IMG/VR virus record: IMGVR_UViG_3300045970_000794
Coordinates: 298,103-362,102 of that record
Length of the DNA stretch: 64,000 nt
Direction: 5' to 3' (one strand)
Part shown: positions 1 to 64,000 of the stretch, one piece after another
Layout of the letters: each line of letters opens with the position of its first letter
Numbering within the stretch: the first letter of the stretch is position 1
Made by a program: the position numbers and the translations under genes
Notes under the pieces: model-generated
The model's input: only the letters and a program-made list of their open reading frames with translations
Databases searched by the model: none
Told to the model about the DNA's origin: nothing

Positions 1-83
1 TTAATCGGGTGGAAGTGGTATAACTAATGTCCCTAATGAAAAAACAATTGCTAATACTAATAGAAATAATATAAGTCCCATGA

Positions 84-452
84 TTAAAGAATATTAGTTG
101 AAATAAAAATTGCGGCTGGTTTAACATCTAAATAGATTACTAATCCATTACCACGTTTAATACCATACTTAGCATATGGCATATTAACAACACGCACCAA
201 TGGCTTTCTTACACCACTTGCTCTCCAAATGGCTTCGAGGTCTTCTTGAGAAAGAACATGGAATGTATTTCTACCTTCGGTTCTGAATATAGGTTTACCC
301 CTTTCAGCATCTTTAATTATCCTTAATTCAATTGATAACTTATTTGCTTTATTAGCATTAGATTTCCATTTAAAAGAATCCACTGTTAACTTTTCCCTTT
401 TCTTATCGAGTGCCTTTATTTCAGCAGTCAATTCATCAATGTTCTTTTTCAT
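84..452 (-). CDS. hypothetical protein
   Basis: ORF track 84..548; ATG at 452 (MKKNIDEL) preferred because the upstream part overlaps a 57-aa ORF. Confidence 0.6.
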   Translation of the reverse strand: MKKNIDELTAEIKALDKKREKLTVDSFKWKSNANKANKLSIELRIIKDAERGKPIFRTEGRNTFHVLSQEDLEAIWRASGVRKPLVRVVNMPYAKYGIKRGNGLVIYLDVKPAAIFISTNIL

Positions 453-456
453 ACCT

Positions 457-630
457 TTATGTTGTTTTAAAATTACCACACGATTTACATCCATTTTTAC
501 GACCATCACCTGGTGCATATAAACACCCTCGACATTCATACCAATCAATCACTCTAGGATTTTTTTTAGGTTTGATTTTAATACCCTTTATATTTGCTAC
601 AATGCTTGGTTTAATTATAATACCTTCCAT
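457..630 (-). CDS. small Cys-rich hypothetical protein (57 aa, not in ORF track)
   Basis: Read manually: MEGIIIKPS...YECRGCLY...GCKSCGNFKTT*; tiles between neighbours. Confidence 0.55.
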   Translation of the reverse strand: MEGIIIKPSIVANIKGIKIKPKKNPRVIDWYECRGCLYAPGDGRKNGCKSCGNFKTT

Positions 631-635
631 GATTT

Positions 636-1103
636 CTATTTTTTAAGTAATTGAATATAACCAACCCAATATTCCATAACATCAAATTTTTCGCTTGGTT
701 CTGTATCATCGTCAGTATCATTACACAAATCTTGAAAATCATTTAATGAGTATACATCAACTATACAATTAAATGCACTATGAACATCTTTTAATGTATT
801 GAACTTTTCATTTGCATATGTTTCAACAATCTTACGACCACTACGATTATCTCTAATTGGAACTAAAGCAATATGTGTTTCATATACCTTTTCTTTTTCA
901 TCAATGGTAATACCATGTCTATTAAGAAAAGTAGTCCATTGATGATATAATAAAGGGTGACAAGCTGTAGCCCCAACAAATTTACCGTCTTTAAGACGAA
1001 TTTCACCCATTGAATCCCCAACTTTGAATCCAGTTCCTTCTAACTCGACATCACCTTTTTCAGCGAAGGCAACTATTTTTGTTTTGGTTGTTTTGAATTT
1101 CAT
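636..1103 (-). CDS. hypothetical protein
   Basis: 155-aa ORF directly downstream of promoter at 1135. Confidence 0.7.
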   Translation of the reverse strand: MKFKTTKTKIVAFAEKGDVELEGTGFKVGDSMGEIRLKDGKFVGATACHPLLYHQWTTFLNRHGITIDEKEKVYETHIALVPIRDNRSGRKIVETYANEKFNTLKDVHSAFNCIVDVYSLNDFQDLCNDTDDDTEPSEKFDVMEYWVGYIQLLKK

Positions 1104-1134
1104 AACAATTTAGTTTAATTGGTTAATAATACTA

Positions 1135-1166
1135 CAAAGATAATAAATTAAATTGACATTACCAAA
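1135..1166 (-). promoter_or_regulatory. Bacteroidota primary-sigma promoter (TTTG -33 / TAnnTTTG -7); representative of ~20 copies
   Basis: Minus strand TTTG..N20..TATCTTTG. Further minus-strand -7 boxes start at + coordinates 2034, 2450, 3850, 4608, 6459, 9134, 11886, 15241, 21405, 26020, 30343, 33129, 36485, 40510, 44674, 54459, 55050, 59950, almost all just upstream of a minus-strand gene. Confidence 0.85.
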
Positions 1167-1189
1167 TATTATTTAATATATTTTAATTA

Positions 1190-1387
1190 TTATTTTAATT
1201 CTTTTACATCCTTTGATATCACTACATATTCTTTAAGAAGCTCCTCATATAATGCCTCATCTTGCTCATGCAGCTTATTAAATAATACGCCAATGTTGCT
1301 ATCTTTGGGGGTTAATGATTTATTTTTAATTGCTCCCATTTTACCCCGAATAAGGAATTCCAGTTTTTTAAGGTCTTTACTACTCAT
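1190..1387 (-). CDS. hypothetical protein
   Basis: 65-aa ORF, co-oriented. Confidence 0.6.
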   Translation of the reverse strand: MSSKDLKKLEFLIRGKMGAIKNKSLTPKDSNIGVLFNKLHEQDEALYEELLKEYVVISKDVKELK

Positions 1388-1399
1388 CGCTAATAATAT

Positions 1400-2005
1400 T
1401 TAAACGTTATCAATTTTCTTTAACTCATTATCAATGTAATCATATACCTCCTTGGCAATGTCACCTGTAACTTCTGAATAAACGCCAGTTCTGAACCGCT
1501 CTTCTGTAGCATTAACATGAACCTCAAGCTTTTTTCCATTATAATCCACATCGTAAATCTCAATCTTAGTGGTAAGAGTCATTGAACTATTTTTAGCTTT
1601 CTTTTCTTTTACCCTAGCCAAGACATCCATAACACCTCGCTTTGCGATATAATTAACATCCATTACCGTGAAACCATTAGCATACATTAAAATGATTTCT
1701 GATATTGGAACGGAGGTTACAATTAATTTATCTGGATTTCTCCAATCTGAACCCATTATTAACGTTTGTCCATCATCCTCTGGATTAGGAATCAAATTCA
1801 CATATTGGAAATTGTATGTTACTGTGTCACCACTCATGTCGTCATCAATCTGAACATCAAATAACGGCTCATCATTCATATCGTTAACCGTGTCCCAATC
1901 CGAAAAACTTTCGAACTCTATAACTTGAACAGGTAAGTTGGTACCCACTACTAAATATTGTTTCTCCTTAACATTTAGGTATACTTTATCAATTGTTGCA
2001 TCCAT
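1400..2005 (-). CDS. hypothetical protein
   Basis: 201-aa ORF after promoter at 2034. Confidence 0.7.
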   Translation of the reverse strand: MDATIDKVYLNVKEKQYLVVGTNLPVQVIEFESFSDWDTVNDMNDEPLFDVQIDDDMSGDTVTYNFQYVNLIPNPEDDGQTLIMGSDWRNPDKLIVTSVPISEIILMYANGFTVMDVNYIAKRGVMDVLARVKEKKAKNSSMTLTTKIEIYDVDYNGKKLEVHVNATEERFRTGVYSEVTGDIAKEVYDYIDNELKKIDNV

Positions 2006-2057
2006 GGTTTATATTGTTTTAAATGATTAATTACAAAGGTATGTAAAATAATTCTTA

Positions 2058-2417
2058 TTACCAAATCTTATTTAATATATTATCAGTTTTTTCCACGGGC
2101 TTCTTTATGCTATTCAACTCAATTCTTTTTGGTTCAATTGTTACCTTTACATATTCACCAATAATTAATGTATTCTGGTTTTTAACATATGCATTAACAC
2201 CATTACGAATATATTTTTCGGCACTATCCAATTGAACTACATTGGTACAACTGTCCACAACCTTTTTAATCCGTAAGGAATAACGCTTGAGGAATTCATC
2301 CAATTCAATTTTATACTTCGCTTGTCTGACCTCAGAATCAAAACTATTAAATGTATCGCTAATTGTTTTAATTACACTATCAAACGTATCATTCGCTTTA
2401 TTAAGAAGACTTTCCAT
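2058..2417 (-). CDS. hypothetical protein
   Basis: 119-aa ORF after promoter at 2450. Confidence 0.7.
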   Translation of the reverse strand: MESLLNKANDTFDSVIKTISDTFNSFDSEVRQAKYKIELDEFLKRYSLRIKKVVDSCTNVVQLDSAEKYIRNGVNAYVKNQNTLIIGEYVKVTIEPKRIELNSIKKPVEKTDNILNKIW

Positions 2418-2610
2418 AGTGTAAAAAAGGTTAATTGGTTAATATGATGCAAAGATAAAACAAATAAATGACAATTCCAAATATTATTTGATATATTTTT
2501 TATAATGTGAAAATTATTAAATTTCCCTAGGGGACAAAACTCTTACATCCCTTGATAACCCATTATATACATTTTATCTATATCCTTCTGAAAGCCCATA
2601 TGAAAATAAA

Positions 2611-2719
2611 TTGAAAATAATTCACTTTTTATTTGGTAGTTTAATTTATTTTTTGTACCTTTGTTCTGTCATTATAAGACATGTTGGTACCACCACAGTA
2701 CCAAGAGGTATACTCCAAC
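2611..2719 (+). repeat. copy 1 of ~110-bp imperfect duplicate (plus-strand promoter + hairpin + AGGTATACTCCAAC); candidate sRNA unit
   Basis: 29 nt identical to 4767-4795; TACCTTTG at 2656; TTGGTAC/GTACCAA stem; no ORF downstream. Confidence 0.6.
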
Positions 2720-2838
2720 CTACACCATATTTTTTTTACCATATATTTAGATATATACATAACCTACATACGTATCAATAACAAAAAGGGAATGAGTATT
2801 ACACCCACCCCCTTAAAGAAAATAATATTAACTAAAAA

Positions 2839-3819
2839 CTATCTTAATACATAATCATTTTGACCTGTAACTTCTAATGCAAAATTAAATGATTGCATAT
2901 TAGTTCTATAATTAGTACCAACACTTAAACTTTCAAGTTGACCATTCTCACGTTTTGGGTGTGATTTAGCATGATTAGTCCAACTAGTTACCCCATTGTG
3001 TAATCCAAAAATTGTATTACCTTTTTGGTTCATTTCTTTTTTAATGTGGGAATATAATGTGTCCATTGCATTTAAAGTTTTACCACTATCAACACCAACC
3101 TTAGCAGTCAATCTATCAACACCTAATAATTCTCTTACTAAACCATCAACTAAATTTTGTGTACAGGCTGTTGAGTGGAATTTATTATAAATCTCAATTT
3201 GTTTCATACTTTCGTTTAATGCTAAACGAATTAAACTTGGTAACTCAACCATTTTACCCTCTAACGACGCACTATGTTTTAACTTCATTTCACCCCTTTT
3301 ATAAAAACGAAAAAATTGATTTGAACAGCTCATTACCATATCTGAAATTCCTACACCTAATCCAGTGCTACCATCATTAGAATCAATAATGGTAATGTAC
3401 TTTTTAATGCTATCATTACCAACTTTTGAAAATCCATCAATAGCTAACTGAATAAACGTTTTACGCCCACCATTCAAACAACCAGCTTTGCTTACATTTA
3501 ACTCACCAAAACCATTCATACCACGTAACACCAATTCAACAACATCATCATTTTGGCTCACATGATAACTAGCTTTGGTAGTGTTAATGATTTCCATACT
3601 TTGAGTATTTAATAACCCAAAATATGTGGTGCGAATTGATTTCTGTTTTTTAGCTTTACCAAATAAGCCAACCATTGGAACTTTCTCAATACGAAAATTT
3701 AAACCATTGTCAACCAAGATTTTTTTCACTTGATTTTTAAGTGCTCTTTCTTGCTTTTTAGCATTATTAGTTTTTTGTGCCATAGCTTCTTTTTCAAAAT
3801 TTACGATTTCTGTTTTCAT
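2839..3819 (-). CDS. DUF932/DUF945-like phage/plasmid protein (TIGR03299-like)
   Basis: Y..SQN, AGCLNGGRKTF, DSNDGS, CSNQF, LKHS, GT.FGLHNGVT.W motifs; start moved to 3819 because 3852 overlaps the promoter. Confidence 0.75.
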   Translation of the reverse strand: MKTEIVNFEKEAMAQKTNNAKKQERALKNQVKKILVDNGLNFRIEKVPMVGLFGKAKKQKSIRTTYFGLLNTQSMEIINTTKASYHVSQNDDVVELVLRGMNGFGELNVSKAGCLNGGRKTFIQLAIDGFSKVGNDSIKKYITIIDSNDGSTGLGVGISDMVMSCSNQFFRFYKRGEMKLKHSASLEGKMVELPSLIRLALNESMKQIEIYNKFHSTACTQNLVDGLVRELLGVDRLTAKVGVDSGKTLNAMDTLYSHIKKEMNQKGNTIFGLHNGVTSWTNHAKSHPKRENGQLESLSVGTNYRTNMQSFNFALEVTGQNDYVLR

Positions 3820-3911
3820 GATATATAGTTTTAATTGATTAATATAATGCAAAGGTAAGTAAAATATTTTAATCTACCAAATATTATTTAATATATTTTC
3901 AAATTATTTTA

Positions 3912-4574
3912 CTAATGTTGTACGAAACACACGTTATTCTTAGTTATACAGTAAGTACACTCCAAACCACATTTAATGTTTTTACTACTTGTAACAGGGC
4001 AAATAAATGATTTATGATTTGCTTTTAACTCATTGCAATACTCAATACTACCAAAATTCAATTTACCATTGATGAAACTACTTATTAAATTGAAATTGCT
4101 ATTAGTCTTAATAACACTAAAATCTAATAAACTTTCTACCTTGGTATATACATAAAATTTAATATGTGGAAATAAACCAATAATATCATTCCAAAAATCA
4201 ATATATGATTGACTGAAAAAGTCACCACTAGAATGAATCCTTACCACAGTCCTTTTTGTTTCACTTAATTGTGTTACAATTAATTCCTTTAATAAACTTG
4301 GATTGTTTAAAAACAATTCATGATTAACAGTACGATACAATTCAGTATCTACATATTGAACCTCAGCCTTTTTTGCATAGCAACTTGCTTTGCAGTCCAC
4401 ACAATTTAAACAAGTTTTTACACTTGGTAAATCAAAGATAAGAATATTATGTAACTTGCTATTACCATTAACTAATCTATTCTTATTAATATAGATGTAA
4501 TTAAATAGTAATTCACGAGTATTGGTTTGTTTGCTGTAATCTCTGAATGTCCTAGATAAATCAAAATTGTTCAT
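3912..4574 (-). CDS. GP88-family protein (Cys cluster + RIHxSGDF)
   Basis: GNSKL, FDLP..TC..C..C...CYA, VRIHSSGDFFSQSYIDFW, FYVYTK. Confidence 0.75.
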   Translation of the reverse strand: MNNFDLSRTFRDYSKQTNTRELLFNYIYINKNRLVNGNSKLHNILIFDLPSVKTCLNCVDCKASCYAKKAEVQYVDTELYRTVNHELFLNNPSLLKELIVTQLSETKRTVVRIHSSGDFFSQSYIDFWNDIIGLFPHIKFYVYTKVESLLDFSVIKTNSNFNLISSFINGKLNFGSIEYCNELKANHKSFICPVTSSKNIKCGLECTYCITKNNVCFVQH

Positions 4575-4661
4575 AGTGTTTCGGTTTAAGTGATTAATAA
4601 CATATTGCAAAACTACAAAAAATATTTCATATAAACAAATATTATTTAATATATTTTTCAT

Positions 4662-5548
4662 ATACTATATAAGATATTAATTGTTGGCTCAAACCCTCTG
4701 AAACCCCTATGGCAACTCAAAAACATTCTTATTCCGTGAATAAGAATGATAGCAAATTAAAATATTTTGAAAATAATTCACTTTTTATTTGGTAGATTAA
4801 ATTATTTTCACTACCTTTGTATTGTCATTAAGACGTGACGATACCCACAACGGTCTCGGAAGGTATACTCCAACATGCAATGTTGTCGGTGGAACACTCC
4901 AATATGCCCGCTATTTTCCTATGGGGAAATATTTGGAATTGTAAATTATTATTTGTAAGTTTGCATATGATTTAAATGGGACTGCGGTCCCACTGAATTT
5001 GCTCGCTCATTAAATAAATGGGTTAGCCTTGCCATTCCTATTACTGAATATATCAGCGATACGGATTCCTATACCCATTTTTTTGCGAATTTGGGCATCG
5101 GCATAGCTATTTCCAAAAATTTCTGGCGAAAAATATTAACAAAAATTTTTGCACAAGTCCGATTCCTATTAGAATATACTATGGAATCTACTGTGGAATA
5201 TACTATGGAATATATTGTAAATTCCCTATAGGTGTAGGTAATTTTCTTAGGGGCTATAAAGGTGATTTTATATCATTTTTATGGGGAGTTATAGCTATGG
5301 GAAAAATAAAACGATGAAGCATATACACAATTGTGTACTTATGCTGGCATAGAGGCTCTTAGGAATCTCCATTTTTTACCACATTTTCCCACAAAGCCCC
5401 ATACTTACCCCCATATAGTAAGGGGAACGTGGTTTAGAATGTATAGGGGCATATCTTATTATATTAGGCTATATAAAGCTCTGTAATGGATTAAAAAGTA
5501 TATGGTGGGGCAGAAGTATAAAGATACACATTTGTGTATTAGAGGGGC
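4662..5548. other. long non-coding region with plus-strand promoters, short direct repeats and palindromes
   Basis: No ORF >=60 aa; (T)ACT(A/G)TGGAAT repeats at 5176-5215; TACACA(A/T)TTGTGTA palindromes. Confidence 0.55.
4767..4874 (+). repeat. copy 2 of duplicated promoter/hairpin unit
   Basis: TACCTTTG at 4812; CGATACC/GGTCTCG stem; AGGTATACTCCAAC at 4861. Confidence 0.6.
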
Positions 5549-5830
5549 TTAAAATGAGTTAGTATTATCTAGTTCATTTTGTATAAATTGTATGGCTTCC
5601 ATGGGTGACAATTTATTAATATCTCTATATAGCAGTTCATGAGATTGTCTAAGGAGGTGTTTTTGTATAGTTGATTCATCGAATGATTTGGATATAGATT
5701 TAATGGACTCCAAGTACCTTACCCAATTAGAGTTGTTATTATAGTAGCCTAAATTTTCAGAGAATGTTTTAGCTATTCTATCATACTCGATATATTTGAA
5801 TAGATTATATTGTTTATCTTCAAGTGCCAT
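5549..5830 (-). CDS. hypothetical protein
   Basis: 93-aa ORF. Confidence 0.6.
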   Translation of the reverse strand: MALEDKQYNLFKYIEYDRIAKTFSENLGYYNNNSNWVRYLESIKSISKSFDESTIQKHLLRQSHELLYRDINKLSPMEAIQFIQNELDNTNSF

Positions 5831-6493
5831 AATAATTTTTTATTGAATAAGTACACATTTGTGTACCATGGGATGGGTATTATTCGGTAATATATATACC
5901 ATCAAATTCTTCATCACAAATACAATCATAGTCTTTAATAAATCTTTTTGATTGTGCTATTATTTTATGACCATTGACGACCATTGAAAATTCTATGTAG
6001 TAATACATTTTTCTTCTCTAAGAACTTTAATTTCGAAAAATTCTTGGGTTTTTCTTTGACCTTCTTCTGAGTCAAGGAACTTTTTTAATTCATCTATATA
6101 GCTCATAATATTTATTTATTTTCGATATGATTATGCATTAATTTCAATACCCAAGCGTTTTCAAACTCATACAGTCCACATTCTTCATTAGCTTTTTCTT
6201 CGGTATCATAATATTTTATTTTACCTTCTTTATTTTTCATGAAGTCCATATTTCTAAGGTCTATTATTACAAATTGTCCTTTCATTATAATAATTCTTCA
6301 TTTTTATGTACATTCAATCTAAGAAAATCATTACAAACTCTTTCACCTTCATCGTTATAATAAAGTAAATGAATATAGTCATCAGTTTTAAGTGCTTTCA
6401 AGTCACTCATTTTTAAAACTTCACCTTTTCTCATAAGATTATGTATTTGATTAGAGCACAAATTTACAACAAATAATTTAAATAACCAAATTT

Positions 6494-6862
6494 TTATTCA
6501 ACTATTTTAATTTGCCCTCTCATTTCATTGAGTTTATCGTAATGTTCTATCATAATTTTACAGCTATGCGTATGATTGAGCTCACAATTATAATGTATGT
6601 CATCCCAATGGTCTTTTTTATTAATTGTGCATGTGGTACATGGGTTATTTTTCTCATGCCATTCTTGTATTGGTTTATGTGCAATAGCCCACTTTTCATT
6701 ATAAGCATCACGTTTATCCCATGAATCGGTTAATGATACTCTGGTTTCATCATTACCAACATTCGTGATATCAATCTTAATGTATTTGAGCATTTGTTCT
6801 AGAAAATTCAAATTATTTTCTTTTTCGATTACTTCTATGATTTTATCTTTATAACTTCCCAT
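6494..6862 (-). CDS. hypothetical protein
   Basis: 122-aa ORF, Cys/His-rich C-terminal half. Confidence 0.65.
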   Translation of the reverse strand: MGSYKDKIIEVIEKENNLNFLEQMLKYIKIDITNVGNDETRVSLTDSWDKRDAYNEKWAIAHKPIQEWHEKNNPCTTCTINKKDHWDDIHYNCELNHTHSCKIMIEHYDKLNEMRGQIKIVE

Positions 6863-7292
6863 TTTCCATTAGTTTTTCGATTAATATTTTACCTTCATTA
6901 AAGGTAGTATCTTTTAGTGTGTCACAGATTTCAGCATAGAACTTTTTGATATAGATGATAGCTTCATCAAAAGGAAGGTTGAACATATCTTTAAGCTCTT
7001 CTGTTGCTGCTACGACATATAAATACTCATGTTCAATTGGTTTTTCTGCATTTACTATATTATCGTATATTGTATCGATAGTAGATTTAAATAAATCATT
7101 ATCACCATGGACTTGAGTGGTTAAATAATTGAATAGATAGTTATAAAACCAAGTTAATTCGGTTTGTCTGAACAATTGATATTGTTTATCATCAATCAAT
7201 TTAGCATCTTCTGGAAAATTAAACATAGGTTGCCAATCAGTTCTGATACAACCATACTTCATTCTCATTCCCTCACCATTAAAATCTCTCAT
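6849..7292 (-). CDS. hypothetical protein
   Basis: 147-aa ORF overlapping next gene. Confidence 0.65.
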   Translation of the reverse strand: MRDFNGEGMRMKYGCIRTDWQPMFNFPEDAKLIDDKQYQLFRQTELTWFYNYLFNYLTTQVHGDNDLFKSTIDTIYDNIVNAEKPIEHEYLYVVAATEELKDMFNLPFDEAIIYIKKFYAEICDTLKDTTFNEGKILIEKLMENGKL

Positions 7293-7294
7293 GG

Positions 7295-9594
7295 TTATTG
7301 TTCTTTATGGAAGACAGTATTGCCGATGATGATAATATTATAACCATATTCTCTCATTCGATAGTCAGAGATACCCATAGCGGTTCTGAGTTGGTCGAAT
7401 TCGTCTTTAGTTAGTTGATGCACTTCACCTTCGAAAAATTTTGAAGGAAGTAGCTCCAATATTGGCATGCTTAATGCTTTTTGTAATGCTTCGTCTTTAG
7501 TCATATTGTTTAGTATTTAAGATTTTCTTTGAAAATTTAGTGAACCACTGGCAACGCAACCCCATACATGATATTTTTTACCATAAAATAGCGTAATATC
7601 ATCAATTAATGACCAATCCATATCGCAACCATTAACATTTCCTAGGATATTTGTACTAGAAGTTTTGGAACCGATTATCATATCCAATACCGCATCAATT
7701 GTATATGGTGCAATTTCACTATGGTAATGATAGTATTCACCCATTTTCAAGTGAACCAATTCAGTCATTATGTCATTCCTAATAATCTCATATTTTTTCT
7801 TCTCTTCACTAGTCATAGTCTATAGTATTTACCATTTACGTTTAAATTTATCAATAGCTTCACCGATACGATTAAAATTACCTAGTCGTTTGCCATCTGA
7901 ATCATCATATACACCACCACCACCATAATGATATGTTCTATTAGCGTCCTTATATTGTTGGGTGAACTCTTTAAATCCGAATAATTTTTCAAACCAATTG
8001 GGTGTAAATGTTACCTCAAAAATCAGTCGATTTGATGGTCTAACCTCCACTACTTGTTTAACATTAGTTATTTTCATTAGATTTCAGTTAATAATTGATT
8101 AATAGTCTCATCAATATCTTTACGAATACCTATGTTTTCTTCTAACATAGATTTAAAAAACTCTCTATAAACAACATCTGTCATTATGTTTTCTACGTTT
8201 ACCTCTGAGTAACCAAATTCTTTTAGGTTTTTTACACCACCCTCTAACAAATGTTTTCTAATACCTTTGCTTGTTGTTAAATCCATAATATTATTACTTT
8301 ACGATTTCTTTTAATCTTTTTAATTCAGCACGCAATGTTGCTTCCCATTGTGTAATATGATGTTTTTGCAATCTTATTGCTTCATCCTTATTGAGGGTGA
8401 ACCATTTATTTATTTTAGTAGGACCATAAAGAAAGACATATAATACATTTTCACTATCATCATAGTTATTATGATAATTCCAGCTACCGTTATTAGCTAT
8501 CAATCCTTTACATTCAATAATTTCCAAGTCATCATCTAAAGTGAAAACTGGGTATTCAGTATTAGCTTTCAATACTTTAAGATAGTCTTCAACTATTTGA
8601 CCTCTATTAGAGGGTAATATTACTTTATGTTTTAATTCCATTGGTATTATTTTATTTTAAGTAAATAATTTAATATTTAATCTCTTGGAATATTCTTTAA
8701 AATGAATGCTTTGTTTTCCTGTTGGCAGTGAGGACAATCAAGCCCGATATATGCATAAGGTCCATTAGGACATCCACATGGCATGTCACAATCGCATACG
8801 AAGTAATCAGTTCTAAATTCAGCATCGCCAGTGAATGGTTGACCACATTTGGAACATTCAAGTTCAAGAGTTATTTTTGTTATTTTATTTGCCATCGCTA
8901 TTTTTTTTAAAAGATAATTTACCAATCTTTTTAACTGGTGTACATACATCACACCTAGTATATTGTGTTTGTTCTAGGTCACCAGTATTATTAGGCTCAT
9001 GATTACCTTTACGTCCAATACCAATTGAGTAATTCTCACTTATTTTAATGAAAATATTTCCATTTGGTGACTCCCAAACATCATAAATGTCTAAATCTTT
9101 TTCTAGTTTCATGGCTATAGTATTAATTTTTTACAAAGATATATAAAATAAATTAAAAAACCTAATAAAATTATTTTTTTCTTGTGAAAAAATGTTGTAT
9201 TATTTGTAATGGGAATACCCAAGGGCCAATAAGTGCTAACCACCCATCATTTTTAGATGGTGGTGATTTAGTTTTGCTAGATAATCTATAATAATAGATA
9301 AAATAGATAGAAACAATTAAACCTATTAGGTAATAAGAAATTAAGTAAATCATAATTTTAAAACTTTAAATTGTTAATATTTTAAACGGTACCTAATGTA
9401 TCACCACAATCATTTACAATCCATATAACACCATTTTGATTATCATCAATGTATTTGATTCGATTTCTACACGGTTTATCAGTAAAGCCATCGGCGAACA
9501 TAAGCCCAAAGAAGAATAGGAATGCAATTGTTATTATCATTATTTTACCAGTTAATGTTAATCCATCACCGATATCAAAGCTTGATTTCTTCAC
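7295..9594 (-). other. run of short co-oriented hypothetical phage genes (7295-7504, 7517-7816, 7829-8077, 8077-8286, 8294-8641, 8677-8895, 8885-9112, 9171-9353, 9382-9594)
   Basis: Tightly tiled 60-115 aa minus-strand ORFs; no recognised families. Confidence 0.65.
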
Positions 9595-10048
9595 GTTCTT
9601 TTAGTCTTTTTTTATGTTTTAACATTCGTCTATATAATTCTTCAACAATATCGAATGATACCTGAGTACATCCAATAATAAACTTATCAATACCAAGGTT
9701 TACAATATGTTCACCAATTTTAATTGGAAGGTCTGGTACTTCATAACCTTCTGGCATATCTGATAATTCTAGATTTTTTACAGAATAACTTACGTTTGCA
9801 AGGTCATCAGTAGTTTTAACATCAGCATAATCAACTGGGTATGCACTGAAAAAGCCAAGTCTTCTTAACTCATCATGAGCTGATTCAATAGCATTTTGGC
9901 AAAGGTATATTTTTTTATGTTCAACATCATTGAAGATTAAACCATCTATCATCTTTGACCGATACATAGCAGTAAAATAGGTACCACTGGGTACTTTATC
10001 CCAATGTATCACATGAACAGTTTCTTCTGTTAAATATTTTTTATCCAT
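9575..10048 (-). CDS. hypothetical protein, tandem paralog of 10053-10496
   Basis: IHWDKVPSGT..GLIFND..LCQ..PDLPIKIG..IGCT. Confidence 0.7.
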   Translation of the reverse strand: MDKKYLTEETVHVIHWDKVPSGTYFTAMYRSKMIDGLIFNDVEHKKIYLCQNAIESAHDELRRLGFFSAYPVDYADVKTTDDLANVSYSVKNLELSDMPEGYEVPDLPIKIGEHIVNLGIDKFIIGCTQVSFDIVEELYRRMLKHKKRLKEREEIKL

Positions 10049-10052
10049 GGGA

Positions 10053-10496
10053 TTAATCTTTTTTATCAATTAAGTTATCAGCGATTTTACGTACCAAATC
10101 ATTGTCAATAGTTGTACAACCAACTTTGATGTGACCTTCCTTTATTTCAAGTTTATAGTCACCAATTCTTATTGGTAAGTCTGGTGTAACAAAACCTTCT
10201 TGTACATCAAGAATTTCAATATTTCTCATACTACCATAACCACCAAATTCCAATTCAGCAACAGTTCTTATAGTGTTATAATTTAAAGTGAATCCAAATT
10301 TATACCCTAAATTGTTTGGTGCATCTGAACCTTGAGCAAAATCTTGGCATAAAATTATCTTTTTATCATCTACATTATTAAATATAAGACCAGATATTGG
10401 GTTTTCGTTATAAATCGCTCTAAATTCAGTACCAGTTGGTACATTTTCCCATCTGATATATTCAGTAACTTGTTTTCTAATACAATTTTCATTCAT
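10053..10496 (-). CDS. hypothetical protein, tandem paralog of 9575-10048
   Basis: IRWENVPTGT..GLIFNN..LCQ..PDLPIRIG..VGCT. Confidence 0.7.
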   Translation of the reverse strand: MNENCIRKQVTEYIRWENVPTGTEFRAIYNENPISGLIFNNVDDKKIILCQDFAQGSDAPNNLGYKFGFTLNYNTIRTVAELEFGGYGSMRNIEILDVQEGFVTPDLPIRIGDYKLEIKEGHIKVGCTTIDNDLVRKIADNLIDKKD

Positions 10497-10508
10497 AATA
10501 TTATAGTT

Positions 10509-10721
10509 TTAAAGGTTAACGTATTTGTTAATAAATTTCATGTTGCACGTTATATTGGCTAATGCAAAACAAACTGGAATTGATATTAACATAAGGAACA
10601 TCCAGTTTGGATTCTCAGTAATTAACATAAGGATTGCTGGTGCAACTCCAATGATAAATGGTGTTAAAATACAAAATAATATCCAATAAAAAGAAACCAC
10701 TCCTAATAAAAATTTTTTCAT
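10509..10721 (-). CDS. small membrane protein
   Basis: Two hydrophobic stretches. Confidence 0.6.
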   Translation of the reverse strand: MKKFLLGVVSFYWILFCILTPFIIGVAPAILMLITENPNWMFLMLISIPVCFALANITCNMKFINKYVNL

Positions 10722-10723
10722 AA

Positions 10724-11122
10724 TTATTTTTTAAAGGTTAATAATATTACTTCAAGTATATGAATTCTTTTTAGAATATCTTCACTAGTATATGATGGAA
10801 ACCAGAAGCATGAGCTATTGAAGTGTGGGTCATAGTAATTAACATATGGTTTATAAGCCATTAGTTCAATGAGCCAGCAATCGTTACTCTCTAGGTCAAA
10901 TCTATTCTCATTAGCATCCCGCCAATTTACTATTGGTCTGGCACCGTATAGAATACCATTACAAAATCCTTCACCAAATACATCATTCTCTTTAAGTTTC
11001 ACTATAAGATATTTGAGCATTGCTTTATAGATTCGTTTCCTTAAAGCTGGAGTATTTTTAGTGCTTTTAGTTAGTCGTATCATTGCAAACGGCTTTATCT
11101 TTAAGTTGAAAATCCATTTCAT
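10724..11122 (-). CDS. hypothetical protein
   Basis: ORF with YKP..Y..FWF..KRI.IL motif shared with the adjacent frameshifted gene. Confidence 0.6.
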   Translation of the reverse strand: MKWIFNLKIKPFAMIRLTKSTKNTPALRKRIYKAMLKYLIVKLKENDVFGEGFCNGILYGARPIVNWRDANENRFDLESNDCWLIELMAYKPYVNYYDPHFNSSCFWFPSYTSEDILKRIHILEVILLTFKK

Positions 11123-11269
11123 TAATGATGGTTTTCAATATTTTAATTCTTTTTGTCATACCACGCTTATTATCATTGAACCAGTATCCAAAATAACCAC
11201 CATAATTATTTTTTGGCTTATATTTAAGAAGCCCAGTAAAAATAATACTCTTGATAAAAAATTTTTCAT
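11067..11269 (-). pseudogene. paralog of 10724-11122 with apparent 1-nt deletion in the A-run after ATG
   Basis: ATG-A5-T6; one extra A gives MKKFFIKS...KYKP..YWF..KRIKIL. Confidence 0.45.
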
Positions 11270-11271
11270 AA

Positions 11272-11508
11272 TTATTTAGTTTTATTACGTTTAGCACAGA
11301 ATTTACAATTACCTTTGTGAGCGGCCCAGTCATTGTTTTGACCATAAATAGAGCCAACATACTCACAGCCATCAATGACATATGTATTGATAGGAGTATA
11401 GTTAACAGAATAGCCACTAGGCTTTGTAGCCACATTATCCTCTTGCCGTTTTGGTAAACAAGATGTGATTAAGATTGATATAAGAATCAATGGAATGTAT
11501 CTTTTCAT
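11272..11508 (-). CDS. putative lipoprotein
   Basis: Signal peptide with lipobox LITSC. Confidence 0.65.
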   Translation of the reverse strand: MKRYIPLILISILITSCLPKRQEDNVATKPSGYSVNYTPINTYVIDGCEYVGSIYGQNNDWAAHKGNCKFCAKRNKTK

Positions 11509-11509
11509 A

Positions 11510-11854
11510 TTAGTTTACGATTTGTGATTTCTTTGCTACGATGATACTATCATTTTCTGATATGATGGATTCAATATTAATAACCTTACCAGTGTTTTGG
11601 TTATTGATGATAATAGTTGATTGGTGGCTTTTACCAACGCTATAGGTTGTTGAGTTAACAGCTCCATTAAGTACAGCAACTTTAACATAACTACCGCTAC
11701 CAGTTGACATATCATAAATTTTAAGACCTTTTAATTCTTGAGAAAGCTTTTCTTCAGCACCATTTAATGTATTTCTAGTGGTACCAGCATCTTCACAAGA
11801 AGAGAAAGCGATTGCTAATAATAATACACCTAAAACTAATGTAATTTTTTTCAT
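11510..11854 (-). CDS. putative lipoprotein
   Basis: MKK + hydrophobic core + AFSSC; start follows promoter at 11886. Confidence 0.7.
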   Translation of the reverse strand: MKKITLVLGVLLLAIAFSSCEDAGTTRNTLNGAEEKLSQELKGLKIYDMSTGSGSYVKVAVLNGAVNSTTYSVGKSHQSTIIINNQNTGKVINIESIISENDSIIVAKKSQIVN

Positions 11855-11863
11855 AGGATATAA

Positions 11864-11894
11864 GATTTTAAGTATTAATTTGATGCAAAGATAA
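11864..11894 (-). repeat. 31-bp exact repeat (promoter -7 box + leader), second copy at 15219-15249
   Basis: gattttaagtattaatttgatgcaaagataa identical at both sites. Confidence 0.85.
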
Positions 11895-11945
11895 ATAAAA
11901 TATTTTAATCTACCAAATAAAAATGCAATTATTTTTATAGCTATA

Positions 11946-12317
11946 TTATTTTTTATGTTTAACTTCACTTGCTCTACGTTTAATATCAGCATCAAGCCAT
12001 ATCATATTAGTATGTTTTATAATTGCCTCATTAACCCATTTAAGGACATCAGTTGGGTTATAATAATGCACATGATTAATATATTCGGATTCTATTTTAT
12101 CTTCAAACATTGCATTAGTACCAATTAAATAATCATCACACCAATCAACAACTTTAATTTTAAACCATAATATCTTAACGATTTTATACGCTTTTAGATT
12201 AACATAATGGCTTGTTGACCAATCTCTAGTCCAAAACTTACTACGCATGTGAGCTTTATAAAGAACACCATCAATTGTTGTGGTGAACGTCTTATTTTCT
12301 TCAATTAGTTCTTTCAT
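11946..12317 (-). CDS. hypothetical protein
   Basis: 123-aa ORF. Confidence 0.6.
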   Translation of the reverse strand: MKELIEENKTFTTTIDGVLYKAHMRSKFWTRDWSTSHYVNLKAYKIVKILWFKIKVVDWCDDYLIGTNAMFEDKIESEYINHVHYYNPTDVLKWVNEAIIKHTNMIWLDADIKRRASEVKHKK

Positions 12318-12318
12318 A

Positions 12319-12531
12319 TTAGCAATGTAGTACTAGACAAGATACCATCCAATAAATTAAAAAACAAATAGCTAAACATGCCGCAATACCAAACCAGCAT
12401 AATATACCAAACAAGGTATTTATAATGCGTTCCTCTAAATCTTCATCAAATGTATGTAATACACCGTTACCCATATAATAGGCCCCAACAAAGAATATTG
12501 CAATGCCTATAAACGTTAAAATTGCTACCAT
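12319..12531 (-). CDS. small membrane protein
   Basis: Two TM-like segments. Confidence 0.55.
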   Translation of the reverse strand: MVAILTFIGIAIFFVGAYYMGNGVLHTFDEDLEERIINTLFGILCWFGIAACLAICFLIYWMVSCLVLHC

Positions 12532-12542
12532 AGTTTTAATTT

Positions 12543-13460
12543 TTAAATTTTATTATTTCTTACTGAATCTTTTATTTCGATATAAATGGTTGATGCCATT
12601 GGATATTTCTTCGTGACATCAAGTTTGATTTGCTCAATAGTATCTTCAATATCATAAGCTACTTCATCATCTTCAATATCCAATGATAATAATAACATGA
12701 ACTGGTTTTTACCTATGAACATTGTTTGAATCTTATTGATATGTTTTACCATATGATATTGCCCGATAATATGTTTAATATCATTTCTTATTTCCCTCGG
12801 GGCACTCTCACCAATAATTAACTTTCTGAGCTCATTAGAGAGCGTATAAGCGATTATCATCAGAATTAGACCTACAACTATGGAACCGATTGCATCGAAC
12901 ACTGGAGAGACTGTAACAGCTAAAATTGTGGTGATGGCTACAACGATTAATCCGAATAATGCAACCATATCTTCTAGGATAATAACCAATAGGTTTGTAT
13001 CACTAGTATCAATGATTTTACGGAAGAATGAATCCTTACTGATTGTTTTGAATTGATTATAAGCAACTCTGAATGAGTTGAACTCTAAAATGATACCAAT
13101 ACCAAGAACGATGAAGGACCAATAAACATGATGTATTGGTTCTGGCTTTGATAGTTTTTCAATTCCCTCATAAAGCGAATAGAATCCACCAACAAAGAAT
13201 AATAGTATTGCTACCATGAATCCCCAGAAATATTCTTCCTTACCATAACCGAATGAATGTAGTTCGGTTGGAGCTTTAGATGTTCTTTTATTACCAATCA
13301 ACAAGAACACTTGATTGCAACAATCAGCTGTTGAGTGAATGGCTTCGGCCAACATAGCAGTACTAGTAGTAACGACAGCTACAACGAATTTTATGGCTGC
13401 GATGATTGCATTACCAATAAGTGCGACCATAACGGCCTTCATTGAATTAGGTTTAGACAT
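12543..13460 (-). CDS. cation diffusion facilitator (CDF) family transporter
   Basis: AMLAEAIHSTAD, HSFGYGKEEY, ILED, FDAIGS; 6 TM segments plus C-terminal domain. Confidence 0.9.
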   Translation of the reverse strand: MSKPNSMKAVMVALIGNAIIAAIKFVVAVVTTSTAMLAEAIHSTADCCNQVFLLIGNKRTSKAPTELHSFGYGKEEYFWGFMVAILLFFVGGFYSLYEGIEKLSKPEPIHHVYWSFIVLGIGIILEFNSFRVAYNQFKTISKDSFFRKIIDTSDTNLLVIILEDMVALFGLIVVAITTILAVTVSPVFDAIGSIVVGLILMIIAYTLSNELRKLIIGESAPREIRNDIKHIIGQYHMVKHINKIQTMFIGKNQFMLLLSLDIEDDEVAYDIEDTIEQIKLDVTKKYPMASTIYIEIKDSVRNNKI

Positions 13461-13764
13461 TTTGTTTAAGTATTTCTATTAGTTTAATACGCTTAGCTAG
13501 GAACCAAAGGCCACCTTGATTAGTAGGTCTTTTAAATTCTTCGAACTCTTCAATTTCAAGTTTAATCCAGACTCTACCTTTTTCGGATAGATGTGGTGCC
13601 ACTGGCTCTGATGTACAATGCCAAAACGGTCTCACTTTATAACCATTTGTTGGATGACATTCAGCTTCCATCCATTCATTAAATGGAAGGACCTTTGATT
13701 TATTAATGAAGAGTGGTGTTATATCACCATTCTTTTTTACTCTACAAAGTTTATATGCTAGCAT
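13453..13764 (-). CDS. hypothetical phage protein
   Basis: 103-aa ORF, translationally coupled. Confidence 0.65.
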   Translation of the reverse strand: MLAYKLCRVKKNGDITPLFINKSKVLPFNEWMEAECHPTNGYKVRPFWHCTSEPVAPHLSEKGRVWIKLEIEEFEEFKRPTNQGGLWFLAKRIKLIEILKQNV

Positions 13765-14102
13765 TATCTATATATTTTTCTAGTTTGACTATTAATACAT
13801 TTTGGGTTGATGCATTTGTATTCACCGAATATCCCTAGGAATCCGCTACGAACAACTGATGAGCCACATCTAATACAACATTTAGTACTACCTTCACGTT
13901 CCATTCTACTTAATGGTGGTTGTGGTGGTGGAGGTGCAACAATAAATGGTTTAATAACAATTGGTGTCTCTTGTGCCAGTTCTTTTTCAGCTGATTCAAT
14001 ATGTGCGCATAATGCGTAATACCCATTACATTTGGTACTGAAATCGCTTTGAATTTGAAAAGCGAACTGAATGAATTTTAGTGTTTCTAGGTGTAGTTTC
14101 AT
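13764..14102 (-). CDS. hypothetical protein with C-terminal zinc ribbon
   Basis: CIRC...CINPKC. Confidence 0.6.
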   Translation of the reverse strand: MKLHLETLKFIQFAFQIQSDFSTKCNGYYALCAHIESAEKELAQETPIVIKPFIVAPPPPQPPLSRMEREGSTKCCIRCGSSVVRSGFLGIFGEYKCINPKCINSQTRKIYR

Positions 14103-14285
14103 AATATTAGAGTAAAATTAATGAGTAAATGGTCCACATACTTAGTGATTGATAAATTAGTATTGTCCACATATGCTTCTTTATAAAATTATCATTATCC
14201 CCATATAGCATGAAGAGGCCATAAATCCAGCCAACTAACGGTATCAAATAGATTAATTTATTCATTTTATTTAGATTTTTAGTTA

Positions 14286-14615
14286 TTACTTTCTTGGAAT
14301 ATACTCACAATATGAGGTGTGTATACCATTGACACAACCACAATATTTACAATGGGTTTCAGCTTCAACCTCTTTAATAACATCGAATATTGTTAATTGA
14401 TTAGTTGGTTCTTCAGTGTTCTTTTTACAAGTACAATCACTGAATTTAAAGCTTTTAACCAAATTAACTTCACCGCCATTTAATACGTGTTCACTTAGGT
14501 TTTCCTTCCAGATAGTATCAGTATAACAATCTGGCTCACGACATGCGGCAAATGTTGCCCCACAATGACATTTCATTACTTGAATTCGATTCATGTTAAA
14601 GCTTTTTGTAGTCAT
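14286..14615 (-). CDS. Cys-rich hypothetical protein
   Basis: 109-aa ORF with several CxC/CxxC. Confidence 0.55.
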   Translation of the reverse strand: MTTKSFNMNRIQVMKCHCGATFAACREPDCYTDTIWKENLSEHVLNGGEVNLVKSFKFSDCTCKKNTEEPTNQLTIFDVIKEVEAETHCKYCGCVNGIHTSYCEYIPRK

Positions 14616-14796
14616 TTATACCAGTGACCATGAAGTATATCCCAAATAATATAGTTATGACCCATCTATGGGGTTCAACTGTTACATCAGTATTAAGTGT
14701 ACTATATATATATATACGCACCTAGTGTGATACATGATAAGCATCCTAGAAGGATTGAGCCTATTGCAAATATTTTATCTCTCATAATTTATTTAT

Positions 14797-15000
14797 TTAT
14801 TGAAGTTTACCTTTACAAATAACCATATCCAATTCATAGTTAGGTGGAAATTCACCTCGCCAATCACCATCAACGTTATGTTGACCTATATCAAAGCGAA
14901 CTGAATCGGCTATGATACCTTTGATTCTAAGATGGTCTTTAATTATATCAGAAATTTCTTCTGGAGTTAATCTAACTGTTATTTCTTTTTCGATTTCCAT
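14797..15000 (-). CDS. hypothetical protein
   Basis: 67-aa ORF. Confidence 0.55.
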   Translation of the reverse strand: MEIEKEITVRLTPEEISDIIKDHLRIKGIIADSVRFDIGQHNVDGDWRGEFPPNYELDMVICKGKLQ

Positions 15001-15035
15001 GACTATTTTGCTATTGATGTGTCTTTATCTTTAAG

Positions 15036-15218
15036 TTAAAAGATTTTGTTTTTAATATCACTTATAACATATAAAACAAGGCCAATGGCCATAGCAATTA
15101 AGAATATGACTGACTTAGTGTAGAAAATTTCAAAGTCATTGGCGTTAGCATTAACTAATGCTTGGATATAAAACCCAATAAAGAATGCCATTATGAATTT
15201 TGCGATATGTCTTAACAT
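15036..15218 (-). CDS. small membrane protein
   Basis: Two TM segments; follows promoter at 15241. Confidence 0.55.
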   Translation of the reverse strand: MLRHIAKFIMAFFIGFYIQALVNANANDFEIFYTKSVIFLIAMAIGLVLYVISDIKNKIF

Positions 15219-15289
15219 GATTTTAAGTATTAATTTGATGCAAAGATAATACAAATATTTTTAATAACCAAATTTTTTGTGAATTATTT

Positions 15290-15472
15290 TTAAAATGGTA
15301 ATATTTCTTTTGATTGTTCTTTTTCGTATTCCTTTTTGAATCGTTCAAATTCAGCATCAAATCCATTTCTAATAATGACAGCTGGATTGAAATTCTTAGT
15401 TTTCAACCAAGCAATTTTTCCCATTTGCTCAGCTGAAAACCTAATTGATTGAACTTGAGATTTTTGTTTCAT
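15290..15472 (-). CDS. putative ribbon-helix-helix DNA-binding protein at head of cassette array
   Basis: VQSIRFS (strand) + helix + NPAVIIR helix pattern. Confidence 0.5.
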   Translation of the reverse strand: MKQKSQVQSIRFSAEQMGKIAWLKTKNFNPAVIIRNGFDAEFERFKKEYEKEQSKEILPF

Positions 15473-15516
15473 ATTTGTAATACAATTATAACAGCAATAA
15501 GTAAGTTAGTGAGCAT

Positions 15517-15780
15517 TTAAGCATCACTATATTTAATAAACATAGTATCCATGAATTTTTTAACATCATTTAATTCACCTTGATAACATCTTCCCATACC
15601 ACAAATCGTATAAATTGGAAATTCGTTATCTTTTACATTTTCAAATATATTCAAGTTATGCTCTATTACAATCTTATAATCCCTATATGTTTCAATTTCT
15701 TCAATTTTCCCTTTAACAAAACGCTCACTAACATCGTGTATAGCACATTGCTGTTCATTTTTCAAATTATCTTTTTCCAT
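15517..15780 (-). CDS. cassette 1 hypothetical protein
   Basis: Starts inside site 1 (QCAIHDVS encoded by the arm). Confidence 0.7.
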   Translation of the reverse strand: MEKDNLKNEQQCAIHDVSERFVKGKIEEIETYRDYKIVIEHNLNIFENVKDNEFPIYTICGMGRCYQGELNDVKKFMDTMFIKYSDA

Positions 15781-15843
15781 ATTATTAAATTTAGTATTTC
15801 AAATTAAGTTCTCGTTGGCAACGTGCTATACACGCAGCCGTTA
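15729..15843 (+). repeat. attC-like site 1
   Basis: TAAC-at-CGTGTATAGCACATTGC ... GCAACGTGCTATACACG-cagcc-GTTA. Confidence 0.85.
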
Positions 15844-15851
15844 TGTTTAAT

Positions 15852-16016
15852 TTAATTTTTTAACCGCAATTTATCTCCCACCCATTCAAGTTCTATCATT
15901 TCATCATGTTTTCCCTTGTTAATAATATCCAGTGCTGTATCAACATCAGATAAATTGCTAACTACTTTCACCATTTCATCAAGAGTCATACATTTTAACA
16001 TTTCAAGTTTTTCCAT
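15852..16016 (-). CDS. cassette 2 hypothetical protein (54 aa, not in ORF track)
   Basis: MEKLEMLKC...GDKLRLKN*; fills the cassette. Confidence 0.6.
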   Translation of the reverse strand: MEKLEMLKCMTLDEMVKVVSNLSDVDTALDIINKGKHDEMIELEWVGDKLRLKN

Positions 16017-16047
16017 AAGTTTATCTATTAAAAATTAAACTAAAACA

Positions 16048-16160
16048 TAACAACAAATATAAGTTATTATTTTCAGTGTTCCAAATTAAATTATCTGTTT
16101 ATTTATACGTTTGTTTTTTAATTAAGTTTCAGTTATAACAACTTATATTTGCAACCGTTA
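16048..16160 (+). repeat. attC-like site 2
   Basis: TAAC-aa-CAAATATAAGTTATTAT ... ATAACAACTTATATTTG-caacc-GTTA. Confidence 0.85.
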
Positions 16161-16196
16161 GCAGCTATTAAAACAGTACGCTCGTTCCTCGCCTGC

Positions 16197-16457
16197 TAAC
16201 ATCGAATAAGAAAAATAAAAATTACTACTGTTGTGGTTCATCGAGTGGTGGTGGTTTTAAATACCATTTTCCGTTATCATCAACAAAAAAACTTTCAGGC
16301 TTCATCTGTTCATATCCCCAAGAACAAAAACCTTTGCAGTTTTTATTTTCGCATACATTATTAAATTCTCCCCATTCCTGTCCACACAATACACATATAA
16401 GTTTTTTTTCGTGTTCCATATACCGTAATTTTTACATTTTCTTATTCGCAGCCGTTA
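16197..16457 (+). repeat. attC-like site 3 (loop contains a whole gene)
   Basis: TAAC-at-CGAATAAGAAAAATAAAAATTAC ... GTAATTTTTACATTTTCTTATTCG-cagcc-GTTA. Confidence 0.8.
16225..16419 (-). CDS. small zinc-finger-like protein nested in site 3
   Basis: CVLC...CENKNC. Confidence 0.65.
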   Translation of the reverse strand: MEHEKKLICVLCGQEWGEFNNVCENKNCKGFCSWGYEQMKPESFFVDDNGKWYLKPPPLDEPQQ

Positions 16458-16670
16458 GGCGTAATTAAAAGTAATCCTAACTTTAGCCTTAAATTCTCTA
16501 TATCCGTTTTCGTTTTCAATAGTCATTTCTTGTAATATGTCCTGAATGAATATCAGTGCATCATCTGTTATTTCAGTTCCTTTAGGGTAAGTCTTTGAAT
16601 AACTACGCCTAACACCACCTATATTTAATTGCTGGCTATCTGCGTTATTAAAGGTCTGTTCGTTGTTCAT
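16455..16670 (-). CDS. cassette 4 hypothetical protein
   Basis: Starts in site 4 loop (QLNIGGVR); its stop TAA is the TTA of the cassette's GTTA. Confidence 0.7.
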   Translation of the reverse strand: MNNEQTFNNADSQQLNIGGVRRSYSKTYPKGTEITDDALIFIQDILQEMTIENENGYREFKAKVRITFNYA

Positions 16671-16734
16671 AATTTCGTGTAATTTGATAGTTTAGTATTT
16701 CAAAATCAGCAACTAAACATAGCTGTAACCGTTA
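16610..16734 (+). repeat. attC-like site 4
   Basis: TAAC-ac-CACCTATATTTAATTGCTG ... CAGCAACTAAACATAGCTG-taacc-GTTA. Confidence 0.85.
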
Positions 16735-16741
16735 GCAACAA

Positions 16742-16951
16742 TTAGTGCTGCCCATACCTCAAATGAATGTTATCATAATCTGTATCGTGATAAGCACCGT
16801 TCTCTTGTTTATGTTTCTTTATACATTGATATAAGTATATTTCGGTTAATCCTACCAAAGAACAATCACCTTTATCCCAACTATTATACAGTTGTTTAAT
16901 CTCATCATCGTTCAAATCTAATAAACTTTCTATTGTGTTCTTTTCATCCAT
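16742..16951 (-). CDS. cassette 5 hypothetical protein
   Basis: ATG at 16951 (MDEKNT). Confidence 0.6.
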   Translation of the reverse strand: MDEKNTIESLLDLNDDEIKQLYNSWDKGDCSLVGLTEIYLYQCIKKHKQENGAYHDTDYDNIHLRYGQH

Positions 16952-16966
16952 AAATCTAACTGTTGC

Positions 16967-17052
16967 TAACAAGCAATATATGTAATTGCCTATTAAGGTT
17001 TGTAAAATTTTTAAATTTTGTGCAAGGCAACTACATATATTGCCAACCGTTA
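16967..17052 (+). repeat. attC-like site 5
   Basis: TAAC-aa-GCAATATATGTAATTGCC ... GGCAACTACATATATTGC-caacc-GTTA. Confidence 0.85.
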
Positions 17053-17059
17053 GGTTCAA

Positions 17060-17353
17060 TTAAATTATTGTTTTGATTTTATTTAGATAATCAATATATC
17101 GAGAAGATGAACCGCTACCATACAATTTTTCAGCTTTCTCAGACATACCATATAAAGATATTAAAAAATAATCACCATATTCAGATGCTTTGTTCCTAAA
17201 TCCCCACATTTCATGTTGTCTTATCTGAAATTCATCTTCAGTGAGGTTATCCATATCAATAAATAATTTATCGTATGCTTCCCAAAATTGTGTCATCACA
17301 ATTCTAACTTCTTCTTTTAATTCTTGTGAAGTTGTTTGTTCTCTTATATTCAT
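17060..17353 (-). CDS. cassette 6 hypothetical protein
   Basis: 97-aa ORF filling the cassette. Confidence 0.7.
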   Translation of the reverse strand: MNIREQTTSQELKEEVRIVMTQFWEAYDKLFIDMDNLTEDEFQIRQHEMWGFRNKASEYGDYFLISLYGMSEKAEKLYGSGSSSRYIDYLNKIKTII

Positions 17354-17389
17354 ATTTTTTAATTTGTAAAATAATTATTTAACTAAACC

Positions 17390-17437
17390 TAACAAATGAT
17401 AAACAACATTAAAACGATTGTTTATCATCGGACGTTA
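17390..17437 (+). repeat. attC-like site 6 (minimal, 48 bp)
   Basis: TAAC-aa-ATGATAAACAA-cattaaaacga-TTGTTTATCAT-cggac-GTTA. Confidence 0.8.
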
Positions 17438-17458
17438 TGGCTCATTAAAACGAAGCCA

Positions 17459-17950
17459 TAACAGCAAATATAACCAATGCTGTCAGTGCTTCGATTTAAG
17501 TTTTGCGATTAAAAGTTTTTAAAAATTGCCATCGCACTTAAAAAGTTTCAAGTATTTTTCCTGTTGGTTCAACAAAATCAATTACACTTGTTTCACCATT
17601 TTCTTTTTCTACACCTATTTGCCCAGTTAACCTAGAATTAATAGTTTCAAATTTATGCAATTCGCATCTAAAAGAAAATGTATCTTTTAACTTGGTTTGC
17701 AACTCAACATTCCAACCGTCATTGGATTGGTCAAACAAATGGTTCAATGCAAATTCTTTAACAATCAATTTAACCATTTTCATTCTTAATGATTTTTTAC
17801 TTTTTACTTTCATACTTTTAATTTTAAATTTATATAAATATAATGTTTTTATTTAAGATAATCAATATTTTCTCACGCTATTTTTAAAAACTTTTTTGCG
17901 GTGTTTCAATTAAGCATTAGTGTTAGCACTGGTTATATTTGCAGCCGTTA
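17459..17950 (+). repeat. attC-like site 7 (loop contains a whole gene and an inner 16-bp inverted repeat)
   Basis: TAAC-ag-CAAATATAACCAATGCT ... AGCACTGGTTATATTTG-cagcc-GTTA. Confidence 0.8.
17538..17813 (-). CDS. hypothetical protein nested in site 7
   Basis: 91-aa ORF. Confidence 0.65.
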   Translation of the reverse strand: MKVKSKKSLRMKMVKLIVKEFALNHLFDQSNDGWNVELQTKLKDTFSFRCELHKFETINSRLTGQIGVEKENGETSVIDFVEPTGKILETF

Positions 17951-17953
17951 TGG

Positions 17954-18223
17954 TTAATTACCAATTCCAGCTTTGCATTTTGGACATTTAATATAACTAT
18001 CATGATTGTATCCGCAAAATGAACACTTACGTAATGGTAACTCAACCATAACATTAGATAAATCCAATTTTTTGATGTCATTAATTAAGCACAAAACTTC
18101 GTCTGCCCTTATATTATACGTTAGTGCATGGATATAATTATTTGCTTCGCTATTTATTTTTTCGTTATCTTTATAGTCACGAAGTTTTTTTTCCAATTCA
18201 TTAATTATTTAGTCTTTTTTCAT
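17954..18223 (-). pseudogene. cassette 8 gene with C-terminal zinc ribbon; in-frame TAA at codon 5
   Basis: ATG AAA AAA GAC TAA ATA ATT AAT GAA TTG...; could alternatively initiate at TTG 18196. Confidence 0.5.
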
Positions 18224-18261
18224 ATAATTCATTTTAAACTGTATTTATCTGAGTACCGTTA
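18049..18261 (+). repeat. attC-like site 8 (degenerate arms)
   Basis: TAAC-at-TAGATAAATCCAATTT ... AAACTGTATTTATCTG-agtacc-GTTA. Confidence 0.7.
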
Positions 18262-18543
18262 GTGGCAATTTTCTATGAACAGTCTAAACTTCTTACCATC
18301 TTTGGAAATAAATTCGATTGAGTTAGTATTTTGTTGTAAATTATCGTCTAACTCTTTTTGCTGTTGCATTTCTATTATAATTTTTCCGTAATCATGAATT
18401 GTCGCACATTCTTGTGGCTCATCGTTATCGAATTTAAACATAAGCCTTCCAGTTTGGTTAGCAAGTTTAAAACTGCCACTAACATCAGCTATATTCAATG
18501 CCGAGTTCTGTGGCGTAATTGAGTTTTGTTCTTCGTTTTTCAT
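18259..18543 (-). CDS. cassette 9 hypothetical protein
   Basis: Starts in site 9 loop (ALNIADVS); stop within GTTA. Confidence 0.7.
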   Translation of the reverse strand: MKNEEQNSITPQNSALNIADVSGSFKLANQTGRLMFKFDNDEPQECATIHDYGKIIIEMQQQKELDDNLQQNTNSIEFISKDGKKFRLFIENCH

Positions 18544-18603
18544 TTTATCTGTTTATTAAATTTTGAAATACAAAATTGGCACTAAATATAGCTGTAAACA
18601 TTA
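18480..18603 (+). repeat. attC-like site 9 (core G replaced by A)
   Basis: TAAC-at-CAGCTATATTCAATGCC ... GGCACTAAATATAGCTG-taaac-ATTA. Confidence 0.8.
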
Positions 18604-19575
18604 TACCCCATTTAAGAGCGACCCGAAAATGTGAGCGATTATATCAACAGTCCATCCGTTTCCGAGCATTTTTTTTGATTGGCTTTCTGAAACAATATCA
18701 GTAAAGTAATTTTCGGGAACTGTTTGTAATCTGCAATACTCTTTCAAAGTGTAATATCTAAATGGTAGCTTGTTTTTAAAAGCGTCCTTATGCCTACCTA
18801 TTGGCATTGTAGTTAAAACATTGTCTTTTTCAACAGTAGTTAGGCAGTTGCTTTTATTAGTGTTAGTTGCTCTTACTTCCAAGCATTGCGTAATCGGTAC
18901 ATCTTTGTTGTAGTCATCTCTTACACCTCGCTCATTCAATCTTCTACCTAAAATAGTAGCTTTATTCAACCTTCGCCCTCTTATTGCACTTGGGTTAATA
19001 AAATCGTCAGTTTCAAGTATATCAATAAGGTTTATTGCTTTGTCGGTTGGCTGTGTAATTTCAAAGTTTGCCCAATACAAACGAACCCTATTTTGTGCAG
19101 TAACTAAGCTACTGTTAATCGCAACAGGTTCAACCCCTAAATACTCGCTAATTACTTGCTCATATTCTTTTTTCATTACTACATTTTCAAGTAACCAGTA
19201 TTTAGGTTTCAATTCTTTAACCAATCTAACAAACTCAAAAAATAGTTTGCTTCGAGGGTCATCAAAGTTTAACTGTTTGCCACTAAAACTAAATCCTTGG
19301 CATGGGCTACCTCCAATCAATAAATCAACTTTAGGTAAGTCTTTTGCAAATACTTTAGTTACATCGCCTAATTGTATTGTTTTCGGGTAGTTGGTTTGTG
19401 TTACTTTAATAGCGTGTTTATCAATCTCACTCGCAAAGTAGTTATCATATTCAATCCCAACTCTATTAAGTGCTATTTGTCCACAACTCATTCCATCAAA
19501 AAGAGAAAGAACAGAAGAAAAACGGGGCATAACACCGTGTATAGGTAATGTGGGGTTTTGTGGTAATTCAATCAT
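18601..19575 (-). CDS. dcm: DNA (cytosine-5)-methyltransferase (cassette 10)
   Basis: LSLFDGM, EID, GGSPCQGFS, LENV, QNRVR, LGNGW motifs. Confidence 0.92.
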   Translation of the reverse strand: MIELPQNPTLPIHGVMPRFSSVLSLFDGMSCGQIALNRVGIEYDNYFASEIDKHAIKVTQTNYPKTIQLGDVTKVFAKDLPKVDLLIGGSPCQGFSFSGKQLNFDDPRSKLFFEFVRLVKELKPKYWLLENVVMKKEYEQVISEYLGVEPVAINSSLVTAQNRVRLYWANFEITQPTDKAINLIDILETDDFINPSAIRGRRLNKATILGRRLNERGVRDDYNKDVPITQCLEVRATNTNKSNCLTTVEKDNVLTTMPIGRHKDAFKNKLPFRYYTLKEYCRLQTVPENYFTDIVSESQSKKMLGNGWTVDIIAHIFGSLLNGV

Positions 19576-19653
19576 TTGTTCTCGTATTTAAGTTATTACT
19601 ATTTTGACAGGGTAGTGCTTCGTATTCCCACACTACCCATACACGAAACGTTA
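19530..19653 (+). repeat. attC-like site 10
   Basis: TAAC-ac-CGTGTATAGGTAATGTGGG ... CCCACACTACCCATACACG-aaac-GTTA. Confidence 0.85.
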
Positions 19654-19664
19654 TAAGTAATTTA

Positions 19665-19946
19665 CTAAATGTTTGGATGATTAGTAAAACATTTATTGCA
19701 TTGTTGATTATTTCTACTTATTTGAATTAATTCACCACCACAATCACATTTATTAAACATACTTATAACAGTAGGTATATTCAAATTTTTAACTCGTTCT
19801 TGTTCGTATTTAATACCTTCATCAAATGCTTCCAAAAACCAACCAAACCATTCGTCTTTAGCCATTTCACCACGCATATCTTTTGTTGGTAAATCGTCAA
19901 TTATCTTATTAATTATTTTATTTTTATCCATTTTAATTTCCTCCAT
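19665..19946 (-). CDS. cassette 11 protein with C-terminal zinc ribbon
   Basis: NLNIPTVI motif across half-site at 19766; CDCGG...CNKC. Confidence 0.65.
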   Translation of the reverse strand: MEEIKMDKNKIINKIIDDLPTKDMRGEMAKDEWFGWFLEAFDEGIKYEQERVKNLNIPTVISMFNKCDCGGELIQISRNNQQCNKCFTNHPNI

Positions 19947-22900
19947 TGTTAAGTAATGATTTTATGCCCTCATCTTTTAAAAGTAAGAGCATAATATCTA
20001 ATTCATTTTCTGTTATTGTTTCTTCGTCAAGTTCTGCTAATGACAAATACAATCTACGTTTTAAATCTAAAATTTCATCCATGTTAAATATCACCTTTAA
20101 GCCACAATTTATAATCATCTTCTGTCATTCCCAAATATGCTGATAAACTTAAAGTACTATCAGAATTATGCCATTCATCAATCTTATCATCAATGGTATC
20201 ACCAATGGTTTTAACATATTTAATTTTTAGATTCATTTCAATGGTGTGTTCTACCTGAGTAATCGCCCAGTCAATTTTATCAACATCCATTTGGTCAACA
20301 GCATCATTAATTGGTAAATCCAAATAATAATTAGAATACATTCTTTTAAACATTAAATGCTGCTCTTCAGTGCATTTAGCTAGAAGGTCTTTTAGAATAG
20401 TCTTAGCAGCTTTTATTAAAGTTTCGTTTTTCATATTATTTAAATAAAAGATTAAATAAATAATAGACTGGAGTTAGGAATGCGGGTGTTACATACAACC
20501 ACAATAAAACAGATACCCACCCTTCTTTATTGAATTTATACCTATCAAAAATATTAATATTTTTATTTTCGTCTTCTAGTGCCCACATAATTACGAAGCA
20601 ACTAACTACTAATGTATATCCCCACATATTATTTTATATTAAATTATTAAATATCATTTTCATCATCAATCACCCACCACATGAAACCACAGGCCAATCC
20701 AATTACCACTACTTGTATAAAAATTTCCATCATTATTTTATATTAACCAAAGTTTGTTAAAGTAATATATCTGATTATCAGTCAGATTCTTAACCCATTC
20801 ATCAAAATAGATATGATACTTAATCGAATTGTTTTCATACCATTCATATCTCAAATATTGATATAGCCTATCATTCATACTAATACAAATCAAAATCATC
20901 ACCAACAATTATCCACCATAGGACAATCAATACACCCATAAACATCATTAATTCCATGAGTTAAACTGTATTAATATTAAATTTAATAAGAATTACCATC
21001 TTCAACCAATCGTAAAACATTTCATCAGTGAACGATGCAGTCTTATCATCATTAGTTCTATAAACCGATTGACCATTTACTCTATAGAATAGGTCATAAT
21101 AGATTTTTAGAGTAACACCATCTTTACTGAAAACAACGTTGTTGAACTCACCGTCAGTTGGTGAATACGCTATACCGTATTTCTCTAAGGTAGTAACCAA
21201 TTTATTTATTGTATGCTCAAGTTTAGTAATTGGTGCCATTTTTATATATAATAAAGGTGAATATATTGTTTTTTATATGTTACCATTCCACTGCTATAGT
21301 GATGAAAATGAAATTCTCTAGTTATATCATCCTTATAAAGTTGATATGCGTAATCGACATCCATTAATTCTTTAGTTCCCATAATAAGATTAAATTAATT
21401 TCTACAAAGATAATACAAATAAGTTAATAAAACAAATTTTCTATCAAATATTTTTCATCTAAAATTTTGCGTGGGATTCCATGGCAGTCTAACCAATAAT
21501 GTATGATAATGTCAGTGAAGGGACTAATATTCCCAAACTCACCTTGCATTCTTCCATTTTTATCTGGAACCCTACCCATAAGTTGGTCATCTGTTAGTAA
21601 ATTCTTACGTTCTTCCCACGTCAATTCTCTATAATAATCCTCTTCATTCACTGAACTTATGACTTAACCTCAAATAAATCTTCGATATCATCATCATAAA
21701 TCCAATTAAGGGCTTCTTCAGCTCCACGATAGATAAGGTTATCTTCATCCATTTCTTCCCAATCACCTTCATTAATGTCCTCAAGGTTAGTTGAACCATC
21801 AAGAATTGATATCTTAGCATCAATGATTAAATGGTTAGGGTTACGAAATGTACTATACTCTGGTAGCCAAGTTTTCATGGCGGTTAAGCCATCAATTTGT
21901 CTTTGAATTGCTGCTTCTGTTCTCATTTTTGAAACGTTTATTAATAATACTTAAAACTTTATATAATATGAACAATACTAAAACTGAATCTACTATTGGC
22001 CATAAAATTGATAATATAATATAAGGTGTGACTCCATCGTCTTCATAATCATCTACATCGTAAGTGCTTTTAGCATTACTATTACCAATATTAATACTCC
22101 TAATAACCATTAGGAATATAAAGGTAACTACGAACCCGATAATATATGTTACTATGTATGTCATCACTCATTTAATTCTTCAATTATTGTATATTGTACT
22201 GGCGTTGATAATTCGATTTTATAACCATTAGTATTTCCACCATCGAATGTGTAAATGTTATCATAAAATAAATATGCGCCATCATCGATTTTGCAATCAT
22301 CACAATTAATTATTTCATCAAAAAGAAACCAACTGGTAGCACCACCAGTTAGCATTACTCTAACACGAAAAATCTTCTTTCTTCGATTCAAATATTCCGT
22401 TCGGAAGAAACCATTCATTACATGGGATTTGATTTGGTCAGCAGTTAAGCTTTCCTCACGATTTTCGGAACGATATAAACCATCATCACCTTTAAGCCAT
22501 AGTGAATCCCCATTCCTAGTTTTTGTAATGTCACGATATCCTATTTTATCCATATTTCCCATAATTTAATATTTTTATTATAATTTTTTCCAAGTAGAAT
22601 CTGGAATTTCATCTGGTTTTCTAAGATTATTGATAATTCCAACTTTACCATTATCCAATTCAAACCAAATAAATTTATTTTCTATGAATATACGAACAAT
22701 TTTATTAACGCCACTATCATATCCATATGAATATGTTCCACCCCATTCTATAGTATCACCAACACATATTTTACCATAAACAATGTGATTAGCTTCATTA
22801 ATACTATCTATACCCATTATTTTCCAATCTAATTTATCTTTCATAATTAAATTTTTACCAAACAAACCAAATAAAATACAAAGGTCCACCTATTACCATC

Positions 22901-25900
22901 AAACCTAATAGAGTCCAACTAGCTGATGCTACCTTATACCATAAGTCTTCTCTTACAGTATCATAGTCCATCAAGGACCAAGTAGCCGATGCTATTAATA
23001 AAAGAGTAAGTGTAATTGTTGAATATATTTTAAATTCTAACATGATTTTTCTTTTAAATAGTTTTTAAATTTGATTCTATCCTTTGCTTTTAATTCCTTA
23101 CCATTCCTTCCAACGTGAAATTTAAAGCACTTATAGCATTTATATGCAACAACTTTATGAATAATATGTGGTTTTGAATTAACATGCTTAGCGCATATAA
23201 TAGCTTCTTCCAATGTATTAAACTTCTTCTTTGGTTTCATCAGTGGAATACCAGTTTTAAAATCATAATGAATAATTGTTTCACATTCCATAACCTATTC
23301 TTTATTAATAGCCACCATTTGATTCTTCAAACCAACAATTGCTTTAGTTCTCATTGCTCTACTTAATAAAGCACCGCCAGAGGCAAACATTGTAATGCTA
23401 CAACTGTCTTTATTCCATTCTTCCATGGATTTAGTACCAGTCTTTTCCATTTCATTAATTAAGTCAAGGAATAAGTCTTCTAACTCTTCCCTTGTATAGT
23501 TTATGAGGTCTGTTCTTTCCATGAGTTAAATTTCCCCTCTATATTTTATTAATAATTTACTGAGAGACCTTCTTGTCTGATATTCTTTATCATCTTCACC
23601 ATCTAACCTATGGTTTGGTGAACCAATGAAGAATTCAATTTGCTCTGGTGAAAGATTCAATTGTCTCAACATATTAAGCTTATTTGGTGCTCCATTAATA
23701 TAATCCATATCAATAGTATCCAAGTAATCTCTATGATAATTACGAATCAACATCGGTTCTGGTTCACCAATAGGTCTTCCATTTAGAAAGTTACCATTAG
23801 CTTTAAGTTCATTGATAGCACCCTCATCCAGAGGTCTAACAACACCTTTATCAACACCATAAGCTTGATTACCATCACCAACAATAATAACATTATCTTG
23901 GTCCTTCAAGTGTTCAGCCGCCCTTAAAACCATTTCTGGGATATTATCATGTGGTGGAACAACAAGCACACCAATATTTTCGGGTTGTATTCCGATATAA
24001 CCACCGCCAATAAGGGAAGGGCCAGCAACACCAATTTTTTTTATTCTATTTTTAGCAATTTCCATGATTAATCTTTTGTTAATAGTAAACTAATAGCATT
24101 CATAGCTAAACCGAAATGATTATTAAACTCTTGGTTTGTCACTTCAACATATTCACCTGGTGCTATATCAATTTCAACACAATCATTTGTATCAATCATA
24201 ACATTACTATTGTTTTTACGGACATCAATTATAATACCGTCAACAGCTGCATGTGTTAAACTATAAATGTGTCTAATTTTAGTAATTTTGATTAGCTTCG
24301 TATTATTTAATTTATAACATTGACCAATAATATTGGGGAATGTCTTCATTAATTCTTTAGTTTCATCTTCATCAAGCTTTAATATTGCTTCATGAAGCTT
24401 TCGTCTTTCAGCTGAATAGTCCATTTAGTTATAAATTTTCAATTTCAGCTTTAACACCATACCAAAACACTTTACCAGTTTCAGCAATCATTTCGTCAGC
24501 AACAGCTGTTGCAGCTGCTTTAACTATTGCATTAGCTTTTTCAAAATCGGTTATTGGTTCTGGGAATATTATCCCAGCAAATTTAGCAAATAATTGCTTA
24601 GCTTTATCTCCCATCTTGTTTAATATTTAAATTTTATTAATGTAAAAGTTATTTTCACAGAGTCTATTGCCTTTACCTAGCTCAACGTTCTGTTCAACTA
24701 TGTCACGAATCATGGACTCTGTGATTATGAATTCTTTCTCGTCTTGATTCTGATATTCTTCATCAGTCATCTTATCATTTTCAATGAAAAATTGGACTTT
24801 AAGTACTGGCTTCATGTTAATTAACGTTTTCTCTTGTTGATAATATTTCTTTAATCTTATTATAGTAATAAGTTAAACCATTGAATTCTCTATAATCATC
24901 AATAACAGCAATAAGCTTATGGTCAATAACATTACCTTGGTCATAATCCCAAACAATTAGTTTAGCAACATCAAATGGATGCGTTATTGGCAACGACTCT
25001 ATGTTTCGATTAAACAGTGCCGATTGTTTAGCGGTTACTGACCTCTTCAAAGCTAAAAGCCTTTTAGTATCAAGCTTATTTAATTGAGCTTCATTTAAAA
25101 ATGTAATCTCTTTTTTCTGTGACATGATAATTTTATTTAAAGTTTAACAATAAAGCATCCATTTTTTAATTTGGTTAATTGTTTCAACATCTTCAACTAG
25201 CTTAACAGTTTTAATCATTAGTATGTGTAAATCGAAATTAATTTTAGTTTCAATACCATTACGTTTACCAACTTCAACAGCCACTACCTTATAAGCTAAC
25301 CTATCAAGGTAAATCTCTTTGATTTGGAAATAGTGTACACCATCATCCAATGGTCCCATTTCAACTATTTGGTCTATATTACATAACCAATTTGGTCTGA
25401 ATTCAATTATACAACCATTTAACCCATTTTTATTACCACTCTTAATGGTAACATTAGTGATTTCGCAAGCCATGATATTATTTAATTAAGTCTTTAAACA
25501 TTTTATCCGAAATTTTCTGATATGTAGCAGCCAATTTAGTCTGTAAGAATTTGAATGAACGTACAATTGGGTCATGAACTACAAACCATACTGCTGAAAA
25601 AGGCCAGTAACTCATCCAAACAAGGATTCTACTCTTATTACGCCAGAAGCTTATCTGTTCAGCATATACTTTATTACCATTTTCTTTACATTTAGCTCTT
25701 AAATCATTCAAAAATAGATACCATTTAACGAATGACCATACTACACCTAGTAATAAGTAACCTAAAAATACACCTATAATAGTAAATGGATTATCAATTA
25801 TCCAACTACCAGCGGATAAATAATCTTCTTTACCACCAAAAACACCAGTAAAAACAAGAAAACCAATAAGGAGTATGGTAGCTCCAGTTCCACTTTGTTC

Positions 25901-26613
25901 TTCTTTTTCAATAAAAGCAATCATTGCGATTACTACTGCGGTTAATAATAACCAAAACCATAAGGTACCTACTGCAAATAACATAATTTTTAAGTTTATA
26001 ATTTATTTAATTGAGACTACAAAGATATAAAAATATTTTAATAAAACAAATTTTTATTAAGATATTTTATAATGTGGTCCAGATTCCTTCACATTAACCA
26101 ATATATGTGGTGGTGTTGGAGCTAAACACATAGCATTATTAATTGATAATAGTATTTTAACATATTCAGCTTCTGAATAATTAAGATGCTTTAATGTCTG
26201 GCTAAATTTTATACCATTACCATCATCAAACATGGTCATGAACTTTTCATTCCTAATATGTTCACTCCAAATGTTAGAGTCTGATGCGAATATTGAGTAC
26301 TCAGTACCCTTTTTCTTTTCAGTAACAATAATAACATACTCGACATTGCCATCTTCATCTTTAGTGATGAATTTTTGAGGTTCTTTCATTGTAAATAATT
26401 TTTAATTTTAATTTTTGCTTGTTCAAACGTGAGTCCACCGAACTCATATATTAATTCTTGATTGAATCTTAATATAAATAACCTAGCAATTTCACCTTCA
26501 TACCCAAATAAATCATATATTAATGTAAAAGATAATGGATATCGCTCTTTAAGATATTCAATAGTTGAACCATATTCAACTTCCCAATCATTTTTATATG
26601 CAAACATTAGCAA
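19933..26613 (-). other. run of short hypothetical phage genes (19933-20082, 20084-20434, 20436-20627, 20961-21239, 21424-21651, 21657-21926, 21892-22167, 22164-22562, 22578-22844, 22855-23043, 23037-23291, 23295-23522, 23526-24065, 24068-24424, 24429-24614, 24627-24815, 24817-25125, 25144-25473, 25478-25984, 26057-26389, 26386-26613)
   Basis: Tiled co-oriented ORFs; several are membrane proteins (e.g. 25478-25984); 23037-23291 has a CxxCxxxH motif. Confidence 0.65.
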
Positions 26614-26704
26614 ATCCCACCTACTTGAATCAAGTTGGTTAATGGTTGTATGTATGAATAGTTCTTTAAACCGTTCTTTAGCATATAATTGGTAATGTTT
26701 TTCA

Positions 26705-28714
26705 TTAATTTCTTGCGTTGTCTAAAGGTTGGTATCTCATAACCAATACAGAGTGAGCTTTAAAAAATCCAATAATATTTTCATCCAACTCTCTGTAAGA
26801 TTCTTGAAAAACCCTAATAAAATTATCACTAAGTGTATATGAATATTTTTTATTAACTTTCCTCGGGTAATTATTAGCGTACTTGATTTCCATGGTACGT
26901 AAATCGAATTCATTACGATATATGTAATCATTACCAACAGTAGTTTTCTTAGTGAAAAAATAATATACATATTCACGGTCACTATGATATAGTGTGACAT
27001 CAGTATTATGATTAATAAATTCTAATGTTTCACTCATTCGTAGGAACGAATTAATCATATCTGTTCTACCATTAACATTACCTTTCTTCTTATCAGTCGA
27101 TGACATATTATCAGCTATTAGATTCGCATGTTCAATACTAATATTAGCAATTTCATCATCAAAGTTAATGCGTGTTAATATTGGATGATATAAGCTATGA
27201 ATACATGACCTAATATCTAATTCAATTGGGGTATTATTAACATCACACATTATTATTGCACCATACTTAGTCAATTTCTTTGCTTGCACTACATGTATAA
27301 CTGCTGAATTATTGAATTTAAATTTATCAAAATTAGGGTGATACGATAATATACCCATTAATCGCATTCTAACGTTATAATTAGTTAACTTTGAAGTGCC
27401 CTCAAATACAGAATCGATAAACTCGTAAGTATTAGTTTTTGGCGTATTTAGCAAAATATTTCTAATAGTATCAGTAATAACTAATTCTTCATCGGCAACA
27501 ATAACATTTCTAGTTGTATTAGATATTTCCGATATTTCATTTAATACTATATTAGTATCAGTACTCGGTAAGTTAATTGGGTTATTACTTTGGGTATACA
27601 CTATATGCATTAATTTAGCTTTATCATCCCATTTAGTAATACTTTCAACTTCCTTATATGTATTAATTGTATTACATAAGTAATGGTATTTAGCATTTAG
27701 ATACGATAATCTAGCACCATATTCAGTTTTACAGCGAGATAATCGCAATTTAGTGGCACTTAATTTAGTGTCATTATTGGGTATACATATAATTGGTACA
27801 TATGATTTAATATTTTGTGAGAAACCAATTGGGTCAGCTTTACCACCTCTTGGGATATATTTATTAGCCATTTCATTTGAAAATTCACTATCAGATACTT
27901 CATGGATTAATTCATCAAGATATCTGAATTGTCTAGATGCTGGGTTCATAACATCTGACGTAAATCCAAATCTTGATAGATTAATTTTAGCACCGTTTGA
28001 TTTACCAATCGATGATAAGTCCGATTTTAACTTCTTTAATAGTAAATCAGATTTATTCACCTTTATCTGAGTTGTGGGTAGTACATTATTAATTAATGGA
28101 TTCTGTTCAACAACTGGAATAATGTCAGCACTATTCATTTTATTTTGAATTCTAACTTTAGTGTCACGATTCAATTTAATACTAGCCATTATTGTTGCAT
28201 AGTAATTTAAGAAATTACCATTCATTAACTCTCTATGGGCTATATCATAAGCAGTCGAAGCTTCATTAGAGCTGTTAAATACACCTAAATTATATGCATC
28301 ATTTTCGAACATGATTCTAGACCTCCATTTTCCATTAGGCAATTCAGTACCACCTCTATTAGATTTAGTAGATACTAGTTCAACTTTAGCTACTGGTTCT
28401 GCAATATGTTCAACCACAGCAACAGGTTTAATTGATTTAATTAAATTCGCTGGGTCTGCCTTATACTCAACCTTTGAATTATCAATCGATATTGTATAAT
28501 CCTCAGTTTCAGCAATATTATATAAATCAAGACACTTTACAATCTCATTTTTTACATATTTGCTGAATCTAATCGATGAGAATAACGAATACTTATCATC
28601 GTAATGACTAACAATATTATTTTTTTTCTTATTAACAACTTTATAGCTAAGAGCTACTGTTGCTACTTCTTTTTCACCAAATAATTTTTTTGTTAATTTT
28701 TTAAATAGTCCCAT
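26705..28714 (-). CDS. large protein with AP2-like DNA-binding domain
   Basis: GKWRSRI....YNLGVF....EA..AYD.A. Confidence 0.7.
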   Translation of the reverse strand: MGLFKKLTKKLFGEKEVATVALSYKVVNKKKNNIVSHYDDKYSLFSSIRFSKYVKNEIVKCLDLYNIAETEDYTISIDNSKVEYKADPANLIKSIKPVAVVEHIAEPVAKVELVSTKSNRGGTELPNGKWRSRIMFENDAYNLGVFNSSNEASTAYDIAHRELMNGNFLNYYATIMASIKLNRDTKVRIQNKMNSADIIPVVEQNPLINNVLPTTQIKVNKSDLLLKKLKSDLSSIGKSNGAKINLSRFGFTSDVMNPASRQFRYLDELIHEVSDSEFSNEMANKYIPRGGKADPIGFSQNIKSYVPIICIPNNDTKLSATKLRLSRCKTEYGARLSYLNAKYHYLCNTINTYKEVESITKWDDKAKLMHIVYTQSNNPINLPSTDTNIVLNEISEISNTTRNVIVADEELVITDTIRNILLNTPKTNTYEFIDSVFEGTSKLTNYNVRMRLMGILSYHPNFDKFKFNNSAVIHVVQAKKLTKYGAIIMCDVNNTPIELDIRSCIHSLYHPILTRINFDDEIANISIEHANLIADNMSSTDKKKGNVNGRTDMINSFLRMSETLEFINHNTDVTLYHSDREYVYYFFTKKTTVGNDYIYRNEFDLRTMEIKYANNYPRKVNKKYSYTLSDNFIRVFQESYRELDENIIGFFKAHSVLVMRYQPLDNARN

Positions 28715-28743
28715 AATTTCTAGTTTTTAATTTTATTAATTTA

Positions 28744-29436
28744 TTATTCTCTTTCTGGATTGATAATCATACCCCCTACCGATGTATTCGCCAAATCAAA
28801 TCCATTGGCCTTTAGCAAGGTCTTTAGTTCGCTAATGTACCATGAAAATTCATGAGTCCCGACCTTTTTATGACCAACTTCATTAATATCATCCAGTAAC
28901 CGATACAATTTTGACAATGGTAGATTATGCCAAGTATACTTACTCGATGGTGATAGTATCTCATTCATTGTATTTATTGCTTGTTCAATACCAGCTTGTT
29001 TAGAATCATCATAACCACCTTTCACGGCTTTCTCTCTACCTTCATTAAGATATTCAACAATAGCATCAGCTATATCATGTTCAATTAATCCTAATGCACG
29101 ATTATATATTTCTAAATTACCATTTTGAACTAATTTAGTTAGTCTTTTCACCACAATATCAGCAATCAACCTAGCTTGAACCACTTCAATCAAAGAGGAA
29201 ATGGTTGGTAATTCTGAAACACATAATGATTTCATGCTATGACTGTGTTCGGTTTTTTGAACCAACCATATACCTGGGTACAAATCAATATCAGTATCTA
29301 TTCCAACTGGAACATACTTTCTACCTACTTTTTTATATAAAGTTTCACCATTATACATTTTTACTGGTATTCCATTTGTTAATAGCTTGCATAACTGCAT
29401 ATGTAAAATTAGCGAAATCACTATAATAATCAACAT
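28744..29436 (-). CDS. hypothetical protein (true start probably downstream, MYNGETL)
   Basis: 230-aa ORF; N-terminus overlaps the upstream gene. Confidence 0.6.
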   Translation of the reverse strand: MLIIIVISLILHMQLCKLLTNGIPVKMYNGETLYKKVGRKYVPVGIDTDIDLYPGIWLVQKTEHSHSMKSLCVSELPTISSLIEVVQARLIADIVVKRLTKLVQNGNLEIYNRALGLIEHDIADAIVEYLNEGREKAVKGGYDDSKQAGIEQAINTMNEILSPSSKYTWHNLPLSKLYRLLDDINEVGHKKVGTHEFSWYISELKTLLKANGFDLANTSVGGMIINPERE

Positions 29437-29830
29437 CTGGCCTAGCTAATGATGTTTGAATTATAACGTCCGATTTTCGTGTATAACCTTCTTCAATACC
29501 AATAACCATAGGCTTATTAGTAGTACTATACTTACCTAGTTCGTACAAGGTAATTGGACAATTAGTTGCATTAGTGAACCAGAAAACAATAATATCAGCT
29601 TTCGCCAATTTATCATGTTCCCAGCATATCTGCTCCATTTCAGTGTCTTTATTGAAGTCATCACGTCTAGGATTGTATACAGTTAATTTAGGTATCTTAC
29701 CTAACCTATTCACTAATTGTTCTTGCCAATCTGGACAGTTAGATATACCACCAGCAAGGAACAATTTACAGTTCTCGTTAATGGTTTCGATTGAATAATC
29801 TTCGTTGGGTGCTATTACTATTTTAGCCAT
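29351..29830 (-). CDS. nucleoside 2-deoxyribosyltransferase-like protein
   Basis: LFLAGGI..CPDWQ, YNPRR, QICWE, VFWF, PITLYELG. Confidence 0.85.
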   Translation of the reverse strand: MAKIVIAPNEDYSIETINENCKLFLAGGISNCPDWQEQLVNRLGKIPKLTVYNPRRDDFNKDTEMEQICWEHDKLAKADIIVFWFTNATNCPITLYELGKYSTTNKPMVIGIEEGYTRKSDVIIQTSLARPDVDYYSDFANFTYAVMQAINKWNTSKNV

Positions 29831-30312
29831 TATATCATGTGTTTAATTTTATTGTGAGCATAATCATTTAATTTATGACGAATTAAACGTTGCCCCAATG
29901 AATTGAAGAATGGGTAAATTACGATATCATTTGTTAATTTGCTAATATGGTCGCTAATTTCAGCCATATGACTATCAACATCACCAGTCATAAGATATTC
30001 TAACAGATGCTCTGGTACTGCTGTTGAGTGAAATTTTTCGAAATCAACTTCGGTTCTAACAAAGTTTTCATATATTTTAATAACATCAGCACAGAACTCA
30101 TCATAACTAGTGAAAAATAATTCCTTCTGATTAAGTCTCGTTAGGATAAAATAAGGCAATGTACATATCACTCTATTGAACGACATCATTTGTTCTTTAT
30201 AGGGTTTATACATTTCAACAAACGTATTTTCAATGTATTTCTTTACATTGTCGATAGTTTCTTCAGTAAACTGGTCACGTTTCTCAACGTATTCTTCATG
30301 ACTAGCAATCAT
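29830..30312 (-). CDS. hypothetical protein
   Basis: 160-aa ORF after promoter at 30343. Confidence 0.7.
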   Translation of the reverse strand: MIASHEEYVEKRDQFTEETIDNVKKYIENTFVEMYKPYKEQMMSFNRVICTLPYFILTRLNQKELFFTSYDEFCADVIKIYENFVRTEVDFEKFHSTAVPEHLLEYLMTGDVDSHMAEISDHISKLTNDIVIYPFFNSLGQRLIRHKLNDYAHNKIKHMI

Positions 30313-30392
30313 AATTTTTTATTTAATGGTTAATATTTTATGCAAAGATATAAAAAATATTTTAATCTACCAAATAAATTTACAACTATTTT

Positions 30393-30890
30393 TTACTTTC
30401 TTTTTAAAGCTTCCATTTTTAGTGCTAAATCAGCTAATCTATCTTGCGCTTTCTTCGCTGAAGAGATAGCATTTGAATGTGCTGTTCCTAAATTAGACTG
30501 CGCTTTCTCTAAATCCCTTTGAGCTCTTTTTATTTGATACTCTAACTCTCTTCGTTCTTTAGTAATCTTAGCACTTTCAACTCGAACGGATTCATCAACA
30601 ATCCGACACTCTCTGATTGGTAAAACACCAAGCATTGGCATTGGCATATCTGGTATATTACTAGAATACCAAGTTATAGTTGAGCGGGCTGGACCTATTT
30701 TAGTATAGATTTTAGCTTTCTTAATATCATCAGTCCAAGAAGTGTCATTATAATCTCTATTGCGACAATACTGCCCTTTATGATTAATAACAACAAACAT
30801 TTCAAGATTAACAGGTGCCGTTCTAATTAGAACAGCATCCTTATGCAAAATAGTTTTACTCATATAATTTATAGGTTGGGCTAGTTTCAC
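30393..30890 (-). CDS. hypothetical protein with coiled-coil C-terminus
   Basis: ORF track. Confidence 0.65.
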   Translation of the reverse strand: MKLAQPINYMSKTILHKDAVLIRTAPVNLEMFVVINHKGQYCRNRDYNDTSWTDDIKKAKIYTKIGPARSTITWYSSNIPDMPMPMLGVLPIRECRIVDESVRVESAKITKERRELEYQIKRAQRDLEKAQSNLGTAHSNAISSAKKAQDRLADLALKMEALKRK

Positions 30891-31410
30891 TTATTTTAAA
30901 AATTGATGGGTCTGCGGGGCTTAAATTAATTGACATTATCCAAACGGCATCCTCATCCCAGAACATTTTACCATTATGAATAAAGACACTAACTTGTGAT
31001 ATTTCAATAAGCATTCTCAATATCAATTGGTCAACAACTTCTGATTTAGATAAATTAGTTGAATTCCTTATAAAAAATTGTTTGAAGAATACTTCATCTT
31101 CAACCTTTTCAATGATACTATCATACGAATTACCTTCATACGATGGTTTAGATGTGATAGTTCGTAAGCAATCCTTAATTTTATGATAAATTATCCCTTG
31201 ACTAACATCTGGAAACCCGCTGTAATGCTGTTTAAATATTGATTGAATACATGTTTTATATTCTTCATCTGTTTCCCAATTATAATGACGTTTAGCCATC
31301 AAAATGATATGCGTTTCCAAATGCTCTGGTGTCCAGCAATTGCCATCGTCATATATTGGCTTTTTATTTTCTAAAAATTCACCAATTTGTTTAAGTGTTG
31401 TTGATTTCAT
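30856..31410 (-). CDS. hypothetical protein
   Basis: 184-aa ORF. Confidence 0.65.
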   Translation of the reverse strand: MKSTTLKQIGEFLENKKPIYDDGNCWTPEHLETHIILMAKRHYNWETDEEYKTCIQSIFKQHYSGFPDVSQGIIYHKIKDCLRTITSKPSYEGNSYDSIIEKVEDEVFFKQFFIRNSTNLSKSEVVDQLILRMLIEISQVSVFIHNGKMFWDEDAVWIMSINLSPADPSIFKISETSPTYKLYE

Positions 31411-31422
31411 ATTATTTATTTA

Positions 31423-31881
31423 TTAGATGTATAAACTACTTGAAAAAACTGTATTACCATAGGTAATCGTACCAAAACTATTAATAACATAGACCCTAGC
31501 TGAATACCAATTTTGTGGTAATGTGATATCAGTTGAGTAAACACCTAACCCAGTACCACATAATACATTGTTATTAGTTATATCAGGCATTGTTGGGTTA
31601 AATATACTAATTAGTTTATAGCAAATGCCTCGCTGTATTTGATGATTACCACCATCAGTCAATACTTTACCGAATAACGTTACATCAGTACTATGAATAC
31701 CATAAATCGTTGGTGCGCATGTGTAAACTGACTCTTTAATATACTGATTATTTGCATTAGTATTATACTCAGAATACCTTGAAGTTGAATCAACAGTACT
31801 TTTAATGACTGGTGAATCATCTTTTTTACATGAAACTAATGACAGAACTACTAGTACTAATAATATTTTTTCATATCCCAT
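31423..31881 (-). CDS. putative lipoprotein with FN3-like domain
   Basis: LVSCKKD lipobox; DGG...RGICY...Y.ARVY.INS.G..YG. Confidence 0.7.
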   Translation of the reverse strand: MGYEKILLVLVVLSLVSCKKDDSPVIKSTVDSTSRYSEYNTNANNQYIKESVYTCAPTIYGIHSTDVTLFGKVLTDGGNHQIQRGICYKLISIFNPTMPDITNNNVLCGTGLGVYSTDITLPQNWYSARVYVINSFGTITYGNTVFSSSLYI

Positions 31882-32230
31882 TTAATTTTTTAGTTATCCA
31901 TTCTTGAATTTTACCATCCAACACTTCTTTAATTACATCAGCATGACACGATTGGGGTGCGCAATAACAAACTAAATTAATATCACCTTTCTTCGCATGT
32001 TTATACATATTGTTTAATATATTGCAAATCTCTTCATCCTTATTAGCTATCTTATCCAGCAAATATTCCCTATACGATTCAATAGCTTCATCCCTTGTCG
32101 AACAATGGAACTCGGCTTTTGTTTGATTCAATGGTTTAATCGTAAACGGACATCCTAATACGGAACCACGACCAACATAATAATCATTTGATGTTTGAGG
32201 ATGTGTACGTTTATTAACAACCGTTATCAT
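31871..32230 (-). CDS. DUF4326 domain protein
   Basis: YVGRGS.LG.PF, R.EAI..Y, LVCYCAPQSCHADV. Confidence 0.85.
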   Translation of the reverse strand: MITVVNKRTHPQTSNDYYVGRGSVLGCPFTIKPLNQTKAEFHCSTRDEAIESYREYLLDKIANKDEEICNILNNMYKHAKKGDINLVCYCAPQSCHADVIKEVLDGKIQEWITKKLNGI

Positions 32231-32619
32231 ACAAATAAACCCTTTTCAACCAAATATGTTACATTCATTGATGTTGCAACAACCCAAAATGTATGCGTTT
32301 TTCTTGGTTCAAACATTGGTGGTTCTGGTTCACTATACCCAGTGGCACCGTAATTATAAGCCGATGAACCTGGTGTATACCAACCTTCAATCTTTTTGGT
32401 TTGACCAATTATAATACCATCCATTGTTTTATGTGGTTGAAAGAGAAGTTTCCTGTAAGCACACCCATACTTTGGTCCATCAATAGTTTCTTTCGGTTTA
32501 ACAATATCAAGCACCATACCTTCGTATGTCCTGTCAGACATTTCATTTTTAATGTATACAGCTCTAGAGAAGCTAACATCAAATTGAATCGCTCTACCAA
32601 ATAATTTATGTTGTTTCAT
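32227..32619 (-). CDS. hypothetical protein
   Basis: 130-aa ORF, coupled. Confidence 0.65.
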   Translation of the reverse strand: MKQHKLFGRAIQFDVSFSRAVYIKNEMSDRTYEGMVLDIVKPKETIDGPKYGCAYRKLLFQPHKTMDGIIIGQTKKIEGWYTPGSSAYNYGATGYSEPEPPMFEPRKTHTFWVVATSMNVTYLVEKGLFV

Positions 32620-32837
32620 AACATCGATTTTGATTTCATTAATATATCCCGACTATTTGTTGGGACCGCACCAGCATTCATTGCTTTGCTTCTAATCCAC
32701 TTATTTGTTAAATCATAGTGTGGGTGACCTTTTCTTACTCCGTGGAAGTAAATACGCTTTAAACCGATGCTACTGGCAAATGCATGTAACTCAGCTAGTG
32801 AATCAGCAACCATATGTACTCCATCAGTATAAATCAT
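32616..32837 (-). CDS. DUF4031 domain protein
   Basis: HMVADSLAELHAFA..IGL, HYDL. Confidence 0.85.
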   Translation of the reverse strand: MIYTDGVHMVADSLAELHAFASSIGLKRIYFHGVRKGHPHYDLTNKWIRSKAMNAGAVPTNSRDILMKSKSML

Positions 32838-32840
32838 AAT

Positions 32841-33107
32841 TTATTTATTTTCCTCACCTCTCAGTGCATTAGCAATTTCTTGAAACTGGTTCGCATGTGT
32901 TGAATCTAGAACGATTTCATCCCAGTTTCCAAACCTACAGCGATAGCCAAATATGTATTTAATCCCATACCATAATCGTTTCCAAAATGGTCTAGTAGCT
33001 AGGTATACGTGAATATATACCTCCCTTTCATCTGGCCATCTATGTATAATCCATTGATGTTCATCTGAATTACAAACACATAAAATAATATCTACTTCTT
33101 TTTCCAT
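32841..33107 (-). CDS. hypothetical protein
   Basis: FWKRLWYGIKYIFG; follows promoter at 33129. Confidence 0.65.
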   Translation of the reverse strand: MEKEVDIILCVCNSDEHQWIIHRWPDEREVYIHVYLATRPFWKRLWYGIKYIFGYRCRFGNWDEIVLDSTHANQFQEIANALRGEENK

Positions 33108-33182
33108 TAGTGTTTATGTTTTAAAATGCAAAGATATATAAAATTTACTTAAAATGCAAATATTTATAATAAAAAATATATA

Positions 33183-34154
33183 GTGTATATAAAAAATTCT
33201 TCAATAGCCAGTAAATTCAGTCATTTAATTAGAGAATATGACAATAATCAAGTAACCATTGATGGTGAACTTGATGATTATATATTCCCATATCTAAAAT
33301 ACGGTGAACGTGATGGTGCTATTAACTATATAATAAATAAACTACCTACTAGTGAAAGAACACTGTTTATTAACCTACTGGAGATATGTGACGAGTTAAG
33401 AAAGTATCGTATAGATACTTCAGAAATATTAAATACTGGTAATTGGGGTGTAAAACCTAATGGTAAGGTAGCATTATTCGATATAGGGTTCGGAAATTGG
33501 TTTGAAATGTTCGATGAAGAGCCTCAAGAACTAAATCTTGATGAAGTTTCTGATACCTATATACAAAAATATACCAATATAGCACAAAAAGTAACCCAAA
33601 AATTAAATTTTAATGATTTAAAGTACCTTGGAAGTGGTGCTAATGGGTCAGCATTCCAAGTTAATAATGATAAAGTGTTAAAAATTACAGCCGATAGGTC
33701 TGAAGCAGTCAATTCAAACAAGATTATAGGTAATAATTTGGACTCTATTGCTGATATATACGGTATATATTCATTAAAAATAGATGAAAAACCATATTAT
33801 GTTATAATTTTAGAGGAATTGGACCGAAGTAACATCAAAAACATCTTGAGGGTGTACAATAAATTAGAGAAATGGTTCACAAAACGGATGAATAGACACT
33901 ATGACCCTAAGATTTTGGGTGTAATAGGTAAAAAACACCCTATGGTGAGTGCTTTTCTAATGGATTTAATTAATACGGGGTATACTCCCGCATGGGAAAA
34001 ATGGGTAGATAAGCTTAGAACTAACGATACATATGATTGGAATCGTATAAGTGAACTATCAGAGTGGTTTAAAGGGTCAAAAACCAATGATAACTATATA
34101 ACTGATACACCCCCAGAGGATATACAAGCACTTATATCATCATTATATAGGTAA
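33183..34154 (+). CDS. protein-kinase-like protein with rearranged motif order
   Basis: GNWG..LFDIG precedes YLGSGANGSAF..VLKIT. Confidence 0.55.
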   Translation: MYIKNSSIASKFSHLIREYDNNQVTIDGELDDYIFPYLKYGERDGAINYIINKLPTSERTLFINLLEICDELRKYRIDTSEILNTGNWGVKPNGKVALFDIGFGNWFEMFDEEPQELNLDEVSDTYIQKYTNIAQKVTQKLNFNDLKYLGSGANGSAFQVNNDKVLKITADRSEAVNSNKIIGNNLDSIADIYGIYSLKIDEKPYYVIILEELDRSNIKNILRVYNKLEKWFTKRMNRHYDPKILGVIGKKHPMVSAFLMDLINTGYTPAWEKWVDKLRTNDTYDWNRISELSEWFKGSKTNDNYITDTPPEDIQALISSLYR

Positions 34155-34158
34155 TATA

Positions 34159-35235
34159 CTATATAGTTTCACCCAAATCCCTATATTTAAACTCCACAAC
34201 CTTATCAACTAGAACCGACATTCTATTTAATGTGGATGTCATCATTAAAAATCCATGATTTTTAAGGTTTAGTACGATTGATTCTGGAGGGTGACCAATA
34301 CTAGCAGTTAATTTATCCATATAATCACAGATAACATCAAATTCACGCATATCACCACATGGGTAATACTTATCCAAGGTTATTGCTATATCAATATATG
34401 CGTGTCCGTGAATCATAAAATTGAATTGTGGGTATCTTTCATACAATTTTAACTGAACTGGTGTGTCAATTGATGGTTTCTGTTCTTTTACACCATAATA
34501 TTGAACATCACCATTAACTAATTTAGTTGGAACAAAGTCAGTTACTTGTAGCTTATCCTTTGGGGTTGAACGTGCTGTAACTAACACACCATCATCCAAT
34601 TTAAACGATGGGAACATAGATGCACATCTAGTAGATGCATTGCCGAAGTAACGACCACCTCTTTCATTCTCAACCATTTTACTCACTTTATGAATGATTT
34701 TAATGAAATCATTTAACCCATTCATTTCATGTTCATGTGATGTATCTACTGATATTAGTAGCGTTTCATCAGAGTATCTAGCTGGAACTCTTATTGATTC
34801 ATTAGTCCACTTACATAATTTAAATATGGCAACGGATAACTCATTAATATAATATGTATCAACCCAAGCATTACCTAGGGCATCAATTAATTTAAACTTA
34901 AATAATTTACCTTTATCGATACTGATAACTGAGTTAGCATGCATTTTGAATATGCGGGCAACAGCTTCACCTTCATTACGGTCTTCTCTAAGAACTTTAG
35001 ATACGATTAATACTGACCCAACTTTCTTTATTGGGTATATTTTATCAACAGCATTATCAACATTAGGCATCCAGATAACTAAATCATAGATTTCAGCTAA
35101 CTTAGCAGCATTTTGTAGGTCTTCAATTGACCCACCGTTAATTAAATCAGCATTCAATAATGTCTCATCCATTTGGCTAACAATATTAGATGCTTTCGGT
35201 GTACCAAAATCACCACCAACGATTAATACTTTCAT
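34159..35235 (-). CDS. class II aldolase/adducin-domain protein
   Basis: GNAS.R, PSIDT, IHGH, LKNHG. Confidence 0.75.
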   Translation of the reverse strand: MKVLIVGGDFGTPKASNIVSQMDETLLNADLINGGSIEDLQNAAKLAEIYDLVIWMPNVDNAVDKIYPIKKVGSVLIVSKVLREDRNEGEAVARIFKMHANSVISIDKGKLFKFKLIDALGNAWVDTYYINELSVAIFKLCKWTNESIRVPARYSDETLLISVDTSHEHEMNGLNDFIKIIHKVSKMVENERGGRYFGNASTRCASMFPSFKLDDGVLVTARSTPKDKLQVTDFVPTKLVNGDVQYYGVKEQKPSIDTPVQLKLYERYPQFNFMIHGHAYIDIAITLDKYYPCGDMREFDVICDYMDKLTASIGHPPESIVLNLKNHGFLMMTSTLNRMSVLVDKVVEFKYRDLGETI

Positions 35236-35252
35236 ATTATTTAATATTTAAA

Positions 35253-35483
35253 TTAATATTCTAAAGCTTTAAGTTTATATTCAACAACTGTTATAACTTC
35301 TTCCATTCTAGCACATCTTTCAATCCACCGTTCTTCATCAGCCTCTCTTTCTGAGTTCACCCCATGAAACATAGCATCATGCAACATTCTAGTTGTTGGA
35401 ACTACTGTTTCGTAATACGTTAATATCGACTGTAAATCAGTAATCGATAATTTCTTTAATTTTTCTTTATTGAAGTGTGCCAT
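35253..35483 (-). CDS. hypothetical protein
   Basis: 76-aa ORF. Confidence 0.55.
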   Translation of the reverse strand: MAHFNKEKLKKLSITDLQSILTYYETVVPTTRMLHDAMFHGVNSEREADEERWIERCARMEEVITVVEYKLKALEY

Positions 35484-35486
35484 AGT

Positions 35487-35939
35487 TTAGTTTTTTAATT
35501 GAAGTTTACCACATATTGTACATATAAACACACCAGCACCATTATCCATAAAATTATGTTTACCATCAACGCATGGACTATAATTTGGTTCCACCGAACC
35601 ACATAATTGACATAATCTAGGACGTGGTTCATTAATTCCTCTGCTGTAGATGTGACTAGGACAAGTTTGTGGTGTATACTGATATGCTTTTTTAGTACTC
35701 AATGAGTCTAACACAGCTTCAGCGATGTCACATAGTTTACTTTCAAGCTTTTCATAGTCTTTTGAACCATGTTCGAATTCACATTGCAACCCGCCAAAGT
35801 AGCGATATTGGTCTTTATATTCGTCTTTAACAATATCATTTGCTGGTGTGTAACAGAAATCAAATGTTTTAGATTTAATGAAGATGGTATTACCAGCCAC
35901 ATCAATTGTTATGTTCTTAAAATAGTGTTGTAGATTCAT
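35487..35939 (-). CDS. hypothetical protein with C-terminal Cys/His motifs
   Basis: H..C..CG repeats. Confidence 0.6.
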   Translation of the reverse strand: MNLQHYFKNITIDVAGNTIFIKSKTFDFCYTPANDIVKDEYKDQYRYFGGLQCEFEHGSKDYEKLESKLCDIAEAVLDSLSTKKAYQYTPQTCPSHIYSRGINEPRPRLCQLCGSVEPNYSPCVDGKHNFMDNGAGVFICTICGKLQLKN

Positions 35940-35942
35940 AGA

Positions 35943-36464
35943 TTATTTCTTGATTGATTTAGGTAATTCACCTTTGCTTAATATTTCATTAGCCTTATCA
36001 AGCTTATCTTGGAATATCGGAGCATCCTTATATTTTTCTAGTGAATCATCAATTTGGATATTTGATAATTTATGAATAAAACGTCTAGGTAGTTTAACAT
36101 TTGATAAGTTAATAGCGACCTCGAATAATGGTGCCACTTCTTTTGGTTTTAGACCCGCAAGACCACAACCAATTTCTGTCACAAGAAATGTTAATTCTGG
36201 ATGGTTAATAGCACATTGAATGAATCTATCAACATATGGTTTAATTTCATCAATACTTAATGTTCTTCTGATTGAGTGGTCTTTTGTTGGAATACCGTAA
36301 GTCCTTCCTTGCAAACCATCGGCTTGCCCCCATTTTGCACCAAAGCCAAGTGCTTGTTTTGCAGCACCAGCACCATGTTTCCCACCTTGATTAGAACCGA
36401 AAACAAATATTTCATTTTCAGCTAATTTAGTGATATATTCTGGTGATGAATCTAAAATATCCAT
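35943..36464 (-). CDS. macrodomain-like phage protein (A1S_2505-like family)
   Basis: IFVFGSN..G.HGAGAA, G..YGIPT, FLVTEIGCGLAG. Confidence 0.75.
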   Translation of the reverse strand: MDILDSSPEYITKLAENEIFVFGSNQGGKHGAGAAKQALGFGAKWGQADGLQGRTYGIPTKDHSIRRTLSIDEIKPYVDRFIQCAINHPELTFLVTEIGCGLAGLKPKEVAPLFEVAINLSNVKLPRRFIHKLSNIQIDDSLEKYKDAPIFQDKLDKANEILSKGELPKSIKK

Positions 36465-36570
36465 AATTATTTTAATTTAAAATGCAAAGATATAAAATTT
36501 ATATTAAAAAAACAAGTTTTTTATTGACTATTTTAAAAAAAAATACGTATTTTTGGTAAAAATCAAACGT

Positions 36571-37242
36571 ATGGAAAGAAATATAAATTTTAATGTTAAT
36601 TTAACTATGTCCCTAGAGGATATAAAACTATTAGTAACCCTTGAAAAATATAATTATAGAGGTTTTACTGGTGCTGATATCAATGATGAAACTAGACCAA
36701 TACTGCATGGCTTCATTGCTAAGGGTATCGTATTCAATTCACAAAATGATGCTGGTGATGTTGCGTTATTCTTAACACCACTTGGTGAACAAATTTTAGA
36801 TAAATATCTTACTAGTATTAAAATTTTACATCATAGAAAAGAAATTTTAGATGAAATTAGTGAAGATATTGCAAAACTTAAAAATGAGAAAACTATCGAT
36901 GAATTAATGATTCATGATTATTACAAAATAAATCAAAAAATGTATCAACTCACTAGTGATAATGAGAGATTAAGTAATTCATCTTTAATCCAAATTTTAA
37001 ATCCTAACCCTATTGAATTTGAAAGTGATGGTGAAATGGAAGAATGTGTTATGGTGGGATGTAATGACGGAGTTCTTATTACTGGCCGTCAAGGTTATGG
37101 AGGACCAGACAAGTATACAGTACATAACCCATTGGCATATGAACCTACTAGTAAACTTAATATTAATATTGATGGTACTGTTGGTCTGGGTGACACAACA
37201 CCAAATGCTTTACTACAAGTAAAACGTAGTTCATTAGATTAA
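36571..37242 (+). CDS. hypothetical protein
   Basis: ATG 36571 after plus-strand TATTTTTG box; ends at terminator. Confidence 0.65.
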   Translation: MERNINFNVNLTMSLEDIKLLVTLEKYNYRGFTGADINDETRPILHGFIAKGIVFNSQNDAGDVALFLTPLGEQILDKYLTSIKILHHRKEILDEISEDIAKLKNEKTIDELMIHDYYKINQKMYQLTSDNERLSNSSLIQILNPNPIEFESDGEMEECVMVGCNDGVLITGRQGYGGPDKYTVHNPLAYEPTSKLNINIDGTVGLGDTTPNALLQVKRSSLD

Positions 37243-37246
37243 AAAG

Positions 37247-37273
37247 AAAAGGAGGTAATTTACCTCCTTTTTT
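37247..37273. terminator. bidirectional intrinsic terminator
   Basis: AAAAGGAGGTA-att-TACCTCCTTTT(TT). Confidence 0.8.
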
Positions 37274-37280
37274 ATTACTT

Positions 37281-37304
37281 AACCGTAGCGTTCTTACTCC
37301 AGAA
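37281..37304 (-). repeat. 24-bp duplicate of the DUF3228 gene 3' end (other copy 38432-38455)
   Basis: aaccgtagc(g/a)ttcttactccagaa; reads FWSKNATVK* vs FWSKNATVL*. Confidence 0.85.
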
Positions 37305-37344
37305 CGATTTTTTTTAAATTAACTGATATTTATAATTAAATATT

Positions 37345-38439
37345 ATGATAACTAAAACACAAAATTTCATATTAAAAGCAAAGCATATTCATGAAGATAA
37401 GTACGATTATTCATTAGTTGAGTATAATGGTTCTTATTACAAAGTTAGTATAATATGTAAAATACATGGAATATTTAAGCAATCACCAAATAATCATTTA
37501 AATGGGCAAGGCTGTGCTATTTGTGGTCGAATTAAAACACAAGCTAAACAAATGTCTAATGTTAATGATGTTATAGCTAAAGCAAAATATATTCATAAAA
37601 ATAAATATGATTATTCATTAGTTCAATATAAAAATGAAAAAAGTAAAATAAAAATAATATGCCCAACGCATGGTATTTTTGAACAAACACCTGATAATCA
37701 TATTAATAATAAAACTGGGTGTCCAAGTTGTAGTTGTAATAAAAAATTAACACCATTAGAGTATATTACAAAAGTAAATTTAATTCATAAATCCAAATAT
37801 AATTATTTAATTATGAATTATTGTGGTGTGAATAAGAAAATAAAAATAATATGCCCAATTCATGGTGTGTTTGAAATTAAAGCCTCTCACCACGCTAGCG
37901 GTGTTGGTTGCTCTAAATGTTCAAATAAACATAAATATACTACCAATGAATTTATCATTGAGGCTAGTAAAATTCATGGAAGTAAATATAGTTATAAATT
38001 GTCTGAGTATTTAAATGCGAAAACTAAAATAATTATTACTTGTCCAATGCATGGTGATTTCATGCAATCACCAACATCACATTTAAGTGGTAAAGGATGT
38101 CCAACATGTAATGAAAGTAAAGGTGAAAAAGCGATTAGAAATTACTTAAATAAACATAATATTAGCTTTATTCCTCAACATAAATTTAATGATTGTAAAA
38201 ATATTAAACCATTGCCGTTTGATTTCTATCTTCCAGATTATAATACATGCATTGAATACCAAGGTGAACAACATTATAGACCAATTAAACGTTTTGGTGG
38301 TGTTAATGCTCATGAAAAATTAAAAGAAAACGATAACATTAAAAAAGAATACTGCGAATCACACAATATTCTTTTGATTGTCATATCAAATATAAATGAA
38401 GTGATTTATAATTTAAAAAAATTAATCATAAAACCGTAG
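37345..38439 (+). CDS. putative homing endonuclease: DUF723-like zinc repeats + PD-(D/E)xK/Vsr-like nuclease domain
   Basis: Repeats of YDYS..Y...K..IIC..HG.F.Q.P..H..G.GC..C; FDFYLP...IEYQGEQH. Confidence 0.8.
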   Translation: MITKTQNFILKAKHIHEDKYDYSLVEYNGSYYKVSIICKIHGIFKQSPNNHLNGQGCAICGRIKTQAKQMSNVNDVIAKAKYIHKNKYDYSLVQYKNEKSKIKIICPTHGIFEQTPDNHINNKTGCPSCSCNKKLTPLEYITKVNLIHKSKYNYLIMNYCGVNKKIKIICPIHGVFEIKASHHASGVGCSKCSNKHKYTTNEFIIEASKIHGSKYSYKLSEYLNAKTKIIITCPMHGDFMQSPTSHLSGKGCPTCNESKGEKAIRNYLNKHNISFIPQHKFNDCKNIKPLPFDFYLPDYNTCIEYQGEQHYRPIKRFGGVNAHEKLKENDNIKKEYCESHNILLIVISNINEVIYNLKKLIIKP

Positions 38440-39220
38440 CATTCTTACTCCAGAAATCTACTGATGCCAAATACTTTTCTTTATTCAATGGAACTCCAGA
38501 ACCACCACACATCACACCTTGAAGACTTAATATTTCTCGAATATCTTTATTGCATACACCTTCGTCTGGCACTTCTATTAAATTAGCAATTTCATCAACA
38601 CCTTTTTCTATTAACCCCATTATCTGTTCAACAGCTATCTTTTGAAATTCTTCAGTGTTATATCCAGCATTCCTAATCATAGTCTCTGGCTTCATATGCT
38701 CTTCATTAGGATGAGATTGACCAAGAATGGCAACAATACCCCAATCAGCATCAAAACCGAATATTTCAGTAGCATTATCCTTACCTTTAGATTCAATTTC
38801 AATTTGTTCTTTTGAATAAAGGACCAGTACCAACCACTCAGCTATTGGTTTACCAAGAGGTAATTCCAACCAGCGAGAGAATATTGGTAATTCATCATCA
38901 GTTCTAGGTGAATAACCACTTCTTAAATACTGATAATTCTCAAGGGTAATAGGCATTGAACCGACCTTGACATCTGTAAAATTTGGTACAACTAATAATT
39001 TACAAAATGGAGCATATCCCTCTATAATTCTTGCATTACCAAGAATCGTTTTAAAATGATTATCACCATTTAATTTAATAATAGTATTCATATCTTCAAG
39101 GCATCCAAATCCAGTAGTTAGTATCGCTGTAAATTCTTCAATAGTCATATTCAATACCTTAGTACCACCAAAGTTTTTATCAAAATGTCTGTATGCGAAA
39201 TCGGTTACTTTAATATTCAT
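38426..39220 (-). CDS. DUF3228 family protein
   Basis: GYAPFCK, LRSGY..R...ELP...RW, LYSKEQI, GGSGVPL. Confidence 0.8.
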   Translation of the reverse strand: MNIKVTDFAYRHFDKNFGGTKVLNMTIEEFTAILTTGFGCLEDMNTIIKLNGDNHFKTILGNARIIEGYAPFCKLLVVPNFTDVKVGSMPITLENYQYLRSGYSPRTDDELPIFSRWLELPLGKPIAEWLVLVLYSKEQIEIESKGKDNATEIFGFDADWGIVAILGQSHPNEEHMKPETMIRNAGYNTEEFQKIAVEQIMGLIEKGVDEIANLIEVPDEGVCNKDIREILSLQGVMCGGSGVPLNKEKYLASVDFWSKNATVL

Positions 39221-39345
39221 TTGTTTAAGTTTTTATAACAGTTTTTAATTTACGAAAATCACAATCATCACACCACTTATCATCAAAAGGCGAACATTTT
39301 TGTAATGATGTTGCAGTACATTCAGTTTTATCTAAAAATTCATAT

Positions 39346-39710
39346 TTAGCTAATGTTAATTTCTGAATCAGTAATATTTTCATTGCGGATTACATCACCT
39401 TTATACTTTTTTATTTTCACTTTGCTATTAAAAATGCCTTTATTATATGATTTTCCATCCCTGTAATATTTTCTACTACTACCACTACTACCAGCACCTA
39501 ACGATATACCAGCAAATAGACCACCATAGATGATGATTGCTGCAACAAATTCTCTTCCAATGATGATAAGTAAATCCCAAAAGAATTGACCGAATGTTAA
39601 CGTGCTAAAGTTATGTACTATGTCCCAAAGGCCATATACCAACATATATACTCCCAAAAAAAACCCACTAATGATAGCGACTGCAATGATTAAAATACCT
39701 AAAATTTGTC

Positions 39711-39714
<4 letters not shown>
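39346..39714 (-). CDS. membrane protein
   Basis: Two hydrophobic segments. Confidence 0.6.
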
Positions 39715-39976
<262 letters not shown>

Positions 39977-39977
<1 letters not shown>

Positions 39978-40486
39978 TATTTTTTATTTAATATTGGTAA
40001 TAATTTTCTTTTAACGATGTCAATGGTTGCAATAACATTACGAGCATCCTCATCAGTAAATAGACTTTGTTTACCCTTATTATGGATTCTAGCTACAATA
40101 TTCTTCAATTCATTACCAGCAAGCATGGCACGCTCATTCTCGGTCATTTTACCCCTACTCTCAATCTGCTTTTTAAGTTCAGACATCGGAATGCGTCTCT
40201 TAACATTCTTATACCTTTCAACCTTATTCTTAGGTTTAGTAATTAAATTATTATACTCTTCAATGTAATTATCATCAGCTTTAATGATATCATTGAATAT
40301 TGATTCGACATAATTAGTTGCCTCATCACCAAACATATTTTGTTTAATTAATAAGAAATACTTCTTGAAATCATCACCATATTCATTAGTGAAAATAACA
40401 CCAATTCGCTTATTCTCTTGGATAAGCAACATGGTAGTGAATAAATCAAATTCATTTATTTTTACTTCATTATCGATTATTGCCAT
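39977..40486 (-). CDS. hypothetical protein
   Basis: 169-aa ORF after promoter at 40510. Confidence 0.7.
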
Positions 40487-40582
40487 TATCTTTAAATTTT
40501 AATTTGATGCAAAGATAATACAATTTATTTAAAAAACCAAACTTTTTTACATAAAAAAAGCCCCATTATTTTGGGTCCTATC

Positions 40583-41005
40583 TTATTGGGCTACTGCCAT
40601 CGCTTTTCCAGCTTTATTTACAATGTTTTTAATTTTAATTAATTCATCCAGTGTAAATTCATAATGACCTTCACCATTAGACATTTTTTCTCTATTTAAT
40701 TTTTTTCTGAACAATGACCTTGCCGATGCATTATCAGAATCTGACCATAATTGGCGAATAACTTCAGCATGATTAATCATAGGATTGTTCAATACTGAGG
40801 AAACTGAAGCATATAAAGCTTTTCCACCCTTTTCATCAGAATTAAGAGCTACACCAACATCAGAATCCTTTTGTGGTTCCTCAGTTTCTGGTTTCTTAAT
40901 ATGTGGCTCTGGTTTCCTAGGAGCTGGATTATTATTAGTTTCTTCCTTTTCTTCTAAAAAGCTTTCTCTTAACTTTAGTCTTAATTTTTCTTGAATATCT
41001 TTCAT
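40583..41005 (-). CDS. hypothetical protein
   Basis: 140-aa ORF. Confidence 0.65.
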   Translation of the reverse strand: MKDIQEKLRLKLRESFLEEKEETNNNPAPRKPEPHIKKPETEEPQKDSDVGVALNSDEKGGKALYASVSSVLNNPMINHAEVIRQLWSDSDNASARSLFRKKLNREKMSNGEGHYEFTLDELIKIKNIVNKAGKAMAVAQ

Positions 41006-41047
41006 GGCAATATCATTTTCATATAAATATCCAAAAAAATAGTAAAA

Positions 41048-41455
41048 TTAATCCTCAGAGTCGAATAATTCATTTAAACGTCTAACTCTATCATCTGGGT
41101 TTAATAGCAATAACCAATCAATTGATGACATGTAAGCTGAAAAATTACTAAATGCCAATGGTTCAGAAGCTTCAGCTATTCTTAATGCTGGCTCTTTCTT
41201 CAATTCAGAATACATATCATATTGTAAATCAACAATCTTATTCTGAATCTTAATTACTTCATCATTAAACCACGGATATATTATTTCATATACTTCATCT
41301 GCATTTAAATTACCGAATATTGATATTAGCTCAGAAATTAAATCACCAGGGTTTAACTTCTTACCATTCGCTAGGTCAAAAATGAAGATACTAGTTAATC
41401 CAGTAAGGATAAACCGATAATTTCGTTTAACATATTTTAATATAATCTCTTCCAT
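41048..41455 (-). CDS. hypothetical protein (resembles 44220-44663)
   Basis: ILKY..R.Y N-terminal motif. Confidence 0.65.
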   Translation of the reverse strand: MEEIILKYVKRNYRFILTGLTSIFIFDLANGKKLNPGDLISELISIFGNLNADEVYEIIYPWFNDEVIKIQNKIVDLQYDMYSELKKEPALRIAEASEPLAFSNFSAYMSSIDWLLLLNPDDRVRRLNELFDSED

Positions 41456-41460
41456 TGAAT

Positions 41461-41865
41461 TTATTCGATATCAATATAAGTATCTGGTAATGTTATGAAA
41501 TCCCAGTACTTTGCAGCGTTTTCAGTCATTCGAGTGTATATTACTTTTTCTCTAATCCATTCACTGTATATAGTATGAGCTAACATTTTGTCCAATCCGA
41601 ATGTTTCACTTAATAATGCAGTAATTTTATCCGAATCAAAATATTTTGTTTTACTAGTATCAGAATCGTGTAAACCTAAATCATTCTTCTTGAAAATATA
41701 AACCATCGAACCTTTTACCACAACATATGAATGCCGTTCAATCAGTCGAACCGCTTTATAATATAATTGAGCTGGGATGCCTAGACATTCCAACTCAATA
41801 TATCTTTTTTTAATTAATAAATTTCGCTCATCTTGTTTCATTATTCTTGGTAATGAACAGCCCAA
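41461..41865 (-). CDS. hypothetical protein
   Basis: 134-aa ORF. Confidence 0.6.
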   Translation of the reverse strand: MGCSLPRIMKQDERNLLIKKRYIELECLGIPAQLYYKAVRLIERHSYVVVKGSMVYIFKKNDLGLHDSDTSKTKYFDSDKITALLSETFGLDKMLAHTIYSEWIREKVIYTRMTENAAKYWDFITLPDTYIDIE

Positions 41866-42716
41866 TTATTAGAAATGGCTTTACGTTGAAGTATCTTAAT
41901 TGAATTATCCCTTATCTGTCTGATTCTCTCACGACTTCTTTCTAAGATTACACCAATCTCAGCCAATGTTTTTGGCTTTTCACCAGTTAAACCATATGAT
42001 AGTATGATTACCTCACGCTGAACTGGTGATAATACACTAAGCATTTTCTTAATTTTTTCAGTTTCATCTTCGGAAGTTAAGATGTAATCAGTTAATTCGC
42101 AGTTATTATCTGCTGTGATATCAACCAATGTACTACCATCCTCATCAAGTTTAAAGTCTAATGATTTAACTTTAGTTTGATTGATTTCATAGATTTGCTG
42201 AAGCTTATCTAATGTGATAGTACCTTCCAACAATTCGAAAAGTTCATCTTCACTTGGTTCACGATTAAATTTAATCTCAAATTTATTTTGAGCATTTCTA
42301 ACCTTATTAGCATCCATCAGTTTATTATTAGGAATCCTAATTAAACGGCCGTAATTGCTTTTATAAACCATAATACTTTGTCTAATCCACCATACCGCAT
42401 ACGAAATGAATTTAAATCCAGTGCTTGGGTCAAACTTTTTAGTTGCACTGATTAAACCCTCATTTCCTTCATTTACCAAATCTTCTAATTTACACCTATC
42501 ATCCACAAATAATTTTGCAACACTTACCACAAATCGTAAGTTAGATGTAATTAATATTTCATGCGCTACTTTATCACCATTAATTGCTCTTTCAGCATAC
42601 ATTAATTCTTCTTTAGGTGTTAATAATGGATATTTACTGATATCTTGTAAATATCTTTTAAATGCCTCTGAATCGTGCACTGTTATTTTAGGTGTAATAA
42701 CCAAAGTTTTCATCAT
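41841..42716 (-). CDS. RpoD/SigA-like sigma-70 factor (no region 1.1)
   Basis: YLQDI..YPLLT..EE, SNLRFVVSVAK, DLVNEGN.GL, GFKFISYAVWWIRQSI, TLAEIG..L.RSRERIRQI. Confidence 0.92.
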   Translation of the reverse strand: MMKTLVITPKITVHDSEAFKRYLQDISKYPLLTPKEELMYAERAINGDKVAHEILITSNLRFVVSVAKLFVDDRCKLEDLVNEGNEGLISATKKFDPSTGFKFISYAVWWIRQSIMVYKSNYGRLIRIPNNKLMDANKVRNAQNKFEIKFNREPSEDELFELLEGTITLDKLQQIYEINQTKVKSLDFKLDEDGSTLVDITADNNCELTDYILTSEDETEKIKKMLSVLSPVQREVIILSYGLTGEKPKTLAEIGVILERSRERIRQIRDNSIKILQRKAISNNWAVHYQE

Positions 42717-42798
42717 AATTATTTCGTTTTAATATTTAGTTCTCTATTTAGGTCTCGTTTTTTAATTGTGTTATAAACTAATGAATATAGCGTCAAGA

Positions 42799-43260
42799 TT
42801 ATAAATTTAAATTTTTAACACTTTTTAATAAATCTTTTTCTAATAAACTAATTCTTTTGTCATATAGTTTCTTACCTTTAACTAATGCGATTTTAATTTT
42901 AACCAATCCCTTTTTATTAATGAATAGTGAGAGTGGTACGATAGTTAAGCCACCAATTTTAATCTCATTGGTTAATTTGCTTAGCTCACGTTTAGTTAAT
43001 AGTAGTTTCCTATCTCTTAATGATTCAACATTGTTATATGTACCTTCTTTATATTCAGAAATGTGCATATTTTTAATGAATAACTCATTTTTAGTAAATT
43101 GACAATATGATTCTTTGATTGATACTTTGGTATTCCTAATGGATTTAACCTCTGGACCAACCAATTGAATGCCAGCAATAAATTCCTCGATTATATGATA
43201 CTCATACTTAACTTTCCTATTTTCAGAAATAGTTTTATTATTTTCACTAACAATTTTCAT
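42799..43260 (-). CDS. smpB: SsrA-binding protein
   Basis: NRK..YEY.I.E...AGI.L.G.EVKSIR, RKLLL.K.E, GLTIVPL, KGKKLYDKR. Confidence 0.93.
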   Translation of the reverse strand: MKIVSENNKTISENRKVKYEYHIIEEFIAGIQLVGPEVKSIRNTKVSIKESYCQFTKNELFIKNMHISEYKEGTYNNVESLRDRKLLLTKRELSKLTNEIKIGGLTIVPLSLFINKKGLVKIKIALVKGKKLYDKRISLLEKDLLKSVKNLNL

Positions 43261-43754
43261 ATCAATTTTAATTTATTATTAATTTCAAACCAATCTACCA
43301 TTGTCACACCACCAAAAGTAAACTCAGTTCTTAATTTTAAGATTTGCGTTTCTGTTATCATATTATGGTTTTTTTATTGGCTTCGCCTTTGTGGGTTATT
43401 AAAATGTTGCTCTTTTTTTAATTTTTTCATTTTGTTTATCTTCTTTCTCTTTGTCTAAAATTAATAATAATTGATGAGCTATCAAATATAAAAGATATAT
43501 TAGAAATTATTTAACTCGTGGAAAGCTTTTTTATTCGTCAATAATAGTTTATCAGTGTCCATTTAATTCAAATTCTTTTTAAACACGTCATCATATTTTT
43601 CTTTTGCACTACTGCTGAATAATTTCCAAACAATATACATTAAAAATACTAATGACAGTACAATTAATACTAGTTTCCATAAGAAACAAAATAACATTAT
43701 TAAAATTGCCATGGCCAATGCGGCCCAAAATAAAGTTTTCATAATTAATTTAAT

Positions 43755-44204
43755 TTAAGGTTTTATTAAATAAGCTAGTACCGAATCCCAATCTGGAAAT
43801 CGTTTACTACCAAAGAAAATTTGTTCCCACTCGGGTTTTAATAACCCTTTTTGTACACAATCATCAATCAAATACCTACCACGTGAAAGCGTTTTATCTA
43901 CACATATATGTAATTTATCACATTCAGCCAAACCAAGATGCTTTTCAACCCATAACCTTTTTTCCATATAACATAATGGATTATTAACTGAGGGTGCCGT
44001 CAGCAGAATAACATTGTATTGTTCTTTAAGCTTAAAATAAGCCTCAACAGCACCATCAATCGGTTCCAGATTTTCAAAAAACTTTAATTGAGATTGTGGG
44101 TAACTGATATTTGGGTTTTTATACCTAGCTAAAATGAATGCATGATAATAATCACACATAGTATCATCTAAATCAATATTACAAATCTCTTTCTCTAATT
44201 TCAT
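43755..44204 (-). CDS. 5'(3')-deoxyribonucleotidase (HAD, NT5C-like)
   Basis: IDLDDT, FF..LEPIDGA, LTAP, EKRLWV..HLG, LIDD. Confidence 0.85.
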   Translation of the reverse strand: MKLEKEICNIDLDDTMCDYYHAFILARYKNPNISYPQSQLKFFENLEPIDGAVEAYFKLKEQYNVILLTAPSVNNPLCYMEKRLWVEKHLGLAECDKLHICVDKTLSRGRYLIDDCVQKGLLKPEWEQIFFGSKRFPDWDSVLAYLIKP

Positions 44205-44219
44205 TTATATAATTATAAG

Positions 44220-44663
44220 TTAATATTCAGTATTAAGCAGTGAACTATACATAGTTCTTTCAGTTGCTTCAACAATTTTATCCTCTCTCCATTCCTCGTA
44301 AAAGGCCCGAATAATTGCTTCAGTATCATAGCACATTATTAGTGCTCTATAAAGTTGTTCCCAAGTTAATTCAGTGCCATAAGCATCAACCACTTTCCAA
44401 TCAACCATTGTTAATATAACATCACAATTTTTTAAAAAATCGTAAACATGACGGGCCAAATCTCTTCTAAGCCTATAGTACCAATCTTTAACGATTTCAT
44501 ACGTATTGCAGAAATTAAAAACATTTAAAACTTCGTAATAAACATCAGAATAAACATCAGAATATTGCTCACTAAACCTATTAAAAATTACAGTTCTAGC
44601 ACCATCAATACGAACATCGTAATGTCTATACAAATATTTTAAAATATATTGTTCCTCAGTCAT
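44220..44663 (-). CDS. hypothetical protein
   Basis: 147-aa ORF after promoter at 44674; contains a 12-bp tandem duplication (YSDVYSDV). Confidence 0.65.
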   Translation of the reverse strand: MTEEQYILKYLYRHYDVRIDGARTVIFNRFSEQYSDVYSDVYYEVLNVFNFCNTYEIVKDWYYRLRRDLARHVYDFLKNCDVILTMVDWKVVDAYGTELTWEQLYRALIMCYDTEAIIRAFYEEWREDKIVEATERTMYSSLLNTEY

Positions 44664-44710
44664 GTTCCAATTGCAAAACTATAAAAAAAAATTGACAATT
44701 CCTAATAAAA

Positions 44711-45307
44711 TTACAACTTTATCTTATTATCCTCAAACTCAGCGATTAATTTAATCCTACTCCTACGATGAATACCACGTATGGTTGATGCCTTCATCTT
44801 CAATTCAACAGCAATATCCTTCAATTGAATGGAATCAATTACGTGTCTATTGAAAATAGTCCGTTCCAAATCATTCAATTTAGTATCAATTAATTTCAAC
44901 ATCAATTCAGCATCTACTTGTTGACTATCCTCAAGTTCTTTCTCATTATAGTAACTTAATGATTTATTAGCAATGTCAACCTGACATTCATCACAATAAT
45001 TTAATGCAATATTCTTTTTAACACTCTTACGCCTATATTTATCAATGCAAAAGCATTTGAATAACATATAAGCCCAAGTGATAAATGCACCTTTTTCTGG
45101 GTCAAATTTATCTAAATTATTGAATAATTTAATATAAGCTTCTTGGCACCAATCACTAGCTTCATGAGAATCATTCGCATATTTGTAACATACGATGAAT
45201 AATGTACTATATGTCTTACGATATAATTCATAAAATGCTGAATGTTCACCAGCAATAGCTGATTTAATTACAGAATAGTCAATTAATATAGTGTTTTTAT
45301 ATTCCAT
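44711..45307 (-). CDS. ECF-type sigma factor
   Basis: AF.ELY, A.D..QE.YIKLF..L.KF, F.TW, region-4 HTH (LKDIA.EL). Confidence 0.85.
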   Translation of the reverse strand: MEYKNTILIDYSVIKSAIAGEHSAFYELYRKTYSTLFIVCYKYANDSHEASDWCQEAYIKLFNNLDKFDPEKGAFITWAYMLFKCFCIDKYRRKSVKKNIALNYCDECQVDIANKSLSYYNEKELEDSQQVDAELMLKLIDTKLNDLERTIFNRHVIDSIQLKDIAVELKMKASTIRGIHRRSRIKLIAEFEDNKIKL

Positions 45308-45308
45308 A

Positions 45309-47234
45309 TTAATTATATTTAGATAATTCGAACGCCCTTCTATCCAAAGAAACGCTCTTAACTTTAACCATTATCTCATCACCGAGTTTTAATTTATACC
45401 CACTACTACCAACAACGCAATAGTTTGATACATCTGATGTGAATTGTTCATCGGGAATGATATCACCCAATCTCATCAATCCCTCACATTTAGAATCAGC
45501 TAATTCAACAAATACACCGCTTTCAATTATACCAGTTACCACACCCATGAATATCTTACCAACTTTATCAGCCATATATTCAGTTTGTTTGTATTTAATT
45601 GATTCACGTTCGGCTTTCTGAGCTTTACGTTCTCTTTCAGATAAGTGAGAACATTTACCTTCTAATCGATTACCATTAACATTAAACTTGCTATCTAAGT
45701 ACCTAGTTAATAATCTATGTACCATTATGTCTGGATAACGTCTAATTGGTGATGTGAAATGACAATAATCTTGAAACCCTAAACCATAGTGACCAACATT
45801 ATGTGTTGTGTAGGTTGCTTTAGACATTGTACGAACGATTAATCGGTTAACCATATTTTCCAATGGTTTACCCTCAAGCTCTTTAATTATTTTTTTAAAA
45901 CTAGCTTTAGTATCAGCTGGGTTTTTAGTATTAACTTTTAAATCGAATTGAGCTAAGAATGTTTTTAATTCTTCAATCTTTTCATCATCTGGTAACTCAT
46001 GAGCTCTGTTCACCATCGGTAAACCATTCAATCTAGCGTATTCAGCTACTTTTCTATTAGCTAATAACATATATTCCTCAATCAAATTATTAGAATCCAA
46101 TGATTCCTTCACAATAATTTTAACTGGTTTCTTGTTTTCATCTAATTCGAATTTAAAGCTAGGGCTTTTCATTTCAATAGCACCTTTACTTATTCTAATA
46201 GCTCTCATTTTCTTAGCTAAATCATTTAGTATTACTAAATAATCACCTAAGAATGCACCTGATGGGTCACTAATAAATCTATTATCATCGCCACGGTCAA
46301 TACATTCTTGTGCGCTTTCATATGTAAACCTATGTCTAGAACATATTACAGTTCTACCCATCCAAGTGTTCATAATTTTAGCATCCTTATTCATTGTCAC
46401 AACCACTGAGAAACATAACCTATCTTCAAATGGTTTCAAAGAACAAATGTCATTCGACAAATATTCTGGAATCATTGGTATCACTCTATCAACTAGATAG
46501 ATTGATGTACCACGTGAATATGCCTCAGCATCGATAGATGTTTCTGGTCTTACGTAGTGAGACACATCAGCAATATGAATACCAATTTCATAACAACCCA
46601 TATCAACTTCTCTGAATGATAATGCATCATCAAAGTCTTTAGCATCAACAGGGTCAATCGTGAATGTAGGTACTTTACGGAAATCTCTTCTCTTTTTAAT
46701 TTCACGTTCAGTTATCTCTCTACTGATACCTTCAGCTTCGTCCAATACATCTTGTGGGAATTCGGTTGGTAAACCATATTCTTGGATAATTGCATGCATT
46801 TCAACATCATTATCACCAGCATCACCTAACACTTCAACAATCTTACCTAATGGACATTTATCTTGTGGTCTCCACTCGATTAATTCAGCAATAACTTTCT
46901 GACCATTTGTGGCTCCATTTAAGCGTGTTAGAGGCACGTAAAAGTCAACTGATAGTTTTCTATTATCTGGACGAAAAAATGCGAAATTATCGCTTATATC
47001 AATCCTACCGACAAATTTATCTTTGTATCTCTTAACAACTTTTATAACTTTAGCTTCTAGAGGTCTATCTTGAGACTCTATAACTTTTATTTCAACCGTA
47101 TCTAAATGTAACGCTTGATTAATATTTTCTTTTTGAACATAAAGGTCCTTAGCCATTTCATCCGATTGGAAATATGCTGACCCACTTAAATTCAATGTAA
47201 TTTTACCTTTATAGGTATCCCCTACTTTTATCAT
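45309..47234 (-). CDS. rnr: ribonuclease R
   Basis: FTIDPVDAKDFDDALS, HIADVSHYV, IEEYMLLAN, HFTSPIRRYPD, C-terminal S1. Confidence 0.95.
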   Translation of the reverse strand: MIKVGDTYKGKITLNLSGSAYFQSDEMAKDLYVQKENINQALHLDTVEIKVIESQDRPLEAKVIKVVKRYKDKFVGRIDISDNFAFFRPDNRKLSVDFYVPLTRLNGATNGQKVIAELIEWRPQDKCPLGKIVEVLGDAGDNDVEMHAIIQEYGLPTEFPQDVLDEAEGISREITEREIKKRRDFRKVPTFTIDPVDAKDFDDALSFREVDMGCYEIGIHIADVSHYVRPETSIDAEAYSRGTSIYLVDRVIPMIPEYLSNDICSLKPFEDRLCFSVVVTMNKDAKIMNTWMGRTVICSRHRFTYESAQECIDRGDDNRFISDPSGAFLGDYLVILNDLAKKMRAIRISKGAIEMKSPSFKFELDENKKPVKIIVKESLDSNNLIEEYMLLANRKVAEYARLNGLPMVNRAHELPDDEKIEELKTFLAQFDLKVNTKNPADTKASFKKIIKELEGKPLENMVNRLIVRTMSKATYTTHNVGHYGLGFQDYCHFTSPIRRYPDIMVHRLLTRYLDSKFNVNGNRLEGKCSHLSERERKAQKAERESIKYKQTEYMADKVGKIFMGVVTGIIESGVFVELADSKCEGLMRLGDIIPDEQFTSDVSNYCVVGSSGYKLKLGDEIMVKVKSVSLDRRAFELSKYN

Positions 47235-47285
47235 ACTTTTTTTTTTATTTTAATTCCATTGTTTACCTGATGGTTTTTCAACTGT

Positions 47286-48741
47286 TCACCCAGTATATGC
47301 ATCATATTTATAATAAAGATTATCTATATCATAAAGTCTTCTATTTATCTCTTCAAGTTTAGCTAACTGAAGGTCACGGTTTAATTCTGGCGTTGTTCCG
47401 TTAAATAAACCATTACCATAAGGAGCTTCATCATCATCGTCATCACAAACATCACCTTCTTGATTAACTAATATATCATCTAATGTGATACCACTATCAA
47501 ATGGTTTTGACATTCCAACTATTACTAGTTTATTTTTAAAACATTTAGTATATTCAAATATAAAATACTCAACGATTATATTATGGTTGAATCTAATAGT
47601 TATTTTTTCACTAGCACCATCAATATCCGACCAATCAATGTTATTATCCGTACAAAAAATCAACTAATATAGTTAAATTAGGGTGTACTTCATTAATTTT
47701 ATATTTTAACGTAACTTGATATTCGTTAATATTATTATTAGAGTTAAACACACCCATTTCAACATGTGATACATCTTTAAAAATATTATCACCACCGAAA
47801 TGAATGATACAATCCTCGAATGATATTAAATCAGAACATTGTGCCTTATCAGTCAGTAGTTTAAAACCTTCCCAAAATCTGGTTACACCATGCTTTTCAA
47901 AGATTTCTTTAATACTTTTATCTCTTTCTTCACTAGATGCATTCATTTTCAACTATGTACTTTTTCGCTTCTTCATATGTCATACCTTCTGACATACGTT
48001 TTCTTAGGATGTAAGCACCTAGGCATACGCAGTTTTCACTAGTACCCCATGGTTCACTAGTTTTATGACATGGGCAGAATTCAACGTGGAAATTAGAATT
48101 TTGATTAAGAATTGCATCATCCAATTCCAATCTGATTTGTTCTTTCCTTGCTTTATTTTGTGCTCTAACCATTACAATGCTAGCCATTAATGAATTCAAT
48201 TCATCTTCAGTCATTTTTAAAACGTTAGTAAAACGTTCATTTTGTGATAATATACCAGAATACATTGCTTTTTGGAATTTTAATCCATCAATGATTGATA
48301 ATTTATTTTTACCACCAGTTTCAGCATTACCATCCAATGAGAATTCATCATCAGCGATTGTTGTTAATTTTTTTAATTGAGCATTAACATCTTTTAAATC
48401 ATCAATAGTTTTAGTAGTTTCAGATTCCAAAAAGTTTAGCAATAATTGCAATTTCATTTCCATTCTTAATATTTTTTTTTAATTATGTTATTTTCCGTTA
48501 TGTAAAAATACCTAACGAGTTTTTGAGCAAATATTGGGTTATATCCAAAAGCACCACATAAAAATGAACTTTCAGAAAAAAAACAAGTGTTATTTGATAA
48601 ATTTATCGCAATACATTCGTTATCAGAAACCCAGTTTTCCCATGTCATTTCTGGGTCTACTTCTTTCCACGTATCAATAGCAATAAATTTAATGTACTTA
48701 TAATTTTTTTGATATTCGCTTTCTATTTCACTCATGTACAA
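47286..48741 (-). other. four hypothetical genes (47286-47663, 47644-47952, 47933-48463, 48466-48741)
   Basis: Tiled co-oriented ORFs. Confidence 0.6.
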
Positions 48742-48775
48742 ATATAATAAATTTTAATGTATAATGCAAGGAATA

Positions 48776-49000
48776 TTAAAGATATTTTGAATTGTAATAA
48801 GTTTCTGGCGTATCATTTAATAATATCTTCAAATCACCTAAAATTAATTCATTTATTTCTTTTTTCAATTTTAATTTACACCCCATTAATTTAATTGCTT
48901 CATATGTGCGATTAGGAAATAAACTAATTAATTCATTTTTAGTTGAATTTTTATACGTTTTAATTAATAAATTAATTTCTTTTTGACTCCATTTTATCAT
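48776..49000 (-). pseudogene. truncated homing-endonuclease-like gene
   Basis: WS..EI.LL...Y HTH-like start; ends just after LLNDTPETYY, where a W.G...ADG motif would be expected. Confidence 0.45.
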
Positions 49001-49119
49001 TTTGGTATTTATTTAGATTGTTGTTATCCTTTTAATATACCTTGATATTGAAAAAATCAACTTACTATAAAAATAAATTTGATAATTGAATGAACCCGCA
49101 TATATTCCAATTTTTCTCA

Positions 49120-49653
49120 TTATTCAAAATTTAGTTTAGTTTTACAATACTCAAAAAAGGTTAAACCACTCTTAGTTAAATCATCAAACATAAACTTAGC
49201 ATAACCCATATATTTACCAATAGCGTTCATATCTAACTGCATTGGCGAATCATCAATACGACCATTTAATTTATAAAATGTCATTGTCGCATACTTTTCA
49301 GCAAATCGTTCTTCTTCAATTAAATGATTTAAAAAATCCTCATATACTGTAATAGCACCAACTAAACTATCAATAGCATCAACACCTATTTTACGAATTC
49401 TAAGATAGTGACCAATCTCATGTAAAATAATATGATATTGATTAACCAATGAAACGTATCTGATTTCATTTAAATTTAATATGATACTAATTGGGTTAGT
49501 AGCGGCAAATGCTCTAGAATATGGTGGTGGAAATTTATACGCCTTAATTGGTATGTTCTCTTTATCAATTAAATCCACCAATCCAGTGAAATTTAAATTA
49601 TCAGCATTACCTAATGAAATTAAGTAATCTCTAACTGAAATATCTTCATTCAT
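49120..49653 (-). CDS. zinc metallopeptidase-like protein (HExxH)
   Basis: ILHEIGHY ... EERFAE. Confidence 0.7.
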   Translation of the reverse strand: MNEDISVRDYLISLGNADNLNFTGLVDLIDKENIPIKAYKFPPPYSRAFAATNPISIILNLNEIRYVSLVNQYHIILHEIGHYLRIRKIGVDAIDSLVGAITVYEDFLNHLIEEERFAEKYATMTFYKLNGRIDDSPMQLDMNAIGKYMGYAKFMFDDLTKSGLTFFEYCKTKLNFE

Positions 49654-49757
49654 AATTTAAAACATTAAAAATTTAAGTACCATTAATTCGTTTAATAGCA
49701 CTTTTGCAAAGATACATATATTTATTTAATATAACAAGTATTTTTAAACTTATTTTT

Positions 49758-50540
49758 ATGAAAATTTTTAGTCAAGAAGAAATTAATGAAATTATTAGAT
49801 TATACACTATTGATATGTTAGGTACACCAACGATTGGTAAAAAGTTTAATATCAGTAAAAGAACCATCAATAATTTATTAAATAAAAATAATATTATTAT
49901 TGGTAAATCTGGTGGTAAATTTAAGGGTGGTAAAAAAATATCTGATAAAAAATATCGTGAAAAAAATAAAGAAAAAGCTAAAAAATACCAAGAAAACTAT
50001 CACCCTATATATTATCAAGAAAACAAAGAAATGCTAATTGATAAACATAAAACATATCGTGAAAATAATAAAGAAAAAGAGCAAATACGACATAAAATAT
50101 ATCGTGAAAATAATGCAGATAAAATTAAAATATATCGAATTTCGTATAAAGAAATTAGAAATTTAAAACATATTGAAAAAATGAAAATAAACCCACTTTA
50201 TAAATTAAAACATAATATTCGAGGTTTAATAAAAAATGGATTTAAAAGTAAATATTATATTAAACAATCTAAAACACAAGATATTTTAGGTTGTTCGTTT
50301 GAAGAATTTAAACTACATCTTGAATCACAATTTGAAAATTGGATGAACTGGGATAATTTTGGTAACTCTATTGATGGTATTATTGAACCAAATAAAACTT
50401 GGGATATTGACCATATTATTCCAATATCTTTAGCTAAAACAGAGGAAGATATAATTAAATTAAACCATTTCACTAATTTACAGCCGCTATGTAGTTATGA
50501 AAATCGTTTCATTAAACGAAATAAATTACTAAAAACATAA
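49758..50540 (+). CDS. HNH endonuclease
   Basis: ILGCS.EE.K.HLE.QF, WDIDHIIP, LNHFTNLQPL. Confidence 0.85.
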   Translation: MKIFSQEEINEIIRLYTIDMLGTPTIGKKFNISKRTINNLLNKNNIIIGKSGGKFKGGKKISDKKYREKNKEKAKKYQENYHPIYYQENKEMLIDKHKTYRENNKEKEQIRHKIYRENNADKIKIYRISYKEIRNLKHIEKMKINPLYKLKHNIRGLIKNGFKSKYYIKQSKTQDILGCSFEEFKLHLESQFENWMNWDNFGNSIDGIIEPNKTWDIDHIIPISLAKTEEDIIKLNHFTNLQPLCSYENRFIKRNKLLKT

Positions 50541-50889
50541 ATAATATTACAGTCACACCAATAATAAACCCATTGAAAAAATCAGCTGGGCTAAATTTAA
50601 TAATTGTTTTTTTATTGTAATTATCTAATAGTGAACCATATATCCGTTTGGAGCAGCTTCCAATTAGTTGCATTGTGATGGGTCCATGAGCATTTATCGT
50701 TTGCCTTAGGGCTCCATTAATCTTATTTAATTCAATCTTCTTAACTCTTCTTAACTTCTCAATGGTATTCAAGTTATCCTTTTCATACTCATCGAAAATA
50801 GCTATTAATTGTTCGATATCTTTTTTAGAGAATTCATTAACAAGCTTTTGTTCCAATCTACCTTTTCTGGTTCTTATTACATTAAACAT
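50512..50889 (-). CDS. hypothetical protein with C-terminal TM segment
   Basis: 125-aa ORF. Confidence 0.65.
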   Translation of the reverse strand: MFNVIRTRKGRLEQKLVNEFSKKDIEQLIAIFDEYEKDNLNTIEKLRRVKKIELNKINGALRQTINAHGPITMQLIGSCSKRIYGSLLDNYNKKTIIKFSPADFFNGFIIGVTVILFMFLVIYFV

Positions 50890-50912
50890 TTAGTTCTTTT
50901 ATAATAAATATC

Positions 50913-51311
50913 CTAATCTAATTCTAAATGACTAGTTATTTTATCAATTTCATCAGCCCAAAATGGACCAATTCCAACGCAAGTATTTGTTGGATTACCT
51001 TTAAATTCAGTCAACCCAGCATCAGTGATTAAAATTGATGGGATTTTAGCTGATTGTGCGGCCGCATAAATGCTTAATAGTTCAGCTTCATCTTTACATT
51101 TAACAACAATTTTAGTGAATCGGCCATTTAACCAATTGTCCCAAGCACCACCTTTTTTAAGATGTAATATGAATTTACATGGGTCAAGTGTGCGCATAGC
51201 ATTAACTAATACCGCAACTGAAGCATGGGCAACTTGTGCACCATATTTACCACGTCTAACCTTTAAATCATTCCTCCAAACTAAAACCATTTTTGTTTTC
51301 CTATTTTCCAT
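50913..51311 (-). CDS. pth2: peptidyl-tRNA hydrolase, Pth2 family
   Basis: R.DL...GK..AQVAHA, KIVVK, DAGLTE, TCVGIGP, ID.IT..L. Confidence 0.92.
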   Translation of the reverse strand: MENRKTKMVLVWRNDLKVRRGKYGAQVAHASVAVLVNAMRTLDPCKFILHLKKGGAWDNWLNGRFTKIVVKCKDEAELLSIYAAAQSAKIPSILITDAGLTEFKGNPTNTCVGIGPFWADEIDKITSHLELD

Positions 51312-51318
51312 AATAAAA

Positions 51319-52146
51319 TTAAGATTTATATGTTTGATTATCTTTTAAAATTCGTCTTATCAAATAAATACTAATATTAAACATTTCAGATAATTGTTTA
51401 GTAACTTTAAAACCATTATTTTTATATTCACTAATAATTTCGTTAATGACTGCATTATCAAATTCAACATAATTTGGATTCCCACTTTTCAATTTACTAT
51501 TTGACATTAAAATTCTACCATTTTCAGTAATATCAGTACGCTTACCATTAATATCTAATCTTTTTTTACAACTAGAACTAATTAATTTTTTAAATGAATC
51601 AGTTTTATAATAACTATTTTCTGATTGTTTTTTTTTAATTTCATTAGCTTTAATTTCACCATATCTTTCAACATAATTTAATTTTAATTGCTCAATCATT
51701 TTATTTGCTTTTTCTTCACCCCAACGCTCAACAAGTGTTTTATCTTTTTGAAAATCAGATAATTTTTTACGCTGTTCATTAGTAAGTGGCTTGCGAATTT
51801 GTTCTTTTGATTTTTCACCAATAATTCGTTTAGTTTCTTCACTATGCTTCCAGCCACTACAACCATGACCACCTTTAGTTGAATTATATCCTTCACCAAT
51901 AAAAGTATTGTATTTTTCAATATAATAAATTTCTAAATAATTTAAATCATCAACCGATACAACCCCCTCCAATACTTCCCATTCAAAATTATCAGGTCCA
52001 TATTTTTTAATTGCACGATGAAAATGATATTTTGACCCACGCAATGCATTTTTAATGTGTTGATTTTTACGCTCTTCTAATGTTTTAATGGTCTGACCAA
52101 TATATTTCAATCCATTAATTTTGTTTGTTACTAAATAAATTACCAT
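51319..52146 (-). CDS. GIY-YIG homing endonuclease with NUMOD3-like motif
   Basis: VIY..TN..NG.KYIGQT, GYN.T.GG, HSEETKR.I. Confidence 0.88.
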   Translation of the reverse strand: MVIYLVTNKINGLKYIGQTIKTLEERKNQHIKNALRGSKYHFHRAIKKYGPDNFEWEVLEGVVSVDDLNYLEIYYIEKYNTFIGEGYNSTKGGHGCSGWKHSEETKRIIGEKSKEQIRKPLTNEQRKKLSDFQKDKTLVERWGEEKANKMIEQLKLNYVERYGEIKANEIKKKQSENSYYKTDSFKKLISSSCKKRLDINGKRTDITENGRILMSNSKLKSGNPNYVEFDNAVINEIISEYKNNGFKVTKQLSEMFNISIYLIRRILKDNQTYKS

Positions 52147-52229
52147 ATTTATATGTTTATATATAAATATAATGAATATTCTAAAAAGTCAAAGTATCAT
52201 TACCCCACACAATGACTTGTTTAACTTTT

Positions 52230-52745
52230 TTATTTAAAATAAATATCTTTATATAAATCGATAAAATAATTCCCAATATAATAAGCCAAATCTTCACTTT
52301 TTAAATAAAGGGCCGAGGGAACAATCATATCACTAATATTGTAATCAGTGCTATAACAGGAAAACACACCGCTATTTTTATTAAAATAAGCGAAATATTT
52401 CATTTGAGAGTCATTATCCCAATCTGGATACCAGCCTTCATTTAATGCTTCGATAATTATACTTAATTTATAATAAGCAATTAAATGTTTATCTTTAAGC
52501 AATTTTAAGTCAATTGGTATTATATTAAGTTTAATACAAGCATCTTCAAACGAAGTAACACCCAATTTTTCACCAAAAATATATAAATTAGCTTTTATTA
52601 TTTTATTTCGTTCATTTAAATCGCCAACGCCTAAAATATCAAATATTTCATCTGAGTTTTTAATTGATATATAACTGAACTTTTCTTTAATTGTGGTAAT
52701 CCACCCATCAAAAGTTTGGTGTGGATTATAAAAATCTGGTTTCAT
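52230..52745 (-). CDS. DGR target protein 2
   Basis: Contains VR2; paralog of 53885-54436 (SFEDAC..L, ALNEGWYPD). Confidence 0.9.
   Translation of the reverse strand: MKPDFYNPHQTFDGWITTIKEKFSYISIKNSDEIFDILGVGDLNERNKIIKANLYIFGEKLGVTSFEDACIKLNIIPIDLKLLKDKHLIAYYKLSIIIEALNEGWYPDWDNDSQMKYFAYFNKNSGVFSCYSTDYNISDMIVPSALYLKSEDLAYYIGNYFIDLYKDIYFK
52312..52373 (-). repeat. DGR variable repeat VR2
   Basis: 8 differences from TR, all at TR adenines. Confidence 0.93.
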
Positions 52746-53691
52746 TTATATGTTTTTTAAGTAAATGTTTTCCGTTACAATGTTTAATCCAACCATTATA
52801 TGATGCAAATGACTTTTTATTAGGATTATTTTTCATCATCCGAATGAAATTTATTTTAATACCTTTTCGTAATAATATATGGGTATGATAAAATTTATAC
52901 CCAACAAAATCAACACCTCTATCTTTAACTGGAAATATCTGATAATTAGATTTTATTTTTAATAATAGTTTAGATTCAATATACCACTTAATATCACCTA
53001 ATAATTTATGTAATTCACTTTTACTAGATGAGAATATTACCATATCATCAGCATATCTAAAATAATATTTAACTAATTTTTCTTCTTTTAACCAATGGTC
53101 AAAATATGTTAAATATAAATTAGCAAAATACTGACTAGTATAATTACCTATTGGTAGACCATCCGTTGAATCAATAATCTCATCTAATAACCATAATAAA
53201 TCACTATCTTTTATTTTTCGTCTAATTATTGATTTTAGTATATCATGACTAATACTAGGATAAAATTTACTAATATCTAATTTTAAACAATATTCAGTAT
53301 TTTCAATATCTTTTAATGATTTTTTAACCGCATTAGCGGCACCATGTATTCCCCTACCTTTTATGCAACTATAAGTGTTACTAGTAAATATATTTACAAA
53401 TATCGGTTCCAAAATATTCATAATCGCATGATGGATAATTCTATCTGGATAATATGGTAAGGAAAAAATTAAACGTTCTTTACCCTCATTTATAATAAAG
53501 GTTTTATATTTAGATGTTTTAAATGTTTTATTAATTAATGATTCATGTAATCTTAAAATATTTAAATTTCTATCTTTATCAAATGAAATAACATCACATC
53601 TATTTTTCTTACCTTTTCTAGCTTTAGAATCAGCCAATTCTAAATTTTCAATAGATATTATTTTATCATATAAATTATTAAATCGTTTCAT
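52726..53691 (-). CDS. DGR reverse transcriptase
   Basis: KLDISKFYPSI, GLPIGNYTSQYFAN, RYADD; start MKRFNNLY at 53691. Confidence 0.95.
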   Translation of the reverse strand: MKRFNNLYDKIISIENLELADSKARKGKKNRCDVISFDKDRNLNILRLHESLINKTFKTSKYKTFIINEGKERLIFSLPYYPDRIIHHAIMNILEPIFVNIFTSNTYSCIKGRGIHGAANAVKKSLKDIENTEYCLKLDISKFYPSISHDILKSIIRRKIKDSDLLWLLDEIIDSTDGLPIGNYTSQYFANLYLTYFDHWLKEEKLVKYYFRYADDMVIFSSSKSELHKLLGDIKWYIESKLLLKIKSNYQIFPVKDRGVDFVGYKFYHTHILLRKGIKINFIRMMKNNPNKKSFASYNGWIKHCNGKHLLKKHINETRFL

Positions 53692-53803
53692 CCCTTTGTT
53701 ATTAATAGTTACGGTCTCTAATGATACTAGCACCTATTTAAAATTTAAATTTTTTACCATGTTGGTAAGGTTTATGTTATTAAGTAAGATTTAATAACAA
53801 GTT

Positions 53804-53865
53804 GCTGAGGGAACATTCATATTACTATTATTGTAATTAGTGTTATAATATGAAAACACACCGCT
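53804..53865 (-). ncRNA. DGR template repeat (TR)
   Basis: Intergenic AAY-rich copy: AGCGGTGTGTTTTCATATTATAACACTAATTACAATAATAGTAATATGAATGTTCCCTCAGC. Confidence 0.93.
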
Positions 53866-53884
53866 AATAACATAAACCAGAATT

Positions 53885-54436
53885 TTACATATAAAGTATC
53901 TCATACTCTCTAAGCGCAATTTTAATAGCATGTTTAGCTAATCCTTCGCTTTTTAAATAAAGGGCCGAGGGAACATTCATATTACTAATATTGAAATAAG
54001 TGTAATAATATGAAAACACACCGCTTTTAATTTCAAACCAATTATAATATTTATAATCATTTTTAGTAAAATCTGGATACCAACCTTCATTTAATGCTTT
54101 AATAATCGTTTTTAATTTTTTATATGCAATATCATTTGGTGTATCATATTGTAAACTAAATACTCCGTTCTGGTCTACATTAAGAACATTACAAGCATCC
54201 TCAAATGACTTAACTCGCTCAATAATGTTTTTTTCTTGTTTGAAAAACTTAGATAAAACAATTTTTTGTTTCTCATCTGATGCTGCAAACATTTCATTTA
54301 CTTCATTCTCAGTGAATTCAATGAACTCATCAAAATGATTCCGACTAGCATATTCTTCCAATTTTTTTTTCCAACTAAAACATGCAATGTCATGTATTAA
54401 TTTTAAATTTTTTCTAGATATTTGTTGTGTTTTCAT
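53885..54436 (-). CDS. DGR target protein 1
   Basis: Contains VR1; first gene after promoter at 54459. Confidence 0.9.
   Translation of the reverse strand: MKTQQISRKNLKLIHDIACFSWKKKLEEYASRNHFDEFIEFTENEVNEMFAASDEKQKIVLSKFFKQEKNIIERVKSFEDACNVLNVDQNGVFSLQYDTPNDIAYKKLKTIIKALNEGWYPDFTKNDYKYYNWFEIKSGVFSYYYTYFNISNMNVPSALYLKSEGLAKHAIKIALREYEILYM
53964..54025 (-). repeat. DGR variable repeat VR1
   Basis: 5 differences from TR, all at TR adenines. Confidence 0.93.
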
Positions 54437-54501
54437 AATTTAATTATTTAATTTAATGCAAAGATATAAAAAATATTTTAATCTACCAAATAAAAATACA
54501 A

Positions 54502-55020
54502 CTATTTTTTTGGTATTGGTTTAAGCATAATAATTAATCTAGTACCTTCAAAAACTGGGGTTTTTTCAGCGATACAAACACCAGAGAGTTCATTAATCAC
54601 TTTCTCTAATATTTGATACCCGAATTCTTTATGAGACATTTCACGGCCTTTAAAAAAGACTGAGGTTTTAACTAAATTACCTTTAATTAACCACTCCTTA
54701 GCATGTTTAAGTTTAAAATTTAAATCATTCTCATCGATAGCTGGTCTTAATCTTAATTCTTTAACCTCAACCTTAACTGGTTTCTTCTCAGCTTTTTTCT
54801 TTTCGTAAATATATTTTTCAAAATCAACTACTTTACAGATTGAGATTTCTGGATTATTAGCATTTATTTCTAATAAATCTAGGTCTAGGTCATCAGCAAT
54901 TTTAATAGCTTCTTGAAGTGAGTAAATACCCACAGTTACATTATCACCAACAAGTCTAACTTGTTTAGCTCTAATATCGGAATTGATTTTATACCGATTA
55001 AATTTATTTTTTTCTTTCAT
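54502..55020 (-). CDS. infC: translation initiation factor IF-3
   Basis: IN..IRA..VRLVG, A...DLDL.EI, VKELRLRP.IDE.D..FK, FFKGRE. Confidence 0.93.
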   Translation of the reverse strand: MKEKNKFNRYKINSDIRAKQVRLVGDNVTVGIYSLQEAIKIADDLDLDLLEINANNPEISICKVVDFEKYIYEKKKAEKKPVKVEVKELRLRPAIDENDLNFKLKHAKEWLIKGNLVKTSVFFKGREMSHKEFGYQILEKVINELSGVCIAEKTPVFEGTRLIIMLKPIPKK

Positions 55021-55137
55021 TTAATTTTTTAGAAATTATTATTTAAATACAAAAGTATAAAAATAAATACAATAATGCAAATTATTTATTTTTTTTATAA
55101 TTTTATTATATTTATAAGTATAAACAAATTATAACAT

Positions 55138-55308
55138 ATGGAAAAAAATAGGCAGCGGTCACGTAAAAATGATGAAAATAAAACAGATTCAATGACAATT
55201 AGAATTGAACCTAAATTAAAAGAGCAATATTTGAAATTTTGTGAAGATAATGGATATTCATATGGAAAACGGTTGAGATTATTAATTAAAAAAGATTTAG
55301 ATAAATGA
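55138..55308 (+). CDS. small ribbon-helix-helix protein (56 aa, not in ORF track)
   Basis: MTIRIEPKLKEQY..FC..NG.S...RLR.LI; ATGA overlap with next gene. Confidence 0.65.
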   Translation: MEKNRQRSRKNDENKTDSMTIRIEPKLKEQYLKFCEDNGYSYGKRLRLLIKKDLDK

Positions 55309-56177
55309 GTAAAAAATTAACAATTGATGAGATAATTAATAAAATTATTGATAATGATTACGATTTTTCACAATCAAATTATGTATCATTAGATAAAAAA
55401 ATAATCGTAATTGATATTGACGGGTTTGAGCATTTAATAAGACCAGATAGTTTATTAGTTGGAAATAAATTAAATATTAAAAGTGTTATCAATAAAGAAA
55501 ATTATTTAATTAAAAAATTTAATAAAATTCACAAAAATTTATTTGATTATTCTAAATTCACATATATAAATTCTGACACTAAAATTGATATCATATGTCA
55601 GACCCACGGTATTTTTAAACAAACTATTAATAATCATTTAAGAGGTAAAGGATGTCCTAAATGTAATGGTAAAAATAAAAGTAATAATGATATTATCAAT
55701 GAGTTTAAATCAACTCATGGTAATAAATACAATTATTCAAAAGTAACATATAGTGGGATTAAAAATAAAGTAATTATTATATGTCCAAAACATGGTGAAT
55801 TTAAACAATCACCAGAGGAACATATTAAAGGTTGTGGATGTCCAATCTGTAAAGAATCTAATGGTGAACGTAAAATTAGGTTATTTTTAGAATCAAATAA
55901 TGTTTCATATATACCACAACATAAATTTAATGATTGTAAAAATATATTAAGTTTACCATTTGACTTCTATTTACCTGATTATAATACATGTATCGAATAT
56001 CAAGGTGAACAGCATTATAGACCTATCGAATATTTTGGTGGTATTAAACAATTCAATAAACAAATAATTAATGATAAAATAAAAATGGAATATTGCCAAA
56101 ACAACAATATTCCATTAATAATGATTAAATATGGTGAAAACATATTTGAAACATTAAAAAAATTTTCTAATATTTAA
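55305..56177 (+). CDS. putative homing endonuclease (DUF723-like repeats + nuclease domain)
   Basis: Same architecture as 37345-38439. Confidence 0.8.
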   Translation: MSKKLTIDEIINKIIDNDYDFSQSNYVSLDKKIIVIDIDGFEHLIRPDSLLVGNKLNIKSVINKENYLIKKFNKIHKNLFDYSKFTYINSDTKIDIICQTHGIFKQTINNHLRGKGCPKCNGKNKSNNDIINEFKSTHGNKYNYSKVTYSGIKNKVIIICPKHGEFKQSPEEHIKGCGCPICKESNGERKIRLFLESNNVSYIPQHKFNDCKNILSLPFDFYLPDYNTCIEYQGEQHYRPIEYFGGIKQFNKQIINDKIKMEYCQNNNIPLIMIKYGENIFETLKKFSNI

Positions 56178-57741
56178 ATGTTGTGAAATCGCCATTGGAA
56201 AATGTGATTAATTGAGCCTTACCATCTTGATGTATTATACAATGTGTTTGAGACCAACTACTTGGGCCTTCATTATACCCCACTCTAAGGTTTGTTGATG
56301 TTCCAACTTGTAGAACACCATCCTTTCTACCGCAACTATGGCTATGTCCAATAATCATCTTAGTATTTAATCTTCTAAATTGTTCTAATGAACCCCTAGA
56401 ACCATTAGCACCTACATCACCATGTTGAGCTAATTCCCATTTTTTAACTACATAACTATCTGAGCGATTTAACGTCTTAATTTTAGGGTAGTGTTTCTTA
56501 ATTATCCATGGAATTACACCATCTTTAGCTTCACCACTCAATATCGCAGCACTATATTGCATATATTCCAATGAATTTTTTGGGGTATTAGTTTTACGCC
56601 AATCGGTATTGATTAACCAACGGTCAACAAAATCATCATGGTTACTTCTAACAATAACAACATTATAGTTTTTGAATTTATCTAATTCGACTAACATTTC
56701 ATCAACTTCGTTTTTCAATGAATTTTTATTATTCATTTCTTTCTCATATTGAGTGAATGGGTTATCCATTTCATGATGATTAATTGAATGACCATTGAAT
56801 ATATCATGCATAATAACATGTTGTGGCTTTAATCTATTCAATAATTCTAACGTTTTTTCAATAACTTCATTGTCTTGGTCACCAACATGGTAATCACCCA
56901 AAACTATAGCGGCCGCTGAATCAATCGTTGTAACTTCACCTTTATCAACTCTATAAAATAAATCAGTAAAAGCACCAGCTTCATTGGCAGTTACCTGTCT
57001 TGCAAAAAATATTTCATCATCTTTTATTTCAACCACTACAAACCCGTATGTATGATGAAACTCACCCTTTTTACCAGCTTTAGAATCAGTGTAATCCTTA
57101 ATGGTGACAGCACCAGTGGTCATCATCATTTTAGGCTTTTGCGTATGTAACACAGGAATTGACATCATTTGCACTTTAGGTGCACCAAAAATACAAGAAT
57201 TAATACCTGACACACCTTCTAACCCAGACATTGGATTTACAGCTGTTGGTTGAATCTTAAAATCACCCATAATAGAAACGTACTTATGAACATTATGTCT
57301 AGCCGCATCTAAATATGGTAGGACTTCTTTTTCCCAATACTCATAATCTTTATCTGTGAAGATTGATGTTGGGTTTTTGTATCTACCAGCGATGATGTGG
57401 ATATCCGCATCTAAAAACTCAGCATATGCTTCCATATTTCTTAAAAGCCTTGTATGCACAGCGGTATTATTCTGGGCCCAACTAATAAGGAATCTTTTCT
57501 TTTCTTTATTAAAAACTCGCTGTTTAGCAAGTTCATATTGTTCTGAAGGTGTTTCAGTTACTTTTTCTTTAAAATGTAATCGTTCAAACCATTTTCGAAT
57601 AGTTCGTTCCGATACACCTAATTGAAGACCCAAATTAAATGCAATTTTTTCAACAGTTAAATTTGAATCTTTCCGACCATAATAAGCGTTTTTTAATGTT
57701 ATCTTATCTTGTTCAGTTAATTTTTTAAAACTTTTTTTCAT
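56167..57741 (-). CDS. metallophosphoesterase with N-terminal HTH
   Basis: GDYH, HD, SNHD, HGD, GHSH; VSERTIRKW. Confidence 0.8.
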   Translation of the reverse strand: MKKSFKKLTEQDKITLKNAYYGRKDSNLTVEKIAFNLGLQLGVSERTIRKWFERLHFKEKVTETPSEQYELAKQRVFNKEKKRFLISWAQNNTAVHTRLLRNMEAYAEFLDADIHIIAGRYKNPTSIFTDKDYEYWEKEVLPYLDAARHNVHKYVSIMGDFKIQPTAVNPMSGLEGVSGINSCIFGAPKVQMMSIPVLHTQKPKMMMTTGAVTIKDYTDSKAGKKGEFHHTYGFVVVEIKDDEIFFARQVTANEAGAFTDLFYRVDKGEVTTIDSAAAIVLGDYHVGDQDNEVIEKTLELLNRLKPQHVIMHDIFNGHSINHHEMDNPFTQYEKEMNNKNSLKNEVDEMLVELDKFKNYNVVIVRSNHDDFVDRWLINTDWRKTNTPKNSLEYMQYSAAILSGEAKDGVIPWIIKKHYPKIKTLNRSDSYVVKKWELAQHGDVGANGSRGSLEQFRRLNTKMIIGHSHSCGRKDGVLQVGTSTNLRVGYNEGPSSWSQTHCIIHQDGKAQLITFSNGDFTTFKY

Positions 57742-57742
57742 T

Positions 57743-58642
57743 TTAATTTTTTTTTAAAAGACTTATTATTTTATTAGGAATCTCATTATATTTAATTATA
57801 ATTAGATTTATATTATTTTTATCACAATATTTTTTTTTAATCACATCATTTAATTTAACATCAATTAAATACTTTTCACCACCAAAAAATTCAATTGGCT
57901 TATAATGTTGAATTCCGTTAAATTCGATGCATGTATTATAATCTGGTAAATAAAAATCAAATGGTAATGGTAGTTTATTTCTACATTCATTAAATTTATG
58001 TTGCGGAATGAATTTGATATTATTTTCCAATAATAGTAGTCGAATATTATTTTCACCTTTACTTTCTTTACAGATTGGACAACCAACACCTTTCAAATGA
58101 TTATGGGGCGTTTGGATAAATTCACCATGTTTAGGGCAAATAATTGTTATTTTGACATGTGATGTTATGTACTTAATTTTAGAATAGTCATATATTTCAC
58201 CATGAATTAACTTAGCTTTTTCAATAAAACACTTATTACCAACCCTTCTATTAAGAAAAGTACATTTTTCACAACGGCTACCTTTTAAATGATTATTTGG
58301 GGTTTGTTCAAACTCACCATGGGTGGGACATATTATTTTAATATTAGTGTTAAAATTAATATAATTAACCAATGAGTAATCATATTCATCACCATGAATT
58401 AACTTAGCTTTTTCGATAAAACACTTATTACCTAATCTCTGTTTTACATAACTACATTTTTTACATCCATCACCACTTAAATGAGCACTAGCCCTTTGAT
58501 TAAATATACCATGCTCTTTGCAAATAATATTCACATAATTTTTACTTTCAGTATAATTAACTAATGAATAATCATATTTTTCACCATGAATTAACTTAGC
58601 TTTTTCTATAAACTTTAAATTTTTTTCTAACATACTTACCAT
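57743..58642 (-). CDS. putative homing endonuclease (DUF723-like repeats + nuclease domain)
   Basis: FIEKAKLIHG..YDYS x3; FDFYLP...IEFNG.QH. Confidence 0.8.
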   Translation of the reverse strand: MVSMLEKNLKFIEKAKLIHGEKYDYSLVNYTESKNYVNIICKEHGIFNQRASAHLSGDGCKKCSYVKQRLGNKCFIEKAKLIHGDEYDYSLVNYINFNTNIKIICPTHGEFEQTPNNHLKGSRCEKCTFLNRRVGNKCFIEKAKLIHGEIYDYSKIKYITSHVKITIICPKHGEFIQTPHNHLKGVGCPICKESKGENNIRLLLLENNIKFIPQHKFNECRNKLPLPFDFYLPDYNTCIEFNGIQHYKPIEFFGGEKYLIDVKLNDVIKKKYCDKNNINLIIIKYNEIPNKIISLLKKN

Positions 58643-58666
58643 TTTATTATAAATATCCAGTAAAAC

Positions 58667-58822
58667 TTAAAATTCAAAGTTAATATATTTTCTAACTGTT
58701 CTTTCTGACCTTCCAAAGAATTTCATTAACGTTAGCATCCTATCATCCCAAGTTAATTCTTTGTTTATGTAAACGCTTTTTGCGTATTCAATGTCATTCT
58801 CACTTAAATCTTTAAACTTCAT
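58667..58822 (-). pseudogene. relic 5' end of the metallophosphoesterase gene
   Basis: MKFKDLSEND...GRSERTVRK vs MKKSFKKLTEQD...GVSERTIRK. Confidence 0.65.
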
Positions 58823-58891
58823 TATAAAACTGTATTAAACATATGCCAACCATCGTAATAATTAGCATTTTATTTTTAACCCCAATCGGAA

Positions 58892-59932
58892 TTACCCCTT
58901 ACCCTTCAAATCCTCAATACTATAGTTGTTGTTGATAGCTATCAACGCTTTTGCGATATGTTTCGATACGCTAACAACTTCAATTTTTTCTTTTCCTCGT
59001 TGTTCATCAAGATTGATATCATGCTCCATACTAGTAAATGATGCTAAATCATAATTCAATGAATCACTAACAATCAGTTTTTCTAGTTTAGAATTACCAA
59101 TATTGTAATAAGCTTTTCCCGATAATACGCCATGAGTAGCAATCGCTCTAACTGATGCACCACCTTCATCAATGATAAGGTCAGCCGCTTTACATAAAGT
59201 ACCAGCAGTATCAACTATATCATCAACAAGAATAACATGTTTTTCAGCAACATTACCAATAAGAACCATATCATCAATTTCATTGGCTTTAACTCTGGTT
59301 TTGTCAATAACAACATAACCCATTTGTATGGCGAACTTTTCTTTTAATAAATCTCGTAAGTATTTAACTCTTTTAGATGCACCAGCATCTGGAGCACATA
59401 GAACCCATTCTTTACCAGATTTATCTTCTTTTACCATTTCAGCAATGTGATGAGCAAATAAGTATCGACCTTCAATATGTGTTAATGGTATCTTGAAAAA
59501 TCCTTGAATCTGGTCCGCATGTAATTCAAACGTAACTACAGCATCAGCACCACGATTTTCAATCATTTCGGCGATTACCTTAGCACCAATTGGTGCTCTA
59601 GCTCTATCCTTTTTATCTTGACGAGCATATGGGAAATATGGTAATATAACAATAATCTCTTTAGCAGATGCTCTTCTAACAGCATCAATGGCTAGATTAA
59701 GAGCCATTATTTTATCGGATGAATTTGGTGATGTCATTATGTACACCCTAGCACCACGAACACTATCTTTAATATCAACAATTAACTCGCCATCAGAGAA
59801 CTTCTTAACATAAATCCCACCCTTAGTTAATGTACTACTGGTCGAATATTTCTTACATTGAGTTTGGAACTCAGTAATAACATTGAAAACTAAATCTTCT
59901 CTTTGGTCAACGGATAATAAAATTGATTTCAT
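58892..59932 (-). CDS. prs: ribose-phosphate pyrophosphokinase
   Basis: FSDGE, PYFPYARQDKK, ELHADQIQGFF, APDAG, LVDDIVDTAGT, ATHG. Confidence 0.95.
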   Translation of the reverse strand: MKSILLSVDQREDLVFNVITEFQTQCKKYSTSSTLTKGGIYVKKFSDGELIVDIKDSVRGARVYIMTSPNSSDKIMALNLAIDAVRRASAKEIIVILPYFPYARQDKKDRARAPIGAKVIAEMIENRGADAVVTFELHADQIQGFFKIPLTHIEGRYLFAHHIAEMVKEDKSGKEWVLCAPDAGASKRVKYLRDLLKEKFAIQMGYVVIDKTRVKANEIDDMVLIGNVAEKHVILVDDIVDTAGTLCKAADLIIDEGGASVRAIATHGVLSGKAYYNIGNSKLEKLIVSDSLNYDLASFTSMEHDINLDEQRGKEKIEVVSVSKHIAKALIAINNNYSIEDLKGKG

Positions 59933-60175
59933 ATTATTGTTATTTTTTGCAAAGATAGTAATAATTTTTTAATAAAACAACATTTTTTCAATTTTTATCA
60001 CATTAAAATCAATTACTTATACAATTATCACTAAATGGTTTCATAAGTTATTGAAACATAATTAATTACGTTTTGTAAAATTAAAAGATGTTTATGTATG
60101 GGCGTGAAAATGAATATTTATTATTGTAAACATTACATTACAAAATAAAATATAATACAAAAAAAAATTAAAATT

Positions 60176-61462
60176 ATGGCACAATTTATTAAAATTGAAT
60201 GGGATGCAAGTCCATCACCAATTTCGGGATATAATGTATATCGTGGTGGTGCTGACGGCAATGAATCAAATGTACCACTTAATACTTCACCAATTACGGA
60301 TACATTTTATGACGACTATACAATATTTCCTGGTAAGGTATATTGCTATACCGTTACAGCTGTTTTAAACGGTGTGGAAAGTACCAACTCACTAAAAATT
60401 TATACTGAGCCAATTGGATTTATTAATTCACCAGCACAATTAGATTTAGGTGCTTTCGCTGGATTTGGTTTGCTAGCAGCGACTACAATTACTAACGTTC
60501 CTGGAACTGGAACCACATCAGACGTAACTGGTGATGTTGGTGTATTTCCAGGTTCATCAATCACTGGTTTTGAATCAGTTAGAATTTCTGGTTCATACCA
60601 TTTAGCTGATTATGTAGCTGGTTATGCACAAAGTTCATTAACAAATACGTTTCTTACTGGTATGGCATTAACTGGTGCAACCTCAGTTCCAGCCGATTTG
60701 GGTGGCCTTGTTTTAATACCAGGAATTTATTCAGCCGCTACTTCAGCTGCCATTACTGGCGTTTTAGTATTGAATGCTGAAGGTAATCCAGATGCTGTTT
60801 GGGTTTTCCAAATAGGTTCAACATTAACTACTGCTGCTGGCAATAGCACTGTTGTCCTAGTTGGTGGTGCTCAAGCAACAAACGTTACTTGGTTAGTCGG
60901 TTCTTCAGCAACTATGGGTGTTGATACAATTTTCGCTGGTAATGTTATTGCATATGCATCAATCACAGTAAATACTAACGCATCTGTTTGCGGAAGATTA
61001 GGTGCTAGAACAGCTGCAATTACATTAGATAAAAATGCTATTATTATTTACGGTTCTTGTTATGAGCCTTTGCCAGCATCGCCAGCAAATACACCACCAG
61101 AACCACCAAGTGCACCAACAGGTGTTCACGTTGATGATTTAAATGCTGATGGTTTAGTTAATAATATTCCAATATTACCAATTGTTACAACGTCAGTTAT
61201 TAGTATGTTGTCAGAAACTTCCGCAAATGGTGGTGGTAACATAACACATGATGGTTATGATGTTATTATCGCACGTGGAGTTTGTTGGAGTACTAACATC
61301 AATCCATTATTAACTGGAAGCCATACAATTGATGGTTCGGGTGTTGGTGTATTCACATCTTTAATTGCAAATTTATTACCATTCACAACGTATTATGTTA
61401 GAGCTTACGCTGTAAACTCTGCTGGTACTGCTTATGGTGATAACGTAATGTTCATCAATTAA
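60176..61462 (+). CDS. ice-binding-like (DUF3494) protein flanked by FN3-like domains
   Basis: TGDVGV.PG.SITGF, DLGGL.L.PGIY, GNPDAVWVFQIGSTLTTA, GAQATNV.W.VGSSAT; FN3 GYNVYR and TTYYVRAYA. Confidence 0.88.
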   Translation: MAQFIKIEWDASPSPISGYNVYRGGADGNESNVPLNTSPITDTFYDDYTIFPGKVYCYTVTAVLNGVESTNSLKIYTEPIGFINSPAQLDLGAFAGFGLLAATTITNVPGTGTTSDVTGDVGVFPGSSITGFESVRISGSYHLADYVAGYAQSSLTNTFLTGMALTGATSVPADLGGLVLIPGIYSAATSAAITGVLVLNAEGNPDAVWVFQIGSTLTTAAGNSTVVLVGGAQATNVTWLVGSSATMGVDTIFAGNVIAYASITVNTNASVCGRLGARTAAITLDKNAIIIYGSCYEPLPASPANTPPEPPSAPTGVHVDDLNADGLVNNIPILPIVTTSVISMLSETSANGGGNITHDGYDVIIARGVCWSTNINPLLTGSHTIDGSGVGVFTSLIANLLPFTTYYVRAYAVNSAGTAYGDNVMFIN

Positions 61463-61475
61463 AATAATAATGAAT

Positions 61476-61500
61476 TCCCACAAAGGTTATCTTTGTGGGA
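61476..61500 (+). terminator. stem-loop between the two DUF3494 genes
   Basis: TCCCACAAAG-gttat-CTTTGTGGGA; no strong U tract. Confidence 0.5.
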
Positions 61501-61533
61501 GCTTATTAAATAAACATAAATAAACTTAAAATT

Positions 61534-62640
61534 ATGGCCTCAATATTTCAAAGATTAAAAATACCAACTTCAATTTCAACCGTATCAACAGGATTATTTA
61601 ATTCATTAATGGATTATTTTGATAAAGGTATAAGTGGTATATTTTTCACAACACCAATTCGTTATTCTACTAGCTATGGTATAACAGCAAATCCTAATGG
61701 TGGTCAAGCACATGCAACTAGATTGTTAAGTGAAATAAATAATGTAGATATAGTTTCAACAAACGGTGATAGTGTAAAATTAATGACTGCATTACCAGGT
61801 TATTCTATAACTGTAAAAAATAATGGATTAAAAAATTTATTAGTTTACCCATACGAATTGGATAAAATTGATGAAGAACTAGCTGACGTTCCAATAACAA
61901 TGCTACCAGAAGAAACAAGAGTCTTTAAATCAATTAGTGATTCTCGTTGGGAAAGTATGCCAAATAGTCTTCAAACTATTACCTACGTGTTGAGTGGTAA
62001 TTCATTGCCAACAACACCATCAGTTTATGACTTAAAATTAGCGTCTACTTTTGCCATTCTTACTGATGGTGCGATTACAATTAGTAATCCACAATTAATA
62101 ATACCTTATGGACGTTCTGGTGAAGCAAGTTTAACACCAACAACTGGTATAACATTTATCAATGGCTCTGATGCTGGATTAAGCGCTAGTGCTGTGACTG
62201 ATTCAAATACTTTATTTAATGAATTAGTTGTTTTGACTGGTTATACTTTCGGTGCAGTTAATTTAGAAACCGTGAATGTTGGATATGGTGCTGGTACATT
62301 TATGTCTGGCGTTTATATTGGCTCAACTAGTATAGTAACATCAGCCTCTCAAACTATAAAATTAGTTGGTGATGGTGATTATATTTTCATAAGTCAAGGT
62401 GCTATGACATTCGGTGCATCAACAACAATTGAACTAACACATGGTGCGCAAGCTAGTAGAGTATATTGGGTATCTGTAGGTGCTATTACTACTGGTGCAG
62501 TTAATATTCTTAAAGGAAACTTTATCACATCAGCTGCAATTAATATCGGAGCAACAAATGATATTGAAGGTAGACTATTATCAACATTAACCTCTGAAAT
62601 AACAATAGATGGTATAGCAACTAATATTTACTTACCATAA
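61534..62640 (+). CDS. protein with C-terminal DUF3494 ice-binding-like domain
   Basis: FAIL..GAI, F..GVY, YIF...GA.T, L..GAQASRVYW...GA.T, GRLLS. Confidence 0.75.
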   Translation: MASIFQRLKIPTSISTVSTGLFNSLMDYFDKGISGIFFTTPIRYSTSYGITANPNGGQAHATRLLSEINNVDIVSTNGDSVKLMTALPGYSITVKNNGLKNLLVYPYELDKIDEELADVPITMLPEETRVFKSISDSRWESMPNSLQTITYVLSGNSLPTTPSVYDLKLASTFAILTDGAITISNPQLIIPYGRSGEASLTPTTGITFINGSDAGLSASAVTDSNTLFNELVVLTGYTFGAVNLETVNVGYGAGTFMSGVYIGSTSIVTSASQTIKLVGDGDYIFISQGAMTFGASTTIELTHGAQASRVYWVSVGAITTGAVNILKGNFITSAAINIGATNDIEGRLLSTLTSEITIDGIATNIYLP

Positions 62641-62659
62641 TTAAAAATTTCTTAATACA

Positions 62660-62959
62660 ATGAAAAATAAACAACCATTAAAAAAATCAATAGTGATTGA
62701 ACCTATTATTGATGTTAAAAATGATATTGTAGTTTGGTCTTACAACACAAAACGCAATAAATCACAAATAGTTGATGAATCTAACCAATTAATTAATGAA
62801 ATTGGTGATTATAAACTTGAAAATTTAGATTTAATTAAAAAAATGATAAATCTTCATAATGAATATAGGTTCCCAATAGCTCAACTTACTGACACTAGTA
62901 AAAAAAGTGTTGATATAGCACACCAGTTTTTAATTTTCTTAAAAGAAACAAGTAAATAA
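62660..62959 (+). CDS. hypothetical protein
   Basis: 99-aa ORF. Confidence 0.6.
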   Translation: MKNKQPLKKSIVIEPIIDVKNDIVVWSYNTKRNKSQIVDESNQLINEIGDYKLENLDLIKKMINLHNEYRFPIAQLTDTSKKSVDIAHQFLIFLKETSK

Positions 62960-63029
62960 ACAATAATATGATATTAGTAGCCATTTAGTTGGCTATTAAT
63001 ATTGTAATTTGTAAAAAACTATATGAAAA

Positions 63030-64000
63030 ATGAACGATATAATTATTGATTACAAAAAACATCTTAACATAGGGCTAGGCGGTAGTATAATAACAAATGG
63101 ATTACCATGTATCTCCGCATGGGTAACTGTTGGTTCAAAAATACCGAATGTTCTTCGGACTACCTTATCCAATGAGACACCTAAAATAATTATACCAACT
63201 CCAACAATAAATAACAATAGACAATTAAGTTTTTTAAAGGTTAATAATTACGATACAGTTAGTACAATAGTTTTAATTAATGTAAATAGTGGTGATGGTA
63301 CTAGCTATAACATGAATTTAATTAATGTATTATTATCACCACAAGAAACATTATTTTACACCATTTTAGATGGGTTTTACATTATGGATTATAATGGTAA
63401 AACTAAAAATATACAAAATAATATTGAAGTGACACCCGTTACTGGTATTACTATTAGTGGTACGGTTAATTTAGATTTATACTATACAAAAAATGAATCG
63501 AATCTATTATTATTCGATAAATCTAATATCGGCCATACTCATTCACAATATTTAACTGGATATACAACTGGATATACAATTGATTTAAACTCGTATTCAT
63601 TAACTGGACATACACACACAATCGAATCATTAAGTGGTGTTAGTACTACTATTTTCAATAATTACACTGGTGCTACCAACCCACATGGTATTACAATTAG
63701 TCAGTTGAGTGGCGTATCATTGAATACTTTCACAACATATACAGCGACAACATTAAGTGCAGTTATAACAGCTTTAGATTCTGTATTAGCATATGCTTCT
63801 TTATATGAAAACAATGCAAGTGGAACAACTATAAATGTAAGTAACACAGGCCAAACAGGTTGGGTTACAGCTGTACTCGCTGCGAATCATTTAACTACTT
63901 TAACAAAGAATAGTAAATCTGATAGAATCACAATATTAAGTGGTGCTTCTGGAACATTTCAAATTGGATTTACAGCTAATGTTAGCGTATCAAACACAAC
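63030..64000 (+). CDS. partial structural/tail-fibre-like protein (runs off window)
   Basis: ATG 63030; in-frame GHTHSQYLTG and TGHTH motifs; Thr/Ser/Gly-rich. Confidence 0.55.
   Translation, partial: MNDIIIDYKKHLNIGLGGSIITNGLPCISAWVTVGSKIPNVLRTTLSNETPKIIIPTPTINNNRQLSFLKVNNYDTVSTIVLINVNSGDGTSYNMNLINVLLSPQETLFYTILDGFYIMDYNGKTKNIQNNIEVTPVTGITISGTVNLDLYYTKNESNLLLFDKSNIGHTHSQYLTGYTTGYTIDLNSYSLTGHTHTIESLSGVSTTIFNNYTGATNPHGITISQLSGVSLNTFTTYTATTLSAVITALDSVLAYASLYENNASGTTINVSNTGQTGWVTAVLAANHLTTLTKNSKSDRITILSGASGTFQIGFTANVSVSNT

What the first reader, a model, noticed from the sequence alone, without database searches (positions are those of the whole stretch)
15290..15515. Array head: attI-like entry point next to a small RHH-like regulator
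Seen: the first GTTA (15505) has no upstream arm. It follows TTTGTAATACAATTATAACAGCAATAAGTAA, 32 nt upstream of a 60-aa RHH-like gene. Inference: this is the primary insertion site (attI analogue or secondary site), and the small gene sits where intI lies in an integron, so it may regulate or assist the array.
Basis: inference. Interest (0 to 1): 0.6.

Follow-up and report, generated by a model that had tools for sequence, protein, structure and literature searches.

The report
Fixed end of phage cassette array
Position 15505 is the fixed end of an integron-like array of about ten swappable gene cassettes in a 362-kb phage, and related phages always pair this end with the same small DNA-binding-type gene, which points to a phage gene-shuffling platform I could not find described.

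Summary
G|TTA at 15505 starts the first of 10 or 11 cassettes (15505-19650, possibly to about 19950). It is the only junction with no hairpin unit on its left. Thirty-two nt further left is the ATG of a 60-aa gene (15290..15472, minus strand).

The array is real. Each cassette's inner arm (R'') pairs with that cassette's own start (0 of 100,000 permutations did as well). A covariance model built only from other phages finds 7 units here, all on the minus strand. In other metagenomes the methylase cassette breaks homology exactly at the predicted junctions.

In 48 of 63 related phage loci the same units lie upstream of a 266-aa XerA-like tyrosine recombinase. This genome keeps only the N-terminal 116 aa of that recombinase, beside a second array.

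In the 9 lineages with upstream DNA, the gene is preceded by a junction (TAAC in seven, CAAC and TAAT in one each), then about 17 nt, then a palindrome (TTTGTA-W-TACAAA). Its downstream neighbours differ between lineages. The protein models as a ribbon-helix-helix (RHH) dimer.

Its function, and any recombination at this head, are inferred and not shown. I rate it a new variant of the integron kind.

The parts
15290..15472 (-). 60-aa gene. It is predicted to be a ribbon-helix-helix-like homodimer and belongs to a family of 58-63-aa proteins that always sit beside an array head.
   Evidence: ORF. Family. AF2 pLDDT 81-82. The best PDB fold neighbours are nearly all RHH proteins at low Z (up to 4.7). 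Homodimer model. No Pfam, NCBIfam or PHROG family.
15473..15504 (.). Head: the 32-nt spacer between the gene's ATG and the first junction. It is homologous across the family.
   Evidence: Alignment A3. Position-weight-matrix comparison with recombinase-proximal heads.
15475..15485 (.). Palindrome TTGTA-A-TACAA (family consensus TTTGTA-W-TACAAA) directly before the ATG. It is a candidate operator for the RHH-like dimer.
   Evidence: Present in 10 of the 12 aligned sequences (7 of 9 lineages; one mismatch in L082/L083 and in L085), although the proteins are only 37-68% identical. The genome has only 3 copies of the 11-mer against 1.1 expected.
15505..15516 (+). First junction G|TTA and the R arm of cassette 1 (GTTA-N5-MAT). 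It has no hairpin unit on its left.
15506..15840 (+). Cassette 1. ORF 15517..15780 (minus strand), R'' ends at 15732, L'' 15735-15751, L' 18-nt arm 15818-15834. The ATG lies in the loop.
   Evidence: I25; E 3.6e-8.
15841..16157 (+). Cassette 2. ORF 15852..16016 (minus strand), R'' ends at 16051, L'' 16054-16070, L' 16135-16151.
   Evidence: I5, I21; E 1.8e-6.
16158..16454 (+). Cassette 3. R'' ends at 16200. ORF 16225..16419 (minus strand) lies inside the L''(16203-16221) to L'(16430-16448) loop.
   Evidence: (I24).
16455..16731 (+). Cassette 4. ORF 16455..16670 (minus strand), R'' ends at 16613. The ATG lies in the loop.
   Evidence: E 4.7e-9.
16732..17049 (+). Cassette 5. ORF 16742..16951 (minus strand), R'' ends at 16970, L'' 16973-16991, L' 17025-17043.
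   Evidence: I8; E 3.2e-16.
17050..17434 (+). Cassette 6. ORF 17060..17353 (minus strand), with a short unit at 17382-17445.
   Evidence: E 1.3e-4.
17435..17947 (+). Cassette 7. R'' ends at 17462. ORF 17538..17813 (minus strand) lies inside the L''-L' loop.
17948..18258 (+). Cassette 8. ORF 17954..18196 (minus strand), R'' ends at 18052. It has the weakest L stem.
18259..18600 (+). Cassette 9. ORF 18259..18543 (minus strand), R'' ends at 18483, L'' 18486-18507, L' 18573-18594. Its outer junction is degenerate (ATTA in place of GTTA).
   Evidence: I12; E 1.6e-7.
18601..19650 (+). Cassette 10. C-5 cytosine DNA methyltransferase 18601..19575 (minus strand), R'' ends at 19533. The ATG lies in the loop.
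   Evidence: PF00145 E 6e-41. Unit E 3.2e-9. Contigs from other metagenomes match it and lose homology at 18601 and at 19650-19654.
19651..19950 (+). Partial cassette 11. It starts GTTATAAGTAAT and holds ORF 19665..19946 (minus strand). R'' is at 19762-19769 with an L''-like arm, but no L' arm was found. This is the frayed far end of the array.

Best explanation
The window holds an integron-like cassette array on the plus-strand reading (15505-19650, possibly to about 19950). Each cassette is TTA-N5-MAT, then an ORF on the minus strand, then ATK-N5-TAAC (R''), 1-2 nt, L'', a loop, L', 4-5 nt and G. The minus (bottom) strand folds each unit into a long hairpin with a 3-4-nt bulge next to the TAAC/GTTA stem. 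In related phages a 266-aa XerA-like tyrosine recombinase is encoded right beside the head of such arrays. It presumably exchanges strands at G|TT (inferred). Position 15505 is the fixed, proximal end of this array. There the R arm of the first cassette meets non-cassette DNA: a 32-nt head and then the 60-aa gene. Junction, head, palindrome and small gene form one module that keeps its link to arrays while its downstream neighbours change. It is therefore a second kind of array platform that lacks a recombinase gene, and its head is a diverged relative of the recombinase-proximal site (an attI analogue). The 60-aa protein most likely forms an RHH dimer that binds the palindrome in front of its own start codon. 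That would control its own expression and the read-through leaving the array, since all cassette ORFs point towards it. It may also mark or shape the head for the recombinase. In this genome the recombinase gene has lost its catalytic domain, so the array is probably static unless a co-infecting relative supplies the enzyme. Shown: the array anatomy, the strand bias, the homology of the units, the linkage of the small gene to heads, and homology breakpoints at junctions. Inferred: the chemistry at G|TT, activity at this particular head, DNA binding by the protein, and the protein's role.
For: Anatomy and own-start pairing. Units are homologous to those of other phages, from a model built without window sequences. 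In that alignment 16 of 25 pairs show compensatory changes. Folding strand: 203 bottom-strand G.T wobbles against 5 on the top strand in 123 units, and 11 against 1 in the window; the best unit scores 89 bits on the minus strand against 34 on the plus strand. Recombinase link: 63 loci, about 50 of them with a full-length gene; a conserved head about 52 nt from its ATG; 219 distinct units in 48 loci, all on the recombinase-sense strand. Cassette mobility: the methylase cassette occurs in other contexts and breaks at 18601 and at 19650-19654; Freya isolates differ by 0-10 ORFs upstream of the recombinase gene. Small-gene module. RHH support. Homodimer model: ipSAE 0.73 against a best control of 0.02; that mark was reached by 21 of 30 proteins solved as pairs of one chain and 0 of 23 solved as single chains; the runs agree in at least 96% of contacts; partner pLDDT is at least 82; cross-chain contacts 10-8 and helix 2 to helix 2 fit an RHH dimer. 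Recombinase truncated here. No serine recombinase or Y1 transposase in the genome.
Against: No recombination event at 15505 was seen in this phage's own population (contigs only). The window's head matches the recombinase-proximal head consensus only weakly (top 6.6% of GTT sites). The small gene is absent from all 63 recombinase loci and from 10 large recombinase-bearing records, so recombinase-linked arrays do not need it. No curated RHH family matches it, and the fold Z scores are low (up to 4.7). The folding strand is also the mRNA strand, so the hairpins could work as RNA. The recombinase lacks the segment that lets IntI read folded attC sites, so its use of hairpins is unproven.
Confidence: 0.6

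Rival explanations
1. Passive boundary. Position 15505 is only where an old array stops. The 60-aa gene is an ordinary backbone gene that happens to lie next to it, and nothing recombines at the head.
For: No variation at 15505 in the phage's own population. The window head resembles recombinase-proximal heads only weakly. In one relative the gene's stop overlaps the start of a SNF2 helicase gene, which looks like backbone.
Against: The junction-head-gene module recurs in 9 lineages with different downstream neighbours. Three lineages show homology ending exactly at the junction. Several heads in the family fall inside the score range of recombinase-proximal heads.
Confidence: 0.2
2. RNA elements. 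The hairpins act in the mRNA as terminators, processing sites or translation gates, and the array grew by duplication, not by site-specific recombination.
For: The folding strand is the coding strand, so G.T wobbles would be G.U pairs. Several start codons lie inside loops.
Against: Each R'' pairs with its own cassette start across 30 to 1000 nt, and not with the adjacent arm. Homology breaks exactly at G|TT in other metagenomes and at heads. The arrays sit beside a tyrosine recombinase gene in 48 loci. Neighbouring cassettes are unrelated in sequence.
Confidence: 0.08
3. Captured bacterial integron fragment. The array is a CALIN picked up from a host, and if it is serviced at all, a host IntI does it. 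No phage system is involved.
For: CALINs occur in virulent phages, and IntI1 can recombine some phage attC sites (PMC9892861). This genome encodes no active recombinase.
Against: The units are homologous to those next to phage-encoded XerA-like recombinases in dozens of phage contigs, and in cultured flavobacterial phages whose recombinase is 38% identical. All ORFs are inverted relative to classical cassettes. The genome keeps a remnant of that same recombinase beside its second array.
Confidence: 0.07
4. The small gene is an antitoxin-like or plasmid-type RHH regulator of a neighbouring gene and has nothing to do with the array.
For: The best fold neighbours are RHH antitoxins such as ParD, TacA and RelB.
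Against: No downstream partner is conserved. The neighbours include a helicase, a glucosaminidase-like protein, DUF6567 and small ORFs. The conserved partner is the upstream junction and palindrome.
Confidence: 0.05

Closest known systems
Integrons (intI, attI, attC cassette arrays)
   Same: Cassettes are bounded at G|TT. AAC and GTT triplets frame an imperfect hairpin. R'' pairs with the cassette's own start. One strand is the folding strand. One array end is fixed and lies next to a tyrosine recombinase gene. Cargo is mostly orphan ORFs plus a DNA methylase.
   Different: The recombinase is 266 aa and XerA-like, and it lacks about 48 aa where the IntI-specific segment lies. ORFs lie on the folding strand and point towards the head, so no Pc-type promoter at the head can drive them. 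The R and L boxes are separated by a one-sided 3-4-nt bulge, not a central bubble. G.T wobbles are conserved at fixed stem positions. Some ORFs sit inside the hairpin loop. The head studied here carries an RHH-like gene in place of a recombinase gene.
[quoted passage not shown] 2023, PMC9892861)
   Same: Clusters of attC-like sites with no integron integrase in virulent phages, including a Polaribacter phage. Methyltransferase cassettes are present.
   Different: Its section on virulent-phage CALINs (section 3.4), plus term searches of the full text, show no phage-encoded Xer-like recombinase at the array head ('Xer' occurs nowhere); I did not search it for the small gene. It treats the sites as bacterial integron parts carried by phages.
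Xer recombinases acting on dif and on the folded single-stranded attP of CTX phage (recalled from my own knowledge, not tested)
   Same: A Xer-type enzyme uses a hairpin folded from one DNA strand. The arm next to the crossover is about 11 bp, and TTA-N5-MAT resembles a dif arm.
   Different: Here there are arrays of many cassettes, not one integration event. The enzyme is phage-encoded. No dif-like host site is involved as far as can be seen.
Ribbon-helix-helix regulators (Arc, CopG, ParD, RelB N-terminal domains)
   Same: The predicted strand-helix-helix layout, an intertwined dimer with a two-stranded ribbon, and a short palindrome in front of the protein's own gene.
   Different: No significant sequence match to any RHH family. 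The gene is always linked to a recombination-array junction, which I do not know for any RHH regulator.
PeSL mobile cassettes of T4-type phages (recalled from my own knowledge, not tested)
   Same: Small accessory phage genes are shuffled as cassettes flanked by stem-loops.
   Different: PeSLs are promoter-plus-stem-loop repeats thought to act through homologous recombination. They have no G|TT junction logic, no own-start pairing and no adjacent tyrosine recombinase.

Membership tests
Integron (complete) | An IntI-type integrase carrying the IntI-specific extra segment | tested here: not met
   No PF00589 hit anywhere in the genome. Only residues 1-114 of a recombinase remain. Full-length relatives score 146 bits against a cut-off of 265 on TIGR02249, in two stretches. 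They skip about 48 aa of VchIntIA between residues 176 and 264.
Integron (complete) | attC sites: R''(..AAC) and R'(GTT..) framing an L''/L' hairpin, with the cassette-specific R'' complementary to the cassette start | tested here: met
   (permutation 0 of 100,000).
Integron (complete) | One preferred folding (bottom) strand with unpaired or extrahelical bases | tested here: inconclusive
   The strand bias is strong (203 against 5 wobbles). A one-sided 3-4-nt bulge is present. Its equivalence to the attC extrahelical bases cannot be judged from sequence.
Integron (complete) | attI next to intI, with a promoter at the head that drives the cassettes | tested here: not met
   The head at 15505 lies next to a 60-aa gene, not intI. 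All cassette ORFs point towards the head.
CALIN (cluster of attC sites lacking an integrase) | Two or more attC sites in series with no integrase nearby | tested here: inconclusive
   Ten units in series with no recombinase in the window. The units were called with my own model, however. IntegronFinder's attC model is not available here, so the formal criterion was not applied.
Xer-type tyrosine recombinases (relatives' enzyme) | SAM-like N-terminal domain plus catalytic domain with the R..HxxR..Y signature, about 260-300 aa | tested here: met
   PF13495 and PF00589. End-to-end alignment with P. abyssi XerA 4a8e, E 3e-40, with the HxLRHS and TTxIYTH motifs visible. The score is below the curated cut-off of NF040815 (184 against 220 bits), so it is a relative and not an equivalog.
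Ribbon-helix-helix superfamily (60-aa protein) | Strand-helix-helix fold that dimerises through an antiparallel ribbon | tested here: inconclusive
   Models only. AF2 gives an extended residue 1-13 segment plus two helices. Almost all fold neighbours are RHH but Z is 4.7 or less. The homodimer model passes its controls. No Pfam, NCBIfam or PDB sequence match.
Ribbon-helix-helix superfamily (60-aa protein) | Sequence-specific binding to a repeat or palindrome operator | not testable with these tools
   Only the conservation of TTTGTA-W-TACAAA in front of the ATG is available.

The most novel reading that the evidence does not exclude
Phages of flavobacteria-like hosts run their own integron-type gene-shuffling system. 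A compact XerA-like recombinase acts on bulged bottom-strand hairpins. The system has two kinds of array platform: one headed by the recombinase gene, and one headed by a dedicated RHH protein. That protein would bind the head palindrome and license or shape this double-stranded site for cassette entry, as a protein-defined attI.
Probability: 0.3. Interest if true: 0.88.

Novelty: new variant of a known kind. Interest (0 to 1): 0.8.

Why it matters
Integrons are regarded as bacterial devices built around IntI. This array shows the same cassette logic in large and small phages, with a different and simpler recombinase and inverted cassettes. It also shows a second kind of array head marked by a small RHH-type gene.

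If the system is active, it would explain how these phages swap accessory genes quickly. The one cassette with a recognisable function is an orphan DNA methylase, which is a typical anti-restriction gene.

It would also bear on how IntI-type recombination on folded DNA arose from Xer-type enzymes, which is a long-standing question.

Cultured Polaribacter phages (Freya) whose isolates differ in this region make the question testable at the bench. Compact structure-specific recombination sites are also useful as tools.

Tried and rejected
Searches with the 60-aa protein that found nothing:
- A scan of viral contigs.
- Pfam, NCBIfam and PHROGs, nothing significant.
- A profile search against PDB sequences, E 0.27 or worse.
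The wide VIA search returned only noise, Z 4.1 or less. Only the model built from 9 sequences gave a coherent list of RHH neighbours.

Ideas I dropped or left open:
- Distant kinship between the 60-aa protein and a small RHH-looking ORF near the second array. hhalign gives probability 1%, so I rejected it.
- The palindrome as a general phage promoter. One-mismatch hits in relatives lie before unrelated genes, and the own genome has only 3 copies, so I did not keep this idea.
- The tail GTTATAAGTAAT as the displaced right half of the original head site. It recurs at both array tails and at some recombinase-proximal heads. In the window, however, it starts a further partial cassette, so the question stays open.
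- A Bacteroidota-type -7 box in the L arm. Only some units have one, so it is not a general feature (reading).
- Other enzymes acting on hairpins. The genome has no serine recombinase or Y1 (IS200/IS605-type) transposase.
- Other ACCGTTAG sites in the genome lie in tRNA or coding sequence and are not units.

I ran the large representative search because the claim rested on whether relatives exist.

Full report
SETTING. The window is the last 64 kb of a 362,102-bp virus record with direct terminal repeats, rated complete. GC is about 30%, and almost all genes lie on the minus strand. It is therefore a jumbo phage. The closest cultured carriers of its recombinase type are phages of Polaribacter and Cellulophaga, so a flavobacterial host is a reasonable guess and no more than that.

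THE OBSERVATION. GTTAGTGAGCAT starts at 15505. The 32 nt 15473-15504 separate it from the ATG (15472) of a minus-strand 60-aa ORF, 15290..15472. To the right the same layout repeats ten times, with the junction G at 15840, 16157, 16454, 16731, 17049, 17434, 17947, 18258, 18600 (degenerate, ATTA) and 19650.

On the left of each of these junctions lies ..TAAC (R''), 1-2 nt, arm L'', a loop, arm L', and 4-5 nt ending in C. At 15505 none of this is present. My arm scans find nothing there. A covariance model run with filters off over 14000-20600 finds no unit left of 15576 (best E 3.2), while 8 units inside the array score E 3e-17 to 2e-3.

WHY THE ARRAY IS A RECOMBINATION ARRAY.
- Own-start pairing. 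R'' of each cassette is complementary to the start of its own cassette and not to the neighbouring arm. The mean is 6.1 of 8 variable positions against 2.6 for other pairs, and none of 100,000 permutations reached the observed sum. Cutting circular cassettes at G|TT of their own site predicts exactly this pattern, which is the hallmark of integron arrays.
- Independent homology. I built a model (R1) from 42 units of other phages and no window sequence. Sixteen of its 25 base pairs show compensatory changes. It finds 7 units in the window, all on the minus strand and all inside the array, at E 3e-16 to 1e-4. The three units whose loops hold a whole ORF are too long for it.
- One folding strand. 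In 123 units the non-Watson-Crick positions are G.T on the bottom strand 203 times and on the top strand 5 times. In the window the counts are 11 and 1. The wobbles sit at fixed stem positions.
- Cassettes as discrete units elsewhere. In a freshwater metagenome, a contig about 91% identical to the methylase cassette begins its homology exactly at 18601 and has a different unit on its left. Contigs in two metagenomes match the unit 19531-19653 and diverge right after the GTTA at 19650 (these are contigs, not reads).

Read from the head, every ORF lies wholly inside one cassette. Read the other way, four ORFs would be cut in two. This fixes the polarity and makes 15505 the proximal end.

THE ENZYME. 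The genome has no PF00589 domain, no serine recombinase and no Y1 transposase. It does have a second, two-cassette array near its other end, with junction G at genome positions 15486, 15851 and 16768 (locus L001). The head of that array lies 52 nt from the ATG of a 116-aa ORF. That ORF is the N-terminal SAM-like domain of a tyrosine recombinase (PF13495, E 1.4e-9).

Sixty-three viral contigs encode relatives, and about 50 of them carry a full-length gene of about 266 aa. The copy in this genome matches residues 1-112 at 71% identity and then the last nine residues. The whole catalytic domain was therefore lost in frame.

The full-length proteins align end to end with archaeal XerA (4a8e, E 3e-40). 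Against the Vibrio integron integrase (2a3v) they align in two pieces and skip about 48 aa where the IntI-specific segment lies. They stay below the curated cut-offs of both the XerA model and the integron-integrase model.

Upstream of these genes lies a conserved head at about 51-52 nt, reading ..ATATAT..TA|GTTA. Long arrays follow. There are 219 distinct model hits in 48 of the 63 loci, every one on the recombinase-sense strand. Most loci without hits have almost no upstream DNA.

Ten isolates of the cultured Polaribacter phage Freya carry a 38%-identical recombinase. They differ by 0 to 10 small co-oriented ORFs, with such units, in front of it. The paper describing them reads the integrase only as a sign of temperate life (PMC8776804).

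THE HEAD AND THE SMALL GENE. The word-based search found one homologue, 66% identical. The exhaustive profile search found eight small homologues of 43-63 aa, seven of them 58-63 aa and full-length. I fetched their contigs.

In the 9 lineages with upstream DNA, the gene is preceded by a junction with a proper R arm on its far side. The junction reads TAAC in seven, CAAC in L085 and a degenerate TAAT in L079. About 17 nt follow, then the palindrome TTTGTA-W-TACAAA, then the ATG directly or, in L079 and L086, 12-14 nt further on. The palindrome is intact in 7 of the 9 lineages and has one mismatch in the other two. Wherever more than about 500 nt of upstream DNA is available, model R1 finds units there (L003, L004, L077/78, L082, L084; E 7e-10 to 9e-4).

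The genes downstream differ between lineages: a SNF2 helicase, a glucosaminidase-like protein, DUF6567 and small ORFs. So the small gene travels with the array head and not with a backbone neighbourhood.

In three lineages, two contigs share the gene side (96%, 82% and 91% identity) and become unrelated exactly at the junction.

Scored with a matrix built from recombinase-proximal heads, four RHH-linked heads fall in the top 0.04-0.2% of all GTT sites in the genome. That is inside the range of true recombinase-proximal heads. The window's own head reaches only the top 6.6%, and internal junctions score far lower. The head family is therefore related to the recombinase-proximal site, but the copy in this window is a diverged member.

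The small gene is absent from all 63 recombinase loci and from ten large recombinase-bearing records. It therefore marks a separate kind of platform and is not a general accessory of such arrays.

WHAT THE PROTEIN IS.
- AF2 models have pLDDT 81-82 and show an extended N-terminal segment followed by two helices.
- With the 9-sequence model, Foldseek's best PDB chains are almost all RHH proteins: ParD2, TacA1, the CopA-SO DNA-binding domain, RelB, Arc and CdbA. The Z scores are low, as expected for 45 residues (Z up to 4.7, rmsd 2.2 A over 47 residues).
- Language-model neighbours are RHH_1, RHH_3, RHH_5, NikA-like and DUF3950 clusters (leads only).
- A homodimer model scores ipSAE 0.73 against a best control of 0.02. 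That mark was reached by 21 of 30 proteins solved as pairs of one chain and by 0 of 23 solved as single chains. The runs agree in at least 96% of contacts, and partner pLDDT is at least 82. Cross-chain contacts between residues 10 and 8, and between the second helices, fit the RHH dimer. The model supports pairing but does not show it.
- No curated family and no PDB sequence matches.

The 11-mer core of the palindrome occurs 3 times in the genome against 1.1 expected. Its conservation within the family is therefore specific, and an operator for the dimer is the simplest reading (inference).

HOW IT MOST LIKELY WORKS. The bottom strand of a unit folds. An Xer-like recombinase exchanges strands at G|TT between two folded units, or between a unit and the double-stranded head. 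Cassettes enter, leave and reorder in this way.

The head at 15505 is the fixed partner site of a recombinase-less platform. The RHH-like dimer sits on the palindrome between the head core and its own start codon. There it can repress its own gene and stop transcription that runs out of the array, since every cassette ORF points at it. It might also help the recombinase use this site.

In this genome the enzyme is broken, so the array is probably frozen unless a relative supplies the enzyme in trans. Only the anatomy, the linkage and the natural breakpoints are shown. All the rest is inferred.

WHAT IS KNOWN. Qi et al. 2023 (PMC9892861) reported integron parts and 17 clusters of attC sites without an integrase in phages, including a Polaribacter phage and methylase cassettes. 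They also showed that IntI1 can use some phage sites. In the part I read (section 3.4 on virulent-phage CALINs) and in term searches of the full text I saw no phage-encoded Xer-like enzyme at array heads; 'Xer' does not occur in the paper. I did not search it for the small gene. Six literature searches found no paper on such a system. That is absence from this library only.

Tested against the definition of an integron, the integrase criterion and the head-promoter criterion are not met. The attC-type criteria are met. I therefore call the array integron-like and a new variant, not a member.

LIMITS. All relatives come from metagenomes or from unannotated contigs. The read evidence is from assembled contigs. 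Model E-values are rough. The fold evidence for a 60-residue protein is weak taken piece by piece. I did not test IntegronFinder's own attC model.

Noticed in passing
L001 3083-4779 (genome 15083-16779, outside the window): A second, two-cassette array. Its head lies 52 nt from a 116-aa remnant of the XerA-like recombinase, which lost its catalytic domain in frame. Both units score E 1e-17 and 3e-13 with model R1.
   Followed up: yes
L075, L076 (Polaribacter phages Freya_10 and Freya_1, MT732472 and MT732463): Near-identical cultured phage isolates differ by 0 to 10 small ORFs, with hairpin units, directly upstream of a 38%-identical recombinase gene. This is a culturable system in which to test cassette exchange.
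   Followed up: partly
window 18601-19650: The C-5 cytosine methylase cassette recurs at about 91% identity in a freshwater metagenome, next to a different unit. Homology starts exactly at 18601.
   Followed up: partly
alignment A2, columns 13/96, 18/95, 26/87, 31/82: G.T wobble pairs are conserved at fixed positions of the hairpin stem (for example 40 of 42 sequences at 31/82), always with G in the 5' arm of the bottom strand. They could enforce strand choice or serve as recognition marks.
   Followed up: partly
window 12543-13460 (minus strand): A cation-efflux (CDF family) transporter gene in a phage genome (PF01545, E 2e-39).
   Followed up: no
window 58069-58642, 37368-38064 and 55508-55805: Tandem 186-204-nt periodicity inside long ORFs, which suggests proteins built from repeated modules with Cys/His-rich motifs.
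   Followed up: no
L001 5259-6255: Two small RHH-looking ORFs and a GIY-YIG/NUMOD3 homing endonuclease lie 0.5-0.8 kb beyond the tail of the second array. Profile comparison shows no relation between the tested one (5450..5605) and the 60-aa family; the other ORF was not compared.
   Followed up: partly
L001 3501-3710 (minus strand): The ORF of the first cassette of the second array has a weak Hint-domain-like match (PF07591, E 0.013).
   Followed up: no
window 19651-19950: The far end of the array is frayed. A further cassette start (GTTATAAGTAAT) has its own R'' and an L''-like arm but no L' arm. The same 12-mer ends the second array and begins some recombinase-proximal arrays in other phages.
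   Followed up: partly
window 39727-39780: A run of TTA repeats of about 50 nt.
   Followed up: no

Follow-up and report, generated by a model that had tools for sequence, protein, structure and literature searches.

An integron-like gene cassette array in a phage of Bacteroidota

A 362-kb phage of Bacteroidota contains an array of 11 small gene cassettes that is built like a bacterial integron, and related phages carry the same arrays next to their own small tyrosine recombinase. The array was found in the 64-kb stretch of DNA analyzed here (the window; 64,000 nucleotides of IMG/VR record IMGVR_UViG_3300045970_000794), in which it occupies positions 15489-19790. Each cassette begins with 8-10 nt that are the reverse complement of its last 8-10 nt, and the cassettes are separated by 10 structured hairpin sites that are all located on one strand. 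An earlier note had described these units and inferred that they are mobile cassettes integrated from circles at G|TT by a tyrosine recombinase, with no integrase nearby and a non-canonical site geometry. Every test that we could run agrees with this inference. However, the system is not a canonical integron. The recombinase is neither a host enzyme nor IntI but a phage-family Xer-like enzyme, and the cassette genes are antisense to the canonical integron orientation. No description of the system was found in the literature searched.

Anatomy of the cassette array

All 11 start/end reverse-complement pairs exist, and the complementarity is perfect over 8-10 nt for ten of them, whereas the ATTATACCCC/GGGGCATAAC pair contains two G-to-A mismatches. 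The ten hairpin sites lie between the units at 15729-15843, 16048-16160, 16197-16457, 16610-16734, 16967-17052, 17390-17437, 17459-17950, 18049-18261, 18480-18603 and 19530-19653. All of them are on the + strand and contiguous, and the five other weak hits in the 64 kb are what shuffled sequences give (about 1-10 per window). The two cores of one site pair only over TAAC/GTTA, while the two ends of one cassette pair over 8-10 nt. This property is not restricted to the present array. Among 378 cassettes from many phages, 78% exhibit at least 8 bp of own-end pairing, compared with 4% for the adjacent end and 4% for permuted partners, and the R box is never longer than 10 bp.

The site consists of TAAC, 2 nt, a 12-bp stem, a conserved mismatch, 4-6 bp, a loop, 4-6 nt and GTTA. 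The arms, which the note had described only as differing from site to site, are not free-form. They contain 12 bp followed by an invariant A opposite C/G/A and then 4-6 bp, with near-invariant T5-A6 and a mostly T/A position 7. The 2-nt/5-nt spacer geometry recognized in the note is general across sites. Moreover, the sites fall into size classes of about 44, 75, 84, 111 and 121 nt, and these classes are 75-100% conserved between phages.

The left boundary of the array (15489-15504, +) is a degenerate site (TAAC-AG-10 nt-) that has no hairpin and does not match the attI-like ATATATAATA motif found beside integrases. Cassette 1 (15505-15839, +) has R' at 15505-15514 and R'' at 15723-15732, and its site (15729-15839) contains L'' (15735-15751), L' (15818-15834) and the spacer CAGCC. 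Its ORF (15517-15780, - strand) starts inside the site loop. Cassette 2 (15840-16156, +; R' 15840-15848, R'' 16043-16051) carries an ORF at 15852-16016 (-) and a site at 16048-16156 with a non-coding loop and the spacer CAACC. This site is 75-82% identical to sites in 8 other loci, with homology bounded by TAAC and GTTA. Cassette 3 (16157-16453, +) has a body of only 44 nt (R' 16157-16164, R'' 16193-16200), and its ORF (16225-16419, -) lies wholly inside the 222-nt site loop, which is flanked by arms at 16203-16214 and 16437-16448. Cassette 4 (16454-16730, +; R' 16454-16463, R'' 16604-16613) contains a site of the 121-nt class (16610-16730) and an ORF (16455-16670, -) that uses the TAA of the core as its stop codon.

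Cassette 5 (16731-17048, +; R' 16731-16740, R'' 16961-16970) has an ORF at about 16742-16951 (-) and a site of the 84-nt class (16967-17048) that is up to 91% identical to sites in other phages. Cassette 6 (17049-17433, +; R' 17049-17056, R'' 17386-17393) has an ORF at 17060-17353 (-) and a minimal 44-nt site (17390-17433) with the loop CATTAAAACGA, and this site class is 95-100% identical in more than 20 loci. The body of cassette 7 (17434-17946, +) is 'empty' and consists of R' (17434-17442), the loop CATTAAAACGA and R'' (17454-17462), while its ORF (17538-17813, -) lies inside the 443-nt site loop between arms at 17465-17481 and 17925-17941. Cassette 8 (17947-18257, +; R' 17947-17955, R'' 18044-18052) contains the weakest site (18049-18257) and an ORF at 17954-18196 (-) that has a TTG start and is possibly disrupted. 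Cassette 9 (18258-18599, +; R' 18258-18267, R'' 18474-18483) contains a site of the 121-nt class (18480-18599) and an ORF (18259-18543, -) whose stop codon is in the core. Cassette 10 (18600-19649, +) carries a C-5 cytosine DNA methyltransferase gene (18601-19575, -; Pfam DNA_methylase, E = 6e-41) and a site at 19530-19649. Its R' is mutated to ATTATACCCC, compared with GTTATGCCCC expected from R'' (19524-19533). Finally, cassette 11 (19650-19790, +; R' 19650-19659, R'' 19760-19769) forms the right boundary, at which only an L''-like arm (19772 onward) is present without a 3' arm, and its ORF (19665-19946, -) runs out of the array.

The recombinase and cassette mobility

The same sites form arrays in about 100 viral contigs. 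They were identified in about 30 of 120 viral contigs fetched with a 16-nt site motif and also in the huge phage LR756500.1. The only conserved neighboring gene encodes a 268-aa tyrosine recombinase (Pfam Phage_integrase, 6e-36, plus Phage_int_SAM_4) in which the catalytic residues R, K, H-x-x-R, H and Y are conserved. Of 66 recombinase loci with upstream DNA, 62 have sites within 3 kb upstream in one fixed orientation, and the array starts about 50 nt upstream of the recombinase gene. Site density is 0.78/kb in the upstream region, 0.03/kb downstream and 0.014/kb on the other strand. An attI-like motif is conserved beside 37 integrases.

Cassettes move as units bounded at GTT. Cassettes that are 100% identical are found in unrelated arrays, and homology ends at ...C|GTTA on both sides. 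The shared unit comprises R', body, R'', its own site and the spacer. Three of the arrays (L123, L124 and L134) differ by blocks of whole cassettes. Noticeably, ten cultured isolates of Polaribacter phage Freya differ only by whole cassettes inserted or lost next to the recombinase gene. Isolates 1, 2, 5, 6, 8, 9 and 10 share attI ...ataggggt|GTT but have different first cassettes. They form a nested series plus one internal single-cassette loss, and every breakpoint is at |GTT.

The folding of the sites is strand-asymmetric. Across 467 sites, A.C mismatches on the + strand, that is, G.T on the bottom strand, reach 10-25% at four stem positions and 70% at position 13, whereas G.T on the + strand is 1% or less. 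The bottom strand is the more stable one in 272 of 274 reconstructed circle junctions, and the circle junction is more stable than the array context (-20.6 vs -15.4 kcal/mol). RNAalifold finds the same structure, with compensatory changes in 18 of 24 pairs. However, the folded strand is also the mRNA-sense strand, and the G.T/G.U asymmetry and the covariation would therefore arise equally from an RNA structure and do not by themselves prove a single-stranded DNA substrate.

Proposed mechanism and alternative explanations

How are the cassettes exchanged? We propose, with high confidence, that the region is a cassette array of an integron-like site-specific recombination system that is native to phages of Bacteroidota. 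Read on the + strand, each cassette comprises GTTR plus 6 variable nt (R'), the body with a gene on the opposite strand, the complementary 6 nt plus YAAC (R''), 2 nt, a 12+1+6-bp hairpin and a 4-6-nt spacer (CARCC). The hairpin loop spans 11 to more than 400 nt and holds the gene's start in about a third of cassettes. In the proposed mechanism, the dedicated Xer/IntI-clade recombinase excises cassettes as circles, in which R'' meets its own R' to give a two-helix folded site. The recombinase then re-inserts the circle at an attI-like site (...ATATATAATA|GTTA) about 50 nt upstream of its own start codon, and it can also recombine two cassette sites. Strand exchange falls within the conserved GTT, and the folded partner is the bottom strand, which here is the gene-sense strand. 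The activity of this enzyme on the sites is inferred from adjacency rather than from experiment, and the existence of circles and the use of a single-stranded DNA substrate resolved by replication, as in integrons, are likewise inferred. The recombinase might also, or instead, serve lysogeny, as its describers assumed.

It is possible, although only tentatively supported, that the array in the window was built by this system but is now an immobile relic that persists as a block of accessory genes. The window has no recombinase, and the only copy seen on this contig, of which 76 kb of the 362 kb was seen, is a truncated 116-aa N-terminal fragment beside a second small array. No full-length copy from this contig is among the best 80 of 97 hits. 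In addition, the core of cassette 10 is mutated to ATTA, the last site lacks its 3' arm, and the left end lacks the attI-like motif, which makes activity in this genome doubtful. No close relative of this particular array was found. On the other hand, ten of the eleven cassettes keep perfect own-end complementarity and all ten sites keep intact stems, and nothing would maintain these features in a dead array for long. Integrase-distal arrays also co-exist with an intact integrase in other contigs (for example, L005 and L007 on one contig), and action in trans is therefore plausible. Thus, the array is either mobilized in trans, for example by a co-infecting relative, or is a recent relic.

It is very unlikely that the hairpins are primarily RNA elements on the sense transcript, such as terminators, processing sites or elements for translational control of the enclosed start codons, and that shuffling is a by-product of homologous recombination between conserved repeats, as appears to have been proposed for the promoter-early stem-loop (PeSL) cassettes of T4-type phages (Arbiol et al. 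2010). The G.U-compatible wobbles on the sense strand, the start codons and leaders in many loops and the 75-100% identity within site classes would fit such a view. However, homologous recombination would not create or preserve 10-nt complementarity between the start of a cassette and its own far end. Furthermore, it would not place breakpoints at the 3-4-nt GTT core next to non-homologous attI sequence or explain a recombinase fixed in position and orientation at the array end in 62 of 66 loci. Still less likely are small non-autonomous elements moved by a single-strand HUH transposase (IS200/IS605, REP/RAYT type) or Xer-dif modules using host XerC/D because, although hairpins with conserved flanking tetranucleotides resemble IS200/IS605 ends and the recombinase is Xer-like by sequence, no HUH gene is conserved near the arrays, the sites are 44-125-nt strand-asymmetric hairpins instead of 28-bp duplex dif sites, and the units sit head-to-tail in one array next to one enzyme and are not scattered through the genome.

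Comparison with known systems and cassette cargo

Like bacterial integrons, the system has a recombinase gene at one end, transcribed away from the R''-to-R' direction of the site, an adjacent attI-like site and an array of head-to-tail one-gene cassettes. The sites have the layout R''(YAAC)-L''...L'-R'(GTTR), the first bases of a cassette complement its own R'', exchange occurs within GTT, and the bottom strand, in the same geometric sense, folds better. New cassettes appear at the attI end, and site classes are conserved within the lineage, as are the Vibrio VCRs of sedentary chromosomal integrons. However, the recombinase is about 48 residues shorter than VchIntIA in the region where the IntI-specific domain probably lies, and it scores below the NCBIfam integron-integrase cut-off (151 vs 265 bits). 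R boxes are 10 bp, spacers are 2 nt and 4-6 nt, and the L stem is 12+6 bp, with its two segments separated by a conserved G.T wobble where canonical attC sites have extrahelical bases. The loops may hold the gene start or a whole gene. Noticeably, 369 of 377 cassette genes run opposite to the canonical direction, and 69 of the 369 genes called use the core TAA as their stop codon. Recognizable Bacteroidota-type promoter boxes precede only about 11% of cassette genes.

The best sequence matches of the recombinase are Pyrococcus abyssi XerA (4a8e, E = 4e-48) and the XerA, XerD and XerC models, and its architecture of a SAM-like N-terminal domain plus a catalytic domain is the same as that of Xer recombinases. 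XerCD recombination of the folded single-stranded attP of CTX phage may provide a precedent for this kind of substrate. However, the scores are below every curated Xer cut-off, the sites are not dif-like duplexes, and the apparent function is cassette exchange in an array rather than dimer resolution or phage integration. PeSL cassettes similarly appear to sit in hyperplastic phage regions of small orphan genes, each bracketed by conserved stem-loop-containing repeats and shuffled between related phages, but their shuffling appears to be attributed to homologous recombination without a dedicated recombinase.

The array in the window is an integrase-less cluster of recombination sites and in this respect resembles CALINs (clusters of attC sites lacking integron-integrases), including those reported in phages by Qi et al. 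2023 (PMC9892861). Interestingly, the P12002L 'CALIN' with two methyltransferase genes in that study is made of sites of this very family. P12002L_attC1 (NC_028924 30005-30059) is a 44-nt-class site with the CATTAAAACGA loop, and P12002L has at least 9 more sites of this family that standard tools did not report. Those authors treated the sites as ordinary attC sites picked up from bacteria and did not link them to a phage recombinase, and in their assay P12002L_attC1 was the one site of six that IntI1 did not recombine.

The system is carried by phages of 44 to 462 kb. Where recognizable, the cargo is dominated by DNA methyltransferases and other counter-defense-type genes. The 150 largest cassette proteins include 9 DNA methyltransferases, Tad3, RNA ligase and RNA-repair domains, ADP-ribosyltransferases and MazG, in addition to the Dcm of the window. 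The arrays apparently serve these phages as a swappable store of accessory and anti-defense genes.

Cassette array and its linkage to a recombinase

Window region 15000-20400 was read directly, and a script recovered every reverse-complement pair of the form GTTA+N...N+TAAC that had been listed in the earlier note. A mismatch-tolerant search for TAAC, 2 nt, stem, loop, stem, 4-6 nt and GTTA identified ten sites, all of which are on the + strand and contiguous between 15729 and 19653, and the few other hits in the 64 kb are at the level of shuffled sequence. The array has 11 cassettes and is bounded by a degenerate hairpin-less site at the left end (15489-15504) and by a half-site at the right end (19766 onward). 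All ORFs in the region are on the - strand. Noticeably, the window's stems share one design that was not recognized in the earlier note, consisting of 12 bp, then a position that is A opposite C on the + strand, then 4-6 bp. Genes often start inside the hairpin loop and read through L'' and R'' into the body, and in cassettes 3 and 7 the whole gene sits in the loop, leaving a 'body' of only 44 or 29 nt. When a gene starts in the site loop, as at 15723-15780, 16604-16670, 18474-18543 and 19524-19575 (- strand), the L'' arm, the 2-nt spacer and R'' are translated in one shared frame, which gives similar N-termini (...I-x-[D/G]-V-[S/R/M]...) on unrelated proteins.

The array is not an isolated feature of this genome. 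The only similar DNA among deposited phage genomes was the 462-kb metagenomic phage LR756500.1, which has the same kind of array. A megablast search of window 1-25000 against phage genomes gave only an 81-nt site match to it. A 16-nt motif from the 3' half of a site retrieved 120 viral contigs, of which about 30 carry arrays. Clustering of all ORFs of at least 100 aa around 29 arrays gave a protein of about 268 aa at one end of the array as the only widely shared neighbour. This protein is a tyrosine recombinase that combines Phage_integrase with a SAM-like N-terminal domain, and its catalytic R, K, HxxR, H and Y residues are conserved. A profile search found 97 viral loci with this recombinase, and 80 were retrieved. 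In 62 of the 66 loci with at least 1 kb of upstream DNA, sites lie within 3 kb upstream of the start codon, always in the same orientation. Site density is 0.78 per kb in this interval, 0.03 per kb downstream and 0.014 per kb on the other strand. Between the start codon and the first cassette, about 50 nt upstream of the integrase start, a conserved attI-like motif (...ATATATAATA|GTTA) was found in 37 loci.

The window itself contains neither this motif nor the recombinase. No recombinase was found by Pfam analysis of the 20 largest window ORFs or by a tblastn search of the window with the recombinase. However, the same contig (IMG/VR 3300045970_000794, 362,102 bp), of which the window is the last 64 kb, carries a 116-aa N-terminal fragment of the recombinase followed by an attI-like motif and a three-cassette array (locus L047, contig 6,060-18,238; the feature itself at L047 9024-11100, contig coordinates about 15.1-17.2 kb). 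This small array is about 60 kb from the window's array if the genome is circular. Its first cassette is 94% identical to cassettes in two other phages, again bounded at the cores. The R' of its third cassette (GTTATAAGTA) does not match its R'' (TACGCCTAAC), and both boxes occur in the window's array.

In the window's array, cassette 10 has a mutated core and the distal site is incomplete, but all stems and ten of eleven own-end pairings are intact. Other contigs have one integrase-adjacent array plus integrase-distal arrays (loci L007 and L005). In contig 3300042879_005260 (loci L122/L007/L005), for example, one genome has an integrase-adjacent array plus a second array of 18 sites about 7.5 kb downstream of the integrase, and multiple arrays per genome are therefore normal. 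We thus rate the possibilities that the window's array is mobilisable in trans or is a recent relic as about equally likely. An attempt to find close relatives of this particular array through the neighbouring cation-diffusion-facilitator (cation efflux) transporter gene (12543-13460) yielded four other large viral contigs with homologues at 56-73% identity, but these contigs are not syntenic and have no array there.

Cassette exchange and site structure

The cassette model was tested in three ways. First, in 378 non-identical cassettes, the start pairs with the cassette's own R'' over at least 8 nt in 78%, in contrast to 4% for the physically adjacent R''/R' and 4% for permuted partners. The pairing never exceeds 10 nt, and position 11 is always A opposite C or A. 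Second, cassettes that are 93-100% identical occur in otherwise unrelated arrays, with homology starting at |GTTA and ending at ...C|GTTA of the next cassette. The unit is therefore R', body, R'', own site and spacer, which is exactly the integron-type unit. Moreover, three related contigs differ by blocks of whole cassettes.

Third, a cultured system shows the same kind of variation. The nearest cultured relatives of the recombinase are in the flavobacterial phages Ingeline, Freya, Leef and Danklef. The ten isolates of Polaribacter phage Freya range from 43,978 to 48,920 bp, and the seven distinct records that we compared differ only next to the recombinase. All share ...ataggggt|GTT, and the first cassette, inserted exactly at attI|GTT, differs between isolates 1, 2, 5, 6, 9 and 8/10. 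Each shorter isolate's first cassette is found deeper in the longer ones, preceded there by a site spacer, which gives the nested series 1 < 2 < 5 < 9 < 10. Isolate 6 has a private cassette at attI, and isolate 8 equals isolate 10 minus one internal 902-nt cassette. The breakpoints map to within the shared GTT. Interestingly, the describers of these phages read the integrase as a lysogeny marker and did not mention cassettes.

Across 467 non-identical sites, the L stem is 12 bp, with T5 and A6 near-invariant and position 7 mostly T or A. An invariant + strand A follows at position 13, opposite C in 70%, G in 19% and A in 3%, and is followed by six more pairs. The 5' spacer is A+N, and the 3' spacer is mostly CAACC, CAGCC or CAAAAC. 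The sites are strongly strand-asymmetric: A.C and C.A mismatches on the + strand, which become G.T pairs on the - strand, reach 10-25% at four stem positions, while G.T on the + strand is 1% or less. With DNA parameters, the - (bottom) strand is the more stable in 272 of 274 reconstructed circle junctions, with means of -20.6 and -17.1 kcal/mol, and the circle junction is more stable than the array context (-15.4 kcal/mol). RNAalifold on 60 bottom-strand sites of the 121-nt class predicts the same structure, with compensatory changes in 18 of 24 pairs and a G.U pair at position 13 in 57 of 60. However, because the bottom strand is also the mRNA-sense strand, these data do not separate a DNA structure from an RNA structure. 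An Rfam scan of the region gave only chance-level hits and no known RNA family, and no tRNA was found in the window.

'Empty' cassette bodies, which consist of R', CATTAAAACGA and R'', occur in the window (17434-17462) and in loci L067, L129, L139 and L181. The same 11-nt loop closes 80 of 83 minimal 44-nt sites. Genes can sit in either of the two loops, which may bear on how cassettes originate.

Comparison with integrons and other recombination systems

The system appears to work like an integron but differs from the canonical IntI-based integron in several defining respects. An attI-like site lies next to the integrase gene and receives cassettes, and the cassette sites have YAAC/GTTR cores with a cassette start that is complementary to its own R''. 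The recombinase, however, is not IntI. Its best structural relatives by sequence are P. abyssi XerA (4a8e), VchIntIA (2a3v) and XerD. Its best NCBIfam model is XerA, and its scores are below every curated cut-off, including XerA (184 vs 220), XerD (156 vs 330) and the integron integrase TIGR02249 (151 vs 265 bits). Against VchIntIA the alignment breaks into two pieces, and the phage protein has 29 residues where IntI has 77, in a region where the IntI-specific additional domain is likely to lie. The site geometry also departs from that of canonical attC, which has a 7-bp R box, extrahelical bases, spacers of about 5 nt on both sides and a length of 57-141 nt. Here the R box is 10 bp, the spacers are 2 nt and 4-6 nt, the L stem is 12+6 bp with a conserved G.T wobble, and loops reach more than 400 nt. 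Finally, canonical cassettes are promoterless and oriented for expression from Pc at the attI end, whereas in 369 of 377 cassettes here the longest ORF is on the opposite (bottom) strand, co-directional with the recombinase.

A published assay bears on recognition by IntI. Qi et al. 2023 ran IntegronFinder and HattCI on phage genomes and tested six predicted sites with IntI1, and the single failure was P12002L_attC1. That sequence, taken from their primer table, is a 44-nt-class site of this family with the CATTAAAACGA loop and lies at NC_028924 30005-30059 between two methyltransferase cassettes. Polaribacter phage P12002L was reported as carrying a two-site CALIN, but it has at least nine more sites of the family, giving at least ten around methyltransferase and Mom-like genes (NC_028924 29175-40946), and no recombinase. 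This closest prior work saw two sites in one phage and filed them as ordinary attC, and full-text literature searches found no description of a phage-encoded recombinase with such arrays.

The window's array, with ten sites at 15729-19653 and no tyrosine recombinase in the 64-kb window, fits the definition of a CALIN for this site family, although not for canonical attC. An assignment to Xer/dif modules is not supported because the sites are 44-125-nt hairpins with strand asymmetry rather than 28-bp duplexes with two 11-bp arms and a 6-bp centre, and because the recombinase scores below the XerC, XerD and XerA cut-offs. IS200/IS605 or REP/RAYT (HUH) elements are likewise not supported, as the tyrosine recombinase was the only widely shared neighbour among ORFs of at least 100 aa around the 29 arrays.

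Cargo, distribution and implications

The median cassette length is 380 bp and the median ORF length is 87 aa. Of the 369 genes called on the bottom strand, 130 start inside the site and 69 use the TAA of the core as their stop codon. About 390 sequence clusters were found among 462 cassettes, and most of these families are unknown. Of the 150 largest cassette proteins, few match Pfam, and the matches are nine DNA methyltransferases, Tad3 (a Thoeris inhibitor family), RNA ligase, 'Swiss army knife' RNA-repair domains, ADP-ribosyltransferases, MazG, PAPS reductase and GNATs. In the window's array, only the Dcm methyltransferase (18601-19575) is recognizable, and Pfam and PHROGs searches with the ten small cassette proteins gave no significant family. 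A Bacteroidota -7 box (TAnnTTTG) is enriched upstream of cassette genes (about 11% vs 3% in shuffles) but is absent from most cassettes, and we therefore do not claim that every cassette has its own promoter of this type.

Outside the array, the window encodes genes typical of huge phages, including a full sigma-70 factor, an RNase R/II-type exoribonuclease and a ribose-phosphate pyrophosphokinase (41841-42716, 45309-47234 and 58892-59932). It also encodes three DUF723/treble-clef zinc-finger proteins and a GIY-YIG endonuclease (37345-38439, 55305-56177, 57743-58642 and 51319-52146), all likely homing-endonuclease-type genes, and two adjacent ice-binding-like proteins, the first with an fn3 domain (60176-62640). 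A reverse transcriptase (52726-53733, RVT_1, E = 9e-21) is flanked by two paralogous ORFs that share 117-nt and 61-nt repeats at 80-84% identity (52230-54436). It is not obviously a diversity-generating retroelement; the flanking 117-nt repeats belong to the paralogous ORFs and the mismatches are not adenine-specific in a simple ungapped comparison.

The contigs range from 4 to 462 kb, and the cultured members infect Polaribacter and Cellulophaga. A scan of 185,579 species genomes with the recombinase profile gave only 19 loci, mostly Bacteroidota MAG contigs with 0-3 sites. The system therefore appears to be mainly viral and centred on Bacteroidota.

We consider it probable that phages of Bacteroidota, from 44-kb siphoviruses to phages of more than 400 kb, carry their own integron analogue, comprising a small Xer-like recombinase (whose action on the sites is inferred from its adjacency to the arrays), an attI-like site and arrays of self-contained cassettes with a distinct two-helix folded site. 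In this reading, the system is active on the timescale of a single bloom, since co-isolated Freya strains differ only by cassettes, and serves as a shufflable bank of counter-defence and other accessory genes, the mirror image of bacterial integrons banking anti-phage defences. The 'empty' cassettes and the genes sitting in either of the two loops may also show how new cassettes are made, which is unsolved for integrons. The arrays provide a ready-made catalogue of candidate anti-defence genes, in which the recognizable families are enriched in DNA methyltransferases, a Thoeris inhibitor family, RNA-repair enzymes and ADP-ribosyltransferases. Polaribacter phage Freya and its host are in culture and already show natural cassette polymorphism, which makes the mechanism directly testable, and the recombinase and its roughly 44-nt minimal site could also become a compact recombination tool. 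Integrons are regarded as a bacterial and, more recently, archaeal invention, and phages were thought to carry at most stray fragments of them. A phage-native system with its own non-IntI recombinase would account for part of the 'hyperplastic' orphan-gene regions of large phages and would also show that folded-site cassette capture arose or diversified outside the IntI family.

Follow-up and report, generated by a model that had tools for sequence, protein, structure and literature searches.

Phage gene cassettes with reading frames that run through recombination hairpins

Integron cassettes are defined as promoterless open reading frames on the top strand followed by a recombination site, attC, and classical cassettes are mostly sense-oriented and end before that site. 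A 64,000-nucleotide stretch of phage DNA (positions 298,103 to 362,102 of IMG/VR record IMGVR_UViG_3300045970_000794; hereafter the window, whose coordinates are used throughout) raises the question of whether a recombination site can instead lie in front of its gene and be read as part of it. A first-pass annotation of the sequence alone pointed out six genes that cross a hairpin site in one fixed frame, with the core GTT always as a Val codon, and three genes that use the TTA of a core as their stop. It proposed that the site doubles as a translation-initiation region and N-terminal leader, that an [LC]xIxxV[SMRI] motif could flag such cassettes in protein databases, and that exchange at this core would give in-frame N/C-terminal swaps. 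On re-examination the observation proved correct, whereas its interpretation was borne out only in part.

Sites and genes of the array

The region at 15.5–19.8 kb of the window holds ten complete attC-like sites, one terminal half-site and eleven small genes, all on the minus strand. It lies in a complete 362-kb jumbo phage genome bounded by direct terminal repeats, probably of a phage of Bacteroidota. On the plus strand each site reads ACTnnnnnTAAC, a 3-nt spacer, the L'' arm, a loop of 11 to about 450 nt, the L' arm, GCARCC and then G↓TTAnnnnnAAT, where the arrow marks the cassette boundary. The R' of one site is complementary to the R'' of the next, which is the mark of cassettes cut and joined at G↓TT, and the R'(n)/R''(n+1) 10-mers match at 9–10 of 10 positions in most cassettes. 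The sites are recognizable as interleaved inverted repeats with conserved AAC and GTT cores and an unpaired central spacer, and 48 such sites were mapped in seven arrays.

The left boundary of the array (15505–15516, +) is an R'-type core (GTTAGTGAGCAT) with no L' arm or GCARCC spacer before it, which pairs with the R'' of site 1 (inverted repeat 15505/15719). Site 1 (15721–15851) has its R'' TAAC at 15729–32, spacer ATC, L'' from 15736, a 76-nt loop, L', GCAGCC and R' GTTA at 15840–43. Site 2 (16040–16168; TAAC 16048, R' G at 16157) is not read through. Site 3 (16189–16465; TAAC 16197, R' G at 16454) has a 222-nt loop that holds the whole gene 16225–16419. Site 4 (16602–16742; TAAC 16610, R' G at 16731) has an 86-nt loop holding the ATG at 16670, and is 86.5% identical to a site in L123, one of the compared array sequences (L122, L123 and L131), that carries an unrelated gene body. 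Site 5 (16959–17060; TAAC 16967, R' G at 17049) is not read through, and site 6 (17382–17445) belongs to a small class with an invariant 11-nt loop (bottom strand TCGTTTTAATG). Site 7 (17451–17958; TAAC 17459, R' G at 17947) has a 453-nt loop that holds gene 17538–17813. Site 8 (18041–18269; TAAC 18049, R' G at 18258) has a 173-nt loop, site 9 (18472–18611; TAAC 18480, degenerate R' ATTA at 18600–03) an 85-nt loop holding the ATG at 18543, and site 10 (19522–19661; TAAC 19530, R' G at 19650) an 86-nt loop holding the ATG at 19575. The terminal half-site (19758–19790) consists of R'' (TACTTATAAC) plus L'', has no L' partner, and lies inside ORF 19665–19946. All these sites are given on the plus strand.

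We next asked which strand of the sites folds. Arm mismatches were G.T rather than A.C on the minus strand in a ratio of 68:8 in L stems and 53:9 in R pairs (p = 6e-13 and 1e-8), and for sites 4 and 10 the bottom strand, not the top, folded into the long stem, although this asymmetry fits RNA folding as well as single-stranded DNA folding. As for the extrahelical bases that set strand choice in the stems of classical sites, the L stems here are mostly perfect, and the only constant asymmetry is the 6-nt versus 3-nt spacer.

The genes occupy this folding strand. Across 47 cassettes in seven arrays of five phage contigs, 46 have their best ORF on the minus strand, 15 straddle the R''–L'' arm and 7 stop at the TTA, so that antisense orientation is the rule and the site lies 5' of its gene. 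In the window, genes 15852–16016 (54 aa) and 16742–16951 (69 aa from ATG 16951) lie in the cassette body, as does 17060–17353 (97 aa), which is flanked by a 26-nt extended R'/R'' inverted repeat; the same flanks enclose a different gene in L122. Genes 16225–16419 (64 aa) and 17538–17813 (91 aa) lie inside the loops of sites 3 and 7.

No recombinase was found in the window, and searches of the whole genome revealed no intact tyrosine, serine or HUH recombinase, including no match to PF00589 or PF01797. The array is thus a CALIN, a cluster of attC sites lacking an integrase, and may be inactive in this genome. A 122-aa N-terminal remnant of a tyrosine recombinase (58% identity) lies beside a second small array of the same genome. 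In related phage contigs (G002 and G004), by contrast, Xer-like tyrosine recombinases of 268–297 aa lie immediately beside the same arrays, in the intI position and orientation. These proteins lack the IntI-specific insert: TIGR02249 and IntI4 (2a3v) align to them in two stretches with scores below the cut-offs, and the best match is XerA.

Reading frames through the site arms

All six read-through peptides were confirmed in minus-strand ORFs: QCAIHDVS (15517–15780, 87 aa), QLNIGGVR (16455–16670, 71 aa), KLDLSNVM (17954–18196, 80 aa), ALNIADVS (18259–18543, 94 aa), TLPIHGVM (18601–19575, 324 aa, a C5 cytosine DNA methyltransferase) and NLNIPTVI (19665–19946, 93 aa). In each, the GTT that is the reverse complement of the AAC in the TAAC core is a Val codon. 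Four of the six start at an ATG inside the site loop (15780 in site 1, 16670 in site 4, 18543 in site 9 and 19575 in site 10). The other two need qualification. ORF 17954–18196 is open only from a TTG, since an upstream in-frame ATG at 18223 is followed by a TAA five codons later, and it is possibly decaying; ORF 19665–19946 starts 177 nt beyond the half-site (R''+L'' at 19766), and its motif sits at residues 55–62 instead of the N-terminus. The three stops at 16455, 18259 and 18601 are the TTA of the preceding R' core, which for 16455 is that of site 3 and which at 18600 is degenerate (ATTA).

Six of six genes in one frame has a probability of about 0.004 on a naive 1/3 model. However, the other frames at these sites are often closed by stops, and choosing among the open frames gives about 1/12 for the five complete sites. 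The GTT frame is stop-free in 45 of 48 sites, against 21 and 31 of 48 for the other frames, and this includes sites that no gene reads through. Of the 15 straddling ORFs, 12 use the GTT frame, against 10.7 expected if each simply picked among the frames open at its site. The fixed frame is mostly forced and is not a special coincidence.

For 18601–19575 and 17954–18196 an ATG immediately follows the GTT (GTTATG), and a start downstream of the arm cannot be excluded for them. In the methyltransferase, a 15-aa leader crosses the arm, M16 lies inside the R'' sequence GTTATG and is invariant, and the Pfam domain starts at residue 22. In contrast, 15517–15780, 16455–16670 and 18259–18543 have no further in-frame ATG until residues 62, 49 and 35, respectively.

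Modular leaders and cassette boundaries

The earlier annotation had suggested testing whether the same body occurs with different leaders, and this came out positive both ways. In the family of 18259–18543, whose leader MKNEEQNSITPQNSALNIADVSGS is coded by the loop, L'', spacer and R'' and whose last residues NCH and stop are coded by the R' box, we found 28 distinct leaders in 29 sequences, 16–50 aa long, all in frame and with indels in whole codons. The body is 0.91 conserved against 0.54 for the loop-coded part. Conversely, the identical 24-aa leader heads three unrelated proteins (P0041–P0043), one of which was confirmed at the DNA level with the L' partner upstream, showing that the motif is linked to hairpin sites elsewhere. 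Consistently, 16455–16670 and L123_2682 share only residues 1–24, and the methyltransferase family has at least four leader classes, all in frame. In the AlphaFold model, residues 1–21 have pLDDT below 50 and the predicted beta domain starts near residue 30.

The arm that is read through is not where whole cassettes are bounded. Homology between arrays ends at the GTTA of R', the stop-codon end; a contig from another sample matches the methyltransferase cassette starting exactly at 18601; and the 18259–18543 cassette occurs with different neighbours on both sides in five contigs. Ordinary cassette exchange therefore moves the ORF together with its leader and gives no N/C-terminal swap. Nevertheless, in-frame leader/body mosaics do exist, whatever their mechanism, with breakpoints at or next to the R'' core. 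The same body and R boxes occur with an unrelated L module and leader in L131, with the breakpoint at the spacer/GTTA junction; an identical L module occurs with three different R'' pentanucleotides; and an identical leader, R'' and R' enclose different bodies, with both junctions in frame. Breakpoints of the second kind lie inside the R boxes, not at G↓TT.

Interpretation and relation to known systems

Taken together, we favour, with reasonable confidence, a model in which this region is an integron-like array whose coding strand is the one that folds, the analogue of the integron bottom strand. Read in the direction of its gene, a cassette begins with its recombination hairpin and ends at TAA↓C, and a gene can lie in the body, inside the loop, or start in the loop and run through L'', spacer and R'' into the body. 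In this last class, about a third of cassettes, the site would supply the ATG, a hydrophilic, disordered leader of roughly 15–25 residues whose last ten or so ([LC]xIxxV[SMRI]..) are dictated by the arm sequence and, in some cassettes, the last codons and TAA stop at the far end. In this view the frame is the same everywhere because the site consensus is free of stops only in that frame and because these sites share ancestry. The site grammar, strand asymmetry, gene placement, leader modularity, maintenance of the reading frame and boundaries at G↓TTA rest directly on the sequences, whereas it is inferred, without direct observation of recombination or translation, that a Xer-like integrase, present beside the arrays in relatives and truncated here, moves the cassettes as folded single strands, that translation starts at the loop ATG, and that the loop may also carry a promoter. 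Support for the latter is modest, as the promoter-like motif is only about 3-fold enriched, in 13 of 40 loops.

It remains possible, though we consider it unlikely, that the leaders are annotation artefacts and the real starts lie downstream of the arm, the upstream frame being open only because the site consensus happens to lack stops in it. The openness of the GTT frame whether or not a gene uses it, the invariant M16 of the methyltransferase, the ATG after the GTT and upstream stop of 17954–18196, and a Met at residue 25 of L123_2682, just after the arm, would fit this reading. Against it, three genes lack a nearby downstream ATG, 28 leader variants stay open and in frame in the loop-coded part that the stem does not constrain, and no homologue was called from Met35 in a search that would have admitted a protein starting there. 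A role of the hairpins in the mRNA alone, in translational control, processing or stability, without recombination in this phage and with the ORF starting in the loop so that ribosomes can load in an open loop and melt the stem, is also doubtful. In its favour, the folding strand is the sense strand, both L stems and gene-flanking R pairs tolerate G.U-type pairs, this genome has no intact recombinase, and short ORFs in attI1 and attC of class 1 integrons help translation through site hairpins (PMC8876359). However, such a role does not explain the integrase beside the arrays in relatives, the same cassette with different neighbours in five contigs, the homology breaks exactly at G↓TTA, or sites of the same grammar in unrelated phage types; the two roles do not exclude each other.

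The suggestion that the fixed frame is an adaptation, with both R' and R'' as crossover points shuffling leaders and bodies in frame, is supported by the mosaics but also appears unlikely, given the near-chance use of the GTT frame and the breakpoints inside the R boxes. Homologous recombination between similar sites, or the process that makes new cassettes, would give the same mosaics, and in classical integrons only one R box of the folded strand is cleaved. A still broader hypothesis, equally improbable on present evidence, is that the site is a portable expression-and-tagging module of start codon, disordered leader, C-terminal codons and stop, and perhaps a promoter, in which recombination at either core reassorts leaders and bodies in frame. 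This would make it a natural site-specific system for building fusion ORFs in phage accessory genes, run by a Xer-like recombinase that evolved single-strand hairpin recombination independently of IntI.

Integron-finding tools and expression models assume sense ORFs ending before attC, and cassette callers built on this expectation will mis-annotate these arrays, in which the gene rule is inverted and the site itself is inferred to be translated. The arm-derived protein motif can be used to find such cassettes in metagenomic protein sets, and two families here already have dozens to hundreds of members. The overlap of stem pairing and coding places a double constraint on the sequence, visible as compensatory changes that are synonymous, and is a clean case for studying how structure and code co-evolve. 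The arrays also show how large phages of Bacteroidota may trade small accessory genes, including methyltransferases, and a cultured relative (Polaribacter phage P12002L) together with the intact integrases in related contigs makes the crossover point and translation start directly testable.

Hairpin elements of the IS200/IS605 or REP/RAYT type rely on an HUH (Y1) transposase, for which the genome gave no PF01797 match, and the R'(n)/R''(n+1) rule is not a feature of those elements. A search of Rfam 15 covariance models returned no match at E <= 0.1 in 15000–20500. Promoter-early stem-loops (PeSL) in hyperplastic regions of T4-like phages likewise precede small accessory ORFs with a repeated hairpin-plus-promoter element and are shuffled modularly between phages, but by homology, and are not known to have AAC/GTT cores, the R'(n)/R''(n+1) rule or an associated tyrosine recombinase. 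Cassettes with their own promoters in sedentary chromosomal integrons (PMC13108822) also do not depend on the platform promoter Pc. Toxin–antitoxin cassettes are often inverted, but inverted cassettes are a minority class in chromosomal integrons. ORF-11 and ORF-18 in attI1, and short ORFs within attC, of class 1 integrons (PMC8876359) similarly place a translation initiation region and a short ORF across the core, with the GTTRRRY core supplying a stop codon, and help express cassettes lacking their own initiation region. There the peptide is separate, acts by translational coupling, and is read from the top strand mainly at attI, whereas here it is fused in frame to the predicted cassette protein, read from the bottom strand of attC-type sites, and found at many positions in an array.

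The closest systems are integron cassette arrays and CALINs, including those reported in phages (Qi et al. 2023, PMC9892861). They share the folded R''–L''–loop–L'–R' sites with AAC/GTT cores and an unpaired central spacer, the match of R' to the next R'', preferential bottom-strand folding, an integrase gene at one end divergent from the top strand, and small cassettes mostly of unknown function plus DNA methyltransferases. The present arrays differ in the bottom-strand position of their ORFs (46 of 47), in ORFs that start in the loop or lie wholly inside it, in the conserved 6-nt spacer GCARCC against 3 nt on the other side, in R boxes extending to 12–26 nt, and in the Xer-like integrase of relatives; that paper does not describe the orientation rule or the coding overlap. 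P12002L_attC1, a site of this family, was the only one of six phage sites for which Qi et al. verified no IntI1 attI1/attC junction. Phage P12002L, listed there, carries sites of exactly this grammar on the strand opposite its genes, and its attC1 has the same 11-nt loop as site 6 of the window.

Site grammar and gene placement in the window array

The 362,102-bp virus record, of which the window forms the last 64 kb, has direct terminal repeats, is rated complete, has about 30% G+C and comes from a pond metagenome. Nearly all genes in the window are on the minus strand, including a 305-aa ORF at 12543-13460 (-) that looks by eye like a cation-diffusion-facilitator membrane transporter, an unusual cargo for a phage. 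A loose 10-mer search (GCANCCGTTA, 2 mismatches) gave mostly chance hits outside 15.8-18.0 kb. Inverted-repeat analysis revealed two interleaved sets of repeats between 15.5 and 19.8 kb, which resolve into ten complete sites with one grammar on the + strand: ACTnnnnnTAAC, a 3-nt spacer, an L'' arm of 11-20 nt, a loop of 11 to 453 nt, the L' arm, a conserved 6-nt spacer GCARCC, and then GTTAnnnnnAAT. The core that follows one site (R') is complementary to the R'' core of the next site and not to its own, and the 10-mers match 8-10/10 in the window and 9-10/10 in most of the 47 cassettes compared. This is the signature of integron cassettes joined at G|TT, with the + strand corresponding to the classical top strand. 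We also considered a double-stranded, dif-like reading of L'-GCARCC-R', but set it aside because the L arms covary within sites instead of being conserved between sites. The array starts with an R'-only core at 15505 and ends with a half-site at 19766 that has R'' and L'', for which no L' partner was found anywhere nearby. A 60-aa ORF at 15290-15472 (-), which looks by eye like a small ribbon-helix-helix-type DNA-binding protein and has no similarity to the integrase, abuts the left end of the array, where relatives have the integrase.

Mismatches in the arms are A.C on the + strand, which is G.T on the minus strand, with counts of 68 to 8 in the L stems and 53 to 9 in the R'/R'' pairs (p = 6e-13 and 1e-8). 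For site 4 (16602-16742) and site 10 (19522-19661), only the minus strand folds into the long stem, although free energies of folding compared with shuffles were not informative because the large loops dominate the energy. So the analogue of the recombinogenic bottom strand is the sense strand of the genes. No Rfam family matches the region, and Pfam and PHROGs searches gave nothing for the small cassette proteins apart from the methyltransferase.

The first-pass annotation had listed six peptides read across the site arm, and this observation was confirmed: all six are present, and in all six the GTT of the core is a Val codon. Four of these ORFs start at an ATG in the loop (15780, 16670, 18543 and 19575), while 19665-19946 runs through the terminal half-site from 177 nt upstream. 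The sixth, 17954-18196, is open only from a TTG; an ATG at 18223 is followed by an in-frame TAA five codons later and the ORF then reopens at the TTG, which may represent a decaying cassette gene or a short upstream ORF. Three ORFs end at the TTA of the neighbouring R' core (16455, 18259 and 18601). The other five genes do not cross an arm: 15852-16016, 16742-16951 and 17060-17353 lie in the cassette body, and 16225-16419 and 17538-17813 lie wholly inside a site loop. No gene in the window array crosses the L'-GCARCC-R' arm, while in the relatives three short ATG ORFs start at or beyond L'.

Related arrays and their recombinases

A first gapped pattern scan of viral contigs returned 119 loci, of which only 4 had paired arms, the rest being chance. 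The DNA pattern scan and its follow-up found arrays of the same grammar in a 122.6-kb fragment (G002, at least 23 sites in two arrays), a 47.7-kb fragment (G003), a complete 45.7-kb phage (G004, 7 sites), a 213.9-kb contig (G001), the 462-kb uncultured phage LR756500.1 and the cultured Polaribacter phage P12002L. One G004 site ending in GTTATGCCCCAT looked like a second copy of the methyltransferase cassette, but it is followed by an unrelated gene, so the shared core is a coincidence. Of 47 cassettes in 7 arrays, 46 have their best ORF on the bottom strand and none on the top strand; 29 ORFs lie in the body, 15 straddle the R''-L'' arm, 2 lie in the loop, and seven end at the TTA of R'.

In G002 and G004, a tyrosine recombinase gene lies immediately at one end of the array on the strand opposite the sites, which is the position and orientation of intI. 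These proteins are 268 and 297 aa long and Xer-like: the best NCBIfam model is archaeal XerA, below its cut-off, the best solved relative is XerA (4a8e), and the integron-integrase model and IntI4 (2a3v) align only in two stretches, so the IntI-specific insert is missing. We further searched the genome under study for an enzyme, including serine and HUH recombinases, and found no intact tyrosine, serine or HUH recombinase. It does keep a 122-aa open frame that is 58% identical to the N-terminal domain of the G002 enzyme and retains only that domain. This remnant lies next to a second small array at genome positions 15098-17046, outside the window, with two complete sites (15.5-17.0 kb) and a terminal half-site. 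The window array is therefore a CALIN. Candidate attI regions were seen at three array loci (ARRB 15434-15486, L121 about 1545-1582 and L120 about 262-298), where the integrase start codon lies 28-52 nt from the first G|TTA, with an ATATATA-like box 3-5 nt before the GTTA.

Integrase homologues of about 40% identity occur in Cellulophaga and Polaribacter phages. Polaribacter phage Freya carries such a homologue but showed no sites of this exact grammar in its first 9 kb. The near-identical phages Freya_1 to Freya_10 (MT732463-MT732472) differ by up to 5 kb in the stretch upstream of their integrase homologue, which could be a variable cassette region with a different site grammar. In the genome under study, an intergenic repeat of about 60 nt (for example at window 15220-15290), at which contigs of the source run break, is present in at least 20 copies and reads TTTG-N20-TATCTTTG on the gene strand, the Bacteroidetes promoter consensus. 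The host is therefore probably a member of Bacteroidota, which is an inference. When we tested whether the loops carry a promoter of this type, a TTTGRAA motif was only about 3-fold enriched and the -33/-7 spacing did not fit, so a loop promoter remains inferred.

Reading frame, leaders and their reassortment

Reading the arm on the gene strand, the frame with GTT as a codon is free of stops in 45 of 48 sites, including sites that no gene reads through, while the other two frames are open in 21 and 31 sites, because the conserved TATA(R) of the L box and GTTA(G/TAA) of the core make stops in those frames. Of the 15 straddling ORFs, 12 use the GTT frame, against 10.7 expected if each simply used one of the frames open at its site. 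Seven of the eight sites where only the GTT frame is open belong to straddled sites, and four of these seven (16610 and 18480 in the window, 2622 in the related array locus L123 and 721 in the related array locus L122) share a similar L'' arm and an 85-90-nt loop. So the [LC]xIxxV motif is the translation of the arm consensus, inherited with the site.

We next asked whether the leader is translated. For 15517-15780, 16455-16670 and 18259-18543, the next in-frame ATG is 62, 49 and 35 codons into the ORF. A database search with 18259-18543 found 43 proteins, of which 29 (query included) that share its body were aligned. They carry 28 different leaders of 16-50 residues, all continuous with the body, with length changes only in whole codons. 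The majority-residue fraction is 0.54 in the loop-coded part, 0.75 in the arm-coded part and 0.91 in the body, and none of the proteins is called from the internal Met, although the length filter would have admitted such proteins. Five contigs carrying these genes show the L' partner arm upstream, together with compensatory changes in the stem that are synonymous in the leader, such as GCT to GCC paired with A to G in L'. An AlphaFold model built on this alignment gives pLDDT below 50 for residues 1-21 and predicts a beta-rich domain from about residue 30. Close homologues of the methyltransferase (18601-19575) likewise have at least four leader classes, all in frame. However, Met16, which lies in the R'' sequence GTTATG, is invariant and the Pfam domain starts at residue 22, so its true start could be either the ATG in the loop or Met16.

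The leaders are modular. The exact 24-residue leader of 18259-18543 heads three unrelated proteins. In one of them (contig L130), the DNA is identical through the 12-nt R'' box and again from the 12-nt R' box, which codes the shared C-terminal Asn-Cys-His and the stop, with a different body between, in frame at both ends. Conversely, in contig L131 the same body, with R boxes that carry a compensated change, follows an unrelated L module and leader. The gene 16455-16670 and an ORF in L123 share residues 1-24 (58% identity) and nothing else, while their sites are 86.5% identical from R'' to R'. Cassette 17050-17434 and a cassette in L122 share 26-33-nt extended R'/R'' flanks and an identical small site but enclose different genes. 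Of 14 cassette pairs with L modules at least 85% identical, 13 have unrelated bodies, and 7 differ in at least 2 of the 5 variable R'' bases.

Cassette joints and comparison with known integrons

Homology between arrays ends at the GTTA of R', and a contig from a different freshwater sample, 91% identical to the methyltransferase cassette, starts to match exactly at 18601, the TTA. The 18259-18543 cassette, with its site and leader, has different neighbours on both sides in five contigs, where homology ends at TAAC|spacer upstream and TAA|C downstream. Whole cassettes are therefore bounded at R', the stop-codon end of the gene, while the arm that is read through stays with its gene, and ordinary cassette exchange does not split the ORFs. 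Nevertheless, the mosaics show that leaders and bodies have been reassorted, with some breakpoints at the spacer/R'' junction and others just inside the R boxes. Cleavage at R'' (for instance by rare top-strand recombination), homologous recombination between similar sites, or an as yet undefined process that makes new cassettes could each have produced them, and the present data fit all three.

Taken together, the observation extends to a family of phage arrays, whereas its interpretation in the first-pass annotation was only partly right. The antisense orientation and the site-encoded start and leader are real as judged from sequence, and the test proposed there, whether the same body occurs with different leaders, came out in their support. 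By contrast, the fixed frame follows from the site sequence, and the read-through core, at which the in-frame swap was proposed, is not the normal exchange point. The site grammar, the gene orientation, the modular leaders and the whole-cassette boundaries are seen in the sequences themselves, while recombination of the sites and the position of the translation start are inferred without direct evidence. The arrays are of the integron/CALIN kind but have a Xer-like enzyme in relatives, genes on the bottom strand and sites that are apparently translated.

Integron components in phages have been reported previously, in a study that lists 17 CALINs, including one in Polaribacter phage P12002L (Qi et al. 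2023, PMC9892861). That paper notes divergent attC directions in P12002L but does not describe an orientation rule or translation through the site. In class 1 integrons, ORF-11 and ORF-18 in attI1 and short ORFs in attC supply initiation regions and take stop codons from the core (PMC8876359), but those peptides are separate and act by coupling, not as fusions. In P12002L we found sites of the present grammar on the strand opposite its genes, flanking a methyltransferase gene. Its attC1, the only one of six sites for which Qi et al. verified no IntI1 attI1/attC junction, has the same 11-nt loop as window site 6 (17382-17445). In this small site class, also present in L121, L122 and L123, the 11-nt loop (bottom strand TCGTTTTAATG) is invariant while the stems covary, suggesting that the loop itself is recognised by something.

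Follow-up and report, generated by a model that had tools for sequence, protein, structure and literature searches.

The window analysed here is a 64,000-nt stretch (positions 298,103 to 362,102 of IMG/VR virus record IMGVR_UViG_3300045970_000794) of a 362-kb phage genome. It contains an array of ten full hairpin sites and one half-site on the + strand at 15729-19790, together with small ORFs that are all on the minus strand (Table 1). Each site reads TAAC, 2 nt, a 12-bp stem with T-A-W-A at positions 5-8, an unpaired A at position 13 (A13), about 6 more bp, a loop, the mirror arm, 4-6 nt (mostly CARCC) and GTTA, with one exception at the right end of S9. Positions are counted from 2 nt after TAAC. 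Below, names beginning with L denote loci from other phages that were retrieved for comparison, and an arrow within GTTA marks the cassette junction.

Table 1. Features of the array (window coordinates)
Position	Strand	Feature	Observations
15489..15508	+	Left end of the array: mini TAAC...GTTA element	GTTA at 15505-15508 is followed by GTGAGC; GTTAGTGAGC is complementary to GCTCAC-TAAC at the left of S1; no further sites lie to the left
15517..18543	-	Small cassette ORFs: 15517-15780, 15852-16016, 16455-16670, 16742-17059, 17060-17353, 17954-18196, 18259-18543	No Pfam or PHROG match
15729..15843	+	Site S1 (115 nt)	TATA box; 12/12 stem; A13.C; fold -12.45 kcal/mol (+) against -14.35 (-); loop 88% identical to a site in huge phage LR756500.1
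16048..16160	+	Site S2 (113 nt)	TATA box; 12/12 stem; A13.C; the whole site, and only the site, is 73-82% identical to sites in 11 other phage loci
16157..16200	+	Short empty inter-site unit, GTTAGCAG...CTGCTAAC	8-nt complementary flanks; unexplained companion of S3
16197..16457	+	Site S3 (261 nt)	TAAG box; position 13 is A.A; a 64-aa ORF (16225-16419, minus strand) lies inside the loop
16610..16734	+	Site S4 (125 nt)	TATA box; A.C at positions 8 and 13; 86.5% identical to an L010 site
16967..17052	+	Site S5 (86 nt)	TATA box; 12/12 stem; A13.C; fold z-score -4.4 (+) and -3.9 (-)
17390..17437	+	Site S6, short 48-nt class	TAAA box; no variable loop; A13 lies in the loop; 100% identical to an L072 site; same class as P12002L_attC1 of Qi et al. 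2023
17459..17950	+	Site S7 (492 nt)	TATA box; 12/12 stem; A13.C; a 91-aa ORF (17538-17813, minus strand) lies inside the loop
18049..18261	+	Site S8, variant with spacers 2/6	TAAA box; 10/12 pairs; A13.C (aligned by hand)
18480..18603	+	Site S9 (124 nt)	TATA box; A13.C; right end is ATTA instead of GTTA; contigs of another metagenome break off exactly at 18601, reading ...AAACCG↓TTA
18601..19575	-	Cassette ORF: C5 cytosine DNA methyltransferase	PF00145, E 6e-41; likely true start is the ATG of GTTATG at 19530; stop TAA lies in the TAAT of S9; a 91%-identical copy in sequencing run X3 has different neighbours on both sides
19530..19653	+	Site S10 (124 nt), spacers 2/4	TATA box; A.C at positions 8 and 13; 91% identical to an L110 site; foreign contigs diverge at 19653/19654
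19766..19790	+	Half-site S11, left arm only (TAAC AG TAGG TATA TTCA A)	TATA box; left flank TACTTATAAC pairs with GTTATAAGTA after S10

A first-pass annotation, made from the sequence alone, had claimed that these sites conserve structure and not sequence, with a fixed TAWA box, an invariant A13 that usually faces C, and co-variation elsewhere. This observation is confirmed, both in the window and in a larger sample. The annotation had named the loss of the position-13 pattern in a larger alignment as a result that would refute it, but the pattern persists. In 133 unique sites from about 34 phage contigs, position 5 is T in 128, position 6 is A in 126, position 7 is T in 107 or A in 22, and position 8 is A in 115. 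Position 13 is A in 127 sites; it faces C in 101 and G or A in 24, and is Watson-Crick in only 8.

The two arms are offset by exactly 3 nt. In the pooled sequence of this genome and all retrieved loci, 158 pairs occur at spacers 2/5, against 10-44 for other offsets. To test covariation without circularity, we chose 77 sites by their end motifs alone. Variable stem positions are Watson-Crick in 57-74 of these 77 sites, against 19-43 with shuffled partners.

The annotation further noted that most mismatches are A-C on the + strand, which correspond to T-G wobbles on the minus strand, and inferred that only the minus strand folds well. At positions 1-12 of the larger sample, mismatches are A.C or C.A 91 times and G.T or T.G 7 times. 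A comparison of folding energies between strands had been proposed as the check on this inference. The minus strand is more stable in 113 of 125 sites with DNA parameters (mean -2.0 kcal/mol) and in 119 of 125 with RNA parameters. The statement that only the minus strand folds is nevertheless too strong, since both strands form the same hairpin. Within the window the effect is modest: of six sites tested, four favour the minus strand, S5 favours the plus strand and S9 is equal. In addition, about 18% of sites in the larger sample have A.G or A.A at position 13, which is not a wobble on either strand. The constant feature is therefore a mispaired A (T on the minus strand), and not a wobble.

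The flank after each GTTA pairs with the flank before the next TAAC. This complementarity spans 8-24 nt in the window, and across 101 neighbouring pairs the mean is 3.9 of 6 Watson-Crick, against 2.4 with shuffled partners (maximum 2.75 in 200 shuffles). Thus, as in an integron, the outer box of a site is complementary to the other end of the same cassette, and not to the adjacent one.

Cassettes that are shared between phages begin and end exactly at G↓TTA. Homology blocks between contigs end at the right GTTA (offset 0 to +12) in about 34 cases and start there in about 8. A 370-nt cassette of this genome (15486-15855) is 94% identical to one in L051, and is bounded GTTA...GTTA in two different contexts. 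The methyltransferase cassette of the window breaks at 18601 and 19653 in other metagenomes. The crossover thus corresponds to the G↓TT of the right-hand core, with the cassette moving as a unit that holds one site, although these data do not place the exact phosphodiester bond within GTTA. Nine homology blocks end about 13 nt inside the left arm instead of at GTTA, and site sequences recur beside unrelated ORFs, so exchange, or site acquisition, at the left end also occurs.

Related phages differ by whole cassettes. L037 and L054 are 99% identical, but L054 has two extra cassettes inserted exactly at the G↓TTA of a conserved attI-like site about 50 nt upstream of a 268-aa tyrosine recombinase gene, and L037 has one extra internal cassette bounded by G↓TTA. 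The cultured Polaribacter phages Freya_1 and Freya_10 differ by 12 small genes inserted at G↓TT 45 nt upstream of their integrase, and this insertion ends in a TAAC..TATA..GTTG site. No circular cassette or excision junction was seen in the phage studied here, for which the sequencing runs were examined as contigs only.

The tyrosine recombinase domain PF00589 is present in 7 of 20 array-bearing, mostly fragmentary records and lies beside the array in 6. Three contexts that were chosen by the protein alone all carry arrays and the attI-like motif. This motif, ATATATART..TA↓GTTA, lies 30-50 nt upstream of the recombinase start in L007, L072, L242, L244, L245 and this genome.

The recombinase is Xer-like. 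It has a SAM-like N-terminal domain (PF13495) and a catalytic domain (PF00589) with the R-K-H-R-H-Y residues, and its best solved relative is P. abyssi XerA (4a8e), with which it aligns over residues 17-263. LRVSEL, GKGRKDR, HTLRHS, GHSN and IYTHV are visible in the alignment. By contrast, it lacks the IntI-specific additional domain between patches II and III: against VchIntIA (2a3v), it has 29 residues where IntI4 has 77. The integron integrase model TIGR02249 scores 150 bits, below its cut-off of 265, and matches in two pieces, while NF040815 (XerA/integron integrase) scores 184, below 220.

The phage studied here has no intact copy of this gene. There is no PF00589 match in the 362-kb genome, and only a 116-aa N-terminal remnant (PF13495) occurs at genome positions 15083-15433, with the attI-like site and beside a second small array. 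The system is therefore probably inactive in cis, and the array in the window is an orphan, CALIN-like one that may be a fossil.

The sites resemble integron attC sites in several ways. They are imperfect palindromes that conserve structure and not sequence, with conserved AAC/GTT ends that form a paired outer box, an unpaired spacer next to this box and a variable terminal loop (sites of 48-126 nt), and one strand folds better. An attI-like insertion point lies next to a tyrosine recombinase gene that points away from the array on the top strand, and site families are homogeneous beside unrelated ORFs. However, they are not canonical attC sites. An attC site has two or three extrahelical bases on the R''-L'' arm of the folded bottom strand, but here the arms pair in register beyond the spacer through position 19 with no bulged base, and the irregularities are a 5-against-2 internal loop and fixed mismatches at positions 8 and 13 and flank position 7. 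An attC site also has an unpaired central spacer of near-equal length between the R and L boxes and a GTT-type L box; here the spacer is 2 nt against 5 nt, and a T-A-W-A box sits 6 nt from TAAC where the L box would be. The canonical geometry was not measured here. Finally, the ORFs are on the strand opposite the top strand in all 23 arrays (19,826 against 1,982 aa), and cassette boundaries place each site 5′ of its ORF, the reverse of a canonical integron. The system is carried by lytic-type and jumbo phages, not bacteria. No Rfam family matched at E-values up to 1; the curated attC covariance model (IntegronFinder / HattCI) was not run on these sites, although HattCI did call one member of this family in Polaribacter phage P12002L.

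It is very unlikely that the array is an ordinary bacterial integron fragment (CALIN) picked up from the host and served by a host IntI. In favor of this idea, the TAAC/GTTA ends match the AAC/GTT of attC, and Qi, Rajabal, Ghaly, Tetu and Gillings (2023, PMC9892861) reported CALINs in virulent phages, often beside DNA methyltransferase genes, including P12002L, which carries members of this family. However, arrays of this type are essentially absent from bacterial genomes: a scan of bacterial and archaeal genomes (185,579 species; at least 120 matches) found arrays only on two short contigs of one MAG bin. Base composition equals that of the phage, and the linked recombinase, site structure and ORF orientation also argue against this origin. 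The study by Qi et al. used canonical attC models on 10,705 NCBI phages, found only 2 or more sites per phage, and reported no phage-native recombinase, attI-like site or distinct structural code. P12002L_attC1 was written there in the orientation that we find to be the bottom strand, and was the site that IntI1 did not recombine. It is the one published family member tested; its failure fits a different enzyme, but is not positive evidence for one.

Overall, we consider it most likely (probability roughly 0.8) that the sites are attC-like recombination sites bounding mobile gene cassettes, in an integron-like system that is native to phages probably infecting Flavobacteriia (Bacteroidota) and that uses a Xer-type recombinase and not a true integron integrase. 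In this view, a cassette on the + strand runs from the TTA of one GTTA to the G of the next, and holds a flank, a minus-strand ORF, the complementary flank, TAAC, the hairpin, CARCC and G. In a circular cassette the two flanks would extend the TAAC/GTTA stem, as the R box does in an attC. The phage-encoded recombinase of about 268 aa would exchange cassettes at G↓TTA between sites, and between a site and the attI-like site upstream of its own start codon. The substrate is most likely the folded minus strand, in which the 5-nt against 2-nt internal loop next to the TAAC/GTTA box, the TAWA box and a mispaired T at position 13 (usually G.T) would play the part of the unpaired spacer and extrahelical bases of attC, fixing strand choice and polarity.

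The first-pass annotation had likened the minus strand to the recombinogenic bottom strand of attC, and proposed recognition of a single-stranded DNA hairpin with a conserved distortion. This interpretation is supported in part. The better-folding minus strand is also what integron convention calls the bottom strand, because the junctions lie at G↓TTA at the right end of each site on the + strand. Our data demonstrate the structure, covariation, strand asymmetry, junction positions, cassette presence or absence between near-identical phages, and linkage to the recombinase, whereas single-stranded DNA as the substrate, the cleavage chemistry and the roles of A13 and the bulge are inferences without experimental evidence.

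The minus strand is also the mRNA strand in all 23 arrays, so part of the constraint could act on RNA. We regard it as unlikely, however, that the hairpins function mainly as processing, terminator or translational-control stems in the polycistronic minus-strand transcript, with the DNA junctions being secondary. In support of such a role, the mismatches become G.U wobbles in the sense strand, with an energy gain of -5.8 kcal/mol under RNA parameters, four ORFs in the window can start at an ATG inside a loop, and loops carry conserved motifs such as AACTTAA. On the other hand, RNA function does not explain precise cassette gain and loss at G↓TTA between 99%-identical phages, the pairing of each site's outer flank with the far end of its cassette, the attI-like site or the adjacent recombinase. 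A13 is also kept mispaired even where a Watson-Crick pair would be more stable, and in 79 of 94 cassettes the ORF starts downstream of the site. The two explanations can coexist. The ORFs within the loops of S3 and S7 do not fit easily with the recombination model.

Two further possibilities, that the sites are regulatory repeats shuffling genes only by homologous recombination or that the variable region is cargo next to the attP of a lysogeny integrase, also appear very unlikely. In their favor, some cassettes share a conserved 5′ UTR plus an 18-codon leader and then diverge inside the ORF, whole sites recur beside unrelated ORFs, and the integrases of Freya and Ingeline phages were interpreted by their discoverers as lysogeny genes. 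By contrast, the arms differ between sites yet stay paired, which homologous recombination neither needs nor preserves, and junctions fall in a 4-nt box and not at variable points within long identity. Moreover, a 362-kb phage with terminal repeats is an unlikely temperate phage, and cassettes also differ at internal array positions. The PeSL (promoter-early stem-loop) cassettes of T4-type phages (Arbiol et al. 2010) are similar in that small ORFs in hyperplastic phage regions are each preceded by a stem-loop and are shuffled as modules. However, PeSLs conserve sequence and are thought to act through homologous recombination, with no dedicated recombinase, covarying arms or fixed 4-nt junction.

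Xer recombinases act on folded or modular sites in the CTX-phi single-stranded attP hairpin with XerCD and in the pdif modules of Acinetobacter plasmids, although we did not test this relationship. These share with the phage system a Xer-type enzyme, a possible single-stranded hairpin substrate and modules bounded by short recombinase sites. They differ in using host XerC/D and dif-like 28-bp sites, whereas here the enzyme is phage-encoded and the sites are long covarying hairpins with TAAC/GTTA ends.

A broader reading, which we consider slightly more likely than not, is that phages of Bacteroidota carry their own integron analogue, with a Xer-derived recombinase without the IntI domain, an attI-like site and hairpins with a separate structural code (3-nt bulge, TAWA box, mispaired T13), that arose independently of, or as a sister to, bacterial integrons. 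The variable loop, being 5′ of the ORF, may supply the promoter or start codon. Under this reading, the arrays serve as exchangeable banks of counter-defence genes. DNA methyltransferases, a Tad3-type Thoeris inhibitor, NAD-salvage enzymes and ADP-ribosyltransferases were seen among the cargo.

The phage genome is a 362,102-bp IMG/VR virus record with direct terminal repeats and about 30% G+C, and the window is its right-hand 64 kb. Nearly all genes are on the minus strand. The best protein matches are to phages of Maribacter, Cellulophaga and Flavobacterium, so the host is probably a member of the Flavobacteriia. The source is a pond metagenome.

The window contains ten full sites (S1 to S10) and one half-site, all on the + strand. 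Each reads TAAC, 2 nt (A then W or C), a 12-bp stem, a mispaired A at position 13, 4-6 further pairs, a loop of 0 to 450 nt, the mirror arm, 4-6 nt (mostly CARCC) and then GTTA. Positions 5-8 are TATA, TAAG or TAAA. Position 13 is A in every site and faces C in eight of them. The arm sequences differ from site to site but stay complementary. The first-pass annotation had described a conserved structure with a fixed TAWA box and an A at position 13 that mostly faces C, and this description is accurate. An Rfam scan of positions 13000-23000 at E-values up to 1 returned only two chance-level hits.

To learn whether the pattern holds more widely, we used a probe from one arm (TAACGGYTGCAAATAT), which recovered arrays of the same sites in about 30 IMG/VR contigs of 5 to 430 kb. 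A DNA similarity search had already found an array in the 462-kb huge phage LR756500.1. In 133 unique sites the arm offset is strictly 3 nt, with 158 hits for spacers 2/5 against 10-44 for other offsets. Position 5 is T in 128 sites, position 6 is A in 126, position 7 is W in 129, position 8 is A in 115 and position 13 is A in 127. Loss of the position-13 pattern in a larger alignment had been named in advance as evidence against the first-pass annotation's reading, but the pattern persisted: A13 faces C in 101 sites and G or A in 24, and is Watson-Crick in only 8. To avoid circularity, we re-selected 77 sites by their end motifs alone. Variable stem positions were Watson-Crick in 57-74 of these 77 sites, against 19-43 with shuffled partners, and position 13 was A.C in 63. 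These partner-shuffle statistics were used in place of a formal covariance model.

Mismatches inside the 12-bp stem are of the A.C type 91 times and of the G.T type 7 times. A second systematic A.C occurs at position 8 (about 45%) and a third at flank position 7 (62 of 101). The minus strand therefore folds better. A comparison of folding energies between the strands, which had been suggested beforehand as a check, favored the minus strand in 113 of 125 sites with DNA parameters (mean 2.0 kcal/mol) and in 119 of 125 with RNA parameters. However, the effect is modest in the window, where it favors the minus strand in S1, S2, S4 and S10, is absent in S9 and is reversed in S5. The asymmetry argues against a symmetric cruciform as the functional form, and points instead to selection on one single strand.

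Four lines of evidence bear on the nature of the sites. First, the flank to the right of each GTTA is complementary to the flank to the left of the next TAAC. This complementarity spans 8-24 nt in the window and averages 3.9 of 6 across 101 neighboring pairs, against 2.4 for shuffled partners. Such pairing is the hallmark of integron cassettes, in which the inverse core of an attC pairs with the core remnant at the other end of the same cassette.

Second, homology between different phages starts and stops at the right-hand GTTA. A 370-nt cassette of this same genome is 94% identical to one in L051 (numbers with the prefix L denote retrieved loci), and is bounded GTTA...GTTA in two unrelated contexts. 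The window's methyltransferase cassette recurs at 91% identity in another metagenome. Its neighbors there differ, and the match breaks exactly at ...CCG|TTA and after the GTTA of S10. No excision joints were found for this phage in the sequencing runs, which were examined as contigs only. Nine homology blocks end about 13 nt into the left arm, and whole sites recur beside unrelated ORFs, as with VCR homogeneity, which leaves the way in which sites are joined to genes undecided. In addition, cassettes in four phages (L010, L076, L100 and L109) share about 180 nt, consisting of the 5′ UTR and the first 18 codons (MKLRKFIATTIREYLNEQ), and then diverge abruptly inside the ORF. This is a second kind of mosaic junction.

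Third, whole cassettes are gained and lost. L037 and L054 are 99% identical, but L054 has two extra cassettes inserted exactly at a G|TTA about 50 nt upstream of a recombinase gene. L037 has one extra internal cassette, which is again bounded by G|TTA.

Fourth, a recombinase is linked to the arrays. A PF00589 tyrosine recombinase is present in 7 of 20 array-bearing records, most of which are fragments, and in 6 the gene lies beside the array. Three further contexts were retrieved by the protein alone. All show a run of small genes with these sites that ends at a conserved motif, ATATATART..TA|GTTA, just upstream of the recombinase start. The cultured Polaribacter phages Freya_1 to Freya_10 (MT732463.1 / MT732472.1; L246-L249) range from 43,978 to 48,920 bp. 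Relative to Freya_1, Freya_10 has 12 extra small genes inserted at G|TT 45 nt upstream of the integrase, and the insertion ends in a TAAC..TATA..GTTG site. Our site scan missed the Freya sites because they end in GTTG with an offset of 2, and one was found by eye. The Freya series is a possible laboratory model that makes the proposed system testable.

Given that the junction is at the right-hand GTTA, the + strand corresponds to the integron “top” strand and the minus strand to the “bottom” strand. We had at first assumed from gene orientation that the coding strand is the top strand, with attC 3′ of the ORF, but the junction analysis rejected this. The bottom strand is the better folder, as the first-pass annotation had proposed by analogy with attC; its interpretation of the sites is partly supported. 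In all 23 arrays, however, the ORFs lie on that same bottom strand (19,826 against 1,982 aa). Each site therefore travels 5′ of its ORF, the reverse of a canonical cassette. Because the folding strand is also the sense strand, an explanation at the level of RNA is not excluded. Stop codons cluster 0-20 nt before the next TAAC in 55 of 94 cassettes. ORFs usually start downstream of the site (79 of 94), although in the window several can start in the loop. A Bacteroidetes -7 promoter motif (TAnnTTTG) was not found in the loops on inspection. A loop motif, AACTTAA, is enriched but was not interpreted. S3 and S7 have a complete small ORF inside the loop between their paired arms. Each is preceded by an empty 29-36-nt GTTA...TAAC mini-hairpin, and the 29-nt one has the loop sequence of the 48-nt site class.

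The recombinase is 262-271 aa, with an N-terminal SAM-like domain and a catalytic domain. It aligns end to end with Pyrococcus XerA (4a8e). Against Vibrio IntI4 (2a3v), it aligns in two pieces and has 29 residues where IntI4 has 77, so the IntI-specific insertion is absent. NCBIfam scores stay below the cut-offs for both the XerA/integron-integrase model and the integron-integrase model. The structure of the recombinase, alone or in complex, was not predicted. The absence of the IntI domain matches the absence of extrahelical bases in the sites, because in the VchIntIA-VCR structure that domain is what reads those bases. The family is abundant in metagenomes, with more than 5,000 homologues at E below 1e-20, all annotated simply as XerD.

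A six-frame PF00589 search of the 362-kb genome gave no match. This result was misleading, because a remnant of the recombinase keeps only the N-terminal domain. A tblastn search found it as a 116-aa ORF that carries only PF13495 and is 59% identical to residues 10-117 of the intact 268-aa enzyme of related phages. The attI-like motif (GATATATAGTA|GTTA) lies upstream of the remnant, followed by a short array of three sites. The window's array lies about 59 kb away across the genome ends and has no recombinase of its own. It is thus an orphan array in a phage whose enzyme is truncated, and it could move only with help in trans.

Coordinates of the sites, cassettes and other genes discussed in the text
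Feature	Sequence	Coordinates	Strand
Array of ten full sites and one half-site	Window	15729-19790	+
Site S3, with ORF in loop	Window	16197-16457	+
Site S7, with ORF in loop	Window	17459-17950	+
Methyltransferase cassette	Window	18601-19653	
Cassette (370 nt) shared with L051	Phage genome	15486-15855	
Truncated recombinase	Phage genome, outside the window	15083-15433 (L241:3083-3433)	minus
Three-site array upstream of truncated recombinase	Phage genome	15768-15854, 16292-16384, 16683-16771	
Cassette segment shared with L076, L100 and L109	L010 (oriented coordinates)	1314-1504	
Sites flanking DNA methyltransferase and Mom-like genes	Polaribacter phage P12002L, NC_028924.1 (L240)	32491-32695, 38035-38090, 38879-38936	
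Reverse transcriptase gene (RVT_1, phrog_1423)	Window	52726-53733	minus
GIY-YIG endonuclease gene, next to the reverse transcriptase gene	Window	51319-52146	
Homologues of translation initiation factor IF-3 (both domains) and of an RNase R/II-type exoribonuclease (RNB, CSD and S1 domains)	Window	54502-55020 and 45309-47234	minus
Cation-efflux (CDF family) transporter gene	Window	12543-13460	minus
TTA/ATT trinucleotide repeats	Window	about 39740-39780	

Qi et al. 2023 (PMC9892861) screened 10,705 NCBI phage genomes with canonical attC models and reported 17 CALINs, including one in Polaribacter phage P12002L. We found that P12002L carries members of the present family beside methyltransferase genes. 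The P12002L_attC1 primer of that study is a 48-nt-class member that is written in what we find to be the bottom-strand orientation, i.e., opposite to the polarity that the junctions indicate. It was the one site of six that IntI1 failed to recombine. The study described no phage-native recombinase, no attI-like site and no distinct structural code. Bartlau et al. 2021 (PMC8776804) read the Freya and Ingeline integrases as signs of lysogeny. Further literature searches found no description of the system.

We therefore regard the system as working like an integron without being a member of the IntI/attC family. Nothing in this reading is experimental. The defining features that hold are the AAC/GTT ends, cassette-specific R-box pairing, the G|TT crossover, the variable loop and an attI beside the recombinase. 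By contrast, extrahelical bases, spacer geometry, ORF orientation and the IntI insertion do not conform. Canonical attC geometry was represented in this comparison by attC_aadA7 and VCR, and no attC model was run. Integrons are treated as bacterial devices defined by IntI and canonical attC, whereas here a second cassette system with the same logic but different parts appears to be widespread in environmental phages. If this is right, it gives a natural comparison for asking which structural features of a folded site determine strand choice and polarity, and it offers a mechanism for the fast turnover of small accessory genes in large phage genomes. It would also suggest that phages stock counter-defence genes in arrays, as bacteria stock defence genes in chromosomal integrons. 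Finally, it would warn that attC finders can call these sites in the wrong orientation, and that “integrase” in such phages need not mean lysogeny.

Among 46 larger array ORFs (from L004, L039, L075, L076 and others), 15 Pfam families matched. They include C5 and N6 DNA methyltransferases, a Tad3 Thoeris inhibitor, the NAD-salvage enzymes NAPRTase/NAMPT, ART-PolyVal ADP-ribosyltransferases, PAPS reductase and a MazG-like protein. These matches hint at counter-defence cargo, although some of the large ORFs may be core genes lying between widely spaced sites. The window's small ORFs have no match.

A scan of bacterial genomes with a 16-nt site probe returned at least 120 loci, which were mostly chance hits, as 104 of these 120 lacked a site. 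Two short contigs binned into a Methanolobus MAG (L170 and L219; JAVEPM010000176.1 and JAVEPM010000139.1) consist almost wholly of these arrays, with about 10 sites each. They are probably phage DNA mis-binned into an archaeal genome.

The window also encodes a reverse transcriptase, whose type (diversity-generating retroelement (DGR), retron or group II intron) was not determined, and phage-encoded homologues of IF-3 and of an RNase R/II-type exoribonuclease. The transporter gene of the CDF family lies about 2 kb to the left of the array. The run of trinucleotide repeats appeared as noise in the site scan.
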